A stretch of DNA of 64,000 bases, taken from contig CBFFRP010000298.1 of NCBI GenBank assembly GCA_965644295.1, positions 625,505 to 689,504 on the forward strand, written 5' to 3'. Numbering within the stretch: position 1 is the stretch's first letter; the number at the start of each line of letters is the position of its first letter. Below the pieces are notes generated by a model. That model was not told where the DNA came from, did not search any database, and saw nothing but the letters and a program-made list of their open reading frames with translations. Made by a program: the position numbers and the translations under genes. Positions 1-64,000 of this stretch are shown here, in pieces. This DNA is from Paraphysomonas bandaiensis. Lineage: Eukaryota; Protista; Chrysophyceae.

Positions 1-857
1 TCAGAGACTCTCGACTGGCGCAAACCCTTCACTCGACTCACGTGACTAGTAGCAGACTTGCGGCTAGTTCCAGTGGATAAAAAAGTAGACTTTTCTCTAT
101 TCGCTCCTCTTTTTGGCTTTTCCTCCTTCGGCTTCTCTGCAAAGGGGTCTTTCCAGTCCTTCGGGCGAGTGTATGTGACCTGACGCATAAACTTTTGCCC
201 CGCAAGCTGGACATACACGATTAAGCAGCAATGATACTCATATTAATAAGATTACCTGTCGCTTATAATCTTCTTCCCACTCCTTCACATGATAGTAAGC
301 GCCAGTTTTACGAACACGTTCAAAGAATTGTTTATTTCTTTGCTCCCTCAGTTTTTTGTTGAAAGAGTCATCATTGTTAAGTGTTGTTATCAGCTTCTTC
401 ATGTTTTGGTAGTCTTTATCAGTTATTCTTGGTGGGGCAGTCAATATACTGCTTATTCGTTGGAGTAAAACTCTGCACACGAATTATGCTATTTCTATAC
501 ACGCTGTTGCACAACGTACTTGTTTTGCCTCTCAATAGCATTGTTGCGTTCCGTTTTCTTGCTCTTTTTACGTGGGTTATTGGCTATTCTTTTACTGGCA
601 AGTGATTCTGGTACGGTATTATCAAGTGTCGGAGAGCTACCAGGCTAAAAAATAATGAGCTAACATAAGAGAACACATAATTCCTAGACCTCTCTATGCA
701 TTATTTTCTTCAGTCGAGCTAAATGACAATTGCGTTTATTCGTCAACTGAAACATACCATTAACAGACTCATCAATGTCATTATAACAGAATCGCACCGC
801 TTTCTCACGAAGAAATTTATTGCTAACAAGATCGTAACCACAGCGTCCTCTGTCCAT
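1..857 (-). CDS. CFAP97/KIAA1430-domain (hemingway-like) ciliary protein, multi-exon, 3' end runs off the window
   Basis: ATG at 857. Splicing four short GT-AG introns gives ...RLKKIM...TLDNTVP...RKKSKKTERNNAIERQNKVLLQRISSI...WEEDY, matching the recalled DN..P / IER.N..LL.RI pattern of the family. Confidence 0.7.
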
Positions 858-1104
858 TATAACCCTCACACTGTTTATACGACCAGTCCTCTTGTTCTAT
901 ATATTCAATACAGTCACACTTTAACTCATGCACACTCCGCTATAGATTTTATCTATAGGTCGTAGCTACTCGTTGCATACTATCACCAAGATATCGTGTG
1001 TATTGTAAATGAGGAGTTAAGTGAGTGGGCATTGAGTGGGTATGTGTATACTATGGCATATGAATATGTGCACACACATACACTATTATATATGGAATCA
1101 TACG

Positions 1105-1637
1105 TACAGAGTGAGTAGTATAACGAGATCGTGAAACTGAAATGAATAAAAAAAACGAACTTCTAAACTGGTTTTCAGATAAGGTGTTTTTTTGTCAAAT
1201 AAATACGGCTTTTATAGGATTTTGACACTTTCGAAAATATAAAGAGCGGTTATTGAGATTCTCCACACCTAAAACCTAAGAATTCAGGAGGTAACTGGGT
1301 GATATCGCAGCATAGCAGAGTGGAAGGGCTGGCTAGACAAGCAAGAATTCAGATTAAGACAATGGGATTGTTATAGTTCACGGAGAGAAAGCATTCTGTT
1401 ACCTAAAGTAAATTACCCATGTGTATATTCCAATAAAATGCTGCGTACCATTTCGCTTTCCGTACAGACAGTAACTTTTGTGAAGGAATTTACTGCTCTT
1501 GTGTTTCAGGACGCATATGCAATATAAAACATACATATTTCCAGCAGACTTTGTAATTTATTATGCGATTTATTAATGTGTAATTTTACGCTTTTTTAGA
1601 TTTGTAAAGCCACATACATATGTGAAACACCCTGTAC
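1105..1637. mobile_element. Possible degenerate Tc1/mariner relic
   Basis: Right end reads TACAGGGTGTTT on the minus strand (~1626-1637), a typical Tc1/mariner terminus. Left end TACAGAGTG is a weak match. An internal NWFSDK resembles the WFSDE motif. No intact ORF. Confidence 0.3.
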
Positions 1638-1976
1638 ATGTATTAAGGGTGTCATGTAAACACATAATAAATATAGACTTATTATGCCCAATGCTGGTGT
1701 ATGTCGCGTTTTAGAGCTGTAGTGGAAGTAATGCAGTTATCGCAGTGCCTGTGATTATCGAATTTATATTCCAGATACAATCAAAGAACCACAAGTATCA
1801 AGTGGGGAATTATGTTCATAGTTCATAGAGTACTTGAAAAACCTAGAGCGCATTGATATAGTGCTCATTCATCAATTTAGTGCTACAAAAAAGAGAATAC
1901 AATGGTTGTGTTTTAATTATAAACAGCCGTAATAATTCCAGAGTACATAAGGCTCCTATCTACGTTATATGTACTT

Positions 1977-2070
1977 AGGGTAGGGAACTGTATGTGCATT
2001 GTATTGGAATATATTGTAGAATATATTGATTGGTGGTAGACCAGAAAATATTCAATCAATATTGTTACCA
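1977..2070. mobile_element. Solo degenerate end of the hAT family found at 51486-53439
   Basis: TAGGGTAGGGAAC...GTATTGGAATATATTGTAGAATATATTGATTGGTGG...AATATTCAATCAATA aligns with the reverse complement of 53345-53439. Confidence 0.65.
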
Positions 2071-2240
2071 TTGATCTGACACACAATGCATTGGAATGAA
2101 TATATTATAGTCTTCACTCATCATAAATCGTACCAGCATCAAGACAAATGTTAAGAAATGGGAACATTCATTACACATCATTAAAACTGTTTTCACACCT
2201 ATTAGAACAAATTACAGAAACAGCACAATGCACTTAAAAA

Positions 2241-2960
2241 CTAGCCAGAATACTTTTCATCCAAAGATGTGGTGTCAAGTCCATAGTCTCCATCATTTTC
2301 TAGTTCTGGATGTGCTAATCGAAGTGCATCGGGGTGCCATCTCCCGGAGTTTTTTATCTTTTTCATACTTTGTGTGGACGTGATTGAGTCACCATCCAGT
2401 CTACCGGTCATTGAGGAACATGTGCTCATTTCGGTAGTATCTAAAATGCATCGAATCAAAGATTCTTCGTTAAATACCTTCTTGTTAGGGCGCGGTTTAC
2501 TCAACCGTTCAATCGAACTCTTCGGCTTTTTCCGCCTTGTTTCTTTGACAGATTTACCACCTGATGTATCCTTAAAAGATTTCATAAATTCAGACTCCTC
2601 TGAAAGTTGGTGCTCACAAACAGATCGTAAAGCTTCCTTGCGTTCCTCTAGCTCGCCCAGTTTCTCTTCCATGAACTCACTTCGCTCGTATCTCGACCGA
2701 ATGAGAGCCAACTCTGCTTTCATAACTCCGCGTGCTGTTTTTCTTCCAGCTTTGCGTGTGTTATTGATGTATTCATTCGTCAATGAACCGGTGGGGTAAA
2801 CCACACGCTTTGGTTCAGGATCAAGTCTGGTTCTAATGCCAGTGTGCCGCATGCTGAGAGTGACATCCGGTCGTATCTCATTGGGATCATTGCAGCCATC
2901 AGCAATAGGAAGATGTGGTAAACTGCAAAATTTATCCAAATATACACGATGCCCAGACAT
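2241..2960 (-). CDS. Hypothetical protein, 239 aa, basic with central coiled coil
   Basis: ATG-initiated uninterrupted ORF with an E/K/R-rich helical segment. No recognised family. Confidence 0.6.
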   Translation of the reverse strand: MSGHRVYLDKFCSLPHLPIADGCNDPNEIRPDVTLSMRHTGIRTRLDPEPKRVVYPTGSLTNEYINNTRKAGRKTARGVMKAELALIRSRYERSEFMEEKLGELEERKEALRSVCEHQLSEESEFMKSFKDTSGGKSVKETRRKKPKSSIERLSKPRPNKKVFNEESLIRCILDTTEMSTCSSMTGRLDGDSITSTQSMKKIKNSGRWHPDALRLAHPELENDGDYGLDTTSLDEKYSG

Positions 2961-3570
2961 ATCGATCGACTCAATGACCTTTTACAATAATATCACTCTT
3001 TCAATACTATCACTGGGGCATCTAAAACTCTTACGACATGCAAGTCCCTCAAACGAACAAGCAATATACACCAATAATTCCCAAAATCGATTTCTGTGGT
3101 CTCACAATACCTTTGGACCTACGAAATGGGAGTACTATATGCCTTCGTAGTGGACAAGGGACCCATCTGCTCTGCATATTAGCGTGGTGTGTGTATGCAT
3201 GTGTGTGTTATGCATACACCCCTCCTCTATGAAACCGCCTATACAAAGTATACTGTGTCGGTATTCTTGGTACTACATGAGTATTGTTCCCAATGCTGTA
3301 TACAGCAGTACAGTACAGAATTTCCCTGTACAAGGAATGGGAGATCCAGCCACACACCAAGACATATCCCGGGATTGTCCAGGCGAAGTTTTTTCAGAAG
3401 ATCTGTGTGAGGAAGATCCACTTGTGTGCTGTGTATGTGTATGTGACAATACAAAGACATGTAGATGAGTGTATGTTTGGTAGGAACTCATAACTAAATC
3501 TAACTAGAGTCTTCATAAGGAAACACAAGAATCAGCTTGCATGTAATTATATTGTAAATATAATTTTGAA

Positions 3571-6500
3571 ATGAATAATAGATTAAGATCTGAAGATAGC
3601 AGACGAAGGAGTATTTCACCTACAGAAGAGAGTGGTGTGTTTGTATTGCTTTTAATGGGCTCTTCTGATGCTGTTGTGTTGTAGGAACTCCATCTGTGTG
3701 GAATGTAATGTACAATGCCGTATTCTCCAGTGAAGAGGCTACTGACATGGAAAGCGAGTATGGTTATACACTCTCAACACATTTGTCCAGTGTATTTGAG
3801 CGTCATAATTCCGAGGCAATCGCACATGTAATGGATACCCTTCGCAAAGTAGCGAATAATGTAAGAAATTCAACGTTCGAACGACGGCAAGGCATCAGTC
3901 ACTTGCGTGCATGCATACGTGTGCTCAGTAGCTTTTTAGAAAAGCATGCTTCCCCGTATGATTTCCTGCTGTTCTTGAATGCTGTCTTTATTTTGAACGG
4001 AACTGCAATGGATTTTTTAAAGAAATCGGACATGAGGGAATACTATACTTTCGTGGATAGTGTGTGTTCTCTAACGGATCAAGCTTTCGTAAATCCGTTT
4101 CGTGACCCGAATACACATGAGGAAGATGACCGTGAGTACAATGGTAGTGTGGATGTATACAACCTTGTTGTTGGTATGAAGGATTATATCCCCTTGAAAA
4201 AGCTCGTCCATGATATTTCACGTTTCATCTCAGACATGGTTGAGAGTAGTTATGGTAGAGCATCGTGCAGGGATATCATATGGCAATGTTTCCTACTAAT
4301 TCTGATGGTGAAAATGCATATCGGTCCTCGTTCACCATACAATACTAGTGACTTCGTCATTAGTAGCGTAGTATTCGTCACCAATAAGATGCTTCCTATT
4401 TTGAGAAAATGTATGAGTGATTCTCTTGCTACTGCAGAGAACATAGGAATCAGCTGGCTACACTGCTGTGGTGACCTTTTGGCGATTAGATGTCTTCTTC
4501 TACCGATTGAGGTTGTTTGCAGCGTTGCGGTTTATGTCAGCGATACTCCAGCTTCCCTGCTAATGTTGCCCAAAGTTGCAGTGTTCGGTGTCAGAGCAAT
4601 GGAGGAAGTGAACAACCGTGGGAAAATTGAATTGATGCGAAATAGAGAGATGAATGTGCGGGATTGGGTTAAAAAGGTTGATACCCATCTAGCACACTGG
4701 ATATTCACAGTAATATCCCGCGCGCCACCTGAATACCAAGACAGTGTAGTGGAAAAATGGAAAATTGCGTTGTTGAAATGGACGAATGCCATGGATTCTA
4801 TGAGACGGAAGCCATACACTGGGAAGAATAGCCCTAAGACTTTGAAATTCTGGGAGTCTCTGTTGGAAAGGTTTGCAGTAATGGTTGAGGGAGATCGCGT
4901 GGGTACCGTAGTGGCAAGTGTACTGTGCTTGGCCGCCCCTGATTACTTTAAAGAATATATCCGCACTCAAGTCGCATCACTTGTTTCCAAGGAAAAAGTT
5001 AAGCTGAACTTTAACTTGCTCATGCAGTGTGGTATTACGCCATATGCTCTGACTAATCACAGGGTCGTGGAGCATCTCATCATCCGTGGTGTGAACTCAT
5101 TTTCACGGCAAGGCACATCTAGCAGTGACCTTGTTACCAAATATGCCCCAATGCTTGCCTTTCTAGATAGCACTGTCTACGAAATGAGAGAGCTTGCAGA
5201 GGAGGATCAGGCGAAGTGTGTACGCCATGTGTTGAAATATCTTGCGGTAACCATCGACGCAATGGCATCTGCACTGAGCCGACAATATCACTCAAGCCAC
5301 CGTTTTTCCATAACTCCCCAGGATTATACACTTCTTTATCTACTCATTCCATTTAAGCTCGCGGAGTTTGGGACTGTAGTTGATGTTTTCATTGATTCGG
5401 AAAAGGTGGACTTGGAGACAATTCGTCGAGCTCTTGCGTCGAGTGTGCACAAATTTGCAGCTGCATTGCTAGGAGAACTCCACCTTGATGGCGGGCGCCG
5501 TGCCCGACTGAGAGAGGAAGAGATGATGTGGCTTGCTGTTACAGATGGGGCTAAAGTGAAACGAAATCACCTGTACGGTGAAATGTCTGATATTCTGAGT
5601 TCTGCATGCATGGAATATATTTTGTCGAGCCATCGACAGCGAGCCCTCATGTGTAATTTGCGCACCATCGACACTCTTGGATTTGTCATAGGAAAGGCTA
5701 CGCGCTATTTACCAGTAAACTGTGATCAATGTTCAAGTGAAGAAGTTGTTTATATTCCACTCTTTTCCATAATGATGGCGTCCTATATGCTGTCGAATTT
5801 GCACGACGCGCTTACCGACAATGTTTTTGATTGGCCAGATAATACTCAAAATCTATTTTTCTTTTGTGACCACATTGTAGGAGGCGCTTGTGATGCATGG
5901 AATGTGGGCCCCTTGGATGAGAACAACGTTATATCTCAATTTTATCAAACTTATTTTCCAACCAATAGAAAAATCGACAATTTACTGGTGGATGTTAAAT
6001 CTATTACATGTGATATCATAATTCGACTGAATGAACCTGTCAACAATCATAGTCTCTCGCTTGCGCAATTGCGAAAGCTGGACTCACACCTTGACGAAAC
6101 GACAGCGTCGTGGGCTTATTGTAAGCTGGAAATGGTATTTGATCCACAGCTCTGCAATTTGCATGAAAAAATACTACTTCTCGAGAGTTTTTGCTCTCGG
6201 TTAAATCAATTGTACAGTGTGTTAAGTTGGCTTTCATCACTTGGTCTCTCAAAGAATATGAATCTGGTTCAAATTCCGACCGCTGATGATCTGGAAAATG
6301 AGCCTTGCGTCAATGTGGTCAGAAGAATGAAAGAAATAGCGAACATGTTAGGAACTGAAATACACCCTCCACTCTATGAGCTGGATAATGTGTTGACGCA
6401 ACTCTGTTACTTCATAAGCAGTGGTTCTAACTTGTATAGTCATCATTTTTCTGAGTATATTGCACAGCATGCTAGTGGAGGCGTGCTTCCTTTTGGTCAG

Positions 6501-9500
6501 AGAATGGGAAATTTGCTGCATGATGCTAACACAATGGCGATTGCAGCTCTTCGACGATTGTTGGAAACAGATGACATATCGTTGAGCGACTTTGCTGAGG
6601 GAGGCGTGGATGGATTTATGCAAGGACTGTGTGGTAGATCGAAAGAAGATGTTCTCAAGGAGCTGAAGATAATAACGGACTTCATGGAACCGAATACCGC
6701 TCAGAACATTGAAATTGACGATGTGCAGAGTAAAATGCTGCGCGTGAAGCATGCAGTGAAGCTTTTACGCATTCAAAGTGTTCTTGGAAAAGCTTTAGAC
6801 GCCTGTATGAGCCCTGAAATCGGCCTCATTAAAAATGTCACAGCACTGGGGTCTTCTACGTCTGATTTGTGTGATCTAGATTGTATTAGGCGTGATTTAG
6901 AAACTCCTGGCGCAATAAAACTTTCACAAGTGTCTCATATTTTGGTTAGGTTACAGCGGTTGTTAAATGGACTAGAGGTTTCACATTTACAATTGCTTGC
7001 TGAGTTGGCGAACTGTCATCAGCTGTTGGTGTTTCTTCAATCTGAGAAAGATTTCGAGGGGCAATTGCAACTCCACACGCAAGACATGCAGGGTACAGAT
7101 ATCGGAGAGAAAGTTTTAACAGACTTAGACATAGCACACAGATTTTTGAAGTCTTTGCAATTAACTGAGGCAAGAGGTGCTGGTCCAGGATTTACTCTGT
7201 CGAACTTGACAAGTTTACTAATTTCGGCCGTACCGTCAGAAGCAGATGCCCTTGAGAAACTTGCCGCGGTAACATCTGCTTCCGAACATATGGCTGAGAT
7301 ATCGTTGTGGTTTAGCGGGGGATCTGCAATATTTAATCTACAAAAGCTTCTCTCTATGGTTAGAAAGTACCTTACTGATGGAACATTTATCTCAATACTT
7401 TCTGATGATATCAATATGTCGTCGTTACAACTGCGTGTTAGGCGAACCGACACACGCACGGAAAATGTAAAATCAGAAGTTCTTGTCGAGTTAGTTCGAG
7501 GAGTTGTGCTCAGTAGGGGAGAGGCATCAAGTGACGAGGATCGACAAGTACTTGACTCCTTTTTAAGAGCCTATGATCATGCCCAAAGAACTCACAATTT
7601 ACTCATTCGTGCTAGACTTAATAGCGTACCACACTTTTATAATGTCAGCGTTTATGAAATCTCGCTTTCCACGGATTCTAAGGCCCATTCACAGGTAGAG
7701 TTGGAGATCAGCCAGTGGTATGAAGAATACACAGCGATGTTGAATTCTTGTAAACGCCTTCACTTTCTGTCTAGAAAGCAGATAATGACTTGTCTCCATC
7801 GACTGTTGTGTGACGGTAACACCACTAACCTCTCCGGTTACGTCCGAATGTGCTTTCCAGATATCGACGGGCAAGTACCTTCTATATTTGAACAGCTTGT
7901 CAGCATGCTTAAATCTGACAGCAAACATACATTTATTGGTAATCACGCTGAAGCTCTCCGAGAATGCCTGCGAATTTTCTGTGAAACTTTGAACAACTGT
8001 AACCAGATGTTATTGGAATATGGACTCATCATGGAAACAGAAAGTTACATTCCTACGAATAGTGGTGTAGATATCACGCAACCTATGCCAGTGGTTATTA
8101 AATCTTGTTCACGTTTGCCCCATGTGATTTATACTGAGCTTATTGAACGATATGAAGGCGCTCCGCTACCGTCGCAAGTATTGTGGTGCACACACAATAC
8201 CACTGCGGACGAACTGCGAGATTTCGTGTCTAGAGCTAGTGCCTGGCCGTCCATACGTTTTGCATTTATGAATGTTAACATGTTGCGTGCCATCTCAAGG
8301 GATGTCTTATTAGAAGCATGTCTCGATACGAATGCGGGCCTAGCACTTCATCCTAAAGTATTTCTTTTCTTTTCAGGAGATAATGGTCTCGATGCTTTCT
8401 CCGTTCTTCGGAACGAGTGTGTAGACGACAGTGATGTACAATCAACGTATTTGCGAAATGTTGATACTGCTTCAGGAATGAGCCAGCTGTTTCCTCAAGT
8501 TAACATCATTTCAGGAGGACCGTGTGTTGGAAAGTCTACGTATATACGAGATCAGCTCAAAAGTATTTTGGCGAATGAAGAGAATTCGAAGAGTTTAACT
8601 GTTAGTGTTCATGAGAACTTTCTCTTGAGCTCCTTAACACAGCAGTACACAGAGGAATGTGCATCTGCTACTGCTGTTGGTTTACACATTAACGTCTTCG
8701 CCCATTCCGTCTATCGCGCTGTTGATAAGATCGATTTACAGGAAGAAGAAAAAGAGTTAATATCCCATCTACATCGATCAACTCAGTTTTTACACGCCCT
8801 TATACACTGTGGACTTATTGTGGACGATCTATCGGGCACCGTTGTTCAACTGAATGCGGTATCAAAGCACTACTTTTTTCTTGAACTACCTTCAGTTTTA
8901 TATTGTGACGGGACATCGATTCGCACATGTCCAGCGCACAACACGCCATGTGAATCACATATATATGCTTCTCATTTATCTCCAGCCGTGCATGCAAAAA
9001 CATTGCACGTTGAAGTGAACAGCAAGAGTGTTCCGTTTAAAATATCTGAAGCTGCACGACTTGTCGCGTATTATGTAGACAAAGCAACAAACCATAGTCG
9101 TATCGATGAATATCCAACAGAAGCAATAGTGACACCTGATGTATTTTCTGATGCTGATGCGCGAAATGCACTCGAGGTAATTTGGAATAACGAACTGTTC
9201 GTCGAGGAACCTAACTATCGTACAAAAGATAAATTCATTCGCCTAATGATAATCAGAATTCGCTTTTTGATCGATTATGTTCCGTTTTTTAGATACGAAA
9301 GTCAGGAATCTCGTTGTTCAGACGCCATAAATAAGGCGGAGACACTAGCGCAGGACTGTATGAAGGTGTTCCTACAAGAAGTGATATCAGTGTGCAGTCA
9401 GTTGTCTGGGGATTGGTCAAAAGCTCCTTGTGCTTTTACGGTGAGGTATAATTCTGGAAGCAGATATCTATTAACATGTTTATGTGGAGACAATTACTTA

Positions 9501-12500
9501 CGCAAAATTCCACAAAATATGGTCGATACAGTTATGTATATTGATAACGCATGTGATAATCCTGCACTATGGGGAGAGTTGAGAAGGGAGGTCGCATTCG
9601 CATACCAAATGGCAGACACTAATCGTGCTCTCGAACTTTTACAAGCGCAAAATTATATTCTCACCCCTGATTTTGCTGTGAAATTGCTCGTACTAAAGGA
9701 TCTTCATGACGCAGGCTCCACTGTAGTTTTGCAAGGAAGTACAGGAACTGGAAAGACGGAACAAATACAAATGCTTTCTCTTTTACTGAATAACGGTAGC
9801 GATCTAACACCGATGATGACCCAAGAAATGTATTCTCTTCTCTCAGAACTTGTCGACTGCAATATTCTATCTCCAACGAATGAAAACCAAGCATTATTAT
9901 TTGAAAATAATGGTGAATTACGAAAAAACCAGAAAAATGCTTTTGATGTAAGTTCTTTTTATGTATTTATGCAAATGAATGATGTACTCTAATAGGCATT
10001 TTTGCTATATCTTGAGGATGCATCTGGCAATTTCATTGATGCAGCTGGTCCAGTAGTTGCGAACTACTTCCTGAAGTTTTACAAGAAATACAAGTATCTA
10101 CGGAAAACTGGTCTTGTCAAAAGTGTATTGCGTGCTTTTGAAGGGACTGGTGATAACTCAGAAGAAAATAGCCTTGAAGCAGTTCCTGATGTTTTTGATA
10201 TTGCTGATGCGATGACAGCAACTGACACATCTGAATCGGCGGTTTCTGGACGTAGCGTGTTCAAATCGTGTGGCGAAATGTTGTCATTCTTACGTGAAAT
10301 TTCGAGTGAACTGGAAGATATTTTTTTTGTTATTCGCATGCATGAAGGAATAACAGCGAACCACTGGCGACAAAAGGTGTCTCGCATAGAGTGTGCAGCT
10401 CTTCGTATGCCAGATATCAATATTGTGGCCTTTGTTGATGAATTGAATACATCTGTCATTATGGGAATGGTAAAGGAAGTAATGATCGATGGAACCATGG
10501 ATGGTCGCGTCTTGCCATCAAATATATTTTGGGTAGGTGCAACCAACCCTGTTTCATCCCACGATACACTTTCAAAGGGCAACGTGCCTAGTTTAGATTT
10601 GACTTTGTCTAATGTGGGAATTGATGACGATGATGATATCAATGAGTATATTGTAAGATCTCTTCTACCTTCATTTGAATGTACTGTGCTTGGTGTGGGC
10701 AGCCTCGCTGTGGAGCAGGAGAAGAATTTTCTTGCGGCATACTTGTTTGACAAAAACCTTGGGTTTGCATCCGCTATAGGGCAAGACCGGAATATACTTC
10801 CGTATACATGGTTTTCGTTTATGAGGAATTTTATATTAGCATCGCAAGAATTTGTTCGTAAATGCGGTATGCACAGAACTAAAGTCAGTATTCGCGACTT
10901 AATGCGAACATTGCAGCTGTATCAGGTTTTCAAATTATATTTTATTTAACTCTTTCTAAACTATGTATTACAGTTTTTCTTGAATCCTCGAATTTCAGAT
11001 TTCTTCATTCCACGAACGAATGCGACTTCTATAAATCCTTCAATCACAGATTTCACGTGCGTGTGCTGGTGTTCGCTTTGCCTTTCTGTCGCTACAGTGT
11101 ACTATTTGCGTCTCAGTAGTGGCCGGTCTAGAAATGGCATCGGTGTCAGCACTGAGAGTGGAAATGACTTGCGCTCTCTCTTTGTCGCGAATCTTTTTCA
11201 GGTAATATACGAGTATGATGAAATAAGCCAGTTGAACGAACAGCTTCCGTTTTTGGGGGTATTTGAAAGCTCCTTGCTGCATGTCTTTCAGTCCACTTCT
11301 ATTCCAGCTGGAATAGCGCCTACACGTGCCCTTCAAGAGAATGTGTTTGCATGTGTTACTTGCTTTTCGGCCTGCTTACCTGTAATAATAACTGGACCTC
11401 CAGGGTGAGTGACATATCTAAGAGTGAGTGACATTGTGACATATAGTTATCGTGTATATAGGTGTGGCAAGACTTTAGCAATGCAAATTGTGTTAGATAA
11501 TATGAAAGGTGCGTCATCTCCCAACAGTAATTTTCAGCGATTAAAGAATGCGAACCGATTTACGTATCAATGTTCTGAAGGCAGTGCTGCGAGTGAAATA
11601 AAAGCTGTGTACGAGAATGCTCTTCAGCGACATTCCCGGTTCACTCGTGCAAGGATTTATTCTGAACGGTGTGTGGTGTGTTTAGATGAAGCATCTCTTC
11701 CACGTAAGCGTCGAGCTGCTCTGAAGGTCACACACTATTACTTAGACAGGTCTCGTGATTCCGACCGTCCAGTAGTATCAACTATTATGTTGACCAATAG
11801 GACACTAGATGCAGCGAAAACAAATCGTGCTGTACAACTATTACAGTCGATGCTATCTTCCGATGACCTGTATGCTTTGGTGAAAGGTTGTTTAATGACC
11901 GGTGGAAGAATCCCGCATACTCAACAGACTATGATAAGAGGGTTATGTAATGCTTTCCAAACAATCGAACAGCTTTATGATATTGAAGGGAGAAAAAATG
12001 TATTTCAACTAAGGGATTTTATCTTCTTTTTGCGATACTTAAGACGAGGTATATTATCAAAAGCATCACGTGGAGATGGCGCAGCACGATTAGCAATTTC
12101 AAGCAATACTTTCGTTCTGAGTGCGATGGATATAGTGGCGTCACTTCGTCGAAATTTCAATGGCATGCAGCCATCTCAATTCGAAAATATAGTGAAACAC
12201 TTTTTGAGACACACTGGTCATGATCAAGTTGTCAGCGACCCGAAGCTATCTCAATCTGGAATGTTCGAGCCTAAAGTATTAGAGACTTTGAGAGAATCTT
12301 TGGATGACAGTATTGAGGACGGTGAAAATCCGAATCACTCTGCATTTAGACATATAATGATAATTGATAAGACTGACACCGAATGTGGGATTTCCCTTCT
12401 TTTTGATATGAAGTTTCTTAACCCAGACACGACTGACATTTGTCATTTAGCTGATTTCTCTGATGACACACATGACCGACAGAAAAGTGAACTTGCGGCT

Positions 12501-15500
12501 CGCATAAAATATTCAATTGAGCAAGGACGCACTGTAATATTGTCGAATGCACAGAGTATTTACTCTGCATTCTACGACCTTTTCAACAAGCACTATTCTT
12601 CAGTTCGTGTGGGCTCGCAAAATCCTGATGGTACTGTCGGATCCCGGCAGTACTATGCAAACATCGGTATTGGCTCGCTTTCAAGACCTTGTATTGTACA
12701 TCCCAAGGCCAGAGTCATCGTTCACGTGACGCGATCAGAGTTTGCTAAGATACAGCTTCCATTCCTTAACAGATTTGAAAAATACTCAATTTCTTTGAAA
12801 GATGTTGTATCTGAAAAGCTTTGTATGCTCTCGCGAAAGAGCACTCTAGTACCATCAAAGCTTAAACTTAAAGCTGAATTGTTTAAATTTGTAATGGATG
12901 GAGTGCGTCACTTTGTTAGTTTTTTAGGAGAAGGTGCCTTCTATGGCGTAGTAGCTGACGAAACTATAGCAGCGCTTATTCTTCGGAGTATCAATGACAG
13001 TGTAGCAGCTGAAAGTGATGTGCCTTTATTTCAATCTGCTAGACATGTCAGCGCGAATAGCAGTTCTAATACTCTACATTATTCATCTGCGAGTATTTTA
13101 CCGGATGATGGCGAGGGAGAAGCTATGCATATTGGAGATGAGGGTGACTTGTTGCCTTCCGAACTTCCTTTCGGCAGTGTTGAGGAGGATGTAGATGATC
13201 GATATGACATTGAAGCATCAAGAAATTCTCTTGGTTTGTCCTCAGACCCGTTTTGCAATATCGACAAGTATATCCGGACTGTTAATTTCCAGTTACTGCA
13301 GGTATTTGATTGTGTTTTGTTTATTTCGTGATTAATATAGTTTTTCTCCTGTGTAAGCTTGTGCGACCAGAGGTATGTTGATTTAGTAGCTTTGACAACT
13401 CGAAATTTATAAGTTATATTTTCTAGGTATTATTCGCTAGGCGTAAAGAACTCCCGAGGGCATACCTGGAAGAAGCGCTTCAAAGGCAGGAGCACTTTTC
13501 TGCGGTTAACCTAATTCGCGGGTTGTCACTGTCGCACTGGCAGAATTCTCCAAATGTGTTCCCATCATCTGACACCAACGTATGTACAAAATGGACCATA
13601 TTTACCCGGACAAGCAGTGAGTTGTTGCAGCTGCCATCATCGTTTGACAGTCAGAAGCAACTCCTCCCTGTTTTAATTCGAAATGAGTTAGAAAACCAGG
13701 ACAGAAAGGTTGCCAAGAAAATGGTTCACGTTGTGTCACTGTCTCAGTTTCATCGCAGCATGGATTTTGAAGATGATATGAATGAATTTTTTACTAATGA
13801 TTCCCAAAACCTAAAGCACCGACGTCTATTAGTTCTGATAGCTGATAGGGGAGTCATATCTTCTTCTCAAGTTTCGTTTGTGATGAGGGCTGTGGGGTCT
13901 TGCACAGACAGGCTTGCTGCTGAGTCTCGTCCACTTGTAGTTATTATTCAACACTTCAGTGTTGAGCGAACACACCTCAAATCTGTGTATGATGCGCTAC
14001 CATTTGCTGGTTGGGATATGTATTATGTAGACTCCTTCGGATACTCAGAAGATATATTTATCTCAACCAGAACTCCTGGTGCTAAGGCCACCAGAACTGT
14101 TGGCAAGGAAAATAACTGGGCTGAAGAGGAGAAGCAAGGAATGTCTGCATCGCGGTGCACAGGACCAGTGTGTACATCGTTATCTCATTCTGATATGGCT
14201 GACATTCGATCCTGGATGCTAGTTGCATATGGGCTAAAAGACACACCGTCTAAGAATGACGCTATTATCGAGTTTTCGAAGTCCGCTTTGTCAGAGATCA
14301 AATACATTGGCTCGAATATGTACGGTGTCCGTAGATTAAAAAAACAATTGCAGGATATGGGTATTTCGAGATCATTGCCGGTATATCTTCTGTCTCGAAA
14401 TAGCGGTGGTGGAGAGTGGTTGCATTCTTTTTTCAGTTCGCGCACATACTTACTGCATGAAGTACTGTCGCATGTAACATCTGCGTGGGGTTCAGTTCTG
14501 CACAGAGCTGTCAGTTTTTCAGTTTCTTGCTTGAGTGAAGGTCGGTCATCTCTTGGTATGATGGATCACACACGTGTGGCGCTCGCGAATTTTTTAAAGG
14601 GATTTGTTAGATATGTTGTAGTTCAGCTTGCTAATGATTATGGTCTGGAATCTCTTGCGGGCCTTCCTGTAGATTCCGAAGGTGGTCAACTTGATGCGAG
14701 TCCTGTTGTGAAGTTTGTCATATTAATGATAAGAAGTATGCATCCTCCCTCAGAAGAATCTCTGAAACGCTATGCTAACTCTAATGTAGTGACGATATCT
14801 CTTGATTCTTCGTTTGTTTGCGAGACGCCGTTGTTTCATTTTGTTGATCAAGCTCTGTCTACTATCAAGAATGAAATTGTGATGAAAGAAACATCCGCTG
14901 GCTTGGGGAGTGATAATTCCCTCCACAAAAAGCTTGAGTTGGAAGTACAGTCGCACACCCAACTCGATGAAGCTATCCGGGTGTTGTCATCAACGCCGAT
15001 GCTGCATTCAAGATTCATTCGTGATTACATTCGTGCGGCATTACCCCACATTTTACTCACTGATGAGGAAATGGATGTTCTTGAAAAGGTGCTTTTGCTG
15101 CAGGAGAATGTGTCGCTTTTGATGCTGTATGCGGAGCCGAAAGAGGAGCATATTCTTGTGGATATACTGGCCGTAATCTCACCGTTGAAGTCACTAAGTA
15201 CTATTCCGAATAGCAGGTGGAACGTGGGAAGTGTTCTTCAGTTTTTGGATGGACAGAGTGTGGCTGGTCCGGGCAACAGAGATTCTGACAAAGGCATAGT
15301 TTATGATCTGGAGTCATTTGTTTCTAATTTAACTTGGGATGCATTGCTGGATATTGTCGTTTCAGATAGTTGTGAAAGCACATTAGAATGTCTTAAGTGC
15401 TGGGTTATAGCTGCAAGAGACTTAGGGAGTTTCAGCAGTTCGCACATGCAAAACACCGAGTTACTCCGTTTTTTATTGATGCAATTCATTCACACGATAG

Positions 15501-18500
15501 TATCACAGTACTCAGGCGAAGGCGATATATACCAAGCCCTGGTGAAATCTATTCGCGCACATCTCCGTGATATCGAAGCTGATGAATCATTCTCTGTTTT
15601 GAAAGTAACGATGTCACTTCTACATGACACTGTGAAGACAATACATGTGACAGATCAACAGCGCGCTGATGTATATCGCTCTGTTTCGTCGGTAATATTT
15701 GATTCTATTTTTCGAAACCACTCTGGATATACTGATACTGATCTGAGAATATTCGTGAGTGCTTTGCTTCGAGTGGGATATGATTCTTACCACGAAGCCG
15801 TCAAAGTTTCGGTATCTTATATCCACAGTGCGATGATTACCAGTTTGCTTTATGCTCTATTGGCTGATGATTCCTTGCGATTTTGTGGAGTTGTAGATTC
15901 ATTGATGACAAGACCACTCCCCTTGTATCATGGCCTGGTAGTGTTGTCGCCAATTCGAGACGCTGTACAATCTCTGCCTTCAACACTTCCAGTAGACTGT
16001 ATTCCTGATCTACAGAAGTTTCCTGAAACAGTTGTGTCATTTCCGGAGCAGGGTTTTGTAGACGCTTTGTTTTCAGCTATGGTAAAGAAGTATAAACAAG
16101 ATGTATCAAGTCGCACGTTTTCTGTTCAATTGACAGATATGTATGGAATATACACCAGACTCAGTAAAGTTGAAAGCTCAGCGTCAAAAATTGGAATGAC
16201 TGCATCTGCTGTTGGTTTGGTAACGTACATCGCTTCGTCACTCTCACGCGATAGAGATTTGATTGCTCCGGTCGCGGCATTTAGCGGTACACTGCAGAGT
16301 TTATTTTCTGCACATCCGGTATTGATTCCTTTATTTGTGGCATCTTTTGGTACAGATGCTTCAATGATGCAATTCTTAGGAGACCAAGAGAGTGTTATAT
16401 CGATGGGACTGCCTGAGGCTTGGTTCATGGCACAAGAAATGTCTGCAGAAGAGTTGTTTAGATGTCCGCCTTGTATGATCTCGACCAGACAACCTCTGTC
16501 GGTGGAGTACGCGGAACTGCGTCGCACGCTTCATCGATCGGACTTAAGCGCCGAAATGCTTTGTGATTGGGCTCGAGATCGCTGTGTTGATGATGAAAGG
16601 ACTCTTAACTATCGAATGATGCTTACACTCGCATCATACCACGAAACATTTTCTCCTATTTGTAATGGAAATGAACGGGGAATCCTCATTTCGAGAGTGA
16701 TCTTGGAGTGCTTAGAGATGAGACAGTTTCAGGAATCCTTATCATTGACCGGCGATGAACAATCTATTTTGCGATGCATCGCTCAAGGTCCCCACGATAT
16801 TTTGTGCAGCACTCACGACGGATTAATGTTCTATTTTTCGCGAGGAGAATGCCAGGATAAAGTCAGTGCGATGCACCGTACAGCAGCAGTGAATACTATG
16901 GCGATGATTTTAGGCTCCAGAAGAAATGCGTGCTACTATTACAACTGCTGTTTTCATACTGAAGACATGCACTCGAGTCAAGGGCTTGGATCCGGTTGGG
17001 GACGAATATCCAAGGACTGTGGCTATCAAACTACGTTCAGGAAAGGTGTTTTGAGTTTCGATGATCATGCACCGAACCCTGCAGGGGCCAAATTTGGAGA
17101 AATAGTCAGCATGCGCGCTATCAATAATTACTTCATCTGGATAGCCTTTGCATGGGGAGCATGGGTCCGCATGGACCGATCTCCTCGCCTCACAGATGCG
17201 TACACTTGGACGACAACATATCCCGATGATTATGCACCTGGGTGTCCAGATGTAACTGACAAACAGAGGATACTTGGAACAATATACGCTAGAGCTTACA
17301 GCTTCTTATCGATTTTGCAAAGTGATCCTAGACTTAATCGAATTGGCGTGGATTTTGAACTTTATATTTCACTGTGTTCTTATCACACTGCCCTCAAACT
17401 CTCCACCTGTACTGACCAATATGGATACTTTAGCAACTCTAATCTCGAAGATGCAACGAATAGGCAGAAAAAGTGCATGAAATACCTGTCACGTATCTGG
17501 AACGATGCGGAAAAGAGCGTACCTGGTGTGAGAAAGGAATATCTTCAGAACAATGTTGCTAAAGTAGAATCTATCATTGCATTCAAGAGAGGATGGTCAA
17601 ATGCAGTTGATGGCATAACATCTTTACCGGACAAAGCAGCCATTGATGCTAAACTTGTTCTTGAGGTGCCTTCTGATGGGGAAGACCTGCACAATATACA
17701 AAATCGATGCCGTCTTTTTATTGCGTCAGTACTGGGCAAACTGGATAGACTGAATCTGAATTTACACTTGCCGATAATTGTACACTTCTATAAGTGGGTT
17801 CACAAGAACTTGTCGTATCGAGTGTGTACTACGGAGCAGTATATTCCTATTAACACTGCGATTGACAAAATCGACGATGCTGAACTCAGGAGATACGGAC
17901 ACACACTTTTTAACAATTTTTTGGTATCATGGAATTACTTAGTTCAGACAATGGGTGAATTAAATGGTGTGTGCCCTACTGCAGCTGCAGCTGGGGAAGC
18001 TGAACTGCCCCCTCTGCAGCATGACTCTTTGCTGTGCCGCATCTTGAGTACTGGTGAACCGGACGCAGAAGATGTCATCATGCGATTGATGAAGAATCAG
18101 ATAGGACCACAAAATGAATTATTAGATTTGGACGAAGCTAAAGAACTGTTAAGCACGTCGTCACCGTGCTCTATCAATCCGAACTGTACTTTGGTTAGCA
18201 CAAAGGCAGGGAAGTTTCACTTATTGACATTACCTCCATCTTCTTCAACCCAGAAGTGTCCATTCTTGGCTGGTGTTGAAGATGTGAATGTGTTGTATAA
18301 CCAGATTGCTAGTGTAGCAACACGACCGCTAGGATACAGAGAAAGCAGTGGTAATGAAACTTCTGGATTTTGTTTTGATTATCGAGCTGCGGCAGTGTTT
18401 TTAATTAGATTATTAATATCCGGGAAGCCTAGTCTAGTGTTGCACCCAAGACCCGCTTACTTCACCTTTATTCCTGATGTACAAGACCGCGCGTCTCAAC

Positions 18501-20513
18501 CCATTGACTCTAACTCAATTGAGACTTGTGGATTATTTGACCCCGTGTGTCGTGTATTACAACTAACGAGGGACCTCAGAAAAGAGTTTAAATTTCATGA
18601 GCACAAGATCTCCAGTAGTGTTGAAATTACAGCTCTTTTGCGACAAATTCGAGATGAGAGTACGTCGTTTCAATATGTTAGTATGGTGTCAACTATATGC
18701 GAGGAAATTATTGCTAGCTTACATATGGGCGCAAATGAAGAGGACGGTGCTCATAGGCGGAGGGATATATGTCTCAATATGCCTGTGCGGTCTCTACTGA
18801 GCTCAAGTCTTCCTGGTGGTACGATTCGTGCTGTAGCGCAGCTTTCTGTTCGTTCGACGATTTTGTTTGCTGAATCAGTGTGTCGTGTGCACACGAATAG
18901 AGAATACATGTTTAGTTCCATGCAGCATAAACACATGATGGCTCCCCTGAGTCCGAATGTGGAGTCTGTACTCCGGAATAATATGGATAATCTATTGTCC
19001 GTAAGTTTAGGCACTGCACTAAATGGTGTTTTGCAGAAAGTACAAGAGCTAATTGAACTGCTCACATCAGCTTCAACTCGACATACGCTACTTGAAAATC
19101 AGCAACATGTACTTCTTAATAGCATTCCTGAATTGAGAAACATTTTGACAGGTAATTCTGGTATCGCTGATAGCGTTCAGTACGAATGGGCGATTTTTAT
19201 ATCAGAAGTTGAAACTGTAAGAGTAGAAAATGTGGTAGCTTTTCTTCGTATTCTTTCAGAATTTTGTTCGAAAGCAACTGCCAAACTAACGTCCAAACCT
19301 CAAGCTTCTGGTGACGCGACCGACGTGATTTACGCGGAATTGGTACGATACTCTATGTACAGCTATCAACCTCTTAATCTATGTTTCGTAGGTACCGGAG
19401 GATATGCAGGTCTTCCAATCTCTTGGGGCAGATGATATAGTGGAGAATGAAGCTCACTCGAAAGTCGAAGCACACAGTGCCCTTCATCTTCCTCCGGCGG
19501 TGCTGCATGATGACATTGTGGAGAATGAAGCCCAGTCGAAAGTCGAAGAAGCACATAGTGCCCTTCATCTTCCTCCGGCGGAGCTGCATGATGACATAGT
19601 GGAGAGTGAAGCCCAGTCGAAAATCGAAGAAGCACATAGTGCCCTTCATCTTCCTCCGGCGGTGTTGCCATGTTCTCCACCTCTGAGTGCGGCAGAGGAG
19701 AGAAAAGAATCTCCATTTTCGTCACATATGACTTCTGTAATTACTCTGGGCAAAATGTGGGGCTCTCCAGTCGCTGATTTGCTAGAGCTGTCAGATAGAA
19801 TACCTCATATTTTCAATTTTTATGATGACGGTGAGAATTATTTCGTTAAAACTGAAGATATCTCATCCGTACTGAATAAAATAATGACCAAGTTAGTATC
19901 CATATCAACATTCGATAAGTCGTTGGAAGGTATTGAAACTGGCGTTATCGTTTCAGTGCTCCGAGCACATGACGTTCCAGTGTTTTCTATCATGCGTGAA
20001 CTGTACATACTCGTGTCTGATAGCGCTGTGGCAATGGACATACTTGGTGGCGATGCTGATGTATCCGATGGGTTTCCAATTGAAACACCAGAATTGGGGA
20101 CTCAGACGAGTGTCGAAATAGAACAGGGATTCAGAAATGGGGATAGCCCCTGCGAAAAGAAGACGTTGACTGATACCTCTGCATGTTGGAATATTTCCGT
20201 TGATAGTTTGATTTACCTGGCTAAATGTGGCATACTCAAGGTTAGCCCCCCTCCTGGCGCCATTGTAGGCCAAACTCCAGTGGATGTGTCGTGGACTGTT
20301 GAGGCGAAAGATATGTCTGAATTCAACGATGTTGTGAGTGCGAAACTTATAGACCTGAGCCACCTTCAAAATGTGTTTGACAAAGTCAACGTTGTTGATA
20401 TCGTCCGAAAGTGTGGGATATACGTCATTGAATGGGGTATGTACTGTTACATTACGCTAGACAACCAGGATAGGGCCACACAAGCCTGTATTGACGCTCA
20501 TATGACATTATAA
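3571..20513 (+). CDS. RNF213/mysterin-like giant AAA+ ATPase (putative E3 ligase), ~5526 aa, 8 exons
   Basis: Exons 3571-3634, 3685-9947, 9996-10925, 10974-11404, 11462-13301, 13358-13372, 13427-19342, 19392-20513 are all GT-AG and in phase (exon 1 is the least certain). Motifs colinear with RNF213: LPSQVLWCTHNTT, GGPCVGKSTY, YILTPDFAVKLL..GSTGTGKT, FVDELNT, GATNP, VSIRDL, ALQENVF..GPPGCGKT, YQCS, CLDEASL, NRTLDAAKTNRA, FQLRDF, RRNFNG, FYDLFNKHY, PFLNRFEKY, QEHFS, and C-terminal LHLPIIVHF..FNNFLVSWN. Confidence 0.9.
19430..19666 (+). repeat. Coding minisatellite, 3 x ~78-81 bp (26-27 aa, DDIVENEAQSKVEEAHSALHLPPAxLH), in the last exon of the RNF213-like gene
   Basis: Three near-identical tandem units are visible in both DNA and protein. 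Confidence 0.95.
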
Positions 20514-21042
20514 AGTGTAGAAAACATATATTACGAATTACTAAGACAAATATGACATGTCATCCTGTAATAAATGGGATTTACTTGAACATAGTACTTT
20601 TTCTAATAATATTCTCTTGTGGAGTATAGTCTATACTAGTTAATAGTCAAGCATAAATCGTGTTTTTACTGCTAATAATAGACTCTTCAGTATAAGAAAG
20701 TAACAAATGTATGGAAATTTAATAAATATAGAGAGGCGAGCACAAAATAAGAGGAATGAGAGGCCAGACTTGTAAATACGTTTAATACAGATTTAATATC
20801 ACTCCTTACTCAAAACCATTGTGGCACCCGCATGAAAAAGAGTTGCAGTGGGATAGACGGAAACAAACATTCAGAATAATTTCTCAAGGAAAGGGAAAAC
20901 AAGTTGCCTGCAGGATTTTATAAAAGCGACAGGAATTGTTTATGGTTCCTTTGCTCTGGGTCTGGTCGCCAACAGAGTCCACATTACTTGTCAATGATTG
21001 GCGGCAAGCAGGTTCGGAATTATTATATTGGTCTGGTATTGA

Positions 21043-21400
21043 GCCTCAACAAAAACGAACTCGCACCTTTATGTGTTGTTCTGGAGGATAAGTACTAGAG
21101 AGATTTCTTTAGGAAACTAACGTAAGCAGCATATGTATAGTCAGCAGAAAACGTTCTTCCCATAGTGTCACTTGTGTATACAAATAAACAGGCATCCGGG
21201 AATGGGCCCATCTATATCAACAGTCTGTTTGCTTACTGCTTTCTCTTCGAGTGCTATAGAGCAAACGTGGTTGCAGCTTTGTGCTTGTGGTGATGCACAA
21301 GAAGCTTTTGTAGCGTTATCAGAGTTAAGTACTAGTTGTAGTTATAAATTGCAATGTTAAATTAGTACTGACTCTTAAACGACTATTTCTAATGATAAAA
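21043..21400 (+). repeat. Interspersed repeat family R, copy A
   Basis: Starts CCTCAACAAA..; contains GGCATCCGGGAATGGGCCC, the core GTGGTTGCA..GTGCTTG-N10-CAAG..GTAGCGTTA and the tail TTAAACGACTATTTCTAAT. Confidence 0.8.
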
Positions 21401-21619
21401 AGTTGATATTTCTGATAGGGGACACTTTATAAGCTTGCAATGTGCTCATTGGGGTTTTCCTCGAAACCAGTTTGCTTACTTACTAGCAATTAAATTTCGC
21501 TTTACAATATCATCGTGCAGAAGTATATATTGAGTATCTGATTATAACTTTTGAGCTAGTCGTAACTAGGATTTTAACGTATAACTGATTGGTGTAAAAC
21601 TTCTTTATCTACTAGTTGA

Positions 21620-21786
21620 AGTATAGTAGTGAATGTCTTATTATTAGAAATAGGCGTTTAAGAGTCAGAACTATAAGTTAACATTGCAATTTATATCTAA
21701 AACTAGTACTTAACTCTGATAACCTGCTATTTGGCGCTACGAAAGCTTCTTGTGCATCACCGCAAGCACAAAGCAGCAACCACTTT
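21620..21786 (-). repeat. Interspersed repeat family R, copy B (core and tail, inverted relative to A)
   Basis: Reverse complement of the core (CTTGTGCATCACCGCAAGCAC..CAACCAC) and of the tail (GAATGTCTTATTATTAGAAATAGGCGTTTAA). Confidence 0.85.
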
Positions 21787-21806
21787 TGTCAAGAGGTATG
21801 ATGGTT

Positions 21807-22119
21807 AATCAGGGGGGCGCCCTTGGGGTAGGGGTCCGCGAAGCTTAAGGGAGGGTCATAGTTATGTAGATGTATGTCGACATAATGTAGATGAGAGCTG
21901 AAGTATATTCTTCTCCCTGACGTATTGATCAATGATTCCTCATGTATTAGTTTCGAACAGCTAGGCCCAACTCGCAGCTGAAGCCATTCAAAGACACGAC
22001 GGCGCCCCAATCCACTCCCTCGCCCATGTATCTCAGACTAGGTACACTCGACTCACTAATTCAGTATCCTCCTCCACAGGGTCCTGAGGAGCCGTACCCC
22101 AAGGGGCGCCCCCCTGACT
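21807..22119. repeat. GC-rich inverted repeat / MITE-like element (~310 bp)
   Basis: ATCAGGGGGGCGCCCTTGGGGTA (21807-21829) pairs with TACCCCAAGGGGCGCCCCCCTGA (22096-22118). Confidence 0.75.
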
Positions 22120-22211
22120 GATCTTTCTGTATTTTAATGTTAGGGTTAGTCTTCTTCTGTACCTTAAGGACTAACGTACGCAGAGAGCTTCTCCCTCACA
22201 CACATGAACGG

Positions 22212-22372
22212 AAGTGGTTGCACCTTGGTGCTTGAGGCGACGCACAAGCAGCTTCTGTAGCGTTACACAGTAGGATATGAGAATTTGTGCTAGGTTGTTA
22301 CAGATGGTGTTCTTCATCTAACTACTTTTCTTGTTGGTTCTTGATGCCTACTACTAATAATATGACTTTAAT
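22212..22372 (+). repeat. Interspersed repeat family R, copy C (core and tail)
   Basis: AAGTGGTTGCACCTTGGTGCTTGAGGCGACGCACAAGCAGCTTCTGTAGCGTTA..AGTAGGA. Confidence 0.85.
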
Positions 22373-23017
22373 ACGAGCATCTTATTACTCCTTTTTTGAG
22401 TTTTTCTTAGTCCAGCTCCCAGTCTGAGCTTCCATTCGCTACCATATCCGCAACTGACATTAGGGTGTTAAAAGCCTAAATAACTTCACATTGAACTCAC
22501 TCTAAAATCAGTTACTTGTGATCAACATTTCTTATTATTCGTTGTTATTCACTAAATTAATATCTCTTCTACCTTCTACCAATCTATATAATAGACCTAT
22601 GATAGTCACGATCGTCTGCAGTCAATATATTTCAGTCAATATAACATACTTCATATCTTATCATTAATTCATGTACTTCAGTGGTCAGCTACTGTGTTCT
22701 TCAACTAACGATTATAATTCGAATGCATTAAATAAAGCTTTTAATTGCGTACAAACTAGCAAACTTCAACAAAACGATCACCATTTTTTATATATATTCA
22801 AATCCTTTATTGCTTACCCACATAAAACGTAACAAATTCTCCGCCGTCAAGCAGATTTAAATAGTTTTTCTCGTCTAATATAAAATGTGTAATCAAGATT
22901 TTCCATGGTACTCGAATGAGGCAATTAAATTCACTCAACCCTAGAATACAGCGAACAACTTTTACATACTATTTCGAATACATAACAACTCTGATACTAC
23001 TAGATGCAGTAGCAGGG

Positions 23018-25740
23018 TTAATAGTCACCATTAAACTCCCTGTGAAATGTAGCTTCATCATCTAGCCAATTCAACAATTTCTTGGCCTTTAGTGCGGTGC
23101 TAGATGCCCACTCTGTGCGGTGACCGTGAACATATGTGGCGTACGTTGTCTTTCCAGTTGCTGCAAATGTATACTTAAGTATTCCGTGTGGCCGGCCATT
23201 GCTGAAATTACCCTCCAGCTTATCACCATTTACGTAAGTTGCCTCCCCTGTACACAAGTGAATATATTTCATAATCTGCACAAAAGGTAAGTGTACCTTC
23301 TCCTTCCTTTACGTCTTCCACCCACGTACCCTTGTATTGCTTGAACCTATATAGGCTTCCAACCCCGCTGATGAACATTCTCTTAGGGTCACCACTCTCT
23401 CCATCTCTTAAATAGGTTTGTGATCCTTGTCCATGTCGCTTTCCACGCCGCATCTCACCTGAATATGTTCTTCCATCCTGACACACAAATTCACCCACCC
23501 CATCGAAATATCCAATGCTGAACTGCCCCGTATAAACACAATAACCCTCGCCTTTATGACGAACGCCCATTGGACACACATACTTGACATTATTGGTGTT
23601 CCCAAATTCCTAATACACCAACCACAGTTTTAAATATAGCGCGATATATATTAACGTGTAGCTCGGGACTCATACATAGAATGCATATATCACCTCAGAG
23701 CCCATCCCATGTCTGAGACCATTCCAAAACTCCCCTCTATATTTCCCACCCTCTGTCTTCTGCAGCACGCCACTTCCATGCATATTATCGTCTTTCCATG
23801 CACCTTCGTATCTATTTCCACCTTTCCACACCCTTACACCAAGTCCGTTGCGCTTCCCATTGGGATCAGGAAAACTAATTCCAGACACGGGATTCATGCT
23901 CCTATTCACATATTCACCCTGCCACAGAGATCACCACATCAAAATACAGATTTTCACTTGAAATCACCTCATAATAACCTCCATCACTCCATATAAACTT
24001 CCCTTGGCCGTAGAAAAACCCGTGCATAAAACTTCCTTCATAGCGGTCCCCACTGGCATACCGCATTACACCTTTTCCATGCTTGTGTGCCTCAACCCAG
24101 GATCCAATGTATTGGTCACCTACACAGCCAATGAGCTCAAATACTCACATTATCACTTGCCCACCATTGGCATATGACATGACGCCATCACCGTTAATGC
24201 GGCCGTTGTAGAAGCTGCCAGTAAATCGATTGCCATTTACAAAGATCCTCACCCCTCGACCTTGAGGCTTTCCTTTGAACCACTCACCCTTATAGCTGCC
24301 CTGGTTCCGCCTCCATTTAAATTCTCCATTACCATGAAAGTATCCAGCCTTCATTCCTCCAGTATACTCATCCCCGGTGTGGTATTTCACAGAGTTATTC
24401 TCACCACTGGCCCGTCCCTTGAACCACTCTCCTTCATACACGTCTCCCGCGCTAGTCTTGAGGACGCCATGACCGTGATACAAATCATTCTCAAACATTC
24501 CAGTATATGTATCATTCTTAGCGGAAACATAAAGCCCTTTACCATGCTTCTTTCCACACTTAAAAGATCCTTCATAACGATGTCGAGCTGATCGATCGCC
24601 GTGCTCATTGACACCAGCATATATAAGCAGTCCAAAGCCCTCTGGCAAATCATTCACAAACTCCCCCACATACTTATTACCATTGCTATATCGTAGAGTA
24701 CCTCTTCCATGCTTTAACCCATCCACAAACTCACCCTTAACAGTGTTGCGTTATACAGTCACAGTCACAGTCACTGTGTATACACACACCTCATAGATAT
24801 CTTTATTGGCATATATGCGCTTTCCTTTCCTGTATACTCTTCCATCATCTGTGAGCTTTATTCCTTTACTAGGCATACTTATCAGTGCCCATTACGACAT
24901 GCACATGCACCGATCCACAGAGAGATATCGACAGTTACCACTCCATAATATAATGCACGTATGTATGTATGTATGTATGTATGTATGTATGTATGTATGT
25001 ATGTATGTATGTATGTATGTATGTATGTATGTATGTATGTATGTATGTATGTATGTATGTATGTATGTATGTATGTATGTATGTATGTATGTATGTATGT
25101 ATGTATGTATGTATGTATGTATGTATGTATGTATGTATGTATGTATGTATGTATGTATGTATGTATGTATGTATGTATGTATGTATGTATGTATGTATGT
25201 ATGTATGTATGTATGTATGTATGTATGTATGTATGTATGTATGTATGTATGTATGTATGTATGTATGTATGTATGTATGTATGTATGTATGTATGTATGT
25301 ATGTATGTATGTATGTATGTATGTATGTATGTATGTATGTATGTATGTATGTATGTGTGTATGTATGTATGTATGTATGTATGTATGTATGTATGTATGT
25401 ATGTATGTATGTATGTATGTATGTATGTATGTATGTATGTATGTATGTATGTATGTATGTATGTATGTATGTATGTATGTATGTATGTATGTATGTATGT
25501 ATGTATGTATGTATGTATGTATGTATGTATGTATGTATGTATGTACTTGTTGGCATGTACCTGTAGGTTTGTACTTGTACAGGAGGGATATCCTGACGAT
25601 GCCTTTAGTCGACTGCTATGTGTCCATACATGCCCACCTGTCTGAGTGAAGGGTGAGAATTTCAATTCCACCTCTTCAAACTATCTATCTAGATGGGCTT
25701 ATTCCTCACCTACCTCACCTGAAAGACGATATGAGTCCAT
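23018..25740 (-). CDS. MORN-repeat protein (RSPH10B/MORN-like), multi-exon
   Basis: Many YxGxF/WxxGxxxGxG repeats across ORFs 24145-24726, 23670-23909, 23223-23579 and 23018-23281, joined by GT-AG introns. The 5' exons near 25561-25740 are tentative. Confidence 0.85.
24959..25545. repeat. (ATGT)n microsatellite, ~146 units, one substitution at 25357
   Basis: Directly visible. Lies in a predicted intron of the MORN gene (minus-strand donor GTACAT at 25560). Confidence 0.99.
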
Positions 25741-25811
25741 AGACTGTTCATCTCATTATTCTCATCACTAAAGCACACTGAGGACGACAGTCACATTAAT
25801 AAACTGTTCCA

Positions 25812-28711
25812 ATGTATTTATCTTCAGATACATCGAAAGCCACTATATTCGCCTTATGTTCCGTATCGGCTCTTCAGTCTTTTCTCCCATATGTCTTAGG
25901 CTTATCCCTGCAGTGTGAGGTGGAGCCCTCGGAATATAATGGAGCTGTCAGTTCTGATATTGTGAAGCATATGAACTTTTCTATGATGGTTGTATCTCTG
26001 ATGCTTTCATTCGAGGCTCTACTGGATTACAATGCTCTCGATCTGCCTGCTTGGATTGTACATCCCCGGTGCTTACTCATTTTAGGGCACCTGTCCACGA
26101 GTGTAGTGCTGTATGCTGTAGACAATGTTGACCACAGACAGCTCGTGTTGGCTATTTGTTGTCATTACGCTCGCAATTCCATATTTTGTGGGTGCGTTTT
26201 AATACAATTCTTCAACGACACACGAACTGCGAATATGCAGCGCTACCTAATTGTTATATTTGCTATTCTTATATCCACTAATATATACTACTTATGGTAT
26301 CCGTTCGTAATAACTTCAAGTGCAGTACATCACACAGTACACACGATTCTGGTTGTTATATGTTGTGCGATGGCATTGCTGTACTGTGGTGACGGTTTAC
26401 GCATGTACATCACTGTGCTGCGTCCTGGTCAAAGTGCGACTGTGATAGAGAAGTATACTATGTTAAATTACCTGTGCGTGGGTGTATTTTTCTTTGGTAT
26501 CGTTATTGTGAACTATGCACATGATGCTCCGACGTGGTCATCAGCATCGAGAAGCGAGTTAGCGTGGTACTTAGGCCTTCATATGACTATTTTAGTAGCA
26601 GAGTTTTTGATACCAACGAAGATGGCCCAGCATAAAGCTGCATTAATGAAGGTAGGTAGTGCAAGTCCCTGCTGACACTGTATAATGGACTGGTAGGGTA
26701 TACTTAAGTCGAAAAAGAATTTCGTGCGTTATATATCGCATGAGATTCGAACCCCATTAAACACAGGTGTGGTTTTGTCAATATAACTGCGATAAAATGT
26801 AATACCGTGTGCAGTTTACATGGGCCTACAACTACTTTCCCCATCTTCAGTCACACTAAAATCCCTTTCAACGGGATCAGACACGCGTAGTCAAGTGCAG
26901 AGTACTGTCTCCGATTTATGCGAATCCTGCGAAACCGCGATTGAAATTCTGAATGATCTTCTTTTGTATGACAAAATAGAAGAAGGAAACTTAATTCTTT
27001 TTAGGGAAACTGTGGTGGTGAGCTCCTTTCTAAGAAAAATTATCAAGCCCTTTGAAATACAGGTTCGGACCTATTATAATATTTACGATTTAGTATATGC
27101 GATATGTCATTGACGTTTACTGCTACTCTTCTTGCATTTGTTGTGTATACCTGTATAAACGGCGAAAACAATTTCTCACAAGTTCCTTTGTCTTTCACCT
27201 AGGCTGCTGCATCATCTGTGGCATTAGAATTTGATGAGCAGTGCAGTAACACCCCTCTCTCTTGTATTACAATATCTGTCGACAACAGCAAATTTTCCCA
27301 AGTGTTACGGAATCTAATCAGTAATGCACTTAAATTTACTCCCTCTTTTGGCAGAGTGACTGTCAAATGCTCTTTCATTCCAGAATGTGTCTACAGTCGG
27401 TCATTTTCAGGCAGTCGAAGGGAAAGGTCGCGGCAGTTTCATACATTGGTGCATAACGTGAGCAACGTACAGAAGATATACTGCGGTGGAGAGGTATCGC
27501 CTGGAGTGAGTGAGAAGGGAAGACTTCGTATCGAGGTTAAAGACTCAGGTCCAGGAATATTACCGGTAAAATGCGTTTTGTTCAATCATACACCTGTAGC
27601 TATTTATTCGATTGATCTGACCAACCCGTATTGCTAGGAAAACCAGGGGAAACTATTCAATTCCATCGTTCAATTTGATGCTGCAGCTCTTCAGAACGGC
27701 AAGGGTTCAGGGCTGGGTCTCTATTGTACGTGTCTGTGTTGCTTATGCAGAGTATTGTTGTAATCGTACTACCCACTCTGCAGAGTGCATTTATTGGCAC
27801 TCTACTCACATTTGCTTTTGTCCGTGATCGTGGTTGATATCTGTTTTTTCTAGTGACAAATGCTATAATTCAGCGACATGGTGGAAGCATTGGTGTAGTA
27901 TCATCGGGGATACCTGGCGAGGGGTCTCTCTTCTATGTTGAGATTGAAGCACTTAGGTCGCTCACAGATCTTATTCACGCAAACCCTGACAAAGAAGCTT
28001 CAATGTCTTCACGACAGCGAATTCCTTTATTGCCTGTAAATGGGGCTAGTGTTACATCGAATTGTTCCGACCTGCAATTGTCGAGTTTTCGACATATGTC
28101 TGGTAGCTGCAGCAGTGAGATATTAGAAACTCCTAAAGTTTTCTCTCGAGCTCTCGTGTGTGATGATTCGCGGCTTAATCGTAAAATGATTGCTGCAGCC
28201 ATCAAAAACCGCTTTGATGCGATTGACCAAGTGTGTACTTTTTTTCGTGAATATATTATAATGTACTGACTGATTTGATATTGCAGGCCGAAAACGGTGC
28301 AGTCGCAGTTGAAATGGTTCGAAACTCGTTACATGACGGTAATTTATACAGTGTAGTTTTTATGGACTGCGTAATGCCGGTCATGAATGGGCTGGATGCA
28401 ACGAGAGAAATGCGGTCCTTAGGATTTGAAGAACCCATTATTGCTGTTACTGGCAATGCTTTGCAGGATGATATTACAGCCTTCCGAACTGCAGGTGCAA
28501 ATAGAGTAATTAGCAAGCCGATAAATATTTCGAGCTTAGAGGAAGTTTTCAGAGGTATACCGCCGCTTTGCTGCATGCTGTTGTTTACGTTTGACGTCGT
28601 TCAGATATAGCAAGGACACACATAAACAAGACATCTGTACAAGACCTTGAGAACCACCATACTTCAGAAGTATGTGAGGAAATTCAAGTTAGCAGTGTTG
28701 ACGATGTGTGA
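25812..28711 (+). CDS. Hybrid histidine kinase: multi-TM sensor + HisKA + HATPase + receiver, 8 exons
   Basis: About 7-8 hydrophobic helices. H-box RYISHEIRTPLN (His codon 26739-26741), N-box QVLRNLISNALKFT, VKDSGPGI, GKGSGLGL, GEGSLF. Receiver motifs VCDDSRLNR..VVFMDCVMPVMNG..IIAVTGNA..ISKP. Stop at 28709-28711. Confidence 0.93.
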
Positions 28712-29245
28712 TTAATTTTCCAATTGACGTTTCATTTATTAAAAGCATGTTGTTGTTGATATTATATTGTAATACTACTTCCTGTGACATAGCTGTAGAC
28801 TAATAGTGTTGTAAATTAATTGAAAATAGATTGCTCGACAGGTATACTTGAAGGTCATGCACAAGTTGGAAGCTGTTTTACGTTGTGTATTCCTTTCCTC
28901 TTTGCCACGATGTGATGACCTGGTTAAATATGAGAAAGATATCTGATGCATAAAGCTTTATTAAATATTGCAAAAGCATTAATGCTACAGTTATTCCTAG
29001 AACCGCTAACACGTAGTTCACTTAGATCGGTGTTCTTGATTTCATTGATATCAAACTATCTCATCAGTCGACATCAAGGGATATCAAATATGCAACATTG
29101 CTATATGTGTTGAGTCTGCAATATAATGTAATATATATTGTGCAGTTGAAGTGAGTTAATAGTGTACAATAGGTGAATTCAACTCAGACGTGTAACGGGT
29201 GATTATAGTTAGAAAGGAATTAAATTCAGTTACTGATGTGTGACT

Positions 29246-29410
29246 AGCTTGCGGCGACGCACAAGCAGCTTCTGTAGCGTTAAATAGTAGGATAATAGAA
29301 TTTGTGCTGATTAGTTATGGGTAGAGGTCTAACTAGTAGACTAGTATTCAACTAGCCGCTATATCGGAACGGGTTTTTAACGCCTATTGCTAAATAAAAA
29401 GACATTCAAT
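29246..29410 (+). repeat. Interspersed repeat family R, copy D (5'-truncated at the hairpin)
   Basis: GCTTGCGGCGACGCACAAGCAGCTTCTGTAGCGTTAAATAGTAGGA ... TTAACGCCTATTGCTAAATAAAAAGACATTCA. Confidence 0.85.
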
Positions 29411-30335
29411 ATATGTGTGACTATATAAGATATAGGAGTTACCGGTGGGCATATGATAAACAGATGATGTTGCTGAGAACAGATGCTTCACCAGATGTTA
29501 CACGAATATGTAATGAAGTGTTCAGATTAATAATTATAGTATCTTACTTGAAACTGCGTTGTGTTCAACAAAGCAAGACTAAGGTTTACGTGTAGAGCGA
29601 AGTTAACTTCAGTGAAATCCACCTGTGCATGCCACATGTAATGTACTTATAGTTATATTTAACCACGGGTATATTGTTCCGCGCTTAAAATTTTGAGGCG
29701 AGGAAGAAAAGCCCGAGATCTAAAATGTGGATAAGGAACGATACTCCTTGTCCCTATAGGTGAAATTGTAACTTATCCTCATGATATATCGAAAGCTTAT
29801 ATATCTAGAATCAAGAATCTATAGCTATCTGTAGCTTTGCTTGCTGTTAAAGGAAGTAGGCGTTCCCACCTTAAAATTAAGAAAACAAAGAAAAATCAAT
29901 AGGACTTTTAAGTAAGCTTAGGAATGACAACTGTGCTAGATTAATCCAAAACTATAATGGATGATGCCCACAACAAGTCGTAATTAAGATTGAAGAGAGT
30001 TTCTGTTCGAACCGGAATATTGAAATGGATAATCTATATTTGCCAGGTGCAAATATAAGCGTTCTGTTGACCCAATTCAGGTCAAGAAACACCCTTTTGG
30101 AACAATATGGAGATAAATACAATGTAGAACTCTTTGACGCTATGACTGTACACGATATCCCTGAAGCAAAGACATCGAAGAAAGGAAGTGCTGTACTTGT
30201 AGACAAAGAAATAGTCAGCGGTAAGAAACACAGTAAGTGTAATCGATAGTCATAACTTAGAACAATTTCATATTCGAAAACGATGTAGTCTAAGAATCGT
30301 GCAGTAAAGTGACTTCTAAATTACACGTCGGTAAA

Positions 30336-31460
30336 CTAACACTTCTCTTTATTAGCATGATAGGTGACACTCATGTGGGGATATCTATCCCCTTGCACAG
30401 GGTGGCTGGACAGAATACCGTCAATTTCAATCAAGTCTTCACTCGATAGCCTAACTTCCAAGGCCTGCAGATTTTCTTGCAAATGTTCAATGCTGGTGGT
30501 ACCAGGAATAGGGATAACATCGTCTCCTTGTGCATGCAGCCACGCCAGTGCAAGCTGTGCCATCGTGCAATTCTTACGTTTAGCAACGGTTTCAAGAGCT
30601 TCTACTATAGAAATGTTGTGTTGCAGATGTTCTCCAATAAACCGTGGGTTTATTTTGCGATAATCATCATCACTCCACCCCATTTCCTCCAAATTCCGTA
30701 TATGCCCAGTTAGAAACCCTCTGCCTAATGGGGAATACGCCACGATTTTAATACCTAAGTCCCTAACACAAAACATGTATGAGTTATATAGTTCGCCATA
30801 CCTTACCCATACACCAGCACTTACAAGAGATGCACTATAAAATCCATTTCATGTCGACAATTAGACATACCTGCAAGTGGGTATAATTTCCTCTTCAGCA
30901 TCACGAGACCACAGACTCCACTCCTGCTCTATATAGTCAATAGGAAATATCTTATGAGCTGCTTTGATAACCCCCGCACTAGCCTCGGATAATCCAATTG
31001 CGCGGGCTTTGCCCTCATCAACCATTGCCTTTAAGCCTCTCATGCTCTCTTCGAGTGGAATATCTTGAGGCACTCGACAGAGAACCACAATATCAATATA
31101 ATCTACACCCAAAGTCTCAAGCGCATAATCTACATCAGCTCTTATGCCAGCCTCATCCCCTCTATTCACCCACACTGTCCCAGTCTTCTCAACAGGACAC
31201 CGTGTGTCCATTGCCACCTTAACCATTAGCTGAAGTTTCGATCTGTCAACAGTTTCAAGACATTTCTTAAGTAACCTGAGGTTACTTCCATATCCCTCTT
31301 CATTAAGGGGTCCATAGAATGTTGCAGTGTTAAATAGAGTGACGCCTGAAGACACAGCCGCTTGAAACACCTCGATATTACGAGCCTCATTCGTCTTGTC
31401 GGCTGAATAAAAGGCACTCATTCCCATCATCCCAAACCCTTGTGGAAATATCTTACTCAT
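30336..31460 (-). CDS. Aldo-keto reductase (AKR13/AKR8 pyridoxal-reductase-like), 2 exons
   Basis: GFGMMGMS, NTATFYG, GKARAIGLSE, EWSLW, AYSPLGRG, AQLALAW, PIPGT motifs. Intron 30763-30870 is in phase. Confidence 0.92.
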
Positions 31461-31950
31461 GTTGTGTTGTGTTATGAGTCTTCTATATAGTATCGACTAG
31501 TATGCGGAGTATCATACAGTCATATTCATACTTTAGTTATCGGCAGCTACGAATAGAAGTTTCCAAGAGTGTGAATGGAACTACAGTACAATACCAATGG
31601 AATACAGCAGAGTATGTGTGGGTATTCTTGTACGTCGATGTTGTCCTCCACTTTGTATACTGCACCGGTATACGGTATACCAATATCGTAGTGTGTCTAT
31701 CATAGAAACCTGTTTGCCCCATTCTGTAATCGTATGTCATAGCCAAATCTCCGTACTGCTACATAATCACCAATTATTGCAGCTACTCTGCCGTATTTAC
31801 ATGATAACGTTATGGTTTCGGGTTCATATCACACAAACGAATTATAGAACTCACACTAATATTGTGGGAAATTGTAAATGTATAAGTGAATGATAGGATG
31901 AAACTTGCTGTCACAGCCCTTGACCTGTTGCTATTGTTTTCTTTTATATA

Positions 31951-32418
31951 ATGGCTGACGACGATAGCTCAGTTTCATCAGTGCAGTCGGTGTCTCTTAT
32001 GGAGTATGCGTCATCTGACCCTAACCACTCACCCATGAAGGGGATGATGCATTTCGGGAACGAGGAATCTATATCAGACTTATGCATTAATGTGACTCCG
32101 AGCTTTGCAGAGTGTAAAGATAATGGATACTATGAAACTGAGAATAGTGAATGCGAATATGCACCATCTGACTGCACTCTACGCGCAGACAGTAGAGAAC
32201 AGTCTACCAGTTTAGATTCGTACTGTGAAAATCCAGGAATCAATGAAGGTTGGTTGTCTAAGCAGGAGTTAGACAGTGCCGAGTATTTTGTTGATGACTC
32301 AGAAGAATTACCTCCATGCCCACAACTACATATTGCTTTTGTGGATAATGCGAAAGGTTTAAGTAGCAATTCACTTGCTCTACAACAACGAAAGAAATAT
32401 TGGTGGTTATGCTGTTGA
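31951..32418 (+). CDS. Hypothetical acidic/Ser-rich protein, 155 aa, ending RKKYWWLCC
   Basis: ATG-initiated ORF of low-complexity composition. The basic/aromatic/CC C-terminus suggests a lipid anchor. Confidence 0.6.
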   Translation: MADDDSSVSSVQSVSLMEYASSDPNHSPMKGMMHFGNEESISDLCINVTPSFAECKDNGYYETENSECEYAPSDCTLRADSREQSTSLDSYCENPGINEGWLSKQELDSAEYFVDDSEELPPCPQLHIAFVDNAKGLSSNSLALQQRKKYWWLCC

Positions 32419-32829
32419 ATTTTTTATAGAGATGTCGTGTATCTTAGTGATTTGTTTTCGACCTTCTCAGCTAAATTATATTGTACGACAACAAATGTTG
32501 CGTCAGTGCAGAATATTATATTTGAATTAGATCACGATTTCTACGCATTTTAGTAACAGTAAGATATTATTCAGAAACTCTCCTTTATATATGTTAATCG
32601 TTAGTTAAGAAATGTGCGTTACCTTCACAATTACTAGTGTCACGATTGGGCATAGCAAAATAAGACATAGCAAAGTTCCAAAGTGACTGATACTACCATA
32701 GGGTGACGACTTAATGAAAACACTTGTATCCCTGTTCATAATTTATCTAGAAATTTTACTCTTTTCCTTAAGTTCAAATGCAAGCTGGACTGAGCGGCTT
32801 CCCACTTTAACCTGTTACTCGTTTTTATG

Positions 32830-33400
32830 CCCTCAACAAAGTCGGACTTACACCTTTTCATGATGTTCTGGGGGATAAGTACTGGAGATATTTCTCCGGG
32901 AAACTAACGTGAGCCGCAAACATAGACAGCAGATAATGTTCCACCCACTCATTAGCCTACTAATGCTTCTTGTTGCAAGAGGGACACTAATAAGTGTCAC
33001 TTGTGTAGACGTCTTTGGGCCTTGACGAATGAACAGGCACCCGGGAATGGGCCACCTCAAGGACATCCGGGACAGGGCCCACCTCAAGGGTAACCGGGGT
33101 ATTGGGCTGCCTGCTGAAGTCAAGCATCCGGGATGTTCACCTTAAGGACTCAAAAATCCTGAAGTCAGGTATATCAACTTTCTGCTTGCTCACGGCGTTT
33201 GCTTTGAGTGATAGAGTGGAGGTGGTTGCACCTTGGTGCTTGCGGCGACACACAAGCTGCTTTCGTAGCGTTATATAGTAGGCTAATAGACTCTGTACTA
33301 GTTAGTTACAGGTAGACTTCTATCTAGCTTGACTAGTTTTCATCTAGCTACTAAACCGATGCTGATTCTTAACGCCCTTTTGCGAATAATAAGACTTTCA
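32830..33400 (+). repeat. Interspersed repeat family R, copy E (most complete, ~570 bp)
   Basis: CCCTCAACAAAGTCGGACT start, three CA(T/C)CCGGGA..CACCT(C/T)AAGG subrepeats, hairpin core and AATAATAAGAC tail. Confidence 0.85.
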
Positions 33401-34230
33401 AAATCGTTTTTATGTGTTTATTGCTATTACAGAATTATATTATATATATTTAGTTAACTGGTAGCTTAGGGTGTAACCCGATGGGTGGGACACCGTACAT
33501 CAGGCGAGCGCAAGTCCCTCACGTGTAATAAACTACTATCCCATCAATCTTCAGTTAAACTTTTCCCATTTCTGTGATACTGCACATCTCGTAATGAACC
33601 TCCCCAATGCCGAAGTAGTCACAAAAGCCTGATGATTGTTACTGCTAGTACTGCCTGCTCTTCCCTAGCTACGTTCACAGTTTCTACAAAAACATTAAGA
33701 AAGCCGTGTGGTGCTTTCGACAATATCCAGCAGCTAGATATATACATAGATATCCATGTCTAATACTCTACATATGCTGACTGTATATTGGGGGTTTTAT
33801 GCAAGAAAGCCCGTTCTAAGTGAATTCGGTCACCATAACGCGAGTGCACTGTATACTACGTCGTACAACATAGTAGGTATACGAAGTACGATATCTAGAT
33901 ATGTGGTACGAAGTATATGATGTTGAGTATACTAAAGTGGCATCAAACCAATCAAATGTATTAACAATAATTTAAAGTTATTTTATTGGATAAAAGACTT
34001 GCGACACCTGCTTGCTTCAGTGACGATAAGAAACTTCGACTTTCTACTTCCTGTAAGTGGAGCTCATGTACACAGTGCATACACAGTATCGTATGATGCG
34101 TGTGGCTTATATACTAAGCAGTAACGAATAAGTTAATATCACATAAATCTTAATGGTCAGTATACGTAATAAACATACCCTCCCTGCTCAGCAGAAATAG
34201 ATTCCTACTCCAGGAGACAAATTGTGACTT

Positions 34231-36400
34231 ATGGGCAGCGCTTCATCTACATCACATTACCAGAGCGCCTATCAGCCCCCTCCAATTGTAAGTATGAAAT
34301 CTACATGTAAAACAGAGCGATTACTCGATACACCACTTGGAAATAATAGACGAAGACATAATATTCTTCAGCGGGCGACGACTTCGAATGCCGATAAAGA
34401 TTTTCTTGAACTCATGCATCAAGAAGCTACTTTTGAGTCCGATAAATCAGTTGAAAAGCTGCTTCGGAACAGTATTCATGCGTTCTTCTTTCTTGAATCC
34501 GATAATGATATGGTTGTGAACTTGATACTTAAGGCACTTCGAAGAGAGACGTCGGATGCGGATGATGTAATTGTGAAAGAAGGAGATGAAGGATCCAAAT
34601 TATATATTTTGCAGAGTGGACAAATTGAGGTCACAATAAAGAACGAGATAATTCGCCGAATGGAGCCAGGGACTTTATTCGGCGAGCTAGCGCTACTCTA
34701 TGATGCTCCGCGTAGTGCTACAGTGAAATGTGTTTCTGACTGTATCTTTTGGTCATTGGAGAGAGACATATATCAAACTATTCAGCGTAATACAACATCA
34801 GCCACATTGAAGCAAAAATGTAAATGGCTGACAAATTGTCCTGAATTATCCAATATAGGCTCCTTGCAAATGTCAAGGCTTCTCCAGGTGCTGCATAAGC
34901 AAGAAGCAAGAGAAGGTGATTTGATATGCAGCCAAGGTGATATCTGTGATCATGTGATACTTGTTGAGAGTGGAAGGGTGTTGGTGAAGTTGCCACTAGA
35001 GTTAGACCATTCAAAATGTAATATTGATGAGATACTGGGCATCATACGCCCACCATGTGCAACTACAAACATTCAAAAGAGTAGTACGGACTGCAGCTGT
35101 TTTCACACTCTCTCCGAAGGGTGTATCATTGGTATGCATGTAGTGAAAGCCCACAACTCAAAGATCTCCAGTGGTAAGTGGAAGTATAATGAAGGAAACG
35201 TTACTTGCCCAGTTACTCTTGTGGCCGCTGAATACACGCAATACTCGTTATTTCCAATTGACTTTCTGGAGAGATTATTGCCCATTGGACTGAATGATAT
35301 AACGACACCGTCTCCATCTGCCAAGAACGCTCATGCTGTAACGACAAAATCCCCATGTAAGTATACACATTTCAAGTACACTAAAATGAGAATCGATCGA
35401 ATGATTGGTCAAGGTGGGTATGGTACAGTTGTACTGGGGTATTATGATCAGGATCCGGAACCGTATGCAGTCAAACTCATGAGCAAATCGACCATCGTCA
35501 ACAATGGTCATGTACAACATGTGGCCGACGAACGCGCTTTACTAGCATCATTTTCTTGTCCTTTTGTCTTAAAGCTTTACGGGTCCTATCAAACTCCGGA
35601 TGCTGTTGGACTGGTCACGGAGTATCTTGACCGGGGAGATTTGTGGAGTGCGATATATGAGAATCCAAAGTATGAGGAGAGTATTTCTATTATTTATTTT
35701 ATATTTATTTACTATGCCTTCCTTTGCGTAACAATGACATTCAGAATACTTGGCTCCTGAATTCATATTCTCTAATGGGAATGATCATGGAGTAGATCTA
35801 TGGGCACTTGGAGTAATCATGCATGAGATGTATATGCTGAAAACTCCATTTGCCTCAGTTCAAGATTCAACGGACATGCAAAAGCTCTTCACTGCTATCG
35901 CCAACGTTAAGGTGTGTAATGAAATATGTTGTGCACTCTAGCTGTGTCCATTATTTACACGAGTTATATTTCCAATGAATTTATAGGCCAAAGGTAATGC
36001 GGATTTGGATGTCAAAATCGACGTAAAGGACAAGACGTCATATGCTCGAAGCCTGATGACACATCTGTTGGCAGGAGACCCTTCCGAGTAAGTTAGTGTG
36101 GAACTGATTTTTTAAGTACTGGCATCGTAAACGTAGATATAATTTCTCAAAGCTCTTGTCTTGAAGAATATCTTTTAACAATTTCATTTCAGCCGTACTG
36201 GATACTCAGACTATAGCACACGAACTATTCTAGATGACCCCTTTTTTACTAAGAGTGATGTCATTTCTGTGGAGAATGGAACCTACGTCCCGAGATATAT
36301 ACCTTGTCCGCGGCAAAATAATGTCAATGAGGGCGAAGTGAACTTGTCAGAAAAATTTGAATCATACTCAGGGATACAAGATATATTTCAAGATTTCTGA
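34231..36400 (+). CDS. cGMP-dependent protein kinase-like gene lacking kinase subdomains VI-VII (pseudokinase or pseudogene)
   Basis: MGSASS start, cNMP domain FGELALLYDAPRSATV and a second degenerate cNMP domain. GQGGYG, YAVK and GDLW are followed directly by YLAPE, DLWALG and the C-terminal IFQDF*. No HRD or DFG between 35670 and 35745. Confidence 0.8.
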
Positions 36401-37100
36401 TCAGCGAGAGGTGTATAGCTATATCCTTTATATCAAGACACTGTTTTATTGAAAATATATAATTTCAGCTGGCGCTCAATGCGTTATCTCAATGCATCGT
36501 TTCCGCACATCTAACTCGTTTGTTTCAAATGCATATAAGTATATATGTGGATAACTCTGTTCAACAGAGCGTGTTTTGGTATTCATAGTTGCTATTTATG
36601 AACTGTTTTGCAAGTATAAATAGTCACTATCCACTATATTGATATATTCTATAGACATGCCAAATCATGCCAAATAAATAATAATTTATTCCTATATAGA
36701 ATTCTCGGTGCATACAGTTAATTTAGTTCAAGTGCAATATATACGCCAGTAATAGGTCCATAAACATGTTGACCTTAACGTACAATACTTCTAATTATCT
36801 TTAACCTCTCAAGTGCATATATATTACAGTAATAATCATTCAATACTTAGATATGCAACCTGGTAAAATCGTTTACCAGGTTTTGGTATTACCTCGAGTT
36901 CGGCCTAAATGAAAAAAGGATAATTTAGCAATACATAGATACATATAGCAATCTGTATGAAATGTAAATCCTTGGTAATCACAAAGTTCCGGTAGGTATC
37001 TTCCATAACATCACAAGAAACTGCGAGTCCGACTTTGTTAATGAATATAGAAGTCTTTCTTAAAAGCACGTTGTGTGCTATAAAGCAAGGTTAACTTCCA

Positions 37101-37490
37101 CTCAACAAAGTCGGACTTGCACCTTTTCGTGGTATTCTCTGAGGGATAAGTACCGGAGTGATTTCTTCGGGACGCTAATGCGATTCGCAAACATAGACAG
37201 CAGGTAATGTTCCACCCACTCACTTAGCAAAATGCTTGTGTAGTACAAGAAACACTAATAAGTGTCACTTGTGTAAACGTTTTTAGGCCTTGAATAATAA
37301 TAAGGCATCCCCTGGAAAGGGCCCACCTCAAGGGTAACCGGGGTATTGTGGGTTGCCTCTAGTGAAGTAAAGCATCCGGGATGTTCATCTTAAGGGCAGA
37401 GAGCGAAAGTGGTTGCACCTTCTTGGTGCTTGTGCGTCACTACAAGCAGGTTTCGTAGCGTTAAATAGTAGTAGGATATCAGAGTTAAGC
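37101..37490 (+). repeat. Interspersed repeat family R, copy F
   Basis: Colinear with copy E from CTCAACAAAGTCGGACT through the core. Confidence 0.85.
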
Positions 37491-37621
37491 TCTATCAAAG
37501 TTTGACATTATATTATGAGAAGTATTTACTTAACAACTGAAGGCAAACTTACACACAATGCTGAAAATTATAAATTATAATCAATACCTCTCTCATTTAA
37601 TAATTACAGTACAAAGTCTAT

Positions 37622-37914
37622 TCTCCTACTATTTAACGCTACAAAACCTGCTTGTGCGTCGCCGCAAGCACCAAGAAGGTACAACCACCTCCGCTCTATC
37701 ACTCAAAGCAAAACCGTGAGTAAGCAGAATGTTGATATACCTGACATCTGCTAACTTCAGGATTTTTTGAGTCCTTAAGGTGAACATCCCGGATGCTTGA
37801 ATTCAGCAGGCAGCCCAATACCCCGGTTACCCTTCAGGTGGACCCTTTCCCGGGGATGCCTTCTTACATTGTTCAGAGCACCACGAAAAGGTGTGAGTCC
37901 GACTTTGTTGAGGG
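37622..37914 (-). repeat. Interspersed repeat family R, copy G (inverted, tail-to-tail with F)
   Basis: Reverse complement of copy E/F with an internal deletion. Ends GTCCGACTTTGTTGAGGG. Confidence 0.85.
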
Positions 37915-38578
37915 TATGTTGTCTCTACTCCCACTCATTCTCTTGTACGATCTTACTTCGTCACTGTAATTTAAATACCGTATAGCTACACCTTTGAATT
38001 GCTCTAATATAGCAGAATTCAACAAGCCGTAGTTAACTTGGAAATCAAAATTAGTTTTGACTACATTCAATCTTAAACGACATCCATTGCTAATAATAAG
38101 ATATTCACTACTAAATGACCTCCATAATTTTTGATTTCCTATCTATATTTTCCCGATGCTCGTCGTCGTGTGTGCTTTGTTCCTTTATTCAAGAAAAAAT
38201 CACATTTTGGAAAATAGTTAGGAATAAGGATAATATTTGAGTACAGAACTCTGTTGAGACACTGATAATCACTATGCAGCCCAACGACAAACTTCTCTGT
38301 AACGATCCTTCTTGTAGCTGGTCTCAATCACATCAATAATATCTATTGTCGATAGTATCTCAATAGAAAGTAGTACGATACATATATATAATTACTTTAC
38401 CCGAAACACATGTATTTCTCAGTTTCGGGGTGATGCAATCCAACAATACTGAGCTTTTTCGTAAGCCAGAGGACATATATTGCCACGGCTTCGTATTCTA
38501 ATTATCGCTAATGCTAACACACTATCAACATTCAACCATCTACTACGGAGCACATAAGCATCAGTCCTACTCGCACAC

Positions 38579-41212
38579 TCAATATTCCATACTCCCTTCA
38601 GTAATCTGGGTATAGAGATTACTAATTGTGGCCAAGGAGCAGAGGCTATTCGAGTATCTTGGTTTACGACTCGTGCAATATCTGGAAAACTTACGATGCT
38701 GATCAGGTTGTGCAACTTCAGTATCACCTTTTCCCACACTATTCGTATTAAGGACATCACTATCAGATAATCTATCAGTTCGTGCTCGTTTCTCTGTGCC
38801 ACATGCGGCATCCTCTGCAAAGGCACGCTTTTTTGGATTCCTGTCCCCCGCACGCAATGTGTGCATATGAACCTTGTGTTCCTCTGCGCACGACGCATCA
38901 CTACTATTATCAAGACTATCGTAAACATGATCTGGGAAATTAAAGGGGGGCTCTTCTCTGAGAAACGAATCAGTCGAATCTGTGTTTCCACCCCTCGTCC
39001 TCAGCACCGGACGACTTGGTGTAGCTTGGTATGTGGACTTATTGCCCAACTTCACATGAGTATTATCGTTTTTGGGCATCGAATCCTTTTTTCTCCTCCC
39101 AGTGTCGACGATGGCGGTACTAGACCTAGGCCGTTTACAATCCGTCGTCTTAGAGTGTTTGGGAGGATAAGCAAGATTCCTCTTCTGTAACTCTTTGCCT
39201 CCCGATACACGTTCATACGATAATCCCTTTGAAAGGGACTTGCTGTCTTCATTCCCCGATTCTCCCGTATCACTACCATATCCTCTCTCTGACTCACAGC
39301 TATCGTCATCCAACTGAGAAAACCGCATTTGCTTCAAAAACAATGCTATGTCGAATGCAGGATGCGATTCATCTCTATGAGTCTTGCATTTTATTGACTT
39401 TGTCGGCTTGTCTCCAGGTTGTGCAGTGAACATATAATCAAATTTCTCCGCAGCGATCTTAATCAGCTCCTTCTTGATCTTCTCGCGCCGCCTCACCCTG
39501 TCTACAATAAGTCTTGCCCTGTCCAGATCGTACCTTAGTCTGTGCAGTTGACTGTGCCCAGTGAGTAGTGAATCGATTTTGGAGTCCTCAGGGAGTGGCG
39601 GCATACTCGCCACTTGGTGCCACATATCCATCATAAAATTATGATAACACCGTAACAGCGAGTCCAATCGAGTGGCACGCTTCGTAATCCAGTAGCTGTA
39701 TATCCGCGAGAGTACAGATCGTACAGCATCCGGGCATTCTGGAGGTGGGGTTGTAAGCACCCCTCGTCTATTCTTATCAACATGTGCTTTATTGGGCGCT
39801 GTTATAGATTCGCTCAGGGTAGGATTCATTCCATCATATGGTACAGGTGCTGGATAAGTTGCTTGATATACACCCGCCAATAACATTACAGCTCGTTCCT
39901 CAGGTACCAAAACACGTAAATTATCCTCAGAAAAGAATGTTGAACTGGTACCGCTATCGTGTCCTTCTGCAGGTTTGACATCGCTCTTGCTGACCCCACC
40001 TTGTATTGGTATATCACGTCTTGGATTCAAATTTGACCCCGTAGTCGTTTTCGCGTGGTCGGATATACATCCCACCAATTGTCCCACAGGTGGAGCAGGA
40101 AAAGATAATCGAGAAGTGTTGGAGAGGTCTACATCTGTACTGGAAACAGCCGTCCGAGAGCTCTGTGCATACGCTACTCTCTGCGCGTTGGCGCTATCAC
40201 CAACAAAATGCTCGTACGCGCGTTGTAGCACCTTATTTCTATGAGCTCCATTTCCAGTGGGTTCCAAGAATGCCTTTAGTTTGTCAATAGATTCACGACT
40301 ATCGTGGACAAGGTCGCGAGTCGTATTACATTGCTGCTGAGCTCTGATCTTTTCACGCAGAAATATTTTTGCTACCTCCAGCTCGCGCTCTAAAACTGCT
40401 ACCATACGTTCAAAGCAACGAATATCCGGCACTACAATGTTCGCTACACTGCCACTTGCAGCAGCACTTCGCTTGCTCCTATTCTTCCTCGACGGGGGAA
40501 TAGGGTTGCTGTGCAGAGTGGAAACAAAGGATTCGTCATCGCTATCTGCATCATACTCGAGGTATTTCGAACAGCTATGGGAAGGTATAGATGAAGAGCG
40601 TGGCTGGTCATATGGCCGAGGAGCATGTGCGAGAGCACAGGTATTGGCACGCCGGCCCCCGTTTTTACTCCTAGTAGGACTCTTCTTAGTTGTCTTGTTA
40701 CAGGGACTCTTACTCGTTGCGAATGGTACAGCAGATTCAAGTGCCGTAGTAACTCCGGGTGTGAGAACCACCCCATCAGTAGAACCTATCGTGTCAGCAT
40801 ATAGCGCAAACGGTTCATGGGTGTCGGTAGACGGCTCATAATCGTCACTATTCAATAGCAGATTAAACTCGTGGATCTCCTTATCTGAAATATCCAACCG
40901 ATTCTGTATATCCTCCCCAGGACGGAGGATAGGAATAGGTTTAGTGTGATCTACTGCCATAGATCGGCGTCGCGATCGACGTGCAATTAACGCTGACCCA
41001 CTCACACCGCCAGCTTCCCCTTCTGAACCAGAGTGGGAGGCATCATACAACTCCAACCGACAAGGGCTTTCTGCACGACTTTTAACATAACTCCTAAAAG
41101 ACCTGGTCCCTCTAGGGGTGGTCCTTGAGGCTGAACTGATAGCGTTCTTAGCAGTCAGTGTATTAGAAGATGGAGTTGAGGAGAGACGTTGACGGGATCT
41201 CTTCTCATCCAT
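38579..41212 (-). CDS. EPL1: Enhancer of polycomb-like protein (EPC/Epl1, NuA4 subunit), 877 aa, single exon
   Basis: VDHTKPIPIL, YDADSDDESFV, FERMVAVLE, IYSYWITKR and LRYDLDRARLIVDRVRRREKIKKE are EPcA-domain motifs. Confidence 0.85.
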   Translation of the reverse strand: MDEKRSRQRLSSTPSSNTLTAKNAISSASRTTPRGTRSFRSYVKSRAESPCRLELYDASHSGSEGEAGGVSGSALIARRSRRRSMAVDHTKPIPILRPGEDIQNRLDISDKEIHEFNLLLNSDDYEPSTDTHEPFALYADTIGSTDGVVLTPGVTTALESAVPFATSKSPCNKTTKKSPTRSKNGGRRANTCALAHAPRPYDQPRSSSIPSHSCSKYLEYDADSDDESFVSTLHSNPIPPSRKNRSKRSAAASGSVANIVVPDIRCFERMVAVLERELEVAKIFLREKIRAQQQCNTTRDLVHDSRESIDKLKAFLEPTGNGAHRNKVLQRAYEHFVGDSANAQRVAYAQSSRTAVSSTDVDLSNTSRLSFPAPPVGQLVGCISDHAKTTTGSNLNPRRDIPIQGGVSKSDVKPAEGHDSGTSSTFFSEDNLRVLVPEERAVMLLAGVYQATYPAPVPYDGMNPTLSESITAPNKAHVDKNRRGVLTTPPPECPDAVRSVLSRIYSYWITKRATRLDSLLRCYHNFMMDMWHQVASMPPLPEDSKIDSLLTGHSQLHRLRYDLDRARLIVDRVRRREKIKKELIKIAAEKFDYMFTAQPGDKPTKSIKCKTHRDESHPAFDIALFLKQMRFSQLDDDSCESERGYGSDTGESGNEDSKSLSKGLSYERVSGGKELQKRNLAYPPKHSKTTDCKRPRSSTAIVDTGRRKKDSMPKNDNTHVKLGNKSTYQATPSRPVLRTRGGNTDSTDSFLREEPPFNFPDHVYDSLDNSSDASCAEEHKVHMHTLRAGDRNPKKRAFAEDAACGTEKRARTDRLSDSDVLNTNSVGKGDTEVAQPDQHRKFSRYCTSRKPRYSNSLCSLATISNLYTQITEGSMEY

Positions 41213-42073
41213 TTTACTGACTGAAACTGATTTATTTTGTTTCTGTTATACAGTGAGAGAGATGTGAATAGAGAATATATACGGAATGTACCTTCACTGC
41301 AGTCGCTCTGGTCATTTATATATATATATAGACCCTCTCGATAGTCCGTATGAGCATGAAACAGAGAGAGAAGAAACTATGAAATGGTCACTAGAGATGT
41401 GTTGAGGAGGTCATGCATTCACTGTGGAGCTAATTGTCTCGTTGTGAAATTACTTGAGTCGTGAATGTATAAGTGACATCATGTTGTGGTTAATGTATGC
41501 AGATATGTGTACATGATCCACTTCCCTCATTCAAGTACATGTCGCTACATACAGCGATATATCATACACATACATCATACAGCAGCATATATACTACTGC
41601 TCTGTATATAGTTACAGTATCATATGCCTACATATGACATATACAAAAAAAGCACCGCATCATCCCTCTCTTGTCTCTGATTGGTTTATCATCCTTCTCT
41701 TGTTTCGAACATTGAGGTGGTGTATATGAGTGGCTGGGGTAATCAAACACTTTCTAACACAAAAATTGTATAATCATTACAAAAATCCGTAATTTTCTCA
41801 ATTTCTCACCTTATTTTTCGCGATATTCCCCAATAAAAGAACACCAACACATAAAAGAATAGAACGCGCATATACAGCAGTATGTACAGCAGTATCATTC
41901 CACTCAGCTCTACGTATACTGCACCGGGTACATGTATACACAAAGGATGGGGGTGGTATCTTAGCAGAACCCTCCTGAGAGTATCCTCATAGTTCATACA
42001 TAAGCTGCATGCATAGTTCATAGCTTCCATATATCCACGTATCACCTAACTGACCTCATCATACGAAATAACA

Positions 42074-43560
42074 ATGTCACTTCAACTTAATCACTTAGTT
42101 TCTGTGAGTCAAATATCCAGAGAACTAGTCCGGTAGAGACTCTTATGATCCTATACATGAACTGACATTAAACCATCACAGAGAATTAATCACAAATGCT
42201 GAGTCTATGAGAGCATTAGTTCTAAGTCAAGGGGGAGATGACAGTATGAAGCACAGGGTTATGGCGAATGTGTTCTTTGAAGCTTCTACAAGAACGTCAT
42301 GTTCGTTTCAAGCTGCTATGCAGCGTTTAGGAGGAAGCGTAGTATGTGTTTCGGAGGTAGAGCATGTTTATTGCACTATATCATAATGATGACATGTAGA
42401 TGGGATCTAGTTCGCGTAAGGGAGAGGTGCTTGAAGATACGATTGCCACGATGGCGTGTTACTGTGACTTGATAGTCTTGCGTCACCCTATGAAGGTCAA
42501 TGATCCATTTCGGCTTGTATGAGTATGATGTCATGCATATATAGGGGAGCGCAGAAATTGCTACGACTTACAGCTCAAAGCCAGTAATTAACGCTGGTAC
42601 GTGAATAGTGTGCTGCTCTGCCATTTTGAACTTGACCTCATCTTTCGTAACTTACAGGAGACGGAACTGGCGAACACCCAACACAGGCTCTTCTAGATAT
42701 ATATACTATTCATCTTGAACTTGGTCGAGTAGGACAGTGGAGAGTAAGGAGTGGTGAAATTGATCGCTCTGTTCCCGTGATGACTGTTACCATCGTGGGA
42801 GACCTAAAACACGGGTGCACCCCTCACTTGCATCCATCAAAACCTTATTCCTTATTTTCAGGCGTACTGTTCATTCTCTTGTACGTTTACTTGCAATGTA
42901 CCCAGGCTTGAAGTTGGTTTATATTTCTCCTTCCACTCTGCGAATGCCAGATGATGTAATTGAGGAGGTTCAGCATATAGCCAAAGGTCACGGGGGAATC
43001 GAGCAGGTGCCCCTATTCTCCGCCATATAAGTTTTAATGGCTTTTGTTTAGACAAGTCTGTCTGCCGATAGTCTTTTAGATGTAAGAACCTGCGTAATGA
43101 CAGTGTAAATGCATCTAGAGTAACAGAGATTACAGGGGGTTGCAGAGGCAGATGTTTTATATGTCACACGAATCCAGAGGGAGCGGTTCGAGTCTGAGGT
43201 AATTGTATAGCGCAATTTCATGCATAACTGAACTAGCGTTTTTCTTTGCGCAGCATGACTACCAAAAAGTGATGGGATCGTACTGTATTAATGCCGCTGC
43301 GATGTCTAGGGCAAAAGAAAATATGGTTATTATGCATCCTCTCCCCAGGTAGGATGCAATGCGTATATAATGTCATTACTCAACTTCTTCCTGCAGGGTT
43401 AATGAGATTGCTAAGGAAGTGGACTCGGACCCTAGAGCAGCATATTTCAGGTTCGAAGGCACCACTGCTATAGTTACGTTTGTATCTCATGTATTACTGC
43501 AGGCAAATGGAGAACGGAATGCATATGCGTATGTCGTTGATCAAACACTTGCTTTTATGA
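42074..43560 (+). CDS. pyrB: Aspartate carbamoyltransferase (stand-alone), ~11 exons; absent from the ORF track as a whole
   Basis: Spliced product contains [70 protein letters not shown] and AAYFRQMENG. Confidence 0.95.
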
Positions 43561-44252
43561 ATATAGAATATGAAGGTCACTTTGAGAGGGCAAACAAAAA
43601 TAACGCGGGATTAGTGTGGTAGATGTATGCGATTATTGGGAATGACGAATTGTAAGTTAACAGATCCCTGATCTTCCTTCAACGGGATTCCTATATGCAT
43701 TTGAGATATTAACGAAATAAATCATCAGCGTCATTTTTTTTCTTCTAGTAGACGTCACTGATTGACTTTTGTGTTTTGAAGTTTCACAATATTTCAGCTT
43801 CGCAGTTACGTTAATACAGAATTGCTGAGCGGGTACAAAATTTTCCTTATTTTGATAGTACAGAACTTCCTCGTGTAAATAAACAGATAAACGTACCATT
43901 CATAGGTACCTATAATATATAATATATATTTTTAAACCGTACTGAATTCCGCACACTAGTTTACGGGTGCATCACTAGGTCAACGTTTAAAATGTTGAGT
44001 TTTTTTTTCAACAACACACCTCGCATATTGAGTATATAATGTATCTTTTATAATTATCATGTAGAACAAAACCATATCAATATAGGTTTCTATTGATGCA
44101 ACTGTATACCACTCAGGGAGAGATGGACGTTACAGCTTTCAAAAATACCATAAACGGACCTGCGTCAATGCATAATGACCACAAATACGCAGCACAGGTG
44201 GAATGTAATACTCTTCAGTGTATAAAATAATGTAGAAGACCTTTAAACGCAT

Positions 44253-46023
44253 TTACATCTCAGAAAGTATCTTCTGTGTCATCTTAAGGCAGTATTCTCC
44301 GCCATCCTTCTCCCTCCACTCTGTCAAATTTGCGGATGTTAGCGAGTTGTCCCCAGCTGCTCCTGCGATCATGTGTATGAGCTCCAACTGAAGGTCTGAG
44401 AGTGGAAGGCTTCCGTCATTTGCAGGAAGGGCATCCGGGATGTGTTCCCGAATAGAAAACACCTCCGGAAGAGTCTCAGGACAATCCGTGCGTACTTCGT
44501 CCAGTTCATCGAATATCCACCCGAATGTCTTGGCCCACTCATCCCGTTTAGTCAGGTATTCAGGCGCACTGTATCCCTCAGCAGGTGCGAATAACTCATG
44601 CACAACAGTTGACACTATGCTTGAGTGCTCATATTGACTTGGCCCATACTCTTCATCACCAGAAGCAGAGGAGTCTGGTGCATGGAACACGGATCCCTTC
44701 TTCACCCAGGGAGATACAACCACTGTGGGAACACGAACCCCCAGCCGAGTGAAATCAAAGGGATCATCGGTTGCATTTAGACCATCCGGGTTCGGTACAT
44801 TCTCGGGAGGGGGCACGTGGTCAAAGAATCCTCCATGTTCGTCATATGTAATCATGAACACAGTCTCCTCCCAGGCCGGTGACTTACGCACAGCCTCATA
44901 TATATCCCTCACAAGAGCTTCACCTAGGGACACGTCATGATCGGGGTGTTGATCAGTTGCTTCTTCCCGTTCGGTAGTAAAGTATGCAGGTTCCACCCAC
45001 ACAAACTCGGGGATGTCTCCGGTCTCAAGGTCTTCGTATAGCTTATTGAGGAAACGGTACCTCTTCCTGAAATCGAGTATTAATGTGAAAATATCAACAT
45101 TATAAGCTGCTTACAACGCTTCTTTCTGGCGCATGTCTTTGAATTGTGCCACAGTAGCGATTTGTTTGACATAAACCTATTAAAGTATTAGTATTCCAAG
45201 CAATCGGACAGTGTATATAATACTCTGTAATCAAGCCCCATATCAAGTAGTTGCTGAAACATTGTTTTCTGCGGAAGTCCTTTAGCCATGGTTTCATCAT
45301 CGTTAGTACCCATCCCATGACTAGTTGCGCTGGCAGCATATGCGCGGTTAACCATAGTTGGTCCTGGGACACTAGCATACCATCCTGCGCAAACTATAAC
45401 GAGGTCAACAAATAAACGAATTCAACTTACCGTCGAAGAATCCAAATTCCATTGATAAGTTAGTCATGATTGGCACGTGTTCAGGAGAGAAACACTTCAT
45501 GATTTCGGCGCCAGCGGTTTCATTTCCACCATTTGCCGCAGTGTAAGAATAAATGAAACCATCCATCGTTGGCGTTGCCCCATCAGGTGGTGTCTCGTGC
45601 TCAGGGTAGCCATAAATTTGCGACGTCGTGGACGTTATAGAATGTCTATATCCACATCTTAAACCGCAGTAAACCGCCATACGAAACCTACCGTGGGTCC
45701 CTTTGTCTGTACACCGCAGTATTATCAACTGTGATAGATTGAGACGAGGGGTCTTGAGGATCGATATGATTGTAGCAGCCCTCTTGATCGGGCAGACACC
45801 CGTTAACCTGTACATGCCATAACATATGAACACTCAATGATACAGTAACACTCCTTCCCTTCACCTCATTATTTAAAGTCTTTAAGAACCCCAACATATG
45901 ATTGAAGCTCCTGTTCTCGAGCATAAGGACGATGACATGTTTGATTCGACCGGATACAGAGACAGTCTGAGAGGCCACTATGAGGGAACATATCACCACA
46001 ATACACAGAGAGATAGATTTCAT
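44253..46023 (-). CDS. Non-specific phospholipase C / phosphoesterase, paralog 1, signal peptide, multi-exon
   Basis: IKHVIVLMLENRSFNHMLG, WYASVPGPTMVNR, DQHPDH, ITYDEHGGFFDHV, RLGVRVP and YEHSS. Confidence 0.92.
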
Positions 46024-46278
46024 ATTGCAGGTTATCTTGTGTAGATATATGTGTGATAGTGGAAGGAAATTAGAGGGGAGTGTGATGATGTTATGGGATG
46101 ATGCAGTGCTGTCACGCTGACATGTAGAGTATCTATGTGGTATATGGACATGTATTTGCATACTATACACAACTGTCGTATCTATATACAACAATCCTAT
46201 TGGCTAGTACGGAATATACTGCAATAGTACAGTGCATGTACACTATACAATAGATACGCAATAGATGCAGACTCACAA

Positions 46279-46327
46279 TGTACTGCTGTACTCTGTTGTA
46301 CTGCTGTACTCTGTTGTACTGCTGTAC
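46279..46327. repeat. 18-bp tandem repeat (GTACTGCTGTACTCTGTT), ~2.5 units
   Basis: Directly visible. Confidence 0.85.
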
Positions 46328-47204
46328 TTCTTCTGTTATGTAGATAGACGTATACTCCTGGATATACGCACAGCAGCAGTAGGAAGTAGGGTCCCCACTA
46401 ATGCCGGTTTTTTAGGTGTTTTCAGTCAATCACAGTTTCAGTCACAGAGTGGCGATGACGTTAGCAAATACGTCATCAGATGTGGAATGATTTTGTGTGA
46501 GATGCATTATAATTGACCAGCTTGATTCATGATTTGGATCTCGAGTTATTCATGTCCAAAGTGAGTGCCCTTAAGGGGTTTTTCAGTTATCTTTTTTTTT
46601 AGGATCCTATTAGTGCCGGTTTTCATGACCCGCCTCACTCCACTGATGACAGTCCGTCACACACTCTACACGATACATCAACACACCATGTGACTCTGAG
46701 GACACAAACAGCATTCTGTACTAATTCAATAGTGCTGGACTCGAATCCGAGACCTAATTCCCTCAAAACATTGAGTGTAGCCCGATATTTAAGACTCTAT
46801 GCTGCACACATGACTGTGTGTATCACTTGGAATACAAACATCACATGACTCTACACAGCCTGTCTGTTTGTAGAATGTAGCTCTGTAGATACTGTGCACT
46901 CATAATTGTGTATGAATTTTGTATGATATCATCATTACGTTCCTATTAATCCAAAGCAATGCACCTACCTCAATACTAGAGGTTGACACCTATGCAATCA
47001 TATGGGCAGCAATTCCGACATTTCAGATAGTGATAGTGATGTTAGTAATGGTAAAAGAATATATATCACTATATTTGACACATTGGTCGACGAAACGCGT
47101 GTTGGAATGCACTGTAAGCGCTGGAAAGGGACTATCCACTGGCCAGTGTTCAGATGATGCTGATTGGTGACTTCGGATCAATTCAGTAGATAGATTTTGC
47201 GAAA

Positions 47205-47640
47205 GTAGCTAGTAGTGAATGTCTGATTATTAGCAGTAGGCATGTAAGAGTCAGCACTAATGTAGCCAAGCAATATAATTAACTAGTGCTTAACTAAGAT
47301 ATCCTACTATTTGGCGCTACGAAAGCTGCTTGTGCGTCACCACAAGCACCATGGTGCAGCCACTTTCCCTCTCTGTCCTTAAGATGAATAGCCCGGATGC
47401 ATGGCTTCAGTATGCAGTCCAATACCCCAGATACTCTTGAGGTGGGCCCATTCCCGGATGTCTGTTTAATAGTCAAGGCCCAAAGACGTTTATACGAGAA
47501 GTGACACTATTTTGTCCCGTGTATCACACAAACATTCTGCTATGAGTGGGCAGAACAATATCTGCTTACTATATATGGGGCTCACGTTAGTTTCCCGGAG
47601 AACTCAGAATAAAAGGTGCGATTCCGACTTTGTTGAGGGC
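47205..47640 (-). repeat. Interspersed repeat family R, copy H
   Basis: Reverse complement from GCCCTCAACAAAGTCGG through the subrepeats, core and tail. Confidence 0.85.
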
Positions 47641-47960
47641 GAAGGTAGCTAGCAGAAGTAAGTAGTGCAAGCTATGTTAAAATCAAGCACTAGAATAGAA
47701 GGCAATTAATTGCAACGACAATAATTGGGTTCTTGGGTAGTGTTTGCATCTCACCAATTAATTTTTTCGCAACCCTTGTAAGTAGTAGTGGAAATAAGAT
47801 TCAAGTATTAAAAGAAATTAATAATGAGTATAGGAGATATTTATAATGAGTACTCTTATAGGAGAAAAATGTGGTGTGTAGTTGTTCACATATGGCAGGT
47901 GTAAAGGTGTGCAGTTCACACATCGTTTACATGATATAAACATACAAACTACTACAAATA

Positions 47961-48600
47961 TTAGTATTCGCGGGCGGGGGTGATCCAGCCCTTCTCATGG
48001 AAATATGCCGTGGTGCTCTTGATGAGAAGGCAGAAGTCTGAACCCCCCTCATACGGCTCCACATAATACCATGTGTTTCATCCCCGGCTGCTCTTCCACA
48101 GCCACCTGGCGCTCCTGTGAGAAACCAGCGACAGAACAGTCCGAATGTCTGGAGAAGCCTGGCGTCACTGGATTTCAAAGCTTTCCGGGAACCATAAAGT
48201 TGGAGCGAATTGAACTCTTGCCGCAATAGGCCTCTTCCAACCGCATGAATGTGAATGCACATGTAGTACTTCCTACATGAAGCGCTTATGAAGATCAGAC
48301 GTCTAATCGGTCCAGAAGTTCAGACGTCGAGGCCATAATATCGCGGTCAACGCTGTTGGAAATATGGCTCTGGGTACGACCAAGAGGGAAGACCATATCC
48401 ACAATGGTGTAGTTGGAGGGTCATTTGCAGAAGTAGCGAAAAGAGGACGCATCTTCGGTACTACCAAAGTCTAACCGAAGAATATCCCGAAACTGTGCCC
48501 TATCATCGATTTGTGTGTACAATACAGCACCATACTTTTCCAGTATGATTTCTCTTCCAGTTGTGGAGATGACACCCTTCAACAAGGCAACTAGATATAC
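47961..48600 (-). pseudogene. Decayed coding sequence of unknown type inside the TIR element
   Basis: Long protein-like reading (EKYGAVLYTQIDDRAQFRDILRLDFG...WYYVEPYEGGSDFCLLIKSTTAYFHEKGW) broken by isolated TGA/TAG stops and a frameshift. Confidence 0.45.
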
Positions 48601-49268
48601 ATGATATTATAAATCGTAGACATATACACAAGTAGATAAGCACAAAATAACAACTACCTTGCAAACAAATATTTTGCGCTCCTTCAGAGTGTAGATTCAC
48701 CGTAGAGATAGGAGCTTAACCCCAGTTTCATACCTTCAACCATGAGACCTCTCTCTGGTCATAGTTGGTATGTTTCCATCCTTCCTAGATGCTTTATCAG
48801 GCAAAGGCGAGTCTTCCAATGATCAAAGTACACGATTCACTACTGTCCTATGAGGCACATAGTCAGGAAGATCCCTTGTTGTTGCGATATCGCTGCTGAC
48901 TGGTCGATGGTCCCAACAACGGCATGGATTCAGAGCCCCTACGTTATGTATTGGGCACGAGCTTACATTGATACTGTTGTGGCATTGTCTGATATGAATG
49001 GTGCGCAGTATAATGTGCAACCTTATGTGCAATGTGCGACTCAGTGCATGTATGTATGAGAGATCTGCCTGAAGTCAGTTAATCTTCATACCAATCGTGC
49101 ACTTTTCTATAAAAAAAATCGGCACAAGCAGGAACCAAAAAATCTGAAATCGGCATTAGTTGGGACCCTACTTCCTACTGTGTACATGTACTATACATAT
49201 AGAGAGCAGTTCAGTCCCTCTCAACCCAATACAATAACCACTATACCATAATCAACAATCCATACACT

Positions 49269-51042
49269 ATGAAAACACTATACTTTACACTCACAATCCT
49301 CACACTATCCCTCCTGATCTCTCCGGGCGATAGCTCCTTATCAGGGAGGATTAAACACGTCATCATTCTTATGCTTGAGAACAGAAGCTTTGATCACATG
49401 TTGGGATTTTTAAAGCTACTTAACAAGGAGGTGAGTGATGGATAATGATGTGTGGGTATCCAGTGACCCACTGAGTCAGGTGAATGGGTGTCTGCCGCAT
49501 CAGGATAAATGTTGGAATCATATGGATCCTCAGGATCTCTCATCGCCAACTGTAACAGTAGACGATACTGCTGTATACCGACAAGTCGACCCACAGTACG
49601 TACCAAATATAGTTCAATAGTGATTGATTTAATGTATGTTGCAGTCATGCCATATCGTGGACAACTCAGCAAGTGTACGGATATCCCAGACACGAAGAAC
49701 CCCCACAGGATGCCGAACCTTCCATGGATGGGTTCATAATTACCTACATTGATGCCAACGATGGAAATGAAACCGCTGGCGCCGAAATCATGAAGTGTTT
49801 CTCTCCTGAACATGTGCCAATCATGACTAACTTATCAATGGAATTTGGATTCTTCGACGGTAAGTTGAATTCGTTTATTTGTTGACCTCGTTATAGTTTG
49901 CGCAGGATGGTATGCTAGTGTCCCAGGACCAACTATGGTTAACCGCGCATATGCTTCCAGTGGAACTAGTCATGGGATGGGTACTAACGATGAGAAGACC
50001 ATTGCAAAAGGACTTCCTCAGAAAACAATGTTTCGGCAACTACTTGATATGGGGCTTGATTACAGAGTAGGACAACTGTGTGAAAGAGGACACATTAATA
50101 ATACGTTTTCAGGTGTATTTTCAAGATGTTCCCTCCGTGTTGCAATTCAAAGATATGAGGCATAAGGAGGCAAGGTGCAGTATCCAATAATCAGTTGTTG
50201 CTGTATGTGACTGATGCTCTTGTTTCAGGGAAAGGTACAGGTGGCTGGATAATTTGTACATGGACCTTGAGACCGGAGACATCCCCGAGTTTGTGTGGGT
50301 GGAACCTGCATACTTCACCACTCCCCGCCAAGAAGCAACTGATCAACACCCCGATCATGACGTGTCTCTAGGTGAAGCTCTTGTGAGGGACATATATGAG
50401 GCTGTGCGTAAGTCAACGGCCTGGGAGGAGACTGTGTTCATGATTACATATGATGAACATGGAGGATTCTTTGACCACGTGCCCCCTCCCGAGAATGTAC
50501 CGAACCCGGATGGTCTAAATGCAACCGATGATCCCTTTGATTTCACTCGGCTGGGGGTTCGTGTTCCCACAGTGGTTGTATCTCCCTGGGTGAAGAAGGG
50601 ATCCGTGTTCCATGCTCCAGATTCCTCTGCTTCTGGTGATGAAGAGTATGGGCCAAGTCAATATGAGCACTCAAGCATAGTGTCTACTGTTGTGCATGAG
50701 TTATTCGCACCTGCTGAGGGATACAGTGCACCTGAATACCTGACTAAACGGGATGAGTGGGCCAAGACATTCGGGTGGATATTCGATGAACTGGACGAAG
50801 TACGCACGGATTGTCCTGAGACTCTTCCGGAGGTGTTTTCTATTCGGGAACACATCCCGGATGCCCTTCCTGCAAATGACGGAAGCCTTCCACTCTCAGA
50901 CCTTCAGTTGGAGCTCATACACATGATCGCAGGAGCAGCTGGGGACAACTCACTGACATCCGCAAATTTGACAGAGTGGAGGGAGAAGGATGGCGGAGAA
51001 TACTGCCTTAAGATGACTCAGAAGATAATTTCTGAGAAGTGA
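49269..51042 (+). CDS. Non-specific phospholipase C / phosphoesterase, paralog 2, signal peptide, multi-exon
   Basis: IKHVIILMLENRSFDHMLG, WYASVPGPTMVNR and YDEHGGFFDHV. Same intron positions as paralog 1. Confidence 0.93.
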
Positions 51043-51485
51043 TTGTGTGTGAATTGTCTAATATTTTTGTATAGCTGTGGAAGAGCGAATGTTATGTTTG
51101 ATGAATATCTTACTGTGGCGTACGTATGTCGTATGTCCACCACTGCCATGTTTGTTTTATGAATACGTATACTAATGGACTTATGGTTATTAATTATAAT
51201 TGTATTAATATTCGCTCTTACAATAATAGACCTCAAATGTACAACTGTTATCAACGCTACTGTATTCTTCAAGTAACGGTCATACTACAACGCTTCCGTT
51301 AGATATCGTCCCATCAATAATATTCCATTACATTTTTAACTACTGCCCACTGGAACCAAAATCCAACTCTAACATTGAGAAATCTGTGAAGCTATTAGTG
51401 AATGAAATAGTAAGTGTGAATAGAAGTAACTGATTGCATTGGTGTTAATAAATGCATGCTGTAACAGAGTATTGCTGAGTGAAAT

Positions 51486-53439
51486 CAGGGATAGGGAACA
51501 ATATATTGCAATACTATTGTTAGGTAGCGTTCCATCAATAGTATTGATGGATTTTTTAAACCGGCCCTACAATACTATTGCAATATATTGCAATATATTG
51601 TACAATATATTGCAATATATTAGTATGACTAATCAGTAAGTAAACACATCCGTAGTTTTCATTTTTAGTACTTGCCATATTTTATAAGGTCTAAGGTCAC
51701 TTGATAATCAAACCCACTACTCTTAACTAATTAAAAGTTTCCTCATACTCATCCTCTGAGCCATCATCGGTGACATCATCATCACCATATTCATTCAATA
51801 TTGATTGAAATATGCTTGCATCCGGCCACAACTGTCGGTTAGCTTTCAGAAACAACAGCATATTAAGTGTAGTAGGATGCATACGTTTGCGCAACACTGA
51901 TATAATCAGTTTTGCTGCGCTGAACAGGCGTTCACACGTATTGGAAGTACATACTACATGACTCGTGCACCTGTACTTAGATATTTCAACTTTTCGCTTC
52001 TTAAGTTTTTGAGCTGATTGAAGAATTTTTTCCGCATAGCCAACTTCAGCTTCATCATCCTCTGTATTGTTGCAATAATCACTGTCTGAACGGAGATATA
52101 TTCTAACAGCATCTTTCTCAGATCTTGTCAAGTCCAATTCTTCGCCTGCTTGGAGTTTTGCAATTCCATTCTCGAAATTCGGATCATTAACAATGGGACT
52201 GTTTTTCTGTATATATAAGCCTAAAGTCCCTCAATAAGCCATCAAATATGTTCCGGCATTCATAAAGATTCACTTGACTTGATCCTCCAGTTTGAAGCAA
52301 TTTCGAGACGCTTTCAAACTTCCTCAGGTCGTCTACAAGGGCGATTATTTCGGTATTCTGTCGAGGAGTAGGAATCATATCAGTAACTGCAAGCGGTAAG
52401 TCTTCAATTTTTAATACATGATCTTTTATACGCATCCACTTTACGAGAACCTGAAACATAGAAGACCATCTTGTGACATTTACCCTTTCTGGTAGCAGAC
52501 TGGTTTGGCCACGTAGCAATGCAGCATTCTTAATCTGCTTCAACTTCCCCATTAGTAGGTCTACTTTGCGAATAAGAGGCCTAATGCCTTCGTCAGATCT
52601 TGTCACATCTCCTTGGTTATTCCTCTTCTCTTTGCTGCCAATGAGTTCATTGACAGCGAGATTTAGTCGGTGAGATGCACATCCAACTAGGGGTACACCT
52701 AATATATATTATAACATTCGACAATTTCACACAAGTAATACGGTGTTACCAGAATCAGTAGCCAATTTTCTGTTTGTAGCACAGTTATCTCCAAGATAAA
52801 ACTCAACAATGTCGCAAACATTGTCAGCGTTAACCTCAACTCCAAATTTATTGAGAACTTCTACGATAGTATCAAACCAATCCGCAGCAGTGAATCCGTA
52901 GAATTTCTCTTCATCAGGTAGAGAAAGTGTGATCCTTTAGATTGTTGTATCCATTCCGAATATTCTGTTGTCGTTTACGTCCGCAGATTTTACACTCGTG
53001 TTTGTTCGGGACACCTTCGACCGGACTCCAAAAACAGCGGTAAATGTCCCTACTCTTGTATGCACTCATCATTCAGTTGTCTCTTCTTGTCACTATAGGA
53101 TATATATACTATATTAAGAGAAGTACTGTACATACATGTGGAGAGGTGTAGAGTGCTGTTTGAGCTGGCGATACATAAAAAATAGAAAATAACATCAAAA
53201 ATAGGCTTTTTTTCTTATTTTCCGGATATTTGTATACAGAGGCGTATATTTTGCACCATACAGTTGAGGATCTTCTCTTATATGACTATCATAATATTGA
53301 TTGCAATATATTGCAATAGTATTGTGAGCTCTATTAACAGAAACACTATTGATGGAATATTTGACCAGTCCACCAATCAATATATTTTACAATATATTGT
53401 ACAATATATTGCAATACAATATATTGTTCCCTATCCCTG
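51486..53439 (-). mobile_element. hAT DNA transposon, internally deleted, 1954 bp
   Basis: Perfect 23-bp TIR CAGGGATAGGGAACAATATATTG and 8-bp TSD AGTGAAAT (51478-51485, 53440-53447). Many CAATATATTG subterminal palindromes. Confidence 0.95.
51727..53072 (-). pseudogene. hAT transposase remnant
   Basis: BED-finger start (CKIC..NLKDH) fused out of frame to GDNCATN, GCASHRLNLAV, TRWSS and the dimerisation motif TSNTCERLFS..LLFLKAN. Second frameshift near 52200. One GT-AG intron at ~52699-52749. Confidence 0.9.
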
Positions 53440-53695
53440 AGTGAAATAGTTCGAAAGTCATACCAGACGAATAGTAACATTTACAGAAAGTGAGTTGACC
53501 AATTTATGTCGAATTTAACCATTATTACTTAATAAAACCAGCTGTTTCATTGACAGCGACTCAAAATTGCTCTAATGGGGTGACAAGAATAATAATAATT
53601 CTACGCAACGAAATTTCAAATGACAACCTTATCTCAGTGATGTATTATGAATGAGCCAATAAAACCATCGACAAATTAAGGGACACAGGAAGGTG

Positions 53696-55009
53696 TCACT
53701 CAGTCAGTCCCCTTGATCGGCGTGAGTTGACAGCAGTGGGTGCATTGGCCAAGGTTTCCTCTAGAGAAAAACACGCCATGGTGCAAGAAAGGTCAGCTTC
53801 TACCGTCGTGGACGATACCGAAGTCCGGACGTAGGTCCCAGCACGAGGTACCAAGATGCGACGCAAAGAAGCAGGCGCCTCGATCAGTGTTTTCAGAGCA
53901 GATTCGTCGGCAAACATTGTTAGAACGAACCGCTTGGGTCGAAAACAATGGAGAACATTTCTCACCAAAGGGGTGTAGCTGGGAAGGCTTGTGTTTGTCT
54001 CAAACGATGCGTATGAACACTGGGGTTCTGGAGTGACATGAATGGTGGAGTATGCATCATGCAAGATGGCATTCATAGAGTACCCACAAGGTGTGAAGGC
54101 ACAAGCATCAATGGTGGCCCCAGGGACCAACTGATTAATCCCAGCTGCCAGCGTCATATCCTTTCCCGTATCGGCACTCCCACTCTTGTAAAACATGGAG
54201 GCTACAGCCCTGTCCATGTCAAACATCATCATATTGATGGTAACGCCCTCCATGGAGGAAGTAGCGTCGGGTAATGAGGGGGAGGGAGGTGAACTCGGAT
54301 GCTGCAAAATACCCATCTCTGGTGCCTTCGGTGGAAAGACAGCCACCGACTTTGTGGCAGGAGGGGTAAGAGGTTTGACAAGTGCCGTGCTGTGGGGGAG
54401 ATCTGCAACATATACAAACCAATGGTCCCCAGTAACAGGTCCAAGTATGTGGCCAGATCCATTGAGTCGCTCTTGCAGCTTTGAATGGGAATCCAAGAAC
54501 TTAATCTCGTCGCCAAAGTTTGAGTGCGGCCATTTCTGTGCACTGGGATTGTTAAGGTTCTTCCGGGAGTATCCTACCCAGCGGACCTCCATGTTGAGAT
54601 CGTCGGCGAACTTCAATAAGGAATCCAAACAGTGCAGCAACGTCGTAGTTCCACAGGTCTTCATAATGTAGCGGTACTTGTAAACAAAGAGTGATGACTC
54701 AGATAAGACATATGCGTCCATGTAGTTGCTTGAAATCTTGCTTAATATACTGCATTTGGCTTCCGTACATAGGAAGTCAAGTTGTTGACGGGTGAGTGCG
54801 CGTAGGCCTTGTTCGTGTCCTATACCCGGCTGGAAACAGACCTCCATGGTCTTCTCCGGACCTTCAAAGCATTCCTGAGAGCTATACTGTCCCTCAGATG
54901 ACACGATTATCTGACCCTCATCATCAGAGCACGATGTCGTGCTCTCCGGGGTGGGGCTATATGTGCGATCATATAGCTCGATGCTATCGTTACTGCTAAG
55001 AATGCTCAT
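53696..55009 (-). CDS. AMD1: S-adenosylmethionine decarboxylase proenzyme (eukaryotic class)
   Basis: FEGPEK, YVLSE|SSLFV self-cleavage site, KTCGTT, FTPCGYSMN and TIHVTPE..SYASFETN. Confidence 0.97.
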   Translation of the reverse strand: MSILSSNDSIELYDRTYSPTPESTTSCSDDEGQIIVSSEGQYSSQECFEGPEKTMEVCFQPGIGHEQGLRALTRQQLDFLCTEAKCSILSKISSNYMDAYVLSESSLFVYKYRYIMKTCGTTTLLHCLDSLLKFADDLNMEVRWVGYSRKNLNNPSAQKWPHSNFGDEIKFLDSHSKLQERLNGSGHILGPVTGDHWFVYVADLPHSTALVKPLTPPATKSVAVFPPKAPEMGILQHPSSPPSPSLPDATSSMEGVTINMMMFDMDRAVASMFYKSGSADTGKDMTLAAGINQLVPGATIDACAFTPCGYSMNAILHDAYSTIHVTPEPQCSYASFETNTSLPSYTPLVRNVLHCFRPKRFVLTMFADESALKTLIEAPASLRRILVPRAGTYVRTSVSSTTVEADLSCTMACFSLEETLANAPTAVNSRRSRGLTE

Positions 55010-55490
55010 TCGAAGGGGTGTCAGCTCACGCCGTCAGATTGCAAGATCAAGAAATCAAAAACTGAGTCCTCTACACCTGCCACGTTGACCTGATGTCCAC
55101 ACAGACATATCTTTAAGGGGATAGTCAATACATATGAGAGATATACACACCTCGATAAAAAGGACTTCGCCTAAGAGCATACAATGCCAACAGAACACTC
55201 TTTCTTTCGGTCTAGCACTAGCAACCTATAGCCCACATGCATTAATCAACTCACACAACATCACATTACTTCATACTTACCGACAAGAAGAGAATTATAC
55301 GAGCCAAGTTGTGGTAACCTTCTCGAAGAAATTAATGAAATCGACTTCAGACTCTTCTGTGCAGTGCTTCAGAAAAAAACATATGAGCGGACGAAGCACG
55401 TTGATGAGAATCTTCAGCGGATACACTAATTTTCATTTTATGAATTCCTCAAAAGCCTACCTTCCATATATTGGCCAATATTTTCATGGG
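55010..55490 (-). promoter_or_regulatory. AdoMetDC 5' leader with intron (55076-55280) and candidate uORF(s)
   Basis: Minus-strand donor GTAAGT at 55280 and acceptor CAG at 55076. ATG uORF 55436-55347 reads MKISVSAEDSHQRASSAHMFFSEALHRRV*. Confidence 0.55.
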
Positions 55491-55785
55491 AAATCGATGT
55501 ATTTCCCCCACACTTTTAGAGAAACACATTTTATTAATCCAAAACCCCTATTTTTGAACACCACTTCAGGTTATGTACTTCGTATCTTGAGTAAACATAA
55601 ACGGATTTCAGTTTTTAGTTTGTGTAGTGGTGGTAGTGTCTAGATATGGAGGTATGTATACGTGTGTAATATCTCACATATCTCTGCAATATAATCACAA
55701 GCAATTAGTCAGTGCATCACACAGAGATATATATACCACAGACTTCTCTCGTCACTCAATCATTTGCAAGAATTGAATAGAGGTG

Positions 55786-58613
55786 ATGTCTGGGCCTGCT
55801 CCATCATCAGCTGCTGGAGGTGCTGGCTATTTTGTGGACCAGAAGAAAGGAGAGGTCAATGAACTCAAACAGGTCATAATACGGTAGATCTCACTGTATA
55901 TTCATACAACTGATTGGTTTTATTATTTAGCTTCTTAAAAACATTAATGTTGAGCGCGATGTAAATAAAAAACGCGATGTGATTAAGAAGGTTATAGCCT
56001 ACATGACTCTCGGCATAGACGTGTCTCGGCTATTCACTGATATGATAATGGTAATCAAGTTATTTGTTATAATGCAAGGCGATTAAGATGTAATGTATTC
56101 AGGCGATTGAGACGAGGGATATGGTTATCAAGAAGATGGTGTACCTTTATCTTTCTCACTATGCGCGTAAGCAGCCTGAGTTAGCGATCATGTGCATCAA
56201 CACTCTGCGTCGTGACTGGTATATATTCTGCTGTGTTATTTCTTAAACCAACTTTCACATTTGTAGTGAAAATGAAGATCCTATGGTACGTGGTCTTGCA
56301 CTTCGGTCTCTTTGTGGCTTGGGAATGGACTCTGTGTTGGAGTACGTGGAGCAGCCATTGAAGAAGTCTCTGACTGACGTGTCGGGTTACGTACGCAAGA
56401 CTGGGGTAATGGGAATTCTCAAGGTAAACTCACGTGTCAATGTGCCTATTTGTACACTTTATGTTACTATGCTTATTATTTTTGATCGATCTATATGTGA
56501 GTGAGTGCGGCGTCATAACTGGGAATTGCTTGTTGTAGATACACGCCCTCAGTGCGGAATATATTAACAATGGCGGGTACATATCGCAATTGGAGCAGAT
56601 GGTTAACGACGCGGATGCCGCTGTTGTAACCAATGTGTTAATGGTTCTTGAAGAACTAAAACTTGCCGAAGGGGGTGTTGAGGTCACCAAAGATCTCATA
56701 TTTCCGCTTCTCAACAGGCTGGGAGAGTTCTCTGAGTGGGGTCTGAGTGTTGTGCTGACCATTCTTTCCCGATACTATCCTGATACAGAGGAGGAGACCT
56801 TTGCCATCATGAACGTTCTTGATCCGCTACTGCGCACGTCAAACAGTGGTGCAGTTCTTGCGACCATCAAGTGCTTCCTTCAGCTGACAGAGCCGTACCC
56901 TGACCTTCTCACGATGGTTGTGCAGCGTGCAAAGCCCCCAATGTTAACGCTTCTTACAAGCGGTAGCAGCGAGATCCAGTACACAATTTTGAAACATCTT
57001 GAGGTTCTCTTGCCCCGCACTATCGCGAAGGGCATATTTGATGATGAGCACAGACAATTTTTCGTGCGGTACAATGAGCCCCCGCATGTAAAGCACCTCA
57101 AAGTTGCGCTGCTACCGCTCATCACCAACGCTGAAAACGTGAGAGAAATAGCATCCGAACTGGGGGAGTATGTAACTGATGTAGACTCGGAATTGTCTCA
57201 GAGGGCTATAGCTGCAATGGGAGAGATTGCGGTGAGGGTGTCTGATGTGTCCGGGGATATGACCCAGCGTCTAGTCGAATTGGTAGACCTCGATGTGCCA
57301 TATGTGAAATCTGAGGCCATCAAGGTACTAGGCAACGTGATTAAGATCTACCCTTCAATGCGAGTGCATGTACTGCCCAGTCTATCTAGGTACCTAAAGA
57401 AAGCAGCGGAGGATCCCGAGGCTAAAGCAGTGCTGGTGTGGATCCTCGGTGAGTACGGAGATGAAGTCATAGAGGCTCCATATCTACTCGAGCCAATTAT
57501 AGACGAGTACGACGAAGAGACAAGCCCAACGGTGAAGTTACACACTCTCTCAGCGGCTGTAAAGCTGTTTTTCAAGCGAGCCCCAGAGATGCAGGCAATG
57601 CTGGGACGACTGCTTGTTAGTGCTGTGAATGACACATCGAACCAAGATGTGCACGACAAAGCTCTTCTCTACTACAGATTACTCGCTCATAGCCCTGAAG
57701 GTGCATCGGGTCTCTTTCAGCGAACATCTGATGACAGCAATAGCCATGTACCGGGTGAGGTAGAGGACGGGGATACCGAAGCACTCAATCAGGTCTTCAG
57801 GGAATTCGATACGCTGTCAGTGATATACGGGAAGCCCTGTGAGCAGTTCATAGCTGACCAGTTCGTGCTGGTAAGCGTTGGTGTTTACTGTATTGACTTA
57901 TAATTAATTTTGTTTGCTATATTTTCAGAATATGGCTTCGGCGGATCTTGCTCGACAGCGGCGCTTGGATGCCGTTGCTGCTGGTGTCCCTGTGGAGCCC
58001 GCAAACTCGAATTCAGCGCCCACTCCGGCCCAGGAGCCTGTCAAGGCAACTCCTGCCGCGTCTGTGAATTTACTGGATTGGGACGATGAGCCTTCTCCCG
58101 CCAGCCGTCCTACTCAACAGCTATCTCCTTTGGTATTGAGCCCCTGCGAGCTCTCGCCACCAGAGTTCCAGCAAAAATGGGGAGGTCTTCCGGAGGCGCT
58201 GAATTCCAAAATCTGCACCCTTGCCATGGTCCCTGACGCGACTTCCGAAGTCGAAGCCAGCATGCGAGATGTACAGGTAAGTGATGTTCGCTTGTTATAT
58301 TCAGCGCAATAGGGTTTTCCAGTTTAGTTCTCATTATTTACTACTTTTTGTTAATGTTTGATGGAAGGTGAATACCATGGCCTCTGGAGCACTTCAGTCC
58401 CCTCCTGGTATGAAATTTTTCTTCTACGCCTCACAGGAGGACGATATTCTGCGTAACATTAGCGGTGGTGTGTTTTTGGCCCAGATGATTATAGTCACAG
58501 CATCCGGTGACGTGTCAGTAGTCGTGAAAACTTCCAACCCAGACCCCAATGCCGTTGGACACTTTTGCGATATTCTGAAAAAAGGATTAGCAGAGTTTTC
58601 ACCGTCATCTTAA
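55786..58613 (+). CDS. AP4B1: Beta-adaptin, most like AP-4 beta, 7 exons
   Basis: YFVDQKKGEVNEL, KKVIAYMTLGIDVS, KKMVYLY, DPMVRGLALRSLC, WILGEYG, DVHDKALLYYRLL, and a short appendage (EFQQKW). Confidence 0.88.
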
Positions 58614-60308
58614 GTTATCGAACTATAGTATATGCCCGCTGCGAGCAGTTCTGTAGTAGTGGCGCTCTTGTTCAGGCCTTCATGGCTTCACATATACACT
58701 CGACGGTTCTATATTTTAGTTTCGAGTGAAATTTGATAGCAATGAAGAATGAGTGACGTGACGTCTTATGCATATGCGGTATTGTGATAATAATAATGAT
58801 AATAAAGGACGATGTAAAAGTAAGCTGAAAAAATGATTCAATCTGGCCATATTTGTTTAGACGTAAGCCTCATTGGTTATCTGCTTTCACAATGCGACTG
58901 ATATCAGTCATTTATACTGTGGGGCTTTTTTTCGCTTGACTGAGATACAATGTATGAAATTAAGCGGTAGATGAATGAACTCGATATATGACGCGACACT
59001 GAAATATCACATCTATTACAGTGATTTTAAGAAAAAAAGTTTGTGAGTGACTCGTACCGAGGACGTACTCTAGTGCAAGGGTTGTGTTAAGTACAGTCAG
59101 CAATGCGTACATCATTACAAGAATCCGCGAGTATTCTAGGTCAAGAGAGGGGTACGGCTAACAGGGGTGGAAACGCTACACTACTCCCCTCGCAAAATTT
59201 GTACTTGTAACACATGAGCGACAGGCTTTGCATCTTTGCGTAACAATTAAGTGGCGCGAGATATCCAACAATAATAATAGCAATTATTTACCAAGTACCC
59301 AATTTTTGGCATTGATATTAATCGGTTAACTTCAATTCTATTGCTGAAATTTTTTTGAATAGCTGTCTGAAATACAATCTCATCCCAAAGATTCCGATTT
59401 GCACTCAGAAACATCAACATTTCAATTTGAATATCGTTCTCTTATAAAAATCAGTCATATCTATCCTAGCACACTGCTAAACAGCCTCTCACAAACATAT
59501 TGGTAGTGTTATTAAGAAAATGCTTCGATATCCTATTGATAGTTCAGTGCGTGCTTTCTTACGCTCCCAGTTGTCTTGAATAATACGAATGTCATCACTT
59601 GTCTTCCTCACCATCCTCGTTTTATCTTAACCAAATTCACTTTTGTCTGCAGACACATCAATTATCAAAAGCATCGAACCTGTACTTTTCAGTGCAGTTC
59701 AGTTCTTCTTCCCTACCACGCTGAATCTTGACATCATTCAGAGGTAGTTGCTAATGCCTTCTCAAAATCTTCATTTTGAACAATATCCGCTTATACACCC
59801 AGGTGAAACTTTATCCAAAGATACTGACGAAGTAAACCATCAAAAAATATTATACCTGGACATCATTCAGATCAGTGCTCTTCTTCATCTGATTGAAGAA
59901 GTTTACGGACGATCAGATGAGACAGTGAGGTGGAAGAGAGACCTTACAAGATGATGAGATACTGTTATATTGCAGAATGCATGCTCGGTGTGCATTTGGT
60001 GAAGCTCTTCCGACAATACTAAGGAGTAGTTCCAAGATATAGCGACTGACCATCCTCGGTGATTGCACACATGGACGTTCAATATAAGAGTGATATTACT
60101 CACGCCAGTTGTTTGAGTCTATTTCCTATATGTTTTCACTGCTATTAAAACACTAGCTCCTGACGATCGCATAACACGCTCATTATGAACTGTATTTAAT
60201 TGTATCACTCTTAATTAAAAGCCATGACTTGATTATTTTCGAATCCTTCTTAAGCCAAGGAAAGCTACCTATAGATAGATAGCAATCCTGTGAATGCTGA
60301 ACTGATAC

Positions 60309-60470
60309 TGCCCGGTTTCGAGAGCGTGCCTAGTAAGTAAAGTGCTAGTGTCGACTAAAACAATACAATGCATAGATTTTGATTTTTATTCTTGGTGTGT
60401 GGTGCCAAGCAAGCTCCAGCTGATCCACACTATATTTGCATCTCACATTGTCCATATATGATTACTAGAA
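60309..60470 (+). mobile_element. Older diverged left end of the MITE family at 61291
   Basis: TGCCCGGTTTCGAGAGCGTGCCTAGT..AAGTGCTAGTGTCGACTAA..CAAGCAAGCTCCAGCTGATCCACACTATA aligns with 61291-61450. Confidence 0.65.
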
Positions 60471-61290
60471 GCCCTTGTCAGTACTATCCATTCCTAGTGT
60501 TACCTTAACGGCAGGTATATAAACACCATTCCAACCAATATTAATTAGTCCTATAATTAAAATGTCAACATACTATTTTACTAATAGGCTGATGTATTCA
60601 TCCTCTGCAGAGTGTTGCACAGGTAGCACTAATATTCTATTTATGGTAGATATCCAGATACAAAACACTCTATATCTAGGTGGCATACATGTCAATGAGT
60701 GACATGCTTCAAAATGCACCGTCCTCATATACATCAATACGCACAGGACACTATGAGAAAGTATCTATAAATGACACAATCATGTTAGTAGATGCCTTCA
60801 AATCAGAGAGGAGAATGACACTCAAGTGGAGTTTATTCTTATGGCTGTGAGTCGCTCTGATGATCAGCTCTGCGTATGAGTATATGCATTCATATGCTCT
60901 GTATCATATAGTCCACATTTTCACAATACTGTCCAATCATATTGCTTTGAGAGCCCCTCTGGTGCTGCATGGCAGTAATGGTGTTGGAATCAACTCTGCT
61001 ATCTCTGAACACTCCTGTATGATTGCCACTTTCACCAGCTTGTGGCATGAAAGAACTATGAGCTCATGTATTCACAGTGAGGTTATGATCATATCATTGT
61101 TAAGGCCACACACACACAAGATACTAGTGCAAGATACTAGTGCAACATACACTAACTGAAACTGAAAAGTACTACATGATTCCACAAGATTACGTGGTGT
61201 GTTCTGTTATTTAGATTGGAAGAACCACATAACTGAACCTCCAAACTCATAATTAGGAGAGGCGAGTTGACATACTTGAAGAATGGCTCC

Positions 61291-62207
61291 TGCCCCATTC
61301 TGAGAGCGTGCCCTAGTGAAGTGTTAGTGTTGACTAAGCTAAGTAACGTATAGATTATTAATAAAAATCTCAGCGTATTATTCGTGTGTTGGCATCAAGA
61401 AAGCTCTAGCTAGATCTACACTATACCTGCATAGCCTATATGAGATTACGAGAAACCCCGCGCATTCTAGAGGAGGGGGGGGTGGTCATGTCACACTAGA
61501 CCTATACTGAGTCATGCATGGTCACGAGAATCCCCGCGTAACCTTTGTTAGGTAATAATGGGAAGGTACACATGCTCCTACTAGAATCTGCGCGAATTGC
61601 ATATATAAAAGTCATGCATAGTGATGAGAAATCCCGCGTAATCTCAGAAAAGGTTAACACAGGTTGGGGGGAACAACAGAATCTGCACGTGATCTATGTG
61701 GTTAGCTACGTTGGTACACGGGTGGGTGGGTAGTAGAATCAGTGCTATATCTCGGTGTTTTAGGTGGAGCACCAGTCAGCCTACACTATGGCCACGCCCT
61801 CGGAATGGGGCAATTATCAATACACACTTCTCGACGGTTTATCAACGTATCCGGCAATAAATTTCACAAACTCAACTTTGTTATTATCACATCTTTTAGA
61901 GTAATTGATCTCTCATATGTACCTTGTTAATCTAAGGGGCTCACACTCATCATAACACTGAATTTGATAGGAAAGCAATTACAATCTAAGAAGCAAGTTG
62001 GGCTCCTCTTGTTATTTGCTAGCTACTGAACCCAACTAGCTACATCATTATCACACGGTATTTAGCGCTGAATATTCAGTGAGAACCCGGGTCGGGAAGC
62101 GCTGAACTAAGCAATGTGTACATAGGTAGAGGTGTGCGGTCGCAACACTCAGCCGCACACACTAGAGGGCCGCATGCAGTGATTAGTTACGCTGTCAGTA
62201 TGGGGCA
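61291..62207. mobile_element. MITE-like element, 917 bp, 19-bp imperfect TIRs
   Basis: TGCCCCATTCTGAGAGCGT pairs with ACGCTGTCAGTATGGGGCA (62189-62207, 2 mismatches). Internal AGAA(A/T)C(C/T)(C/G)CGCG-type subrepeats. No clear TSD. Confidence 0.7.
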
Positions 62208-62524
62208 TCATCCATAATAGCACGCTCTATTGGTAACCGAGTGTGATTATGTTGTATGAAGCCATTTTGTAGAATATGACTGTGAAAAGGTGGATATGGT
62301 GTGTGTATTATGGTGGCTGGTACACACTGCTGTATATGATCCTCATAATAATGATGTGTGCCTTTTTTACGGAAATTTTTTAAATCGGGTTTTTGAGGTC
62401 TAGAAAATGGGGATATTATATTCCATGGGTCTAAAATGGGCATTTTATTGGGTGCCATCAGGGTATGCCAGTAGTCTCTGATGTTCATTCTCTTGACAGA
62501 TATAAGAACTAACAACTTAATAGT

Positions 62525-63631
62525 ATGGATGATATTGAGACCCAATCCTCTGGGAGTAGAAAATCTGGAAAGGGTCGCTGTGGTGGCTTCTCCCAATTTC
62601 GATCTTCGATTGTATTTTCAAACATATTTCCGCATGTTCGGATATGTCATCCATCGCTATCGCCGCGTGTACAGTTAGATAATAACGCATTTGATTATTT
62701 TATGAATCGCTTTATTCCTTTGGAGATTAGATTTGATAGTTGTGTAGTCAAACGAAATGAGAAAGCAATGTACTTTCTAGTGTATGAATTGCTATCGCTG
62801 GTCGCAACTTTTGATAAAGTTAAATCTGAGGGTGCCGCAATTTCAATACGATTCGACGATGATGACGATTATGATGGTGGCAAAGTAGATATTGCAGATG
62901 TTTCTGCATATGTGCATCATGAAATGCAGTTGTCAAATGAGTCGAAGACTGCCAACGGACCTGTGGAATTTGTGACGTCTTATCAAAGACCATCGAAACC
63001 AGATGGTGTAATCACATCAGTGATAGAAGTGAAGCATAAGCTGATATCATCAGAATCAATATTTGATTCATATGAAAATAATGAAATATATCAGTTCTAT
63101 GCACAGCTTAGTGTGAGTGTGGAAAATAATCGATTGAAAGGTTCATTTGAAGATGTGTGGGGGGCTTACACGGATGGATACACATGGATATTTGCATGTG
63201 CGAAGTCTAAAGGAGCTGATTTGATGTCCGGCATTGATATTGAGTTGGCTGAACCACTGATGTTTCATATGAATCACAAAGCCACATTTAATTCCAAGGT
63301 GGTTGTGGAATATCTATTCAGTGCCATATTTCCGAATTTATCTGGAACAATTACAGAAGAGAAAATGCAAGCATCTTATTCTATGTTTGATAGTTATATA
63401 GCTGGTAAGATAACGTCATTTTTTGATGCATTGGAGAAACAGCGGGAACAGGAGCGAACCATTGAACGTTTGCATAGCACACTTGCAGAGAAGGATAGCA
63501 AACTGGCAGAGAAGGATAGCAAACTGGCAGAGAAGGATACCAAACTGGCAGAGAAGGATAGCATACTTGCAGAGAAGGAAAAGGAGATAACAGAGTTGAG
63601 GGCTAGTCTTCTGAGAATGGGTAAGATATAG
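62525..63631 (+). CDS. Intronless PD-(D/E)XK (REase-fold) nuclease-like protein, Crinkler-type, with C-terminal heptad coiled coil
   Basis: NEKA..GKVDI..SVIEVK..QFYAQL..VWGAYTDGYTWIF is the typical E/D/ExK/Q/TDG..W.F pattern, followed by LAEKDSK repeats. Confidence 0.72.
   Translation: MDDIETQSSGSRKSGKGRCGGFSQFRSSIVFSNIFPHVRICHPSLSPRVQLDNNAFDYFMNRFIPLEIRFDSCVVKRNEKAMYFLVYELLSLVATFDKVKSEGAAISIRFDDDDDYDGGKVDIADVSAYVHHEMQLSNESKTANGPVEFVTSYQRPSKPDGVITSVIEVKHKLISSESIFDSYENNEIYQFYAQLSVSVENNRLKGSFEDVWGAYTDGYTWIFACAKSKGADLMSGIDIELAEPLMFHMNHKATFNSKVVVEYLFSAIFPNLSGTITEEKMQASYSMFDSYIAGKITSFFDALEKQREQERTIERLHSTLAEKDSKLAEKDSKLAEKDTKLAEKDSILAEKEKEITELRASLLRMGKI
63482..63580 (+). repeat. 21-bp coding tandem repeat, ~4.7 units (LAEKDSK)
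   Basis: Directly visible. Confidence 0.95.
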
Positions 63632-63672
63632 CATTTATTTTAGTAATGTGTTTCGTTTTAGTAGTTTATTTT

Positions 63673-63995
63673 TGCCCCATTCTGAGAGCGTACCCTAGTG
63701 AAGTGTTAGTGTTGACTAAGCTAAGTAACGTATAGATTATTAATAAAAATCTCAGCGTATTATTCGTGTGTTGGCATCAAGAAAGCTCTAGCTAGATCTA
63801 CACTATACCTGCATAGCCTATATGAGATTACGAGAAACCCCGCGCATTCTAGAGGAGGGGGGGGTGGTCATGTCACACTAGACCTATACTGAGTCATGCA
63901 TGGTCACGAGAATCCCCGCGTAACCTTTGTTAGGTAATAATGGGAAGGTACACATGCTCCTACTAGAATCTGCGCGAATTGCATATATAAAAGTC
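63673..63995 (+). mobile_element. Second copy of the MITE left part, nearly identical to 61291-61613
   Basis: 323-bp direct repeat with about one substitution. Similarity stops at 63995, five bases before the window end. Confidence 0.9.
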
Positions 63996-64000
63996 CGCCG

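Follow-up and report, generated by a model that had tools for sequence, protein, structure and literature searches.

A giant protein of 5,526 aa, which on sequence grounds is RNF213-like but is not an RNF213 orthologue, is encoded by the gene occupying positions 3571-20513 of the 64,000-nt stretch of DNA analysed in this study (the window). The homology to RNF213 and the shared architecture described below are very probable. On balance, we favour the explanation that the gene belongs to a hitherto undescribed sister family of RNF213 that is nearly pan-eukaryotic and whose proteins would act as scaffold ligases by means of a D-C-G loop.

Gene structure and transcription

The seven introns of the gene (Table 1) are 48–57 nt in size, and in the window sequence all of them are bordered by GT and AG. 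Six of the seven junctions are backed by spliced RNA contigs or by a public protein, P0026 (2,483 aa, 100% identical), which continues from exon 5 via the micro-exon into exons 7 and 8. The RNA check of the seven junctions called for in the preliminary description was thus positive for five of them, and P0026 adds the junction of intron 7. The spliced contigs (14,740 and 10,731 nt) originate from two RNA runs of the same organism, and junctions 9947/9996, 10925/10974, 11404/11462, 13301/13358 and 13372/13427 were seen in RNA contigs and in a marine metatranscriptome; a DNA run of the same region was unspliced. Since the RNA contigs and P0026 join the exons in one frame, the view that the six fragments form a single spliced protein of one gene was confirmed. 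An alternative genetic code, raised by the presence of four ORF pieces in one frame, was rejected, because the in-frame stops are placed within 48-nt GT-AG introns that are spliced out in RNA.

Transcripts of the gene occur in marine metatranscriptomes as well as in cultures, with no known challenge involved. The source organism is a marine single-celled eukaryote. Light-harvesting genes are absent from its genome; therefore, it is likely to be a heterotroph and appears non-photosynthetic. All searches and fold comparisons were based on translations of separate exons or segments, with P0026 used as a stand-in for the C-terminal 2,483 aa.

Table 1. Features of the gene and of the encoded protein (window coordinates; all on the + strand)
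Feature	Position	Remarks
Whole gene	3571-20513	8 exons and 7 GT-AG introns; CDS 16,581 nt, 5,526 aa
Exon 1	3571-3634	ATG at 3571; 21 codons + 1 nt
Intron 1	3635-3684 (50 nt)	basis: sequence and length arithmetic on RNA contigs
Exon 2	3685-9947	N-arm (to about 6400), family-conserved pre-AAA region, AAA2-like unit, start of AAA3-like unit
N-terminal ~900 aa, lineage-specific	3687-6386	
Walker A, AAA2-like unit, GGPCVGKS	8514-8537	no DE Walker B after it
Walker A, AAA3-like unit, GSTGTGKT	9735-9758	aligns to P-loop of RNF213 AAA3
Intron 2	9948-9995	
Exon 3	9996-10925	
Walker B, AAA3-like unit, FVDE	10431-10442	exon 3
Sensor-1 Asn, AAA3-like unit	10545-10547	exon 3
Intron 3	10926-10973	
Exon 4	10974-11404	3' end inside AAA4-like Walker A
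Walker A, AAA4-like unit, GPPG/CGKT	11394-11474	across intron 4
Intron 4	11405-11461	splits AAA4-like Walker A
Exon 5	11462-13301	AAA4-like unit
Walker B, AAA4-like unit, VCLDE	11676-11690	exon 5
Intron 5	13302-13357	
Exon 6	13358-13372	15-nt micro-exon, LVRPE
Intron 6	13373-13426	
Exon 7	13427-19342	post-AAA4 block, RING-less interval, E3 scaffold, start of unique tail
Post-AAA4 block	13430-15502	AAA5/6-like alpha/beta domain and helical part; RNF213 top by fold
RING-less interval, ~245 aa	15395-16273	position of RNF213 RING and C219 U-box
E3-scaffold module	16130-18172	fold match and profile match
D-C-G motif, flexible zinc-free loop	17015-17023	position of relatives' RZ finger
C-terminal tail, ~780 aa, lineage-specific	18173-20513	interrupted by intron 7
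Intron 7	19343-19391	interrupts C-terminal tail
Exon 8	19392-20513	
Tandem repeat, 81-nt x3	19431-19668	inside tail

AAA core

As judged from its sequence, the AAA core is dynein-like and colinear with AAA2-AAA4 of RNF213. The units located in this core are AAA2-, AAA3- and AAA4-like: the first is a P-loop without Walker B, and the other two have a complete set of Walker A, Walker B and sensor-1. In RNF213 itself AAA2 only binds nucleotide, and both AAA3 and AAA4 carry Walker A and B (PMC7311170). The ATPase motifs are invariant among 65–69 relatives.

A PDB phmmer search with exon 5 revealed a direct match to AAA4 of RNF213 (E 1e-18) and to no other protein. Family profile A3 detected AAA3 of RNF213 (E 4e-13) as well as AAA2, the latter weakly but colinearly, and the remaining rows were generic P-loop proteins (E 0.0065 or weaker). 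Dynein and midasin were absent from the PDB sequence searches up to E 1, though the PDB holds both. Pfam analysis of the six exon translations yielded only a sub-threshold AAA_19, and phmmer searches of the PDB with exon 2 or exon 7 alone gave no useful match. The predicted structure of the post-AAA4 block, i.e. one alpha/beta domain and helices, is closest in fold to RNF213, which ranked first in Foldseek (prob 1.0, E 4e-5; dyneins prob 0.5 or less). RNF213 itself has six AAA units, of which AAA1, AAA5 and AAA6 are degenerate. The located motifs and the PDB matches of A3 and exon 5 bear out the earlier claim that the AAA motifs follow the order of RNF213, with Walker A and B intact in AAA3 and AAA4. 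Likewise, the grouping with midasin or dynein named there as a refuting outcome was not observed, as the PDB searches were convincing for RNF213 only and Foldseek placed RNF213 far above the dyneins.

E3 scaffold and the D-C-G loop

The modelled structure of the E3 module folds like the E3 scaffold of RNF213. Comparison with residues 4201-4906 of human RNF213 gave a VIA-align Z of 21.8 over 530 residues (next best, Z 7), and all nine of the best Foldseek matches of this module were RNF213, whose E3 scaffold had no other PDB counterpart (PMC7311170). In the family alignment, more than 60 relatives keep the scaffold across ~640 columns. The homology of the E3 module, the post-AAA4 block and the D-C-G loop had to be traced by folds and profile-profile comparison, because the PDB searches with the respective profiles missed RNF213 (A1, A2 and A4; the last also found no RZ finger). 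The hhalign comparison of A1 with RZ-type modules was positive (97.4%, E 1e-11), and that with the Mesostigma tail alone was null.

Pfam searches of the ~245-aa interval identified neither a RING nor a U-box in 35 family members, and no CxxC clusters occur there in the 5,526-aa protein or in 34 relatives. An hhalign comparison of this interval with the U-box region of an RNF213-type paralogue from the same genome (C219, see below) was also null. Regular expressions for RING and RZ found nothing in 89 long relatives, the first RZ pattern being too strict even for Mesostigma. In Pfam, neither the exon translation E6 nor any of 31 loop segments (E up to 10) matched the RZ finger.

Three observations suggest that a short loop with the nearly invariant D-C-G motif lies at the position of the RZ finger, namely the above-mentioned hhalign result, the spacing of HMM matches, and the anchor blocks flanking the RZ of the C219 paralogue, which align to the E3 module on both sides. 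With regard to spacing, the family HMM matches the RZ-bearing protein P0258 (E 2e-21) from 138 aa past its RZ cysteine, and the same HMM column is located about 115 aa past D-C-G in the 5,526-aa protein. In 34 relatives the Asp of this motif is invariant, and the Cys and Gly are each conserved in at least 90%; a few relatives have DYG instead. The zinc ligands of RZ (Cys-x3-His, CxxC) are missing in the alignment. The general-base His is not conserved across the family: the 5,526-aa protein has a His 16 residues past the Cys, and Chromera has none. Colinearity and motif likeness, (D/E)CG ... (I/M)GG, make D-C-G a candidate equivalent of the RNF213 nucleophile. The "RNF213-type C-terminal region" of the preliminary description holds for the E3 scaffold, but not for RING and RZ, which are absent, nor for the last ~780 aa, which match nothing.

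The N- and C-terminal regions vary by lineage and are fast-evolving. A comparison with 150 relatives gave no homologue for the initial ~600 aa of exon 2, and neither the N-arm nor a set of 39 family N-arms contains a Pfam domain. That the N-arm may be a sensor, as suggested in the preliminary description, is a guess. The tail, which follows the E3 module at the place where RNF213 has a CTD, also has no homologue and no Pfam domain; the Atlas neighbours of both regions are weak and unrelated.

The C219 paralogue and clade B

The RNF213-type paralogue (G000:C219, about 164.9-179.9 kb) carries a U-box (E 1.5e-16) at the position of the animal RING; it also has a canonical RZ finger (C-x3-H-x6-C-x8-C-x2-C-x8-H), which an intron interrupts. 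It belongs to the same superfamily as the 5,526-aa protein, with a colinear AAA core and a homologous scaffold downstream of the RZ position (HMM E 7e-12; hhalign 76%); however, the gene at 3571-20513 has neither the U-box nor RZ. The similarity of the paralogue to RNF213 (E 4e-86) exceeds by far that of the AAA4 of the 5,526-aa protein (E 1e-18). Another paralogue, C108, has gained a VWA domain as well as extra AAA modules.

The AAA4 tree (80 rows, midpoint root only) comprises clade A, with cnidarian RNF213-like proteins, Mesostigma and the C219 paralogue, and a separate clade B, holding the 5,526-aa protein; each side of the split is supported by an SH-aLRT of 100. Since this protein is placed in a separate clade and the C219 paralogue is far closer to RNF213, it is probably not the organism's RNF213 counterpart. 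The original proposal of a full-size RNF213-like protein in a protist has thus stood: the giant AAA protein of this non-animal is RNF213-like, and its gene is transcribed. Its status as the counterpart of RNF213 has not stood.

Clade B includes proteins of Chromera, Naegleria, dictyostelids, Archamoebae, a choanoflagellate, a chytrid, Gefionella, Picozoa and Mallomonas, e.g. Chromera velia A0A0G4IBB0, Naegleria gruberi D2VRS3, Heterostelium album D3BCI0 and Pelomyxa schiedti KAH3761459. Their annotations are solely hypothetical, uncharacterized or "AAA+ ATPase". The 5,526-aa protein is assigned to this clade by its colinear core (exon-by-exon blastp), the RING-less interval of ~245 aa, the D-C-G loop, the tree and HMM matches. 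Altogether, about 1,400 cluster representatives were recorded, from alveolates, stramenopiles, Amoebozoa, Heterolobosea, malawimonads, Picozoa, one choanoflagellate and one chytrid. The family spans phototrophs (Chromera, Mallomonas), an osmotrophic chytrid and phagotrophs, and Pelomyxa has at least 4 paralogues in its genome. No account of RNF213 relatives outside animals, or of the named accessions, turned up in full-text searches of the literature.

The clade B giants are colinear with the 5,526-aa protein over the stretch between about aa 900 and about aa 4750, and they have the ATPase motifs, the RING-less interval and D-C-G in common; the nearest relative is that of Chromera (40–46% identity in AAA4). 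Their N-arms and tails, in contrast, differ by lineage, and some tails contain a USP deubiquitinase, SAM, WWE or extra AAA. Among 53 family tails, USP/UCH deubiquitinases were found in four (E 3e-41) and WWE in one, and these fusions suggest ubiquitin chemistry. The dynein-related Pfam domains AAA_5 and AAA_7 were matched in relatives.

Possible mechanism and alternative explanations

Animal RNF213 coats intracellular pathogens and ubiquitylates LPS, the second activity depending on the RZ zinc ligands and the general-base histidine; it has also been tied to lipid droplets. RING-deleted RNF213 still shows wild-type-like auto-ubiquitylation (PMC7311170). By analogy with the latter, the scaffold of the 5,526-aa protein might itself dock a cysteine-reactive E2, and the cysteine of the D-C-G loop could form a thioester with ubiquitin or a ubiquitin-like protein before handing this on to a substrate. 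The ligase would be turned on when ATP binds at AAA3/AAA4, and the target, possibly the surface of a pathogen, an organelle or a lipid droplet, would be chosen by the variable N-arm and tail. Ligase activity is plausible, but a working transthiolating ligase that uses the D-C-G cysteine is proposed tentatively, at slightly less than even chances. A defence role is doubtful and an immune one is speculation. We put forward with similar reserve, as rather improbable in its full form, the broader idea that clade B is a sister family of RNF213 of about LECA age, in which a relay of ubiquitin or a ubiquitin-like protein through a zinc-free D-C-G cysteine, gated by AAA3/AAA4, would enable protists to survey intracellular microbes or organelle surfaces cell-autonomously.

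The protein may instead have lost ligase chemistry and act as an ATP-driven scaffold or remodeller, with a structural or adaptor E3-like module and a conserved Cys that is structural or binds a partner. We rate this explanation as possible, albeit not likely. The lack of RING, U-box, RZ zinc site and conserved histidine is consistent with it, as are the concentration of the strictest conservation on the ATPase motifs and the additional modules of the C108 paralogue; against it stand the scaffold conserved among relatives, with a nearly invariant Asp-Cys in a flexible loop, the deubiquitinase and WWE fusions, and the ability of RNF213 to work without its RING (PMC7311170). Somewhat less probable is that the protein is an active ligase with a housekeeping function, for example in monitoring lipid droplets or the surfaces of organelles, and not in defence. 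An old family that is broadly kept irrespective of trophic mode, and a gene transcribed without known challenge, agree with such a role, although several paralogues per genome and hypervariable termini are features more often associated with conflict genes.

The preliminary proposal of a cell-autonomous immune ligase, the organism's RNF213 orthologue, which would coat intracellular bacteria or viruses and ubiquitylate non-protein targets such as LPS, is improbable. It accords with the RNF213-like architecture and ATPase pattern, the probable heterotrophy of the organism and the lineage-specific, fast-evolving termini, but conflicts with the fully supported split of the tree, with the much closer C219 gene and with the absence of the RZ finger, which is required for LPS ubiquitylation. 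Finally, an AAA protein of the midasin/Rea1 or dynein type, or separate genes wrongly joined, to which the AAA_5 and AAA_7 matches of relatives and the weak dynein fold matches might point, is refuted by the PDB searches, the fold ranking, the RNF213-specific E3 scaffold and the spliced contigs and P0026 that cross the exons in one frame.

One stramenopile carries both a gene of the RNF213 type, equipped with U-box and RZ, and a member of a large sister family that has kept the ATPase switch and the E3 scaffold, with a simple cysteine loop in place of the zinc-finger active site. If the proposed D-C-G transfer takes place, it would represent a new type of E3 active site on the RNF213 scaffold. 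The origin of RNF213 becomes testable, natural RING-less and RZ-less variants could be used for dissecting the ligase mechanism, and tractable hosts (dictyostelid-type amoebae, Naegleria) are available for the question of old defence versus housekeeping.

Comparison with known systems

Dynein heavy chain and midasin/Rea1 share with the protein the idea of a single-chain AAA ring, of six units in these systems, and P-loops of the AAA_5/AAA_7 type; however, they gave no PDB sequence match, their fold matches rank below RNF213, and they have no E3 scaffold. ZNFX1 possesses an RZ finger and a Miz/U-box-like domain, and this pairing resembles that of the C219 paralogue. ZNFX1 and RNF213 both act via an RZ cysteine/histidine pair. 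In contrast to the gene described here, which has neither RZ nor Miz/U-box, ZNFX1 is an SF1 helicase without an AAA ring.

Animal RNF213/mysterin (6tax, 7oik, 8s24, 9jwg), which is conserved in all vertebrates (PMC7311170), differs from the 5,526-aa protein in having a RING (C4HC3), an RZ finger (PF20173) and a general-base His (not conserved in the family), in the unrelated ~900-aa N-arm and ~780-aa tail, and in its separate AAA4 clade. Both proteins are giant single chains that combine an N-arm with a dynein-like AAA ring and an E3 scaffold, and they are alike in the AAA2 P-loop without Walker B followed by complete AAA3 and AAA4, and in the (D/E)-C-G cysteine, which in both would be placed in a flexible insert of the scaffold.

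Gene structure and transcript evidence

The giant RNF213-like gene (window 3571-20513, forward strand) consists of six ORF pieces, spread over 3.6-20.5 kb of the window and parted by short introns, seven in all, each of 48-57 nt and with GT..AG ends. The resulting CDS of 16,581 nt encodes 5,526 aa. RNA contigs of 14,740 and 10,731 nt, from two runs labelled with the organism of the window, were spliced over this gene. The introns 9948-9995, 10926-10973 and 11405-11461 were skipped in the contigs of both runs as well as in marine metatranscriptome contigs, while DNA sequenced from this organism in a further run was unspliced. The interval 13302-13426 was skipped in the same spliced contigs, with 13 letters retained within it; comparison with the sequence identified these as a 15-nt micro-exon between two introns (see the table). 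A public protein, P0026 (2,483 aa, 100% identical), spans exon 5, the micro-exon, exon 7 and exon 8, and its continuation from exon 7 into exon 8 verifies intron 7, the last one (19343-19391). Intron 1 is placed at 3635-3684 by inference, on the basis of the start codon (ATG at 3571), the reading frame and the RNA contig size. Thus, the contigs, P0026 and the CDS together bear out the preliminary description, in which the six pieces were joined into one spliced protein of ~5526 aa.

A variant genetic code between the ORF pieces was also considered, and was rejected: the gaps are short GT..AG introns, skipped in the RNA contigs. One RNA contig, judged by its size, stops near ~19,570, about the 81-nt tandem repeat. 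All same-organism runs covering positions 8508 (G for A) and 9891 (A for G), including the DNA run, differ from the assembled window, apparently because they represent another strain or allele.

Features of the RNF213-like gene and of related loci and proteins
Feature	Location	Strand	Remarks
Walker A motifs (n=3)	window 8514-8537, 9735-9758, 11394-11474	+	sequence motifs
Walker B motifs (n=2)	window 10431-10442, 11676-11690	+	sequence motifs
Micro-exon, 15 nt	window 13358-13372	+	LVRPE; flanking introns 56 and 54 nt; shared by P0026 and every spliced contig
E3 module, ~640 columns	window 16130-18172	+	conserved in >60 relatives
D-C-G loop motif	window 17015-17023	+	Asp invariant, Cys and Gly kept at 90% or more (34 sequences)
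Tandem repeat, 81 nt x3	window 19431-19668	+	91% matches; 27-aa repeat, start of last exon
RNF213-type gene, multi-exon	same genome, contig C219, ~164,900-179,900 (loci L010, L012)		U-box E 1.5e-16 at the place of the RING
Clade-B paralogue	same genome, contig C108, ~118,000-138,000 (loci L011, L013)	-	nearly without introns; open frame of 5,389 aa
USP/UCH deubiquitinase in clade-B tails	P0021 (Endostelium zonatum) 3189-3537; P0049 5371-5680

AAA core

Homology searches were made with one exon at a time. In the PDB, the AAA4 exon matched RNF213 only (E 1e-18), in an alignment that begins at the Walker A lysine, takes in Walker B and continues for ~450 residues beyond it. A3, the family profile of the region upstream of this exon, matched the P-loop of RNF213 AAA3 (E 4e-13) and aligned, weakly but colinearly, to the RNF213 AAA2 region including its P-loop. 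The other A3 matches were generic P-loop proteins (E 0.0065 or weaker); neither a dynein nor a midasin chain was among them, though the PDB holds both. For the block following AAA4, a model built from an alignment of 30 sequences (pLDDT 75) gave RNF213 as its top fold matches (prob 1.0, E 4e-5), with dyneins at prob 0.5 or less. The motif positions and the two sequence matches agree with the earlier reading of AAA motifs ordered as in RNF213, with intact Walker A and B in the AAA3- and AAA4-like units. A grouping with midasin or dynein, which had been named as its refutation, was not seen in the A3 search, and RNF213 ranked above the dyneins by fold.

E3 module lacking RING, U-box and RZ finger

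By sequence, the E3 module found no match in the PDB. However, the nine best Foldseek matches of its AlphaFold model (pLDDT 78) were all RNF213, and a structural alignment paired 530 residues of the model with human RNF213 4201-4906, its E3 module, at Z 21.8, against Z 7 for the runner-up. This match is specific, since the scaffold had no further counterpart in the PDB according to the RNF213 structure paper (PMC7311170). The module family was aligned with RZ-bearing relatives by hhalign (97.4%, E 1e-11), and its HMM matched 20 of 123 clade-A proteins (best E 2e-21). The C219 paralogue connects onward to human RNF213 ~4666-4900, in register with the structural alignment.

The RNF213-type C-terminal region proposed earlier thus stands as regards the scaffold, but not the RING, U-box and RZ finger, none of which was found by Pfam in the protein. 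CxxC clusters are absent from its whole length, and none of the 35 family members tested has a RING in the ~245-aa interval at the RING position of RNF213. Where an RZ finger would be expected, the family carries a shorter loop containing D-C-G, with an (I/M)GG-like motif downstream; around D-C-G, the family alignment lacks the four RZ zinc ligands and any conserved histidine. Anchor blocks flanking the RZ finger of the C219 paralogue on both sides align to the module, and the downstream homologous block begins ~115 aa past D-C-G, compared with 138 aa past the RZ cysteine in the RZ-bearing relative P0258. The structural alignment, by interpolation, indicates the same place. The anchor blocks, this spacing and the structural alignment, read by interpolation and not as a residue-level superposition, suggest that D-C-G is the putative positional equivalent of the RZ finger.

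Family distribution and phylogeny

The AAA4 exon search yielded 1,406 cluster representatives, 210 of them at E 1e-30 or better and many 4,000-6,200 aa long. Exon-by-exon blastp revealed relatives colinear with the protein from ~aa 900 to ~aa 4750. Named members, whose annotations go no further than hypothetical, uncharacterized or 'AAA+ ATPase', come from (i) alveolates and stramenopiles (Chromera velia, Mallomonas), (ii) Amoebozoa (Mastigamoeba, Mastigella, Pelomyxa, Endostelium, Heterostelium, Tieghemostelium), (iii) Heterolobosea (Naegleria gruberi, Willaertia), (iv) opisthokonts (the choanoflagellate Mylnosiga and the chytrid Nowakowskiella), and (v) Gefionella and a picozoan. Full-text literature searches turned up no description of RNF213 relatives outside animals, and none of the accessions named.

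A quick-method tree of the AAA4 region (80 rows, midpoint root only) showed a two-way split, with SH-aLRT 100 for either clade. On one side, clade A comprised cnidarian 'RNF213-like' proteins, the RZ-bearing Mesostigma protein and the C219 paralogue; clade B held the gene under study, with Chromera nearest, and the C108 paralogue. The C219 gene has, besides its U-box, a canonical, intron-split RZ finger and an AAA4 piece matching RNF213 at E 4e-86; within this genome it is nearer to RNF213 than the gene under study. Given this and the tree split, the gene under study belongs to a sister family and is not an RNF213 orthologue. The initial interpretation is supported in part: the RNF213-like reading holds for the AAA core and E3 scaffold, which are RNF213-related, but the gene lies in a separate clade. 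In the C108 paralogue a VWA domain is inserted, an IQ motif is present, and classic AAA domains stand in tandem at the C-terminus.

According to the precomputed Pfam column, PF20173 occurs in just 4 of the ~120 clade-A proteins listed (P0161-P0278), a set that includes many cnidarian 'RNF213-like' proteins; the RZ finger may likewise be missing from many RNF213-like paralogues of animals. A third RZ-type zinc finger of the genome (contig C186, 24843-24968, locus L007; E 2e-11) lies outside the RNF213-like genes and may be ZNFX1-like. The RZ domain of ZNFX1 has been traced to choanoflagellates (ZNFX1 preprint).

Terminal regions and candidate function

The N-terminal arm (~900 aa) has no recognisable domain, either in this protein or in 39 relatives. 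The tail (~780 aa) of the protein, which includes the 81-nt x3 repeat, has none either. Among relatives, 4 of 53 tails carry a USP deubiquitinase (E 3e-41), accompanied in P0021 by a SAM domain, and WWE is fused in one other clade-B relative.

Ubiquitin chemistry is a plausible candidate function, favoured by three observations: the RNF213-specific scaffold is kept together with a flexible loop whose Asp-Cys pair is invariant, RNF213 without its RING shows wild-type-like auto-ubiquitylation (PMC7311170), and relatives bear USP, WWE and SAM tail fusions. Counting against it, both the zinc site and a conserved general base have been lost. The defence role suggested at the outset is speculative. 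The chlorophyll a/b-binding family PF00504 had no match in the genome (62.6 Mb); with light-harvesting genes absent, the organism is probably a heterotroph and looks non-photosynthetic. The sister family, however, is found in phototrophs too.

The Walker motifs are invariant across 65-69 relatives, and the first AAA unit lacks an acidic Walker B. In RNF213, AAA2 binds ATP, while AAA3 and AAA4 are catalytic (PMC7311170); its Walker pattern is the same as that observed here, with a first unit devoid of Walker B and the next two complete.

What the first reader, a model, noticed from the sequence alone, without database searches (positions are those of the whole stretch)
16880..17170. RING-less E3 module with a zinc-free RZ-like catalytic Cys/His pair
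Seen: no RING pattern and no CxxxH...CxxC RZ finger in the post-AAA half. At the position where RNF213 has its RZ finger, the protein reads YYNCCFHTEDMHSSQGLGSGWGRISKDCGYQTTFRKGVLSFDDH (Cys 17018-17020, His 17066-17068). Known: the RNF213 RZ catalytic cysteine lies in an ECG motif with a downstream His. Inference: DCG...H could be a transthiolating active site without zinc ligands, which would be a variant E3 architecture. The alignment is by eye and from memory.
Basis: inference. Interest (0 to 1): 0.8.

Follow-up and report, generated by a model that had tools for sequence, protein, structure and literature searches.

The report
RZ-less RNF213 relative, conserved cysteine loop
A marine protist's giant RNF213-like protein lacks both known ubiquitin-ligase fingers; where RNF213 carries its catalytic RZ finger it has a short loop with a nearly invariant cysteine, shared by relatives in distant eukaryotes, which may be a new active site but is not the proposed Cys/His pair.

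Summary
The peptide and both codons are as described: Cys at 17018-17020, His at 17066-17068. They lie in a 5.9-kb exon of an intact, transcribed and spliced gene of about 5,500 residues (window 3696-20510). Its ATPase core matches RNF213 by sequence (E 1e-18). A confident model of 16277-18199 matches only the RNF213 E3 module (Z 21.2, next best 7.1). Neither a RING nor an RZ finger is present, although the same genome has true RZ fingers in two other RNF213-like genes.

The D-C-G loop lies between the two E3-shell helices that flank the RZ finger in RNF213. It is the most conserved 16 residues of the module. The Cys is kept in 48 of 49 relatives from stramenopiles, Chromera and Amoebozoa, all without RING or RZ, and some are fused to a USP deubiquitinase.

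The proposed His partner is not conserved (3 of 28 sequences), and no His is conserved anywhere in the module. The loop shows no detectable RZ similarity, and its residue-level counterpart in RNF213 could not be fixed.

The "RZ-like Cys/His pair" is not supported. A zinc-free cysteine site in a new RNF213 subfamily remains a reasonable, untested hypothesis. The scan noted this same stretch once before, in another window.

The parts
3696..20510 (+). Giant RNF213-like gene, about 5,500 codons; the true start is not determined
   Evidence: One reading frame is interrupted only by short GT..AG introns. Gene-model protein P0001 is identical over 12903-20510.
8514..8537 (+). Walker A motif (G-x4-G-K-S) of the ATPase core; a second one starts at 9735
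   Evidence: Regex on the exon translation; weak Pfam AAA_19 match in the same place.
11466..12815 (+). ATPase-core segment with direct sequence similarity to RNF213
   Evidence: phmmer against PDB: residues 20-469 of this piece match human and mouse RNF213 chains, E 1e-18 to 2e-14.
13427..19345 (+). Large exon that holds the finding
   Evidence: Exact mapping of P0001 onto the window; metatranscriptome contigs lie on it.
16277..18199 (+). Modelled region (641 residues) with the fold of the RNF213 E3 shell/core
   Evidence: AF2 mean pLDDT 85.8. The top 7 Foldseek hits are all RNF213. VIA Z 21.2 with 467 residues aligned to human RNF213 4258..4888, next best Z 7.1.
16982..17029 (+). Signature loop G-[LP]-G-S-x-[YF]-x(3-5)-D-C-G-[YF], the most conserved 16 residues of the module
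   Evidence: Highest mean information content of any 16-residue window in alignment A3; present in 49 family proteins.
17018..17020 (+). Near-invariant Cys of D-C-G, the candidate functional residue
   Evidence: TGT codon; Cys in 27/28 and 48/49 relatives. The one exception has Lys. DSSP places it at the start of a short helical turn, model residues 247-250.
17030..17059 (+). Predicted beta-hairpin that follows the Cys
   Evidence: DSSP strands at model residues 252-255 and 258-261, pLDDT about 79.
17066..17068 (+). The His proposed as the catalytic partner; not conserved
   Evidence: The column holds His in 3 of 28 rows, a gap in 19 and other residues in 6.
17972..17974 (+). Second conserved Cys of the module (model residue 566)
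   Evidence: Cys in 24 of 24 rows that cover the column. It is also Cys in the protist RZ-type clade but Glu in human RNF213.
19346..19394 (+). 49-nt GT..AG intron, removed in RNA
   Evidence: Contigs from three metatranscriptome runs of three studies skip these 49 bases; P0001 mapping agrees.

Best explanation
The stretch encodes the most conserved loop of the E3-shell domain of an RNF213-family giant ATPase. The protein belongs to an old subfamily that has neither the RING nor the RZ finger. A compact 47-residue element (loop, D-C-G turn, beta-hairpin) fills the inter-helix site where RNF213 carries its flexible, zinc-bound RZ finger. Shown here: family membership by ATPase sequence and E3 fold, absence of RING and RZ, location of the loop, near-invariance of the Cys, non-conservation of the His, and expression. 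Inferred: the D-C-G cysteine sits at the start of a short helix next to an invariant Asp and is the ubiquitin-accepting nucleophile of a zinc-free transthiolating site. It would act without a fixed His base and would not be a degenerate RZ finger. The confidence given refers to this inferred step; the shown parts I hold at about 0.9.
For: - ATPase core matches RNF213, E 1e-18.
- Model of 16277-18199 has pLDDT 85.8 and matches only RNF213 E3 modules: Foldseek E 1e-5 with the next hit at 0.2; VIA Z 21.2 against 7.1 for the next.
- No RING or RZ in this gene, none in 64 family proteins for RZ, and none in 23 long ones for RING.
- The loop is the top-conserved window of the module, and the Cys is kept in 48/49 proteins spanning stramenopiles, Chromera, Endostelium, Mastigamoeba and Mastigella.
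- The one exception carries Lys in an otherwise conserved protein, which argues against a tightly buried structural Cys.
- Relatives fused to a USP deubiquitinase plus a SAM domain tie the module to ubiquitin.
- RNF213 itself works by transthiolation through a Cys at this site of the scaffold and does not need its RING (PMC12075652, PMC11549300, PMC7311170).
- The gene is transcribed and spliced.
Against: - No activity data exist for any member of this subfamily.
- No His, or any other obvious base apart from the adjacent Asp, is conserved.
- Invariant Asp and Gly around the Cys also fit a purely structural helix cap and tight turn.
- The tools return no model coordinates, so exposure of the Cys was not measured.
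- The E2-docking C-terminal domain of RNF213 was not modelled or recognised here.
- The same genome keeps two RZ-bearing paralogs, so this protein need not be a ligase at all.
Confidence: 0.4

Rival explanations
1. The D-C-G loop is only structural: a conserved cap and turn that closes the E3 shell where other family members insert the RZ finger. This subfamily is then either not a ligase, or uses another site or a partner enzyme.
For: Invariant Asp and Gly flanking the Cys are typical helix-cap and turn residues. The loop is short and modelled as packed, with pLDDT 71-87. No conserved His or second catalytic residue lies nearby. RZ-bearing paralogs in the same genome could supply the ligase activity. 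Some relatives carry their own USP domain.
Against: A structural role does not easily explain why this is the most conserved window of the whole module across three eukaryotic supergroups. It also does not explain why Lys is tolerated at the Cys position in an otherwise conserved member.
Confidence: 0.35
2. The loop is a degenerate RZ finger. D-C-G...H would be the direct descendant of the RZ E-C-G...H dyad after loss of the four zinc ligands.
For: Same insertion site in the scaffold. The local motif x-C-G resembles E-C-G in human RNF213 and D-[LR]-C-G in the protist RZ fingers. A His lies 16 residues downstream in this species.
Against: The His is present in only 3 of 28 relatives. The Pfam RZ model finds nothing at E 10 here but finds two true RZ fingers in this genome. 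The element has 47 residues against about 115 in RZ-type proteins. Profile-profile alignment of the loop region is not significant and pairs the Cys with a zinc-knuckle Cys rather than the nucleophile. By spacing from the upstream helix, the G-x-G-S motif lines up with the L-P-T-M motif that precedes the RZ finger.
Confidence: 0.1
3. The Cys serves another chemistry, for example a redox or regulatory switch, a lipid or other modification site, or a nucleophile for a non-ubiquitin reaction. D-C-G-[aromatic] recalls, from my memory, the catalytic motif of Ulp/SENP proteases.
For: A near-invariant Cys at a helix start; a second conserved Cys at model residue 566.
Against: No Pfam protease family matches. 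The fold matches only the RNF213 E3 module. No conserved His is available for a protease triad.
Confidence: 0.1
4. There is no real feature: a pseudogene or a chance motif.
For: In-frame stops at 9990, 10947 and 11406 and frame changes along the gene.
Against: Every interruption sits in a short GT..AG intron. One intron is seen spliced out in three RNA studies. The region is strongly conserved across supergroups.
Confidence: 0.02

Closest known systems
RNF213 (mysterin) of vertebrates: a giant dynein-like AAA ATPase with an E3 module that transfers ubiquitin through the RZ finger Cys
   Same: Giant size, RNF213-like ATPase core by sequence, and an E3 shell/core fold that is otherwise unique to RNF213. 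A functional-looking Cys-bearing element sits between the same two shell helices.
   Different: No RING and no RZ finger, hence no zinc ligands. A compact 47-residue loop-hairpin replaces a flexible RZ domain with linkers of about 115 residues. No conserved His. The signature G-x-G-S...D-C-G-[YF] was not found by Pfam, and I found no paper describing it. The C-terminal region is longer.
RZ-type zinc finger (Pfam PF20173; RNF213 and ZNFX1)
   Same: A Cys followed by Gly in a loop, at the same place in the scaffold.
   Different: None of the four zinc ligands is present, the catalytic His is not conserved, and the Pfam model gives no hit. True RZ fingers exist elsewhere in this genome.
RZ-bearing RNF213-like paralogs of the same genome (contigs C219 and C186) and their protist relatives P0065-P0076
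   Same: Homologous E3 module (hmmsearch E 6e-9; hhalign probability 96.5%); same organism.
   Different: They keep a canonical RZ finger and match human RNF213 directly by sequence. The window's gene does not.
Zinc-free Cys-dependent E3 ligases (HECT type), named only as a functional analogy
   Same: A catalytic Cys that needs neither zinc nor a strictly conserved His would work this way.
   Different: The fold is unrelated; there is no HECT match in Pfam or in the fold search.

Membership tests
RNF213 family (giant AAA-E3 proteins) | Dynein-like multi-AAA core with sequence similarity to RNF213 | tested here: met
   phmmer of 11409-13328 hits nine RNF213 chains, E 1e-18 to 2e-14; two Walker A motifs.
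RNF213 family (giant AAA-E3 proteins) | E3 shell/core scaffold fold after the AAA core | tested here: met
   Top 7 Foldseek hits are all RNF213; VIA Z 21.2 with 467 residues aligned to human 4258..4888.
RNF213 family (giant AAA-E3 proteins) | RING domain inserted in the E3-back domain | tested here: not met
   No Pfam RING hit and no RING pattern in any exon or in 23 long relatives.
RNF213 family (giant AAA-E3 proteins) | RZ finger carrying the catalytic Cys/His dyad | tested here: not met
   No pattern and no PF20173 hit at E 10. Positive control: PF20173 finds two loci in the same genome.
RNF213 family (giant AAA-E3 proteins) | E2-docking C-terminal domain | not tested
RNF213 family (giant AAA-E3 proteins) | Ubiquitin transthiolation activity | not testable with these tools
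   Needs a biochemical assay.
RZ-type zinc finger (PF20173) | Four zinc ligands C-x3-H ... C-x2-C | tested here: not met
   Absent from the loop and from all 64 family proteins.
RZ-type zinc finger (PF20173) | Conserved His base about 21 residues after the nucleophile | tested here: not met
   His in 3 of 28 rows; no His-rich column in the module.
RZ-type zinc finger (PF20173) | Nucleophilic Cys in an x-C-G loop, homologous to C4516 | tested here: inconclusive
   The Cys is conserved, but its alignment to the RZ Cys is not significant and the RZ-type model was too poor to map.
D-C-G subfamily of RNF213-like proteins (proposed here) | Signature G-[LP]-G-S-x-[YF]-x(3-5)-D-C-G-[YF] in the E3 shell, with RING and RZ absent | tested here: met
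Ulp/SENP (C48) cysteine proteases, considered from memory of their D-C-G motif | Protease fold with a His-Asp-Cys triad | tested here: not met
   No Pfam hit; the fold matches only RNF213; no conserved His.

The most novel reading that the evidence does not exclude
The D-C-G cysteine is the ubiquitin-accepting nucleophile of a previously unrecognised zinc-free transthiolation site. This site would define an ancient, pan-eukaryotic RING-less and RZ-less branch of the RNF213 family. It could represent the state of the scaffold before the RZ finger was inserted, or a replacement for it, and might work together with the second conserved Cys (window 17972-17974) as a relay.
Probability: 0.3. Interest if true: 0.85.

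Novelty: new variant of a known kind. Interest (0 to 1): 0.6.

Why it matters
RNF213 is so far the only known example of its E3 scaffold, and its activity is assigned to the zinc-bound RZ finger. This work points to a whole subfamily in stramenopiles, alveolates and amoebozoans that keeps the motor and the scaffold but has neither RING nor RZ. It carries instead a nearly invariant cysteine loop at the RZ site.

If that Cys accepts ubiquitin, it would be a new zinc-free way to build a transthiolating E3. It would also bear on how the RZ finger arose, and it would extend RNF213-type ATP-gated ubiquitylation, possibly cell-autonomous defence, to unicellular eukaryotes. If the Cys is only structural, the subfamily still shows that the RNF213 scaffold has a function independent of both known ligase elements. 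Either outcome can be tested with standard probes and point mutants.

Tried and rejected
- Direct phmmer of the post-AAA exon and of a 3-sequence and a 28-sequence profile against PDB found no RNF213. Homology of this half rests on fold and on the chain through the RZ-type paralog.
- Pfam gives no domain for the post-AAA half. At E 10 the loop gives only a weak, meaningless Tat match.
- The ESM Atlas fold search gave only TM 0.25 or less, so it was uninformative.
- I tried to fix the residue-level counterpart of the Cys. hhalign on sub-alignments was not significant. phmmer of the post-RZ part of the paralog did not reach RNF213. The AF2 model of RZ-type P0071 was too poor to use (mean pLDDT 54, linker below 50).
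- A search of the genome with the A3 profile finds only the window's own gene, so there is a single D-C-G-type copy.
- A literature search for "RNF213-like" and for protist homologs found no description of this subfamily. The held library is incomplete, so this is not proof of novelty.
- The pseudogene reading was rejected.
- I did not run complex prediction. The E2-docking domain lies outside the modelled region and I make no binding claim.

Full report
**The observation.** The region lies in the reading frame 13523-19435, whose translation contains the quoted peptide. Codon 17018-17020 is TGT (Cys) and codon 17066-17068 is CAT (His). A Cys with a His 16 residues downstream is not remarkable in itself. 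The exon has 42 Cys and 56 His in 1973 residues, so by my arithmetic about 15 Cys should have a His 10-25 residues downstream by chance. No RING pattern, no C-x3-H...C-x2-C pattern and no zinc-finger Pfam family is found in any exon of the gene.

**The gene.** Window 3696-20510 (+) is one gene of about 5,500 codons.
- A gene-model protein from a public source (P0001, 100% identical) maps exactly to 12903-13301, 13427-19345 and 19395-20510, with GT..AG introns between these pieces.
- The in-frame stops at 9990, 10947 and 11406 also lie in short GT..AG introns.
- Contigs from three marine metatranscriptome runs of three studies skip the 49-nt intron 19346-19394. Contigs from two of them (X5, X9) cover 16580-17273 without a single difference, and X15, from a fourth study, matches as far as 17006.
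- The gene is therefore intact, transcribed and spliced.
- Earlier notes of this scan call the organism a marine protist or stramenopile. I did not test that.

**Family.** The piece 11409-13328 matches human and mouse RNF213 chains directly, with E 1e-18 to 2e-14 over about 450 residues of the AAA core. The post-AAA half has no Pfam domain. It has no sequence match in PDB, either alone or as a profile.

An exhaustive HMMER search with 15500-19099 found 59 relatives. I aligned 28 of them (A3) and used the alignment to model 16277-18199. The model has mean pLDDT 85.8 and pTM 0.70. Its seven best Foldseek matches in PDB are all RNF213 (E 1e-5 to 7e-4), and the next match has E 0.2. VIA-align gives Z 21.2 with 467 aligned residues, model 1..609 on human RNF213 4258..4888, and the next chain has Z 7.1. 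According to its discoverers the RNF213 E3 shell/core fold has no other counterpart in PDB (PMC7311170). This is therefore good evidence that the module is a true RNF213-type E3 scaffold.

**Where the loop sits.** In human RNF213 the RZ finger uses C4505, H4509, C4525 and C4528 for zinc, C4516 as nucleophile and H4537 as base (PMC11549300; the mouse equivalents are in PMC12075652).

The same genome has true RZ fingers at two other loci (PF20173 above its cut-off). Both lie in RNF213-like paralogs.
- The C219 paralog matches human RNF213 directly. Its exon ending in the first half of the RZ finger aligns to human 4444-4517, including the C-P-N-x-H and x-C-G motifs (E 2e-6).
- Its next exon aligns to human 4669-4900 (E 2.5e-5).
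- The A3 profile of the window's family matches that paralog (E 6e-9; hhalign probability 96.5%) over the block that contains the L-H-L-P...F-Y-K-W helix.

The two families are thus collinear. The helix before the loop (model 195-212) and the helix after it (model 277-298) correspond to the helices that flank the RZ finger with its linkers. The D-C-G element (loop 234-246, helical turn 247-250, hairpin 252-261) has 47 residues between these helices, whereas RZ-type proteins have about 115. The statement "at the position where RNF213 has its RZ finger" therefore holds at the level of the insertion site.

**What is conserved.**
- The 16-residue window covering G-L-G-S...D-C-G-Y-Q is the most conserved of the whole 641-residue module.
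- D and G are invariant. C is present in 27 of 28 aligned rows and in 48 of 49 family proteins that cover the site. The one exception has Lys.
- Named members come from Chromera velia, Endostelium zonatum, Mastigamoeba balamuthi and Mastigella eilhardi, so the family spans at least three supergroups.
- None of the 64 family proteins has an RZ pattern. None of the 23 long ones has a RING pattern, and Pfam finds no RING in four near-full-length members.
- Two members end in a USP deubiquitinase plus a SAM domain, which links the module to ubiquitin.

**What is not conserved.** The proposed His is replaced by Phe in a homolog of 46% identity. It is His in only 3 of 28 rows, and most rows have a gap there. 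No column of the module has His in half of the sequences. The Pfam RZ model gives nothing on the loop, or on the same loop of two distant relatives, even at E 10. A conserved Cys/His dyad, and an RZ-like nature of the loop, are therefore not supported.

**Residue-level equivalence is unresolved.** By spacing from the upstream helix, the G-[LP]-G-S motif lines up with the L-P-T-M motif that precedes the RZ finger in human RNF213 and in the paralogs. By identity it resembles a V-G-[TS]-x-Y-Y-Q-x-T motif that follows the RZ finger in the protist RZ-type clade. hhalign on the sub-alignments is not significant, and it pairs the Cys with a zinc-knuckle Cys. The AF2 model of an RZ-type relative was too poor to settle this. 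Model coordinates are not returned by the tools, so I could not measure whether the thiol is exposed.

**Interpretation.** Shown: an expressed RNF213-family protein of a RING-less, RZ-less subfamily, with a near-invariant Cys in a compact loop at the RZ insertion site. Inferred: this Cys is the functional residue that accepts ubiquitin, about 0.4. The reasons are as follows.
- RNF213 needs only a Cys at this site of the scaffold and not its RING (PMC7311170, PMC12075652).
- The loop is the conservation peak of the module.
- The Cys is predicted at the start of a short helix, next to an invariant Asp.
- Lys is tolerated in one otherwise conserved member, which argues against tight burial.
- Some relatives are fused to USP domains.

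The main rival is a purely structural cap and turn (about 0.35), which invariant Asp and Gly also fit. In that case the protein may not be a ligase, since two RZ-bearing paralogs exist in the same genome. A degenerate RZ finger is unlikely (about 0.1). Some other chemistry on the Cys remains possible (about 0.1).

**Novelty.** Searches of the held literature for RNF213-like proteins of protists found no description of this subfamily or its motif, but the library is incomplete. I rate it a new variant of a known kind. The scan had noted this same stretch once before from another window (s1-445267) and the whole gene twice (s1-452854, s1-445190). None of these notes had a follow-up.

Noticed in passing
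G000:C219 about 166000-180700 (+) (loci L003, L004, L006, L008) and G000:C186 about 15000-35000 (-) (loci L002, L005, L007): Two further RNF213-like giant genes in the same genome carry canonical RZ fingers (PF20173 above cut-off). The C219 gene matches human RNF213 directly by sequence on both sides of the RZ finger. The organism therefore has both RZ-type and D-C-G-type RNF213 relatives.
   Followed up: partly
window 17972-17974: A second conserved Cys of the module (model residue 566) is present in 24 of 24 covering family rows. It is also Cys in the protist RZ-type clade but Glu in human RNF213. Its role is unknown.
   Followed up: partly
P0016 residues 3189-3851; P0019 residues 1486-1961: Family members from Endostelium and from a metagenome end in a USP-type deubiquitinase domain followed by a SAM domain. 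P0016 and P0010 also have a RanBP2/NZF-like Cys pattern, seen by regex only.
   Followed up: partly
P0048 residues 397-716: One family member (4158 aa) begins with a glycoside hydrolase family 31 domain in front of the RNF213-like body. This may be a real fusion that recalls the carbohydrate-binding domain of human RNF213, or it may be a gene-model error.
   Followed up: no
window 9990, 10947, 11406: The in-frame stops of the giant gene lie in short GT..AG introns. The intron near 11400 splits a G-P-P-G Walker A-type motif.
   Followed up: partly
window 19471-19572: In two metatranscriptome runs a 102-nt contig with 5 differences lies here at higher depth than the matching contigs. It could be an allele, a paralog or a repeat.
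   Followed up: no
window 34231-35757 (+), 53696-55006 (-), 56590-57900 (+): Ordinary neighbouring genes: a cyclic-nucleotide-binding domain with a protein kinase, an S-adenosylmethionine decarboxylase, and an adaptin N-terminal region protein.
   Followed up: no
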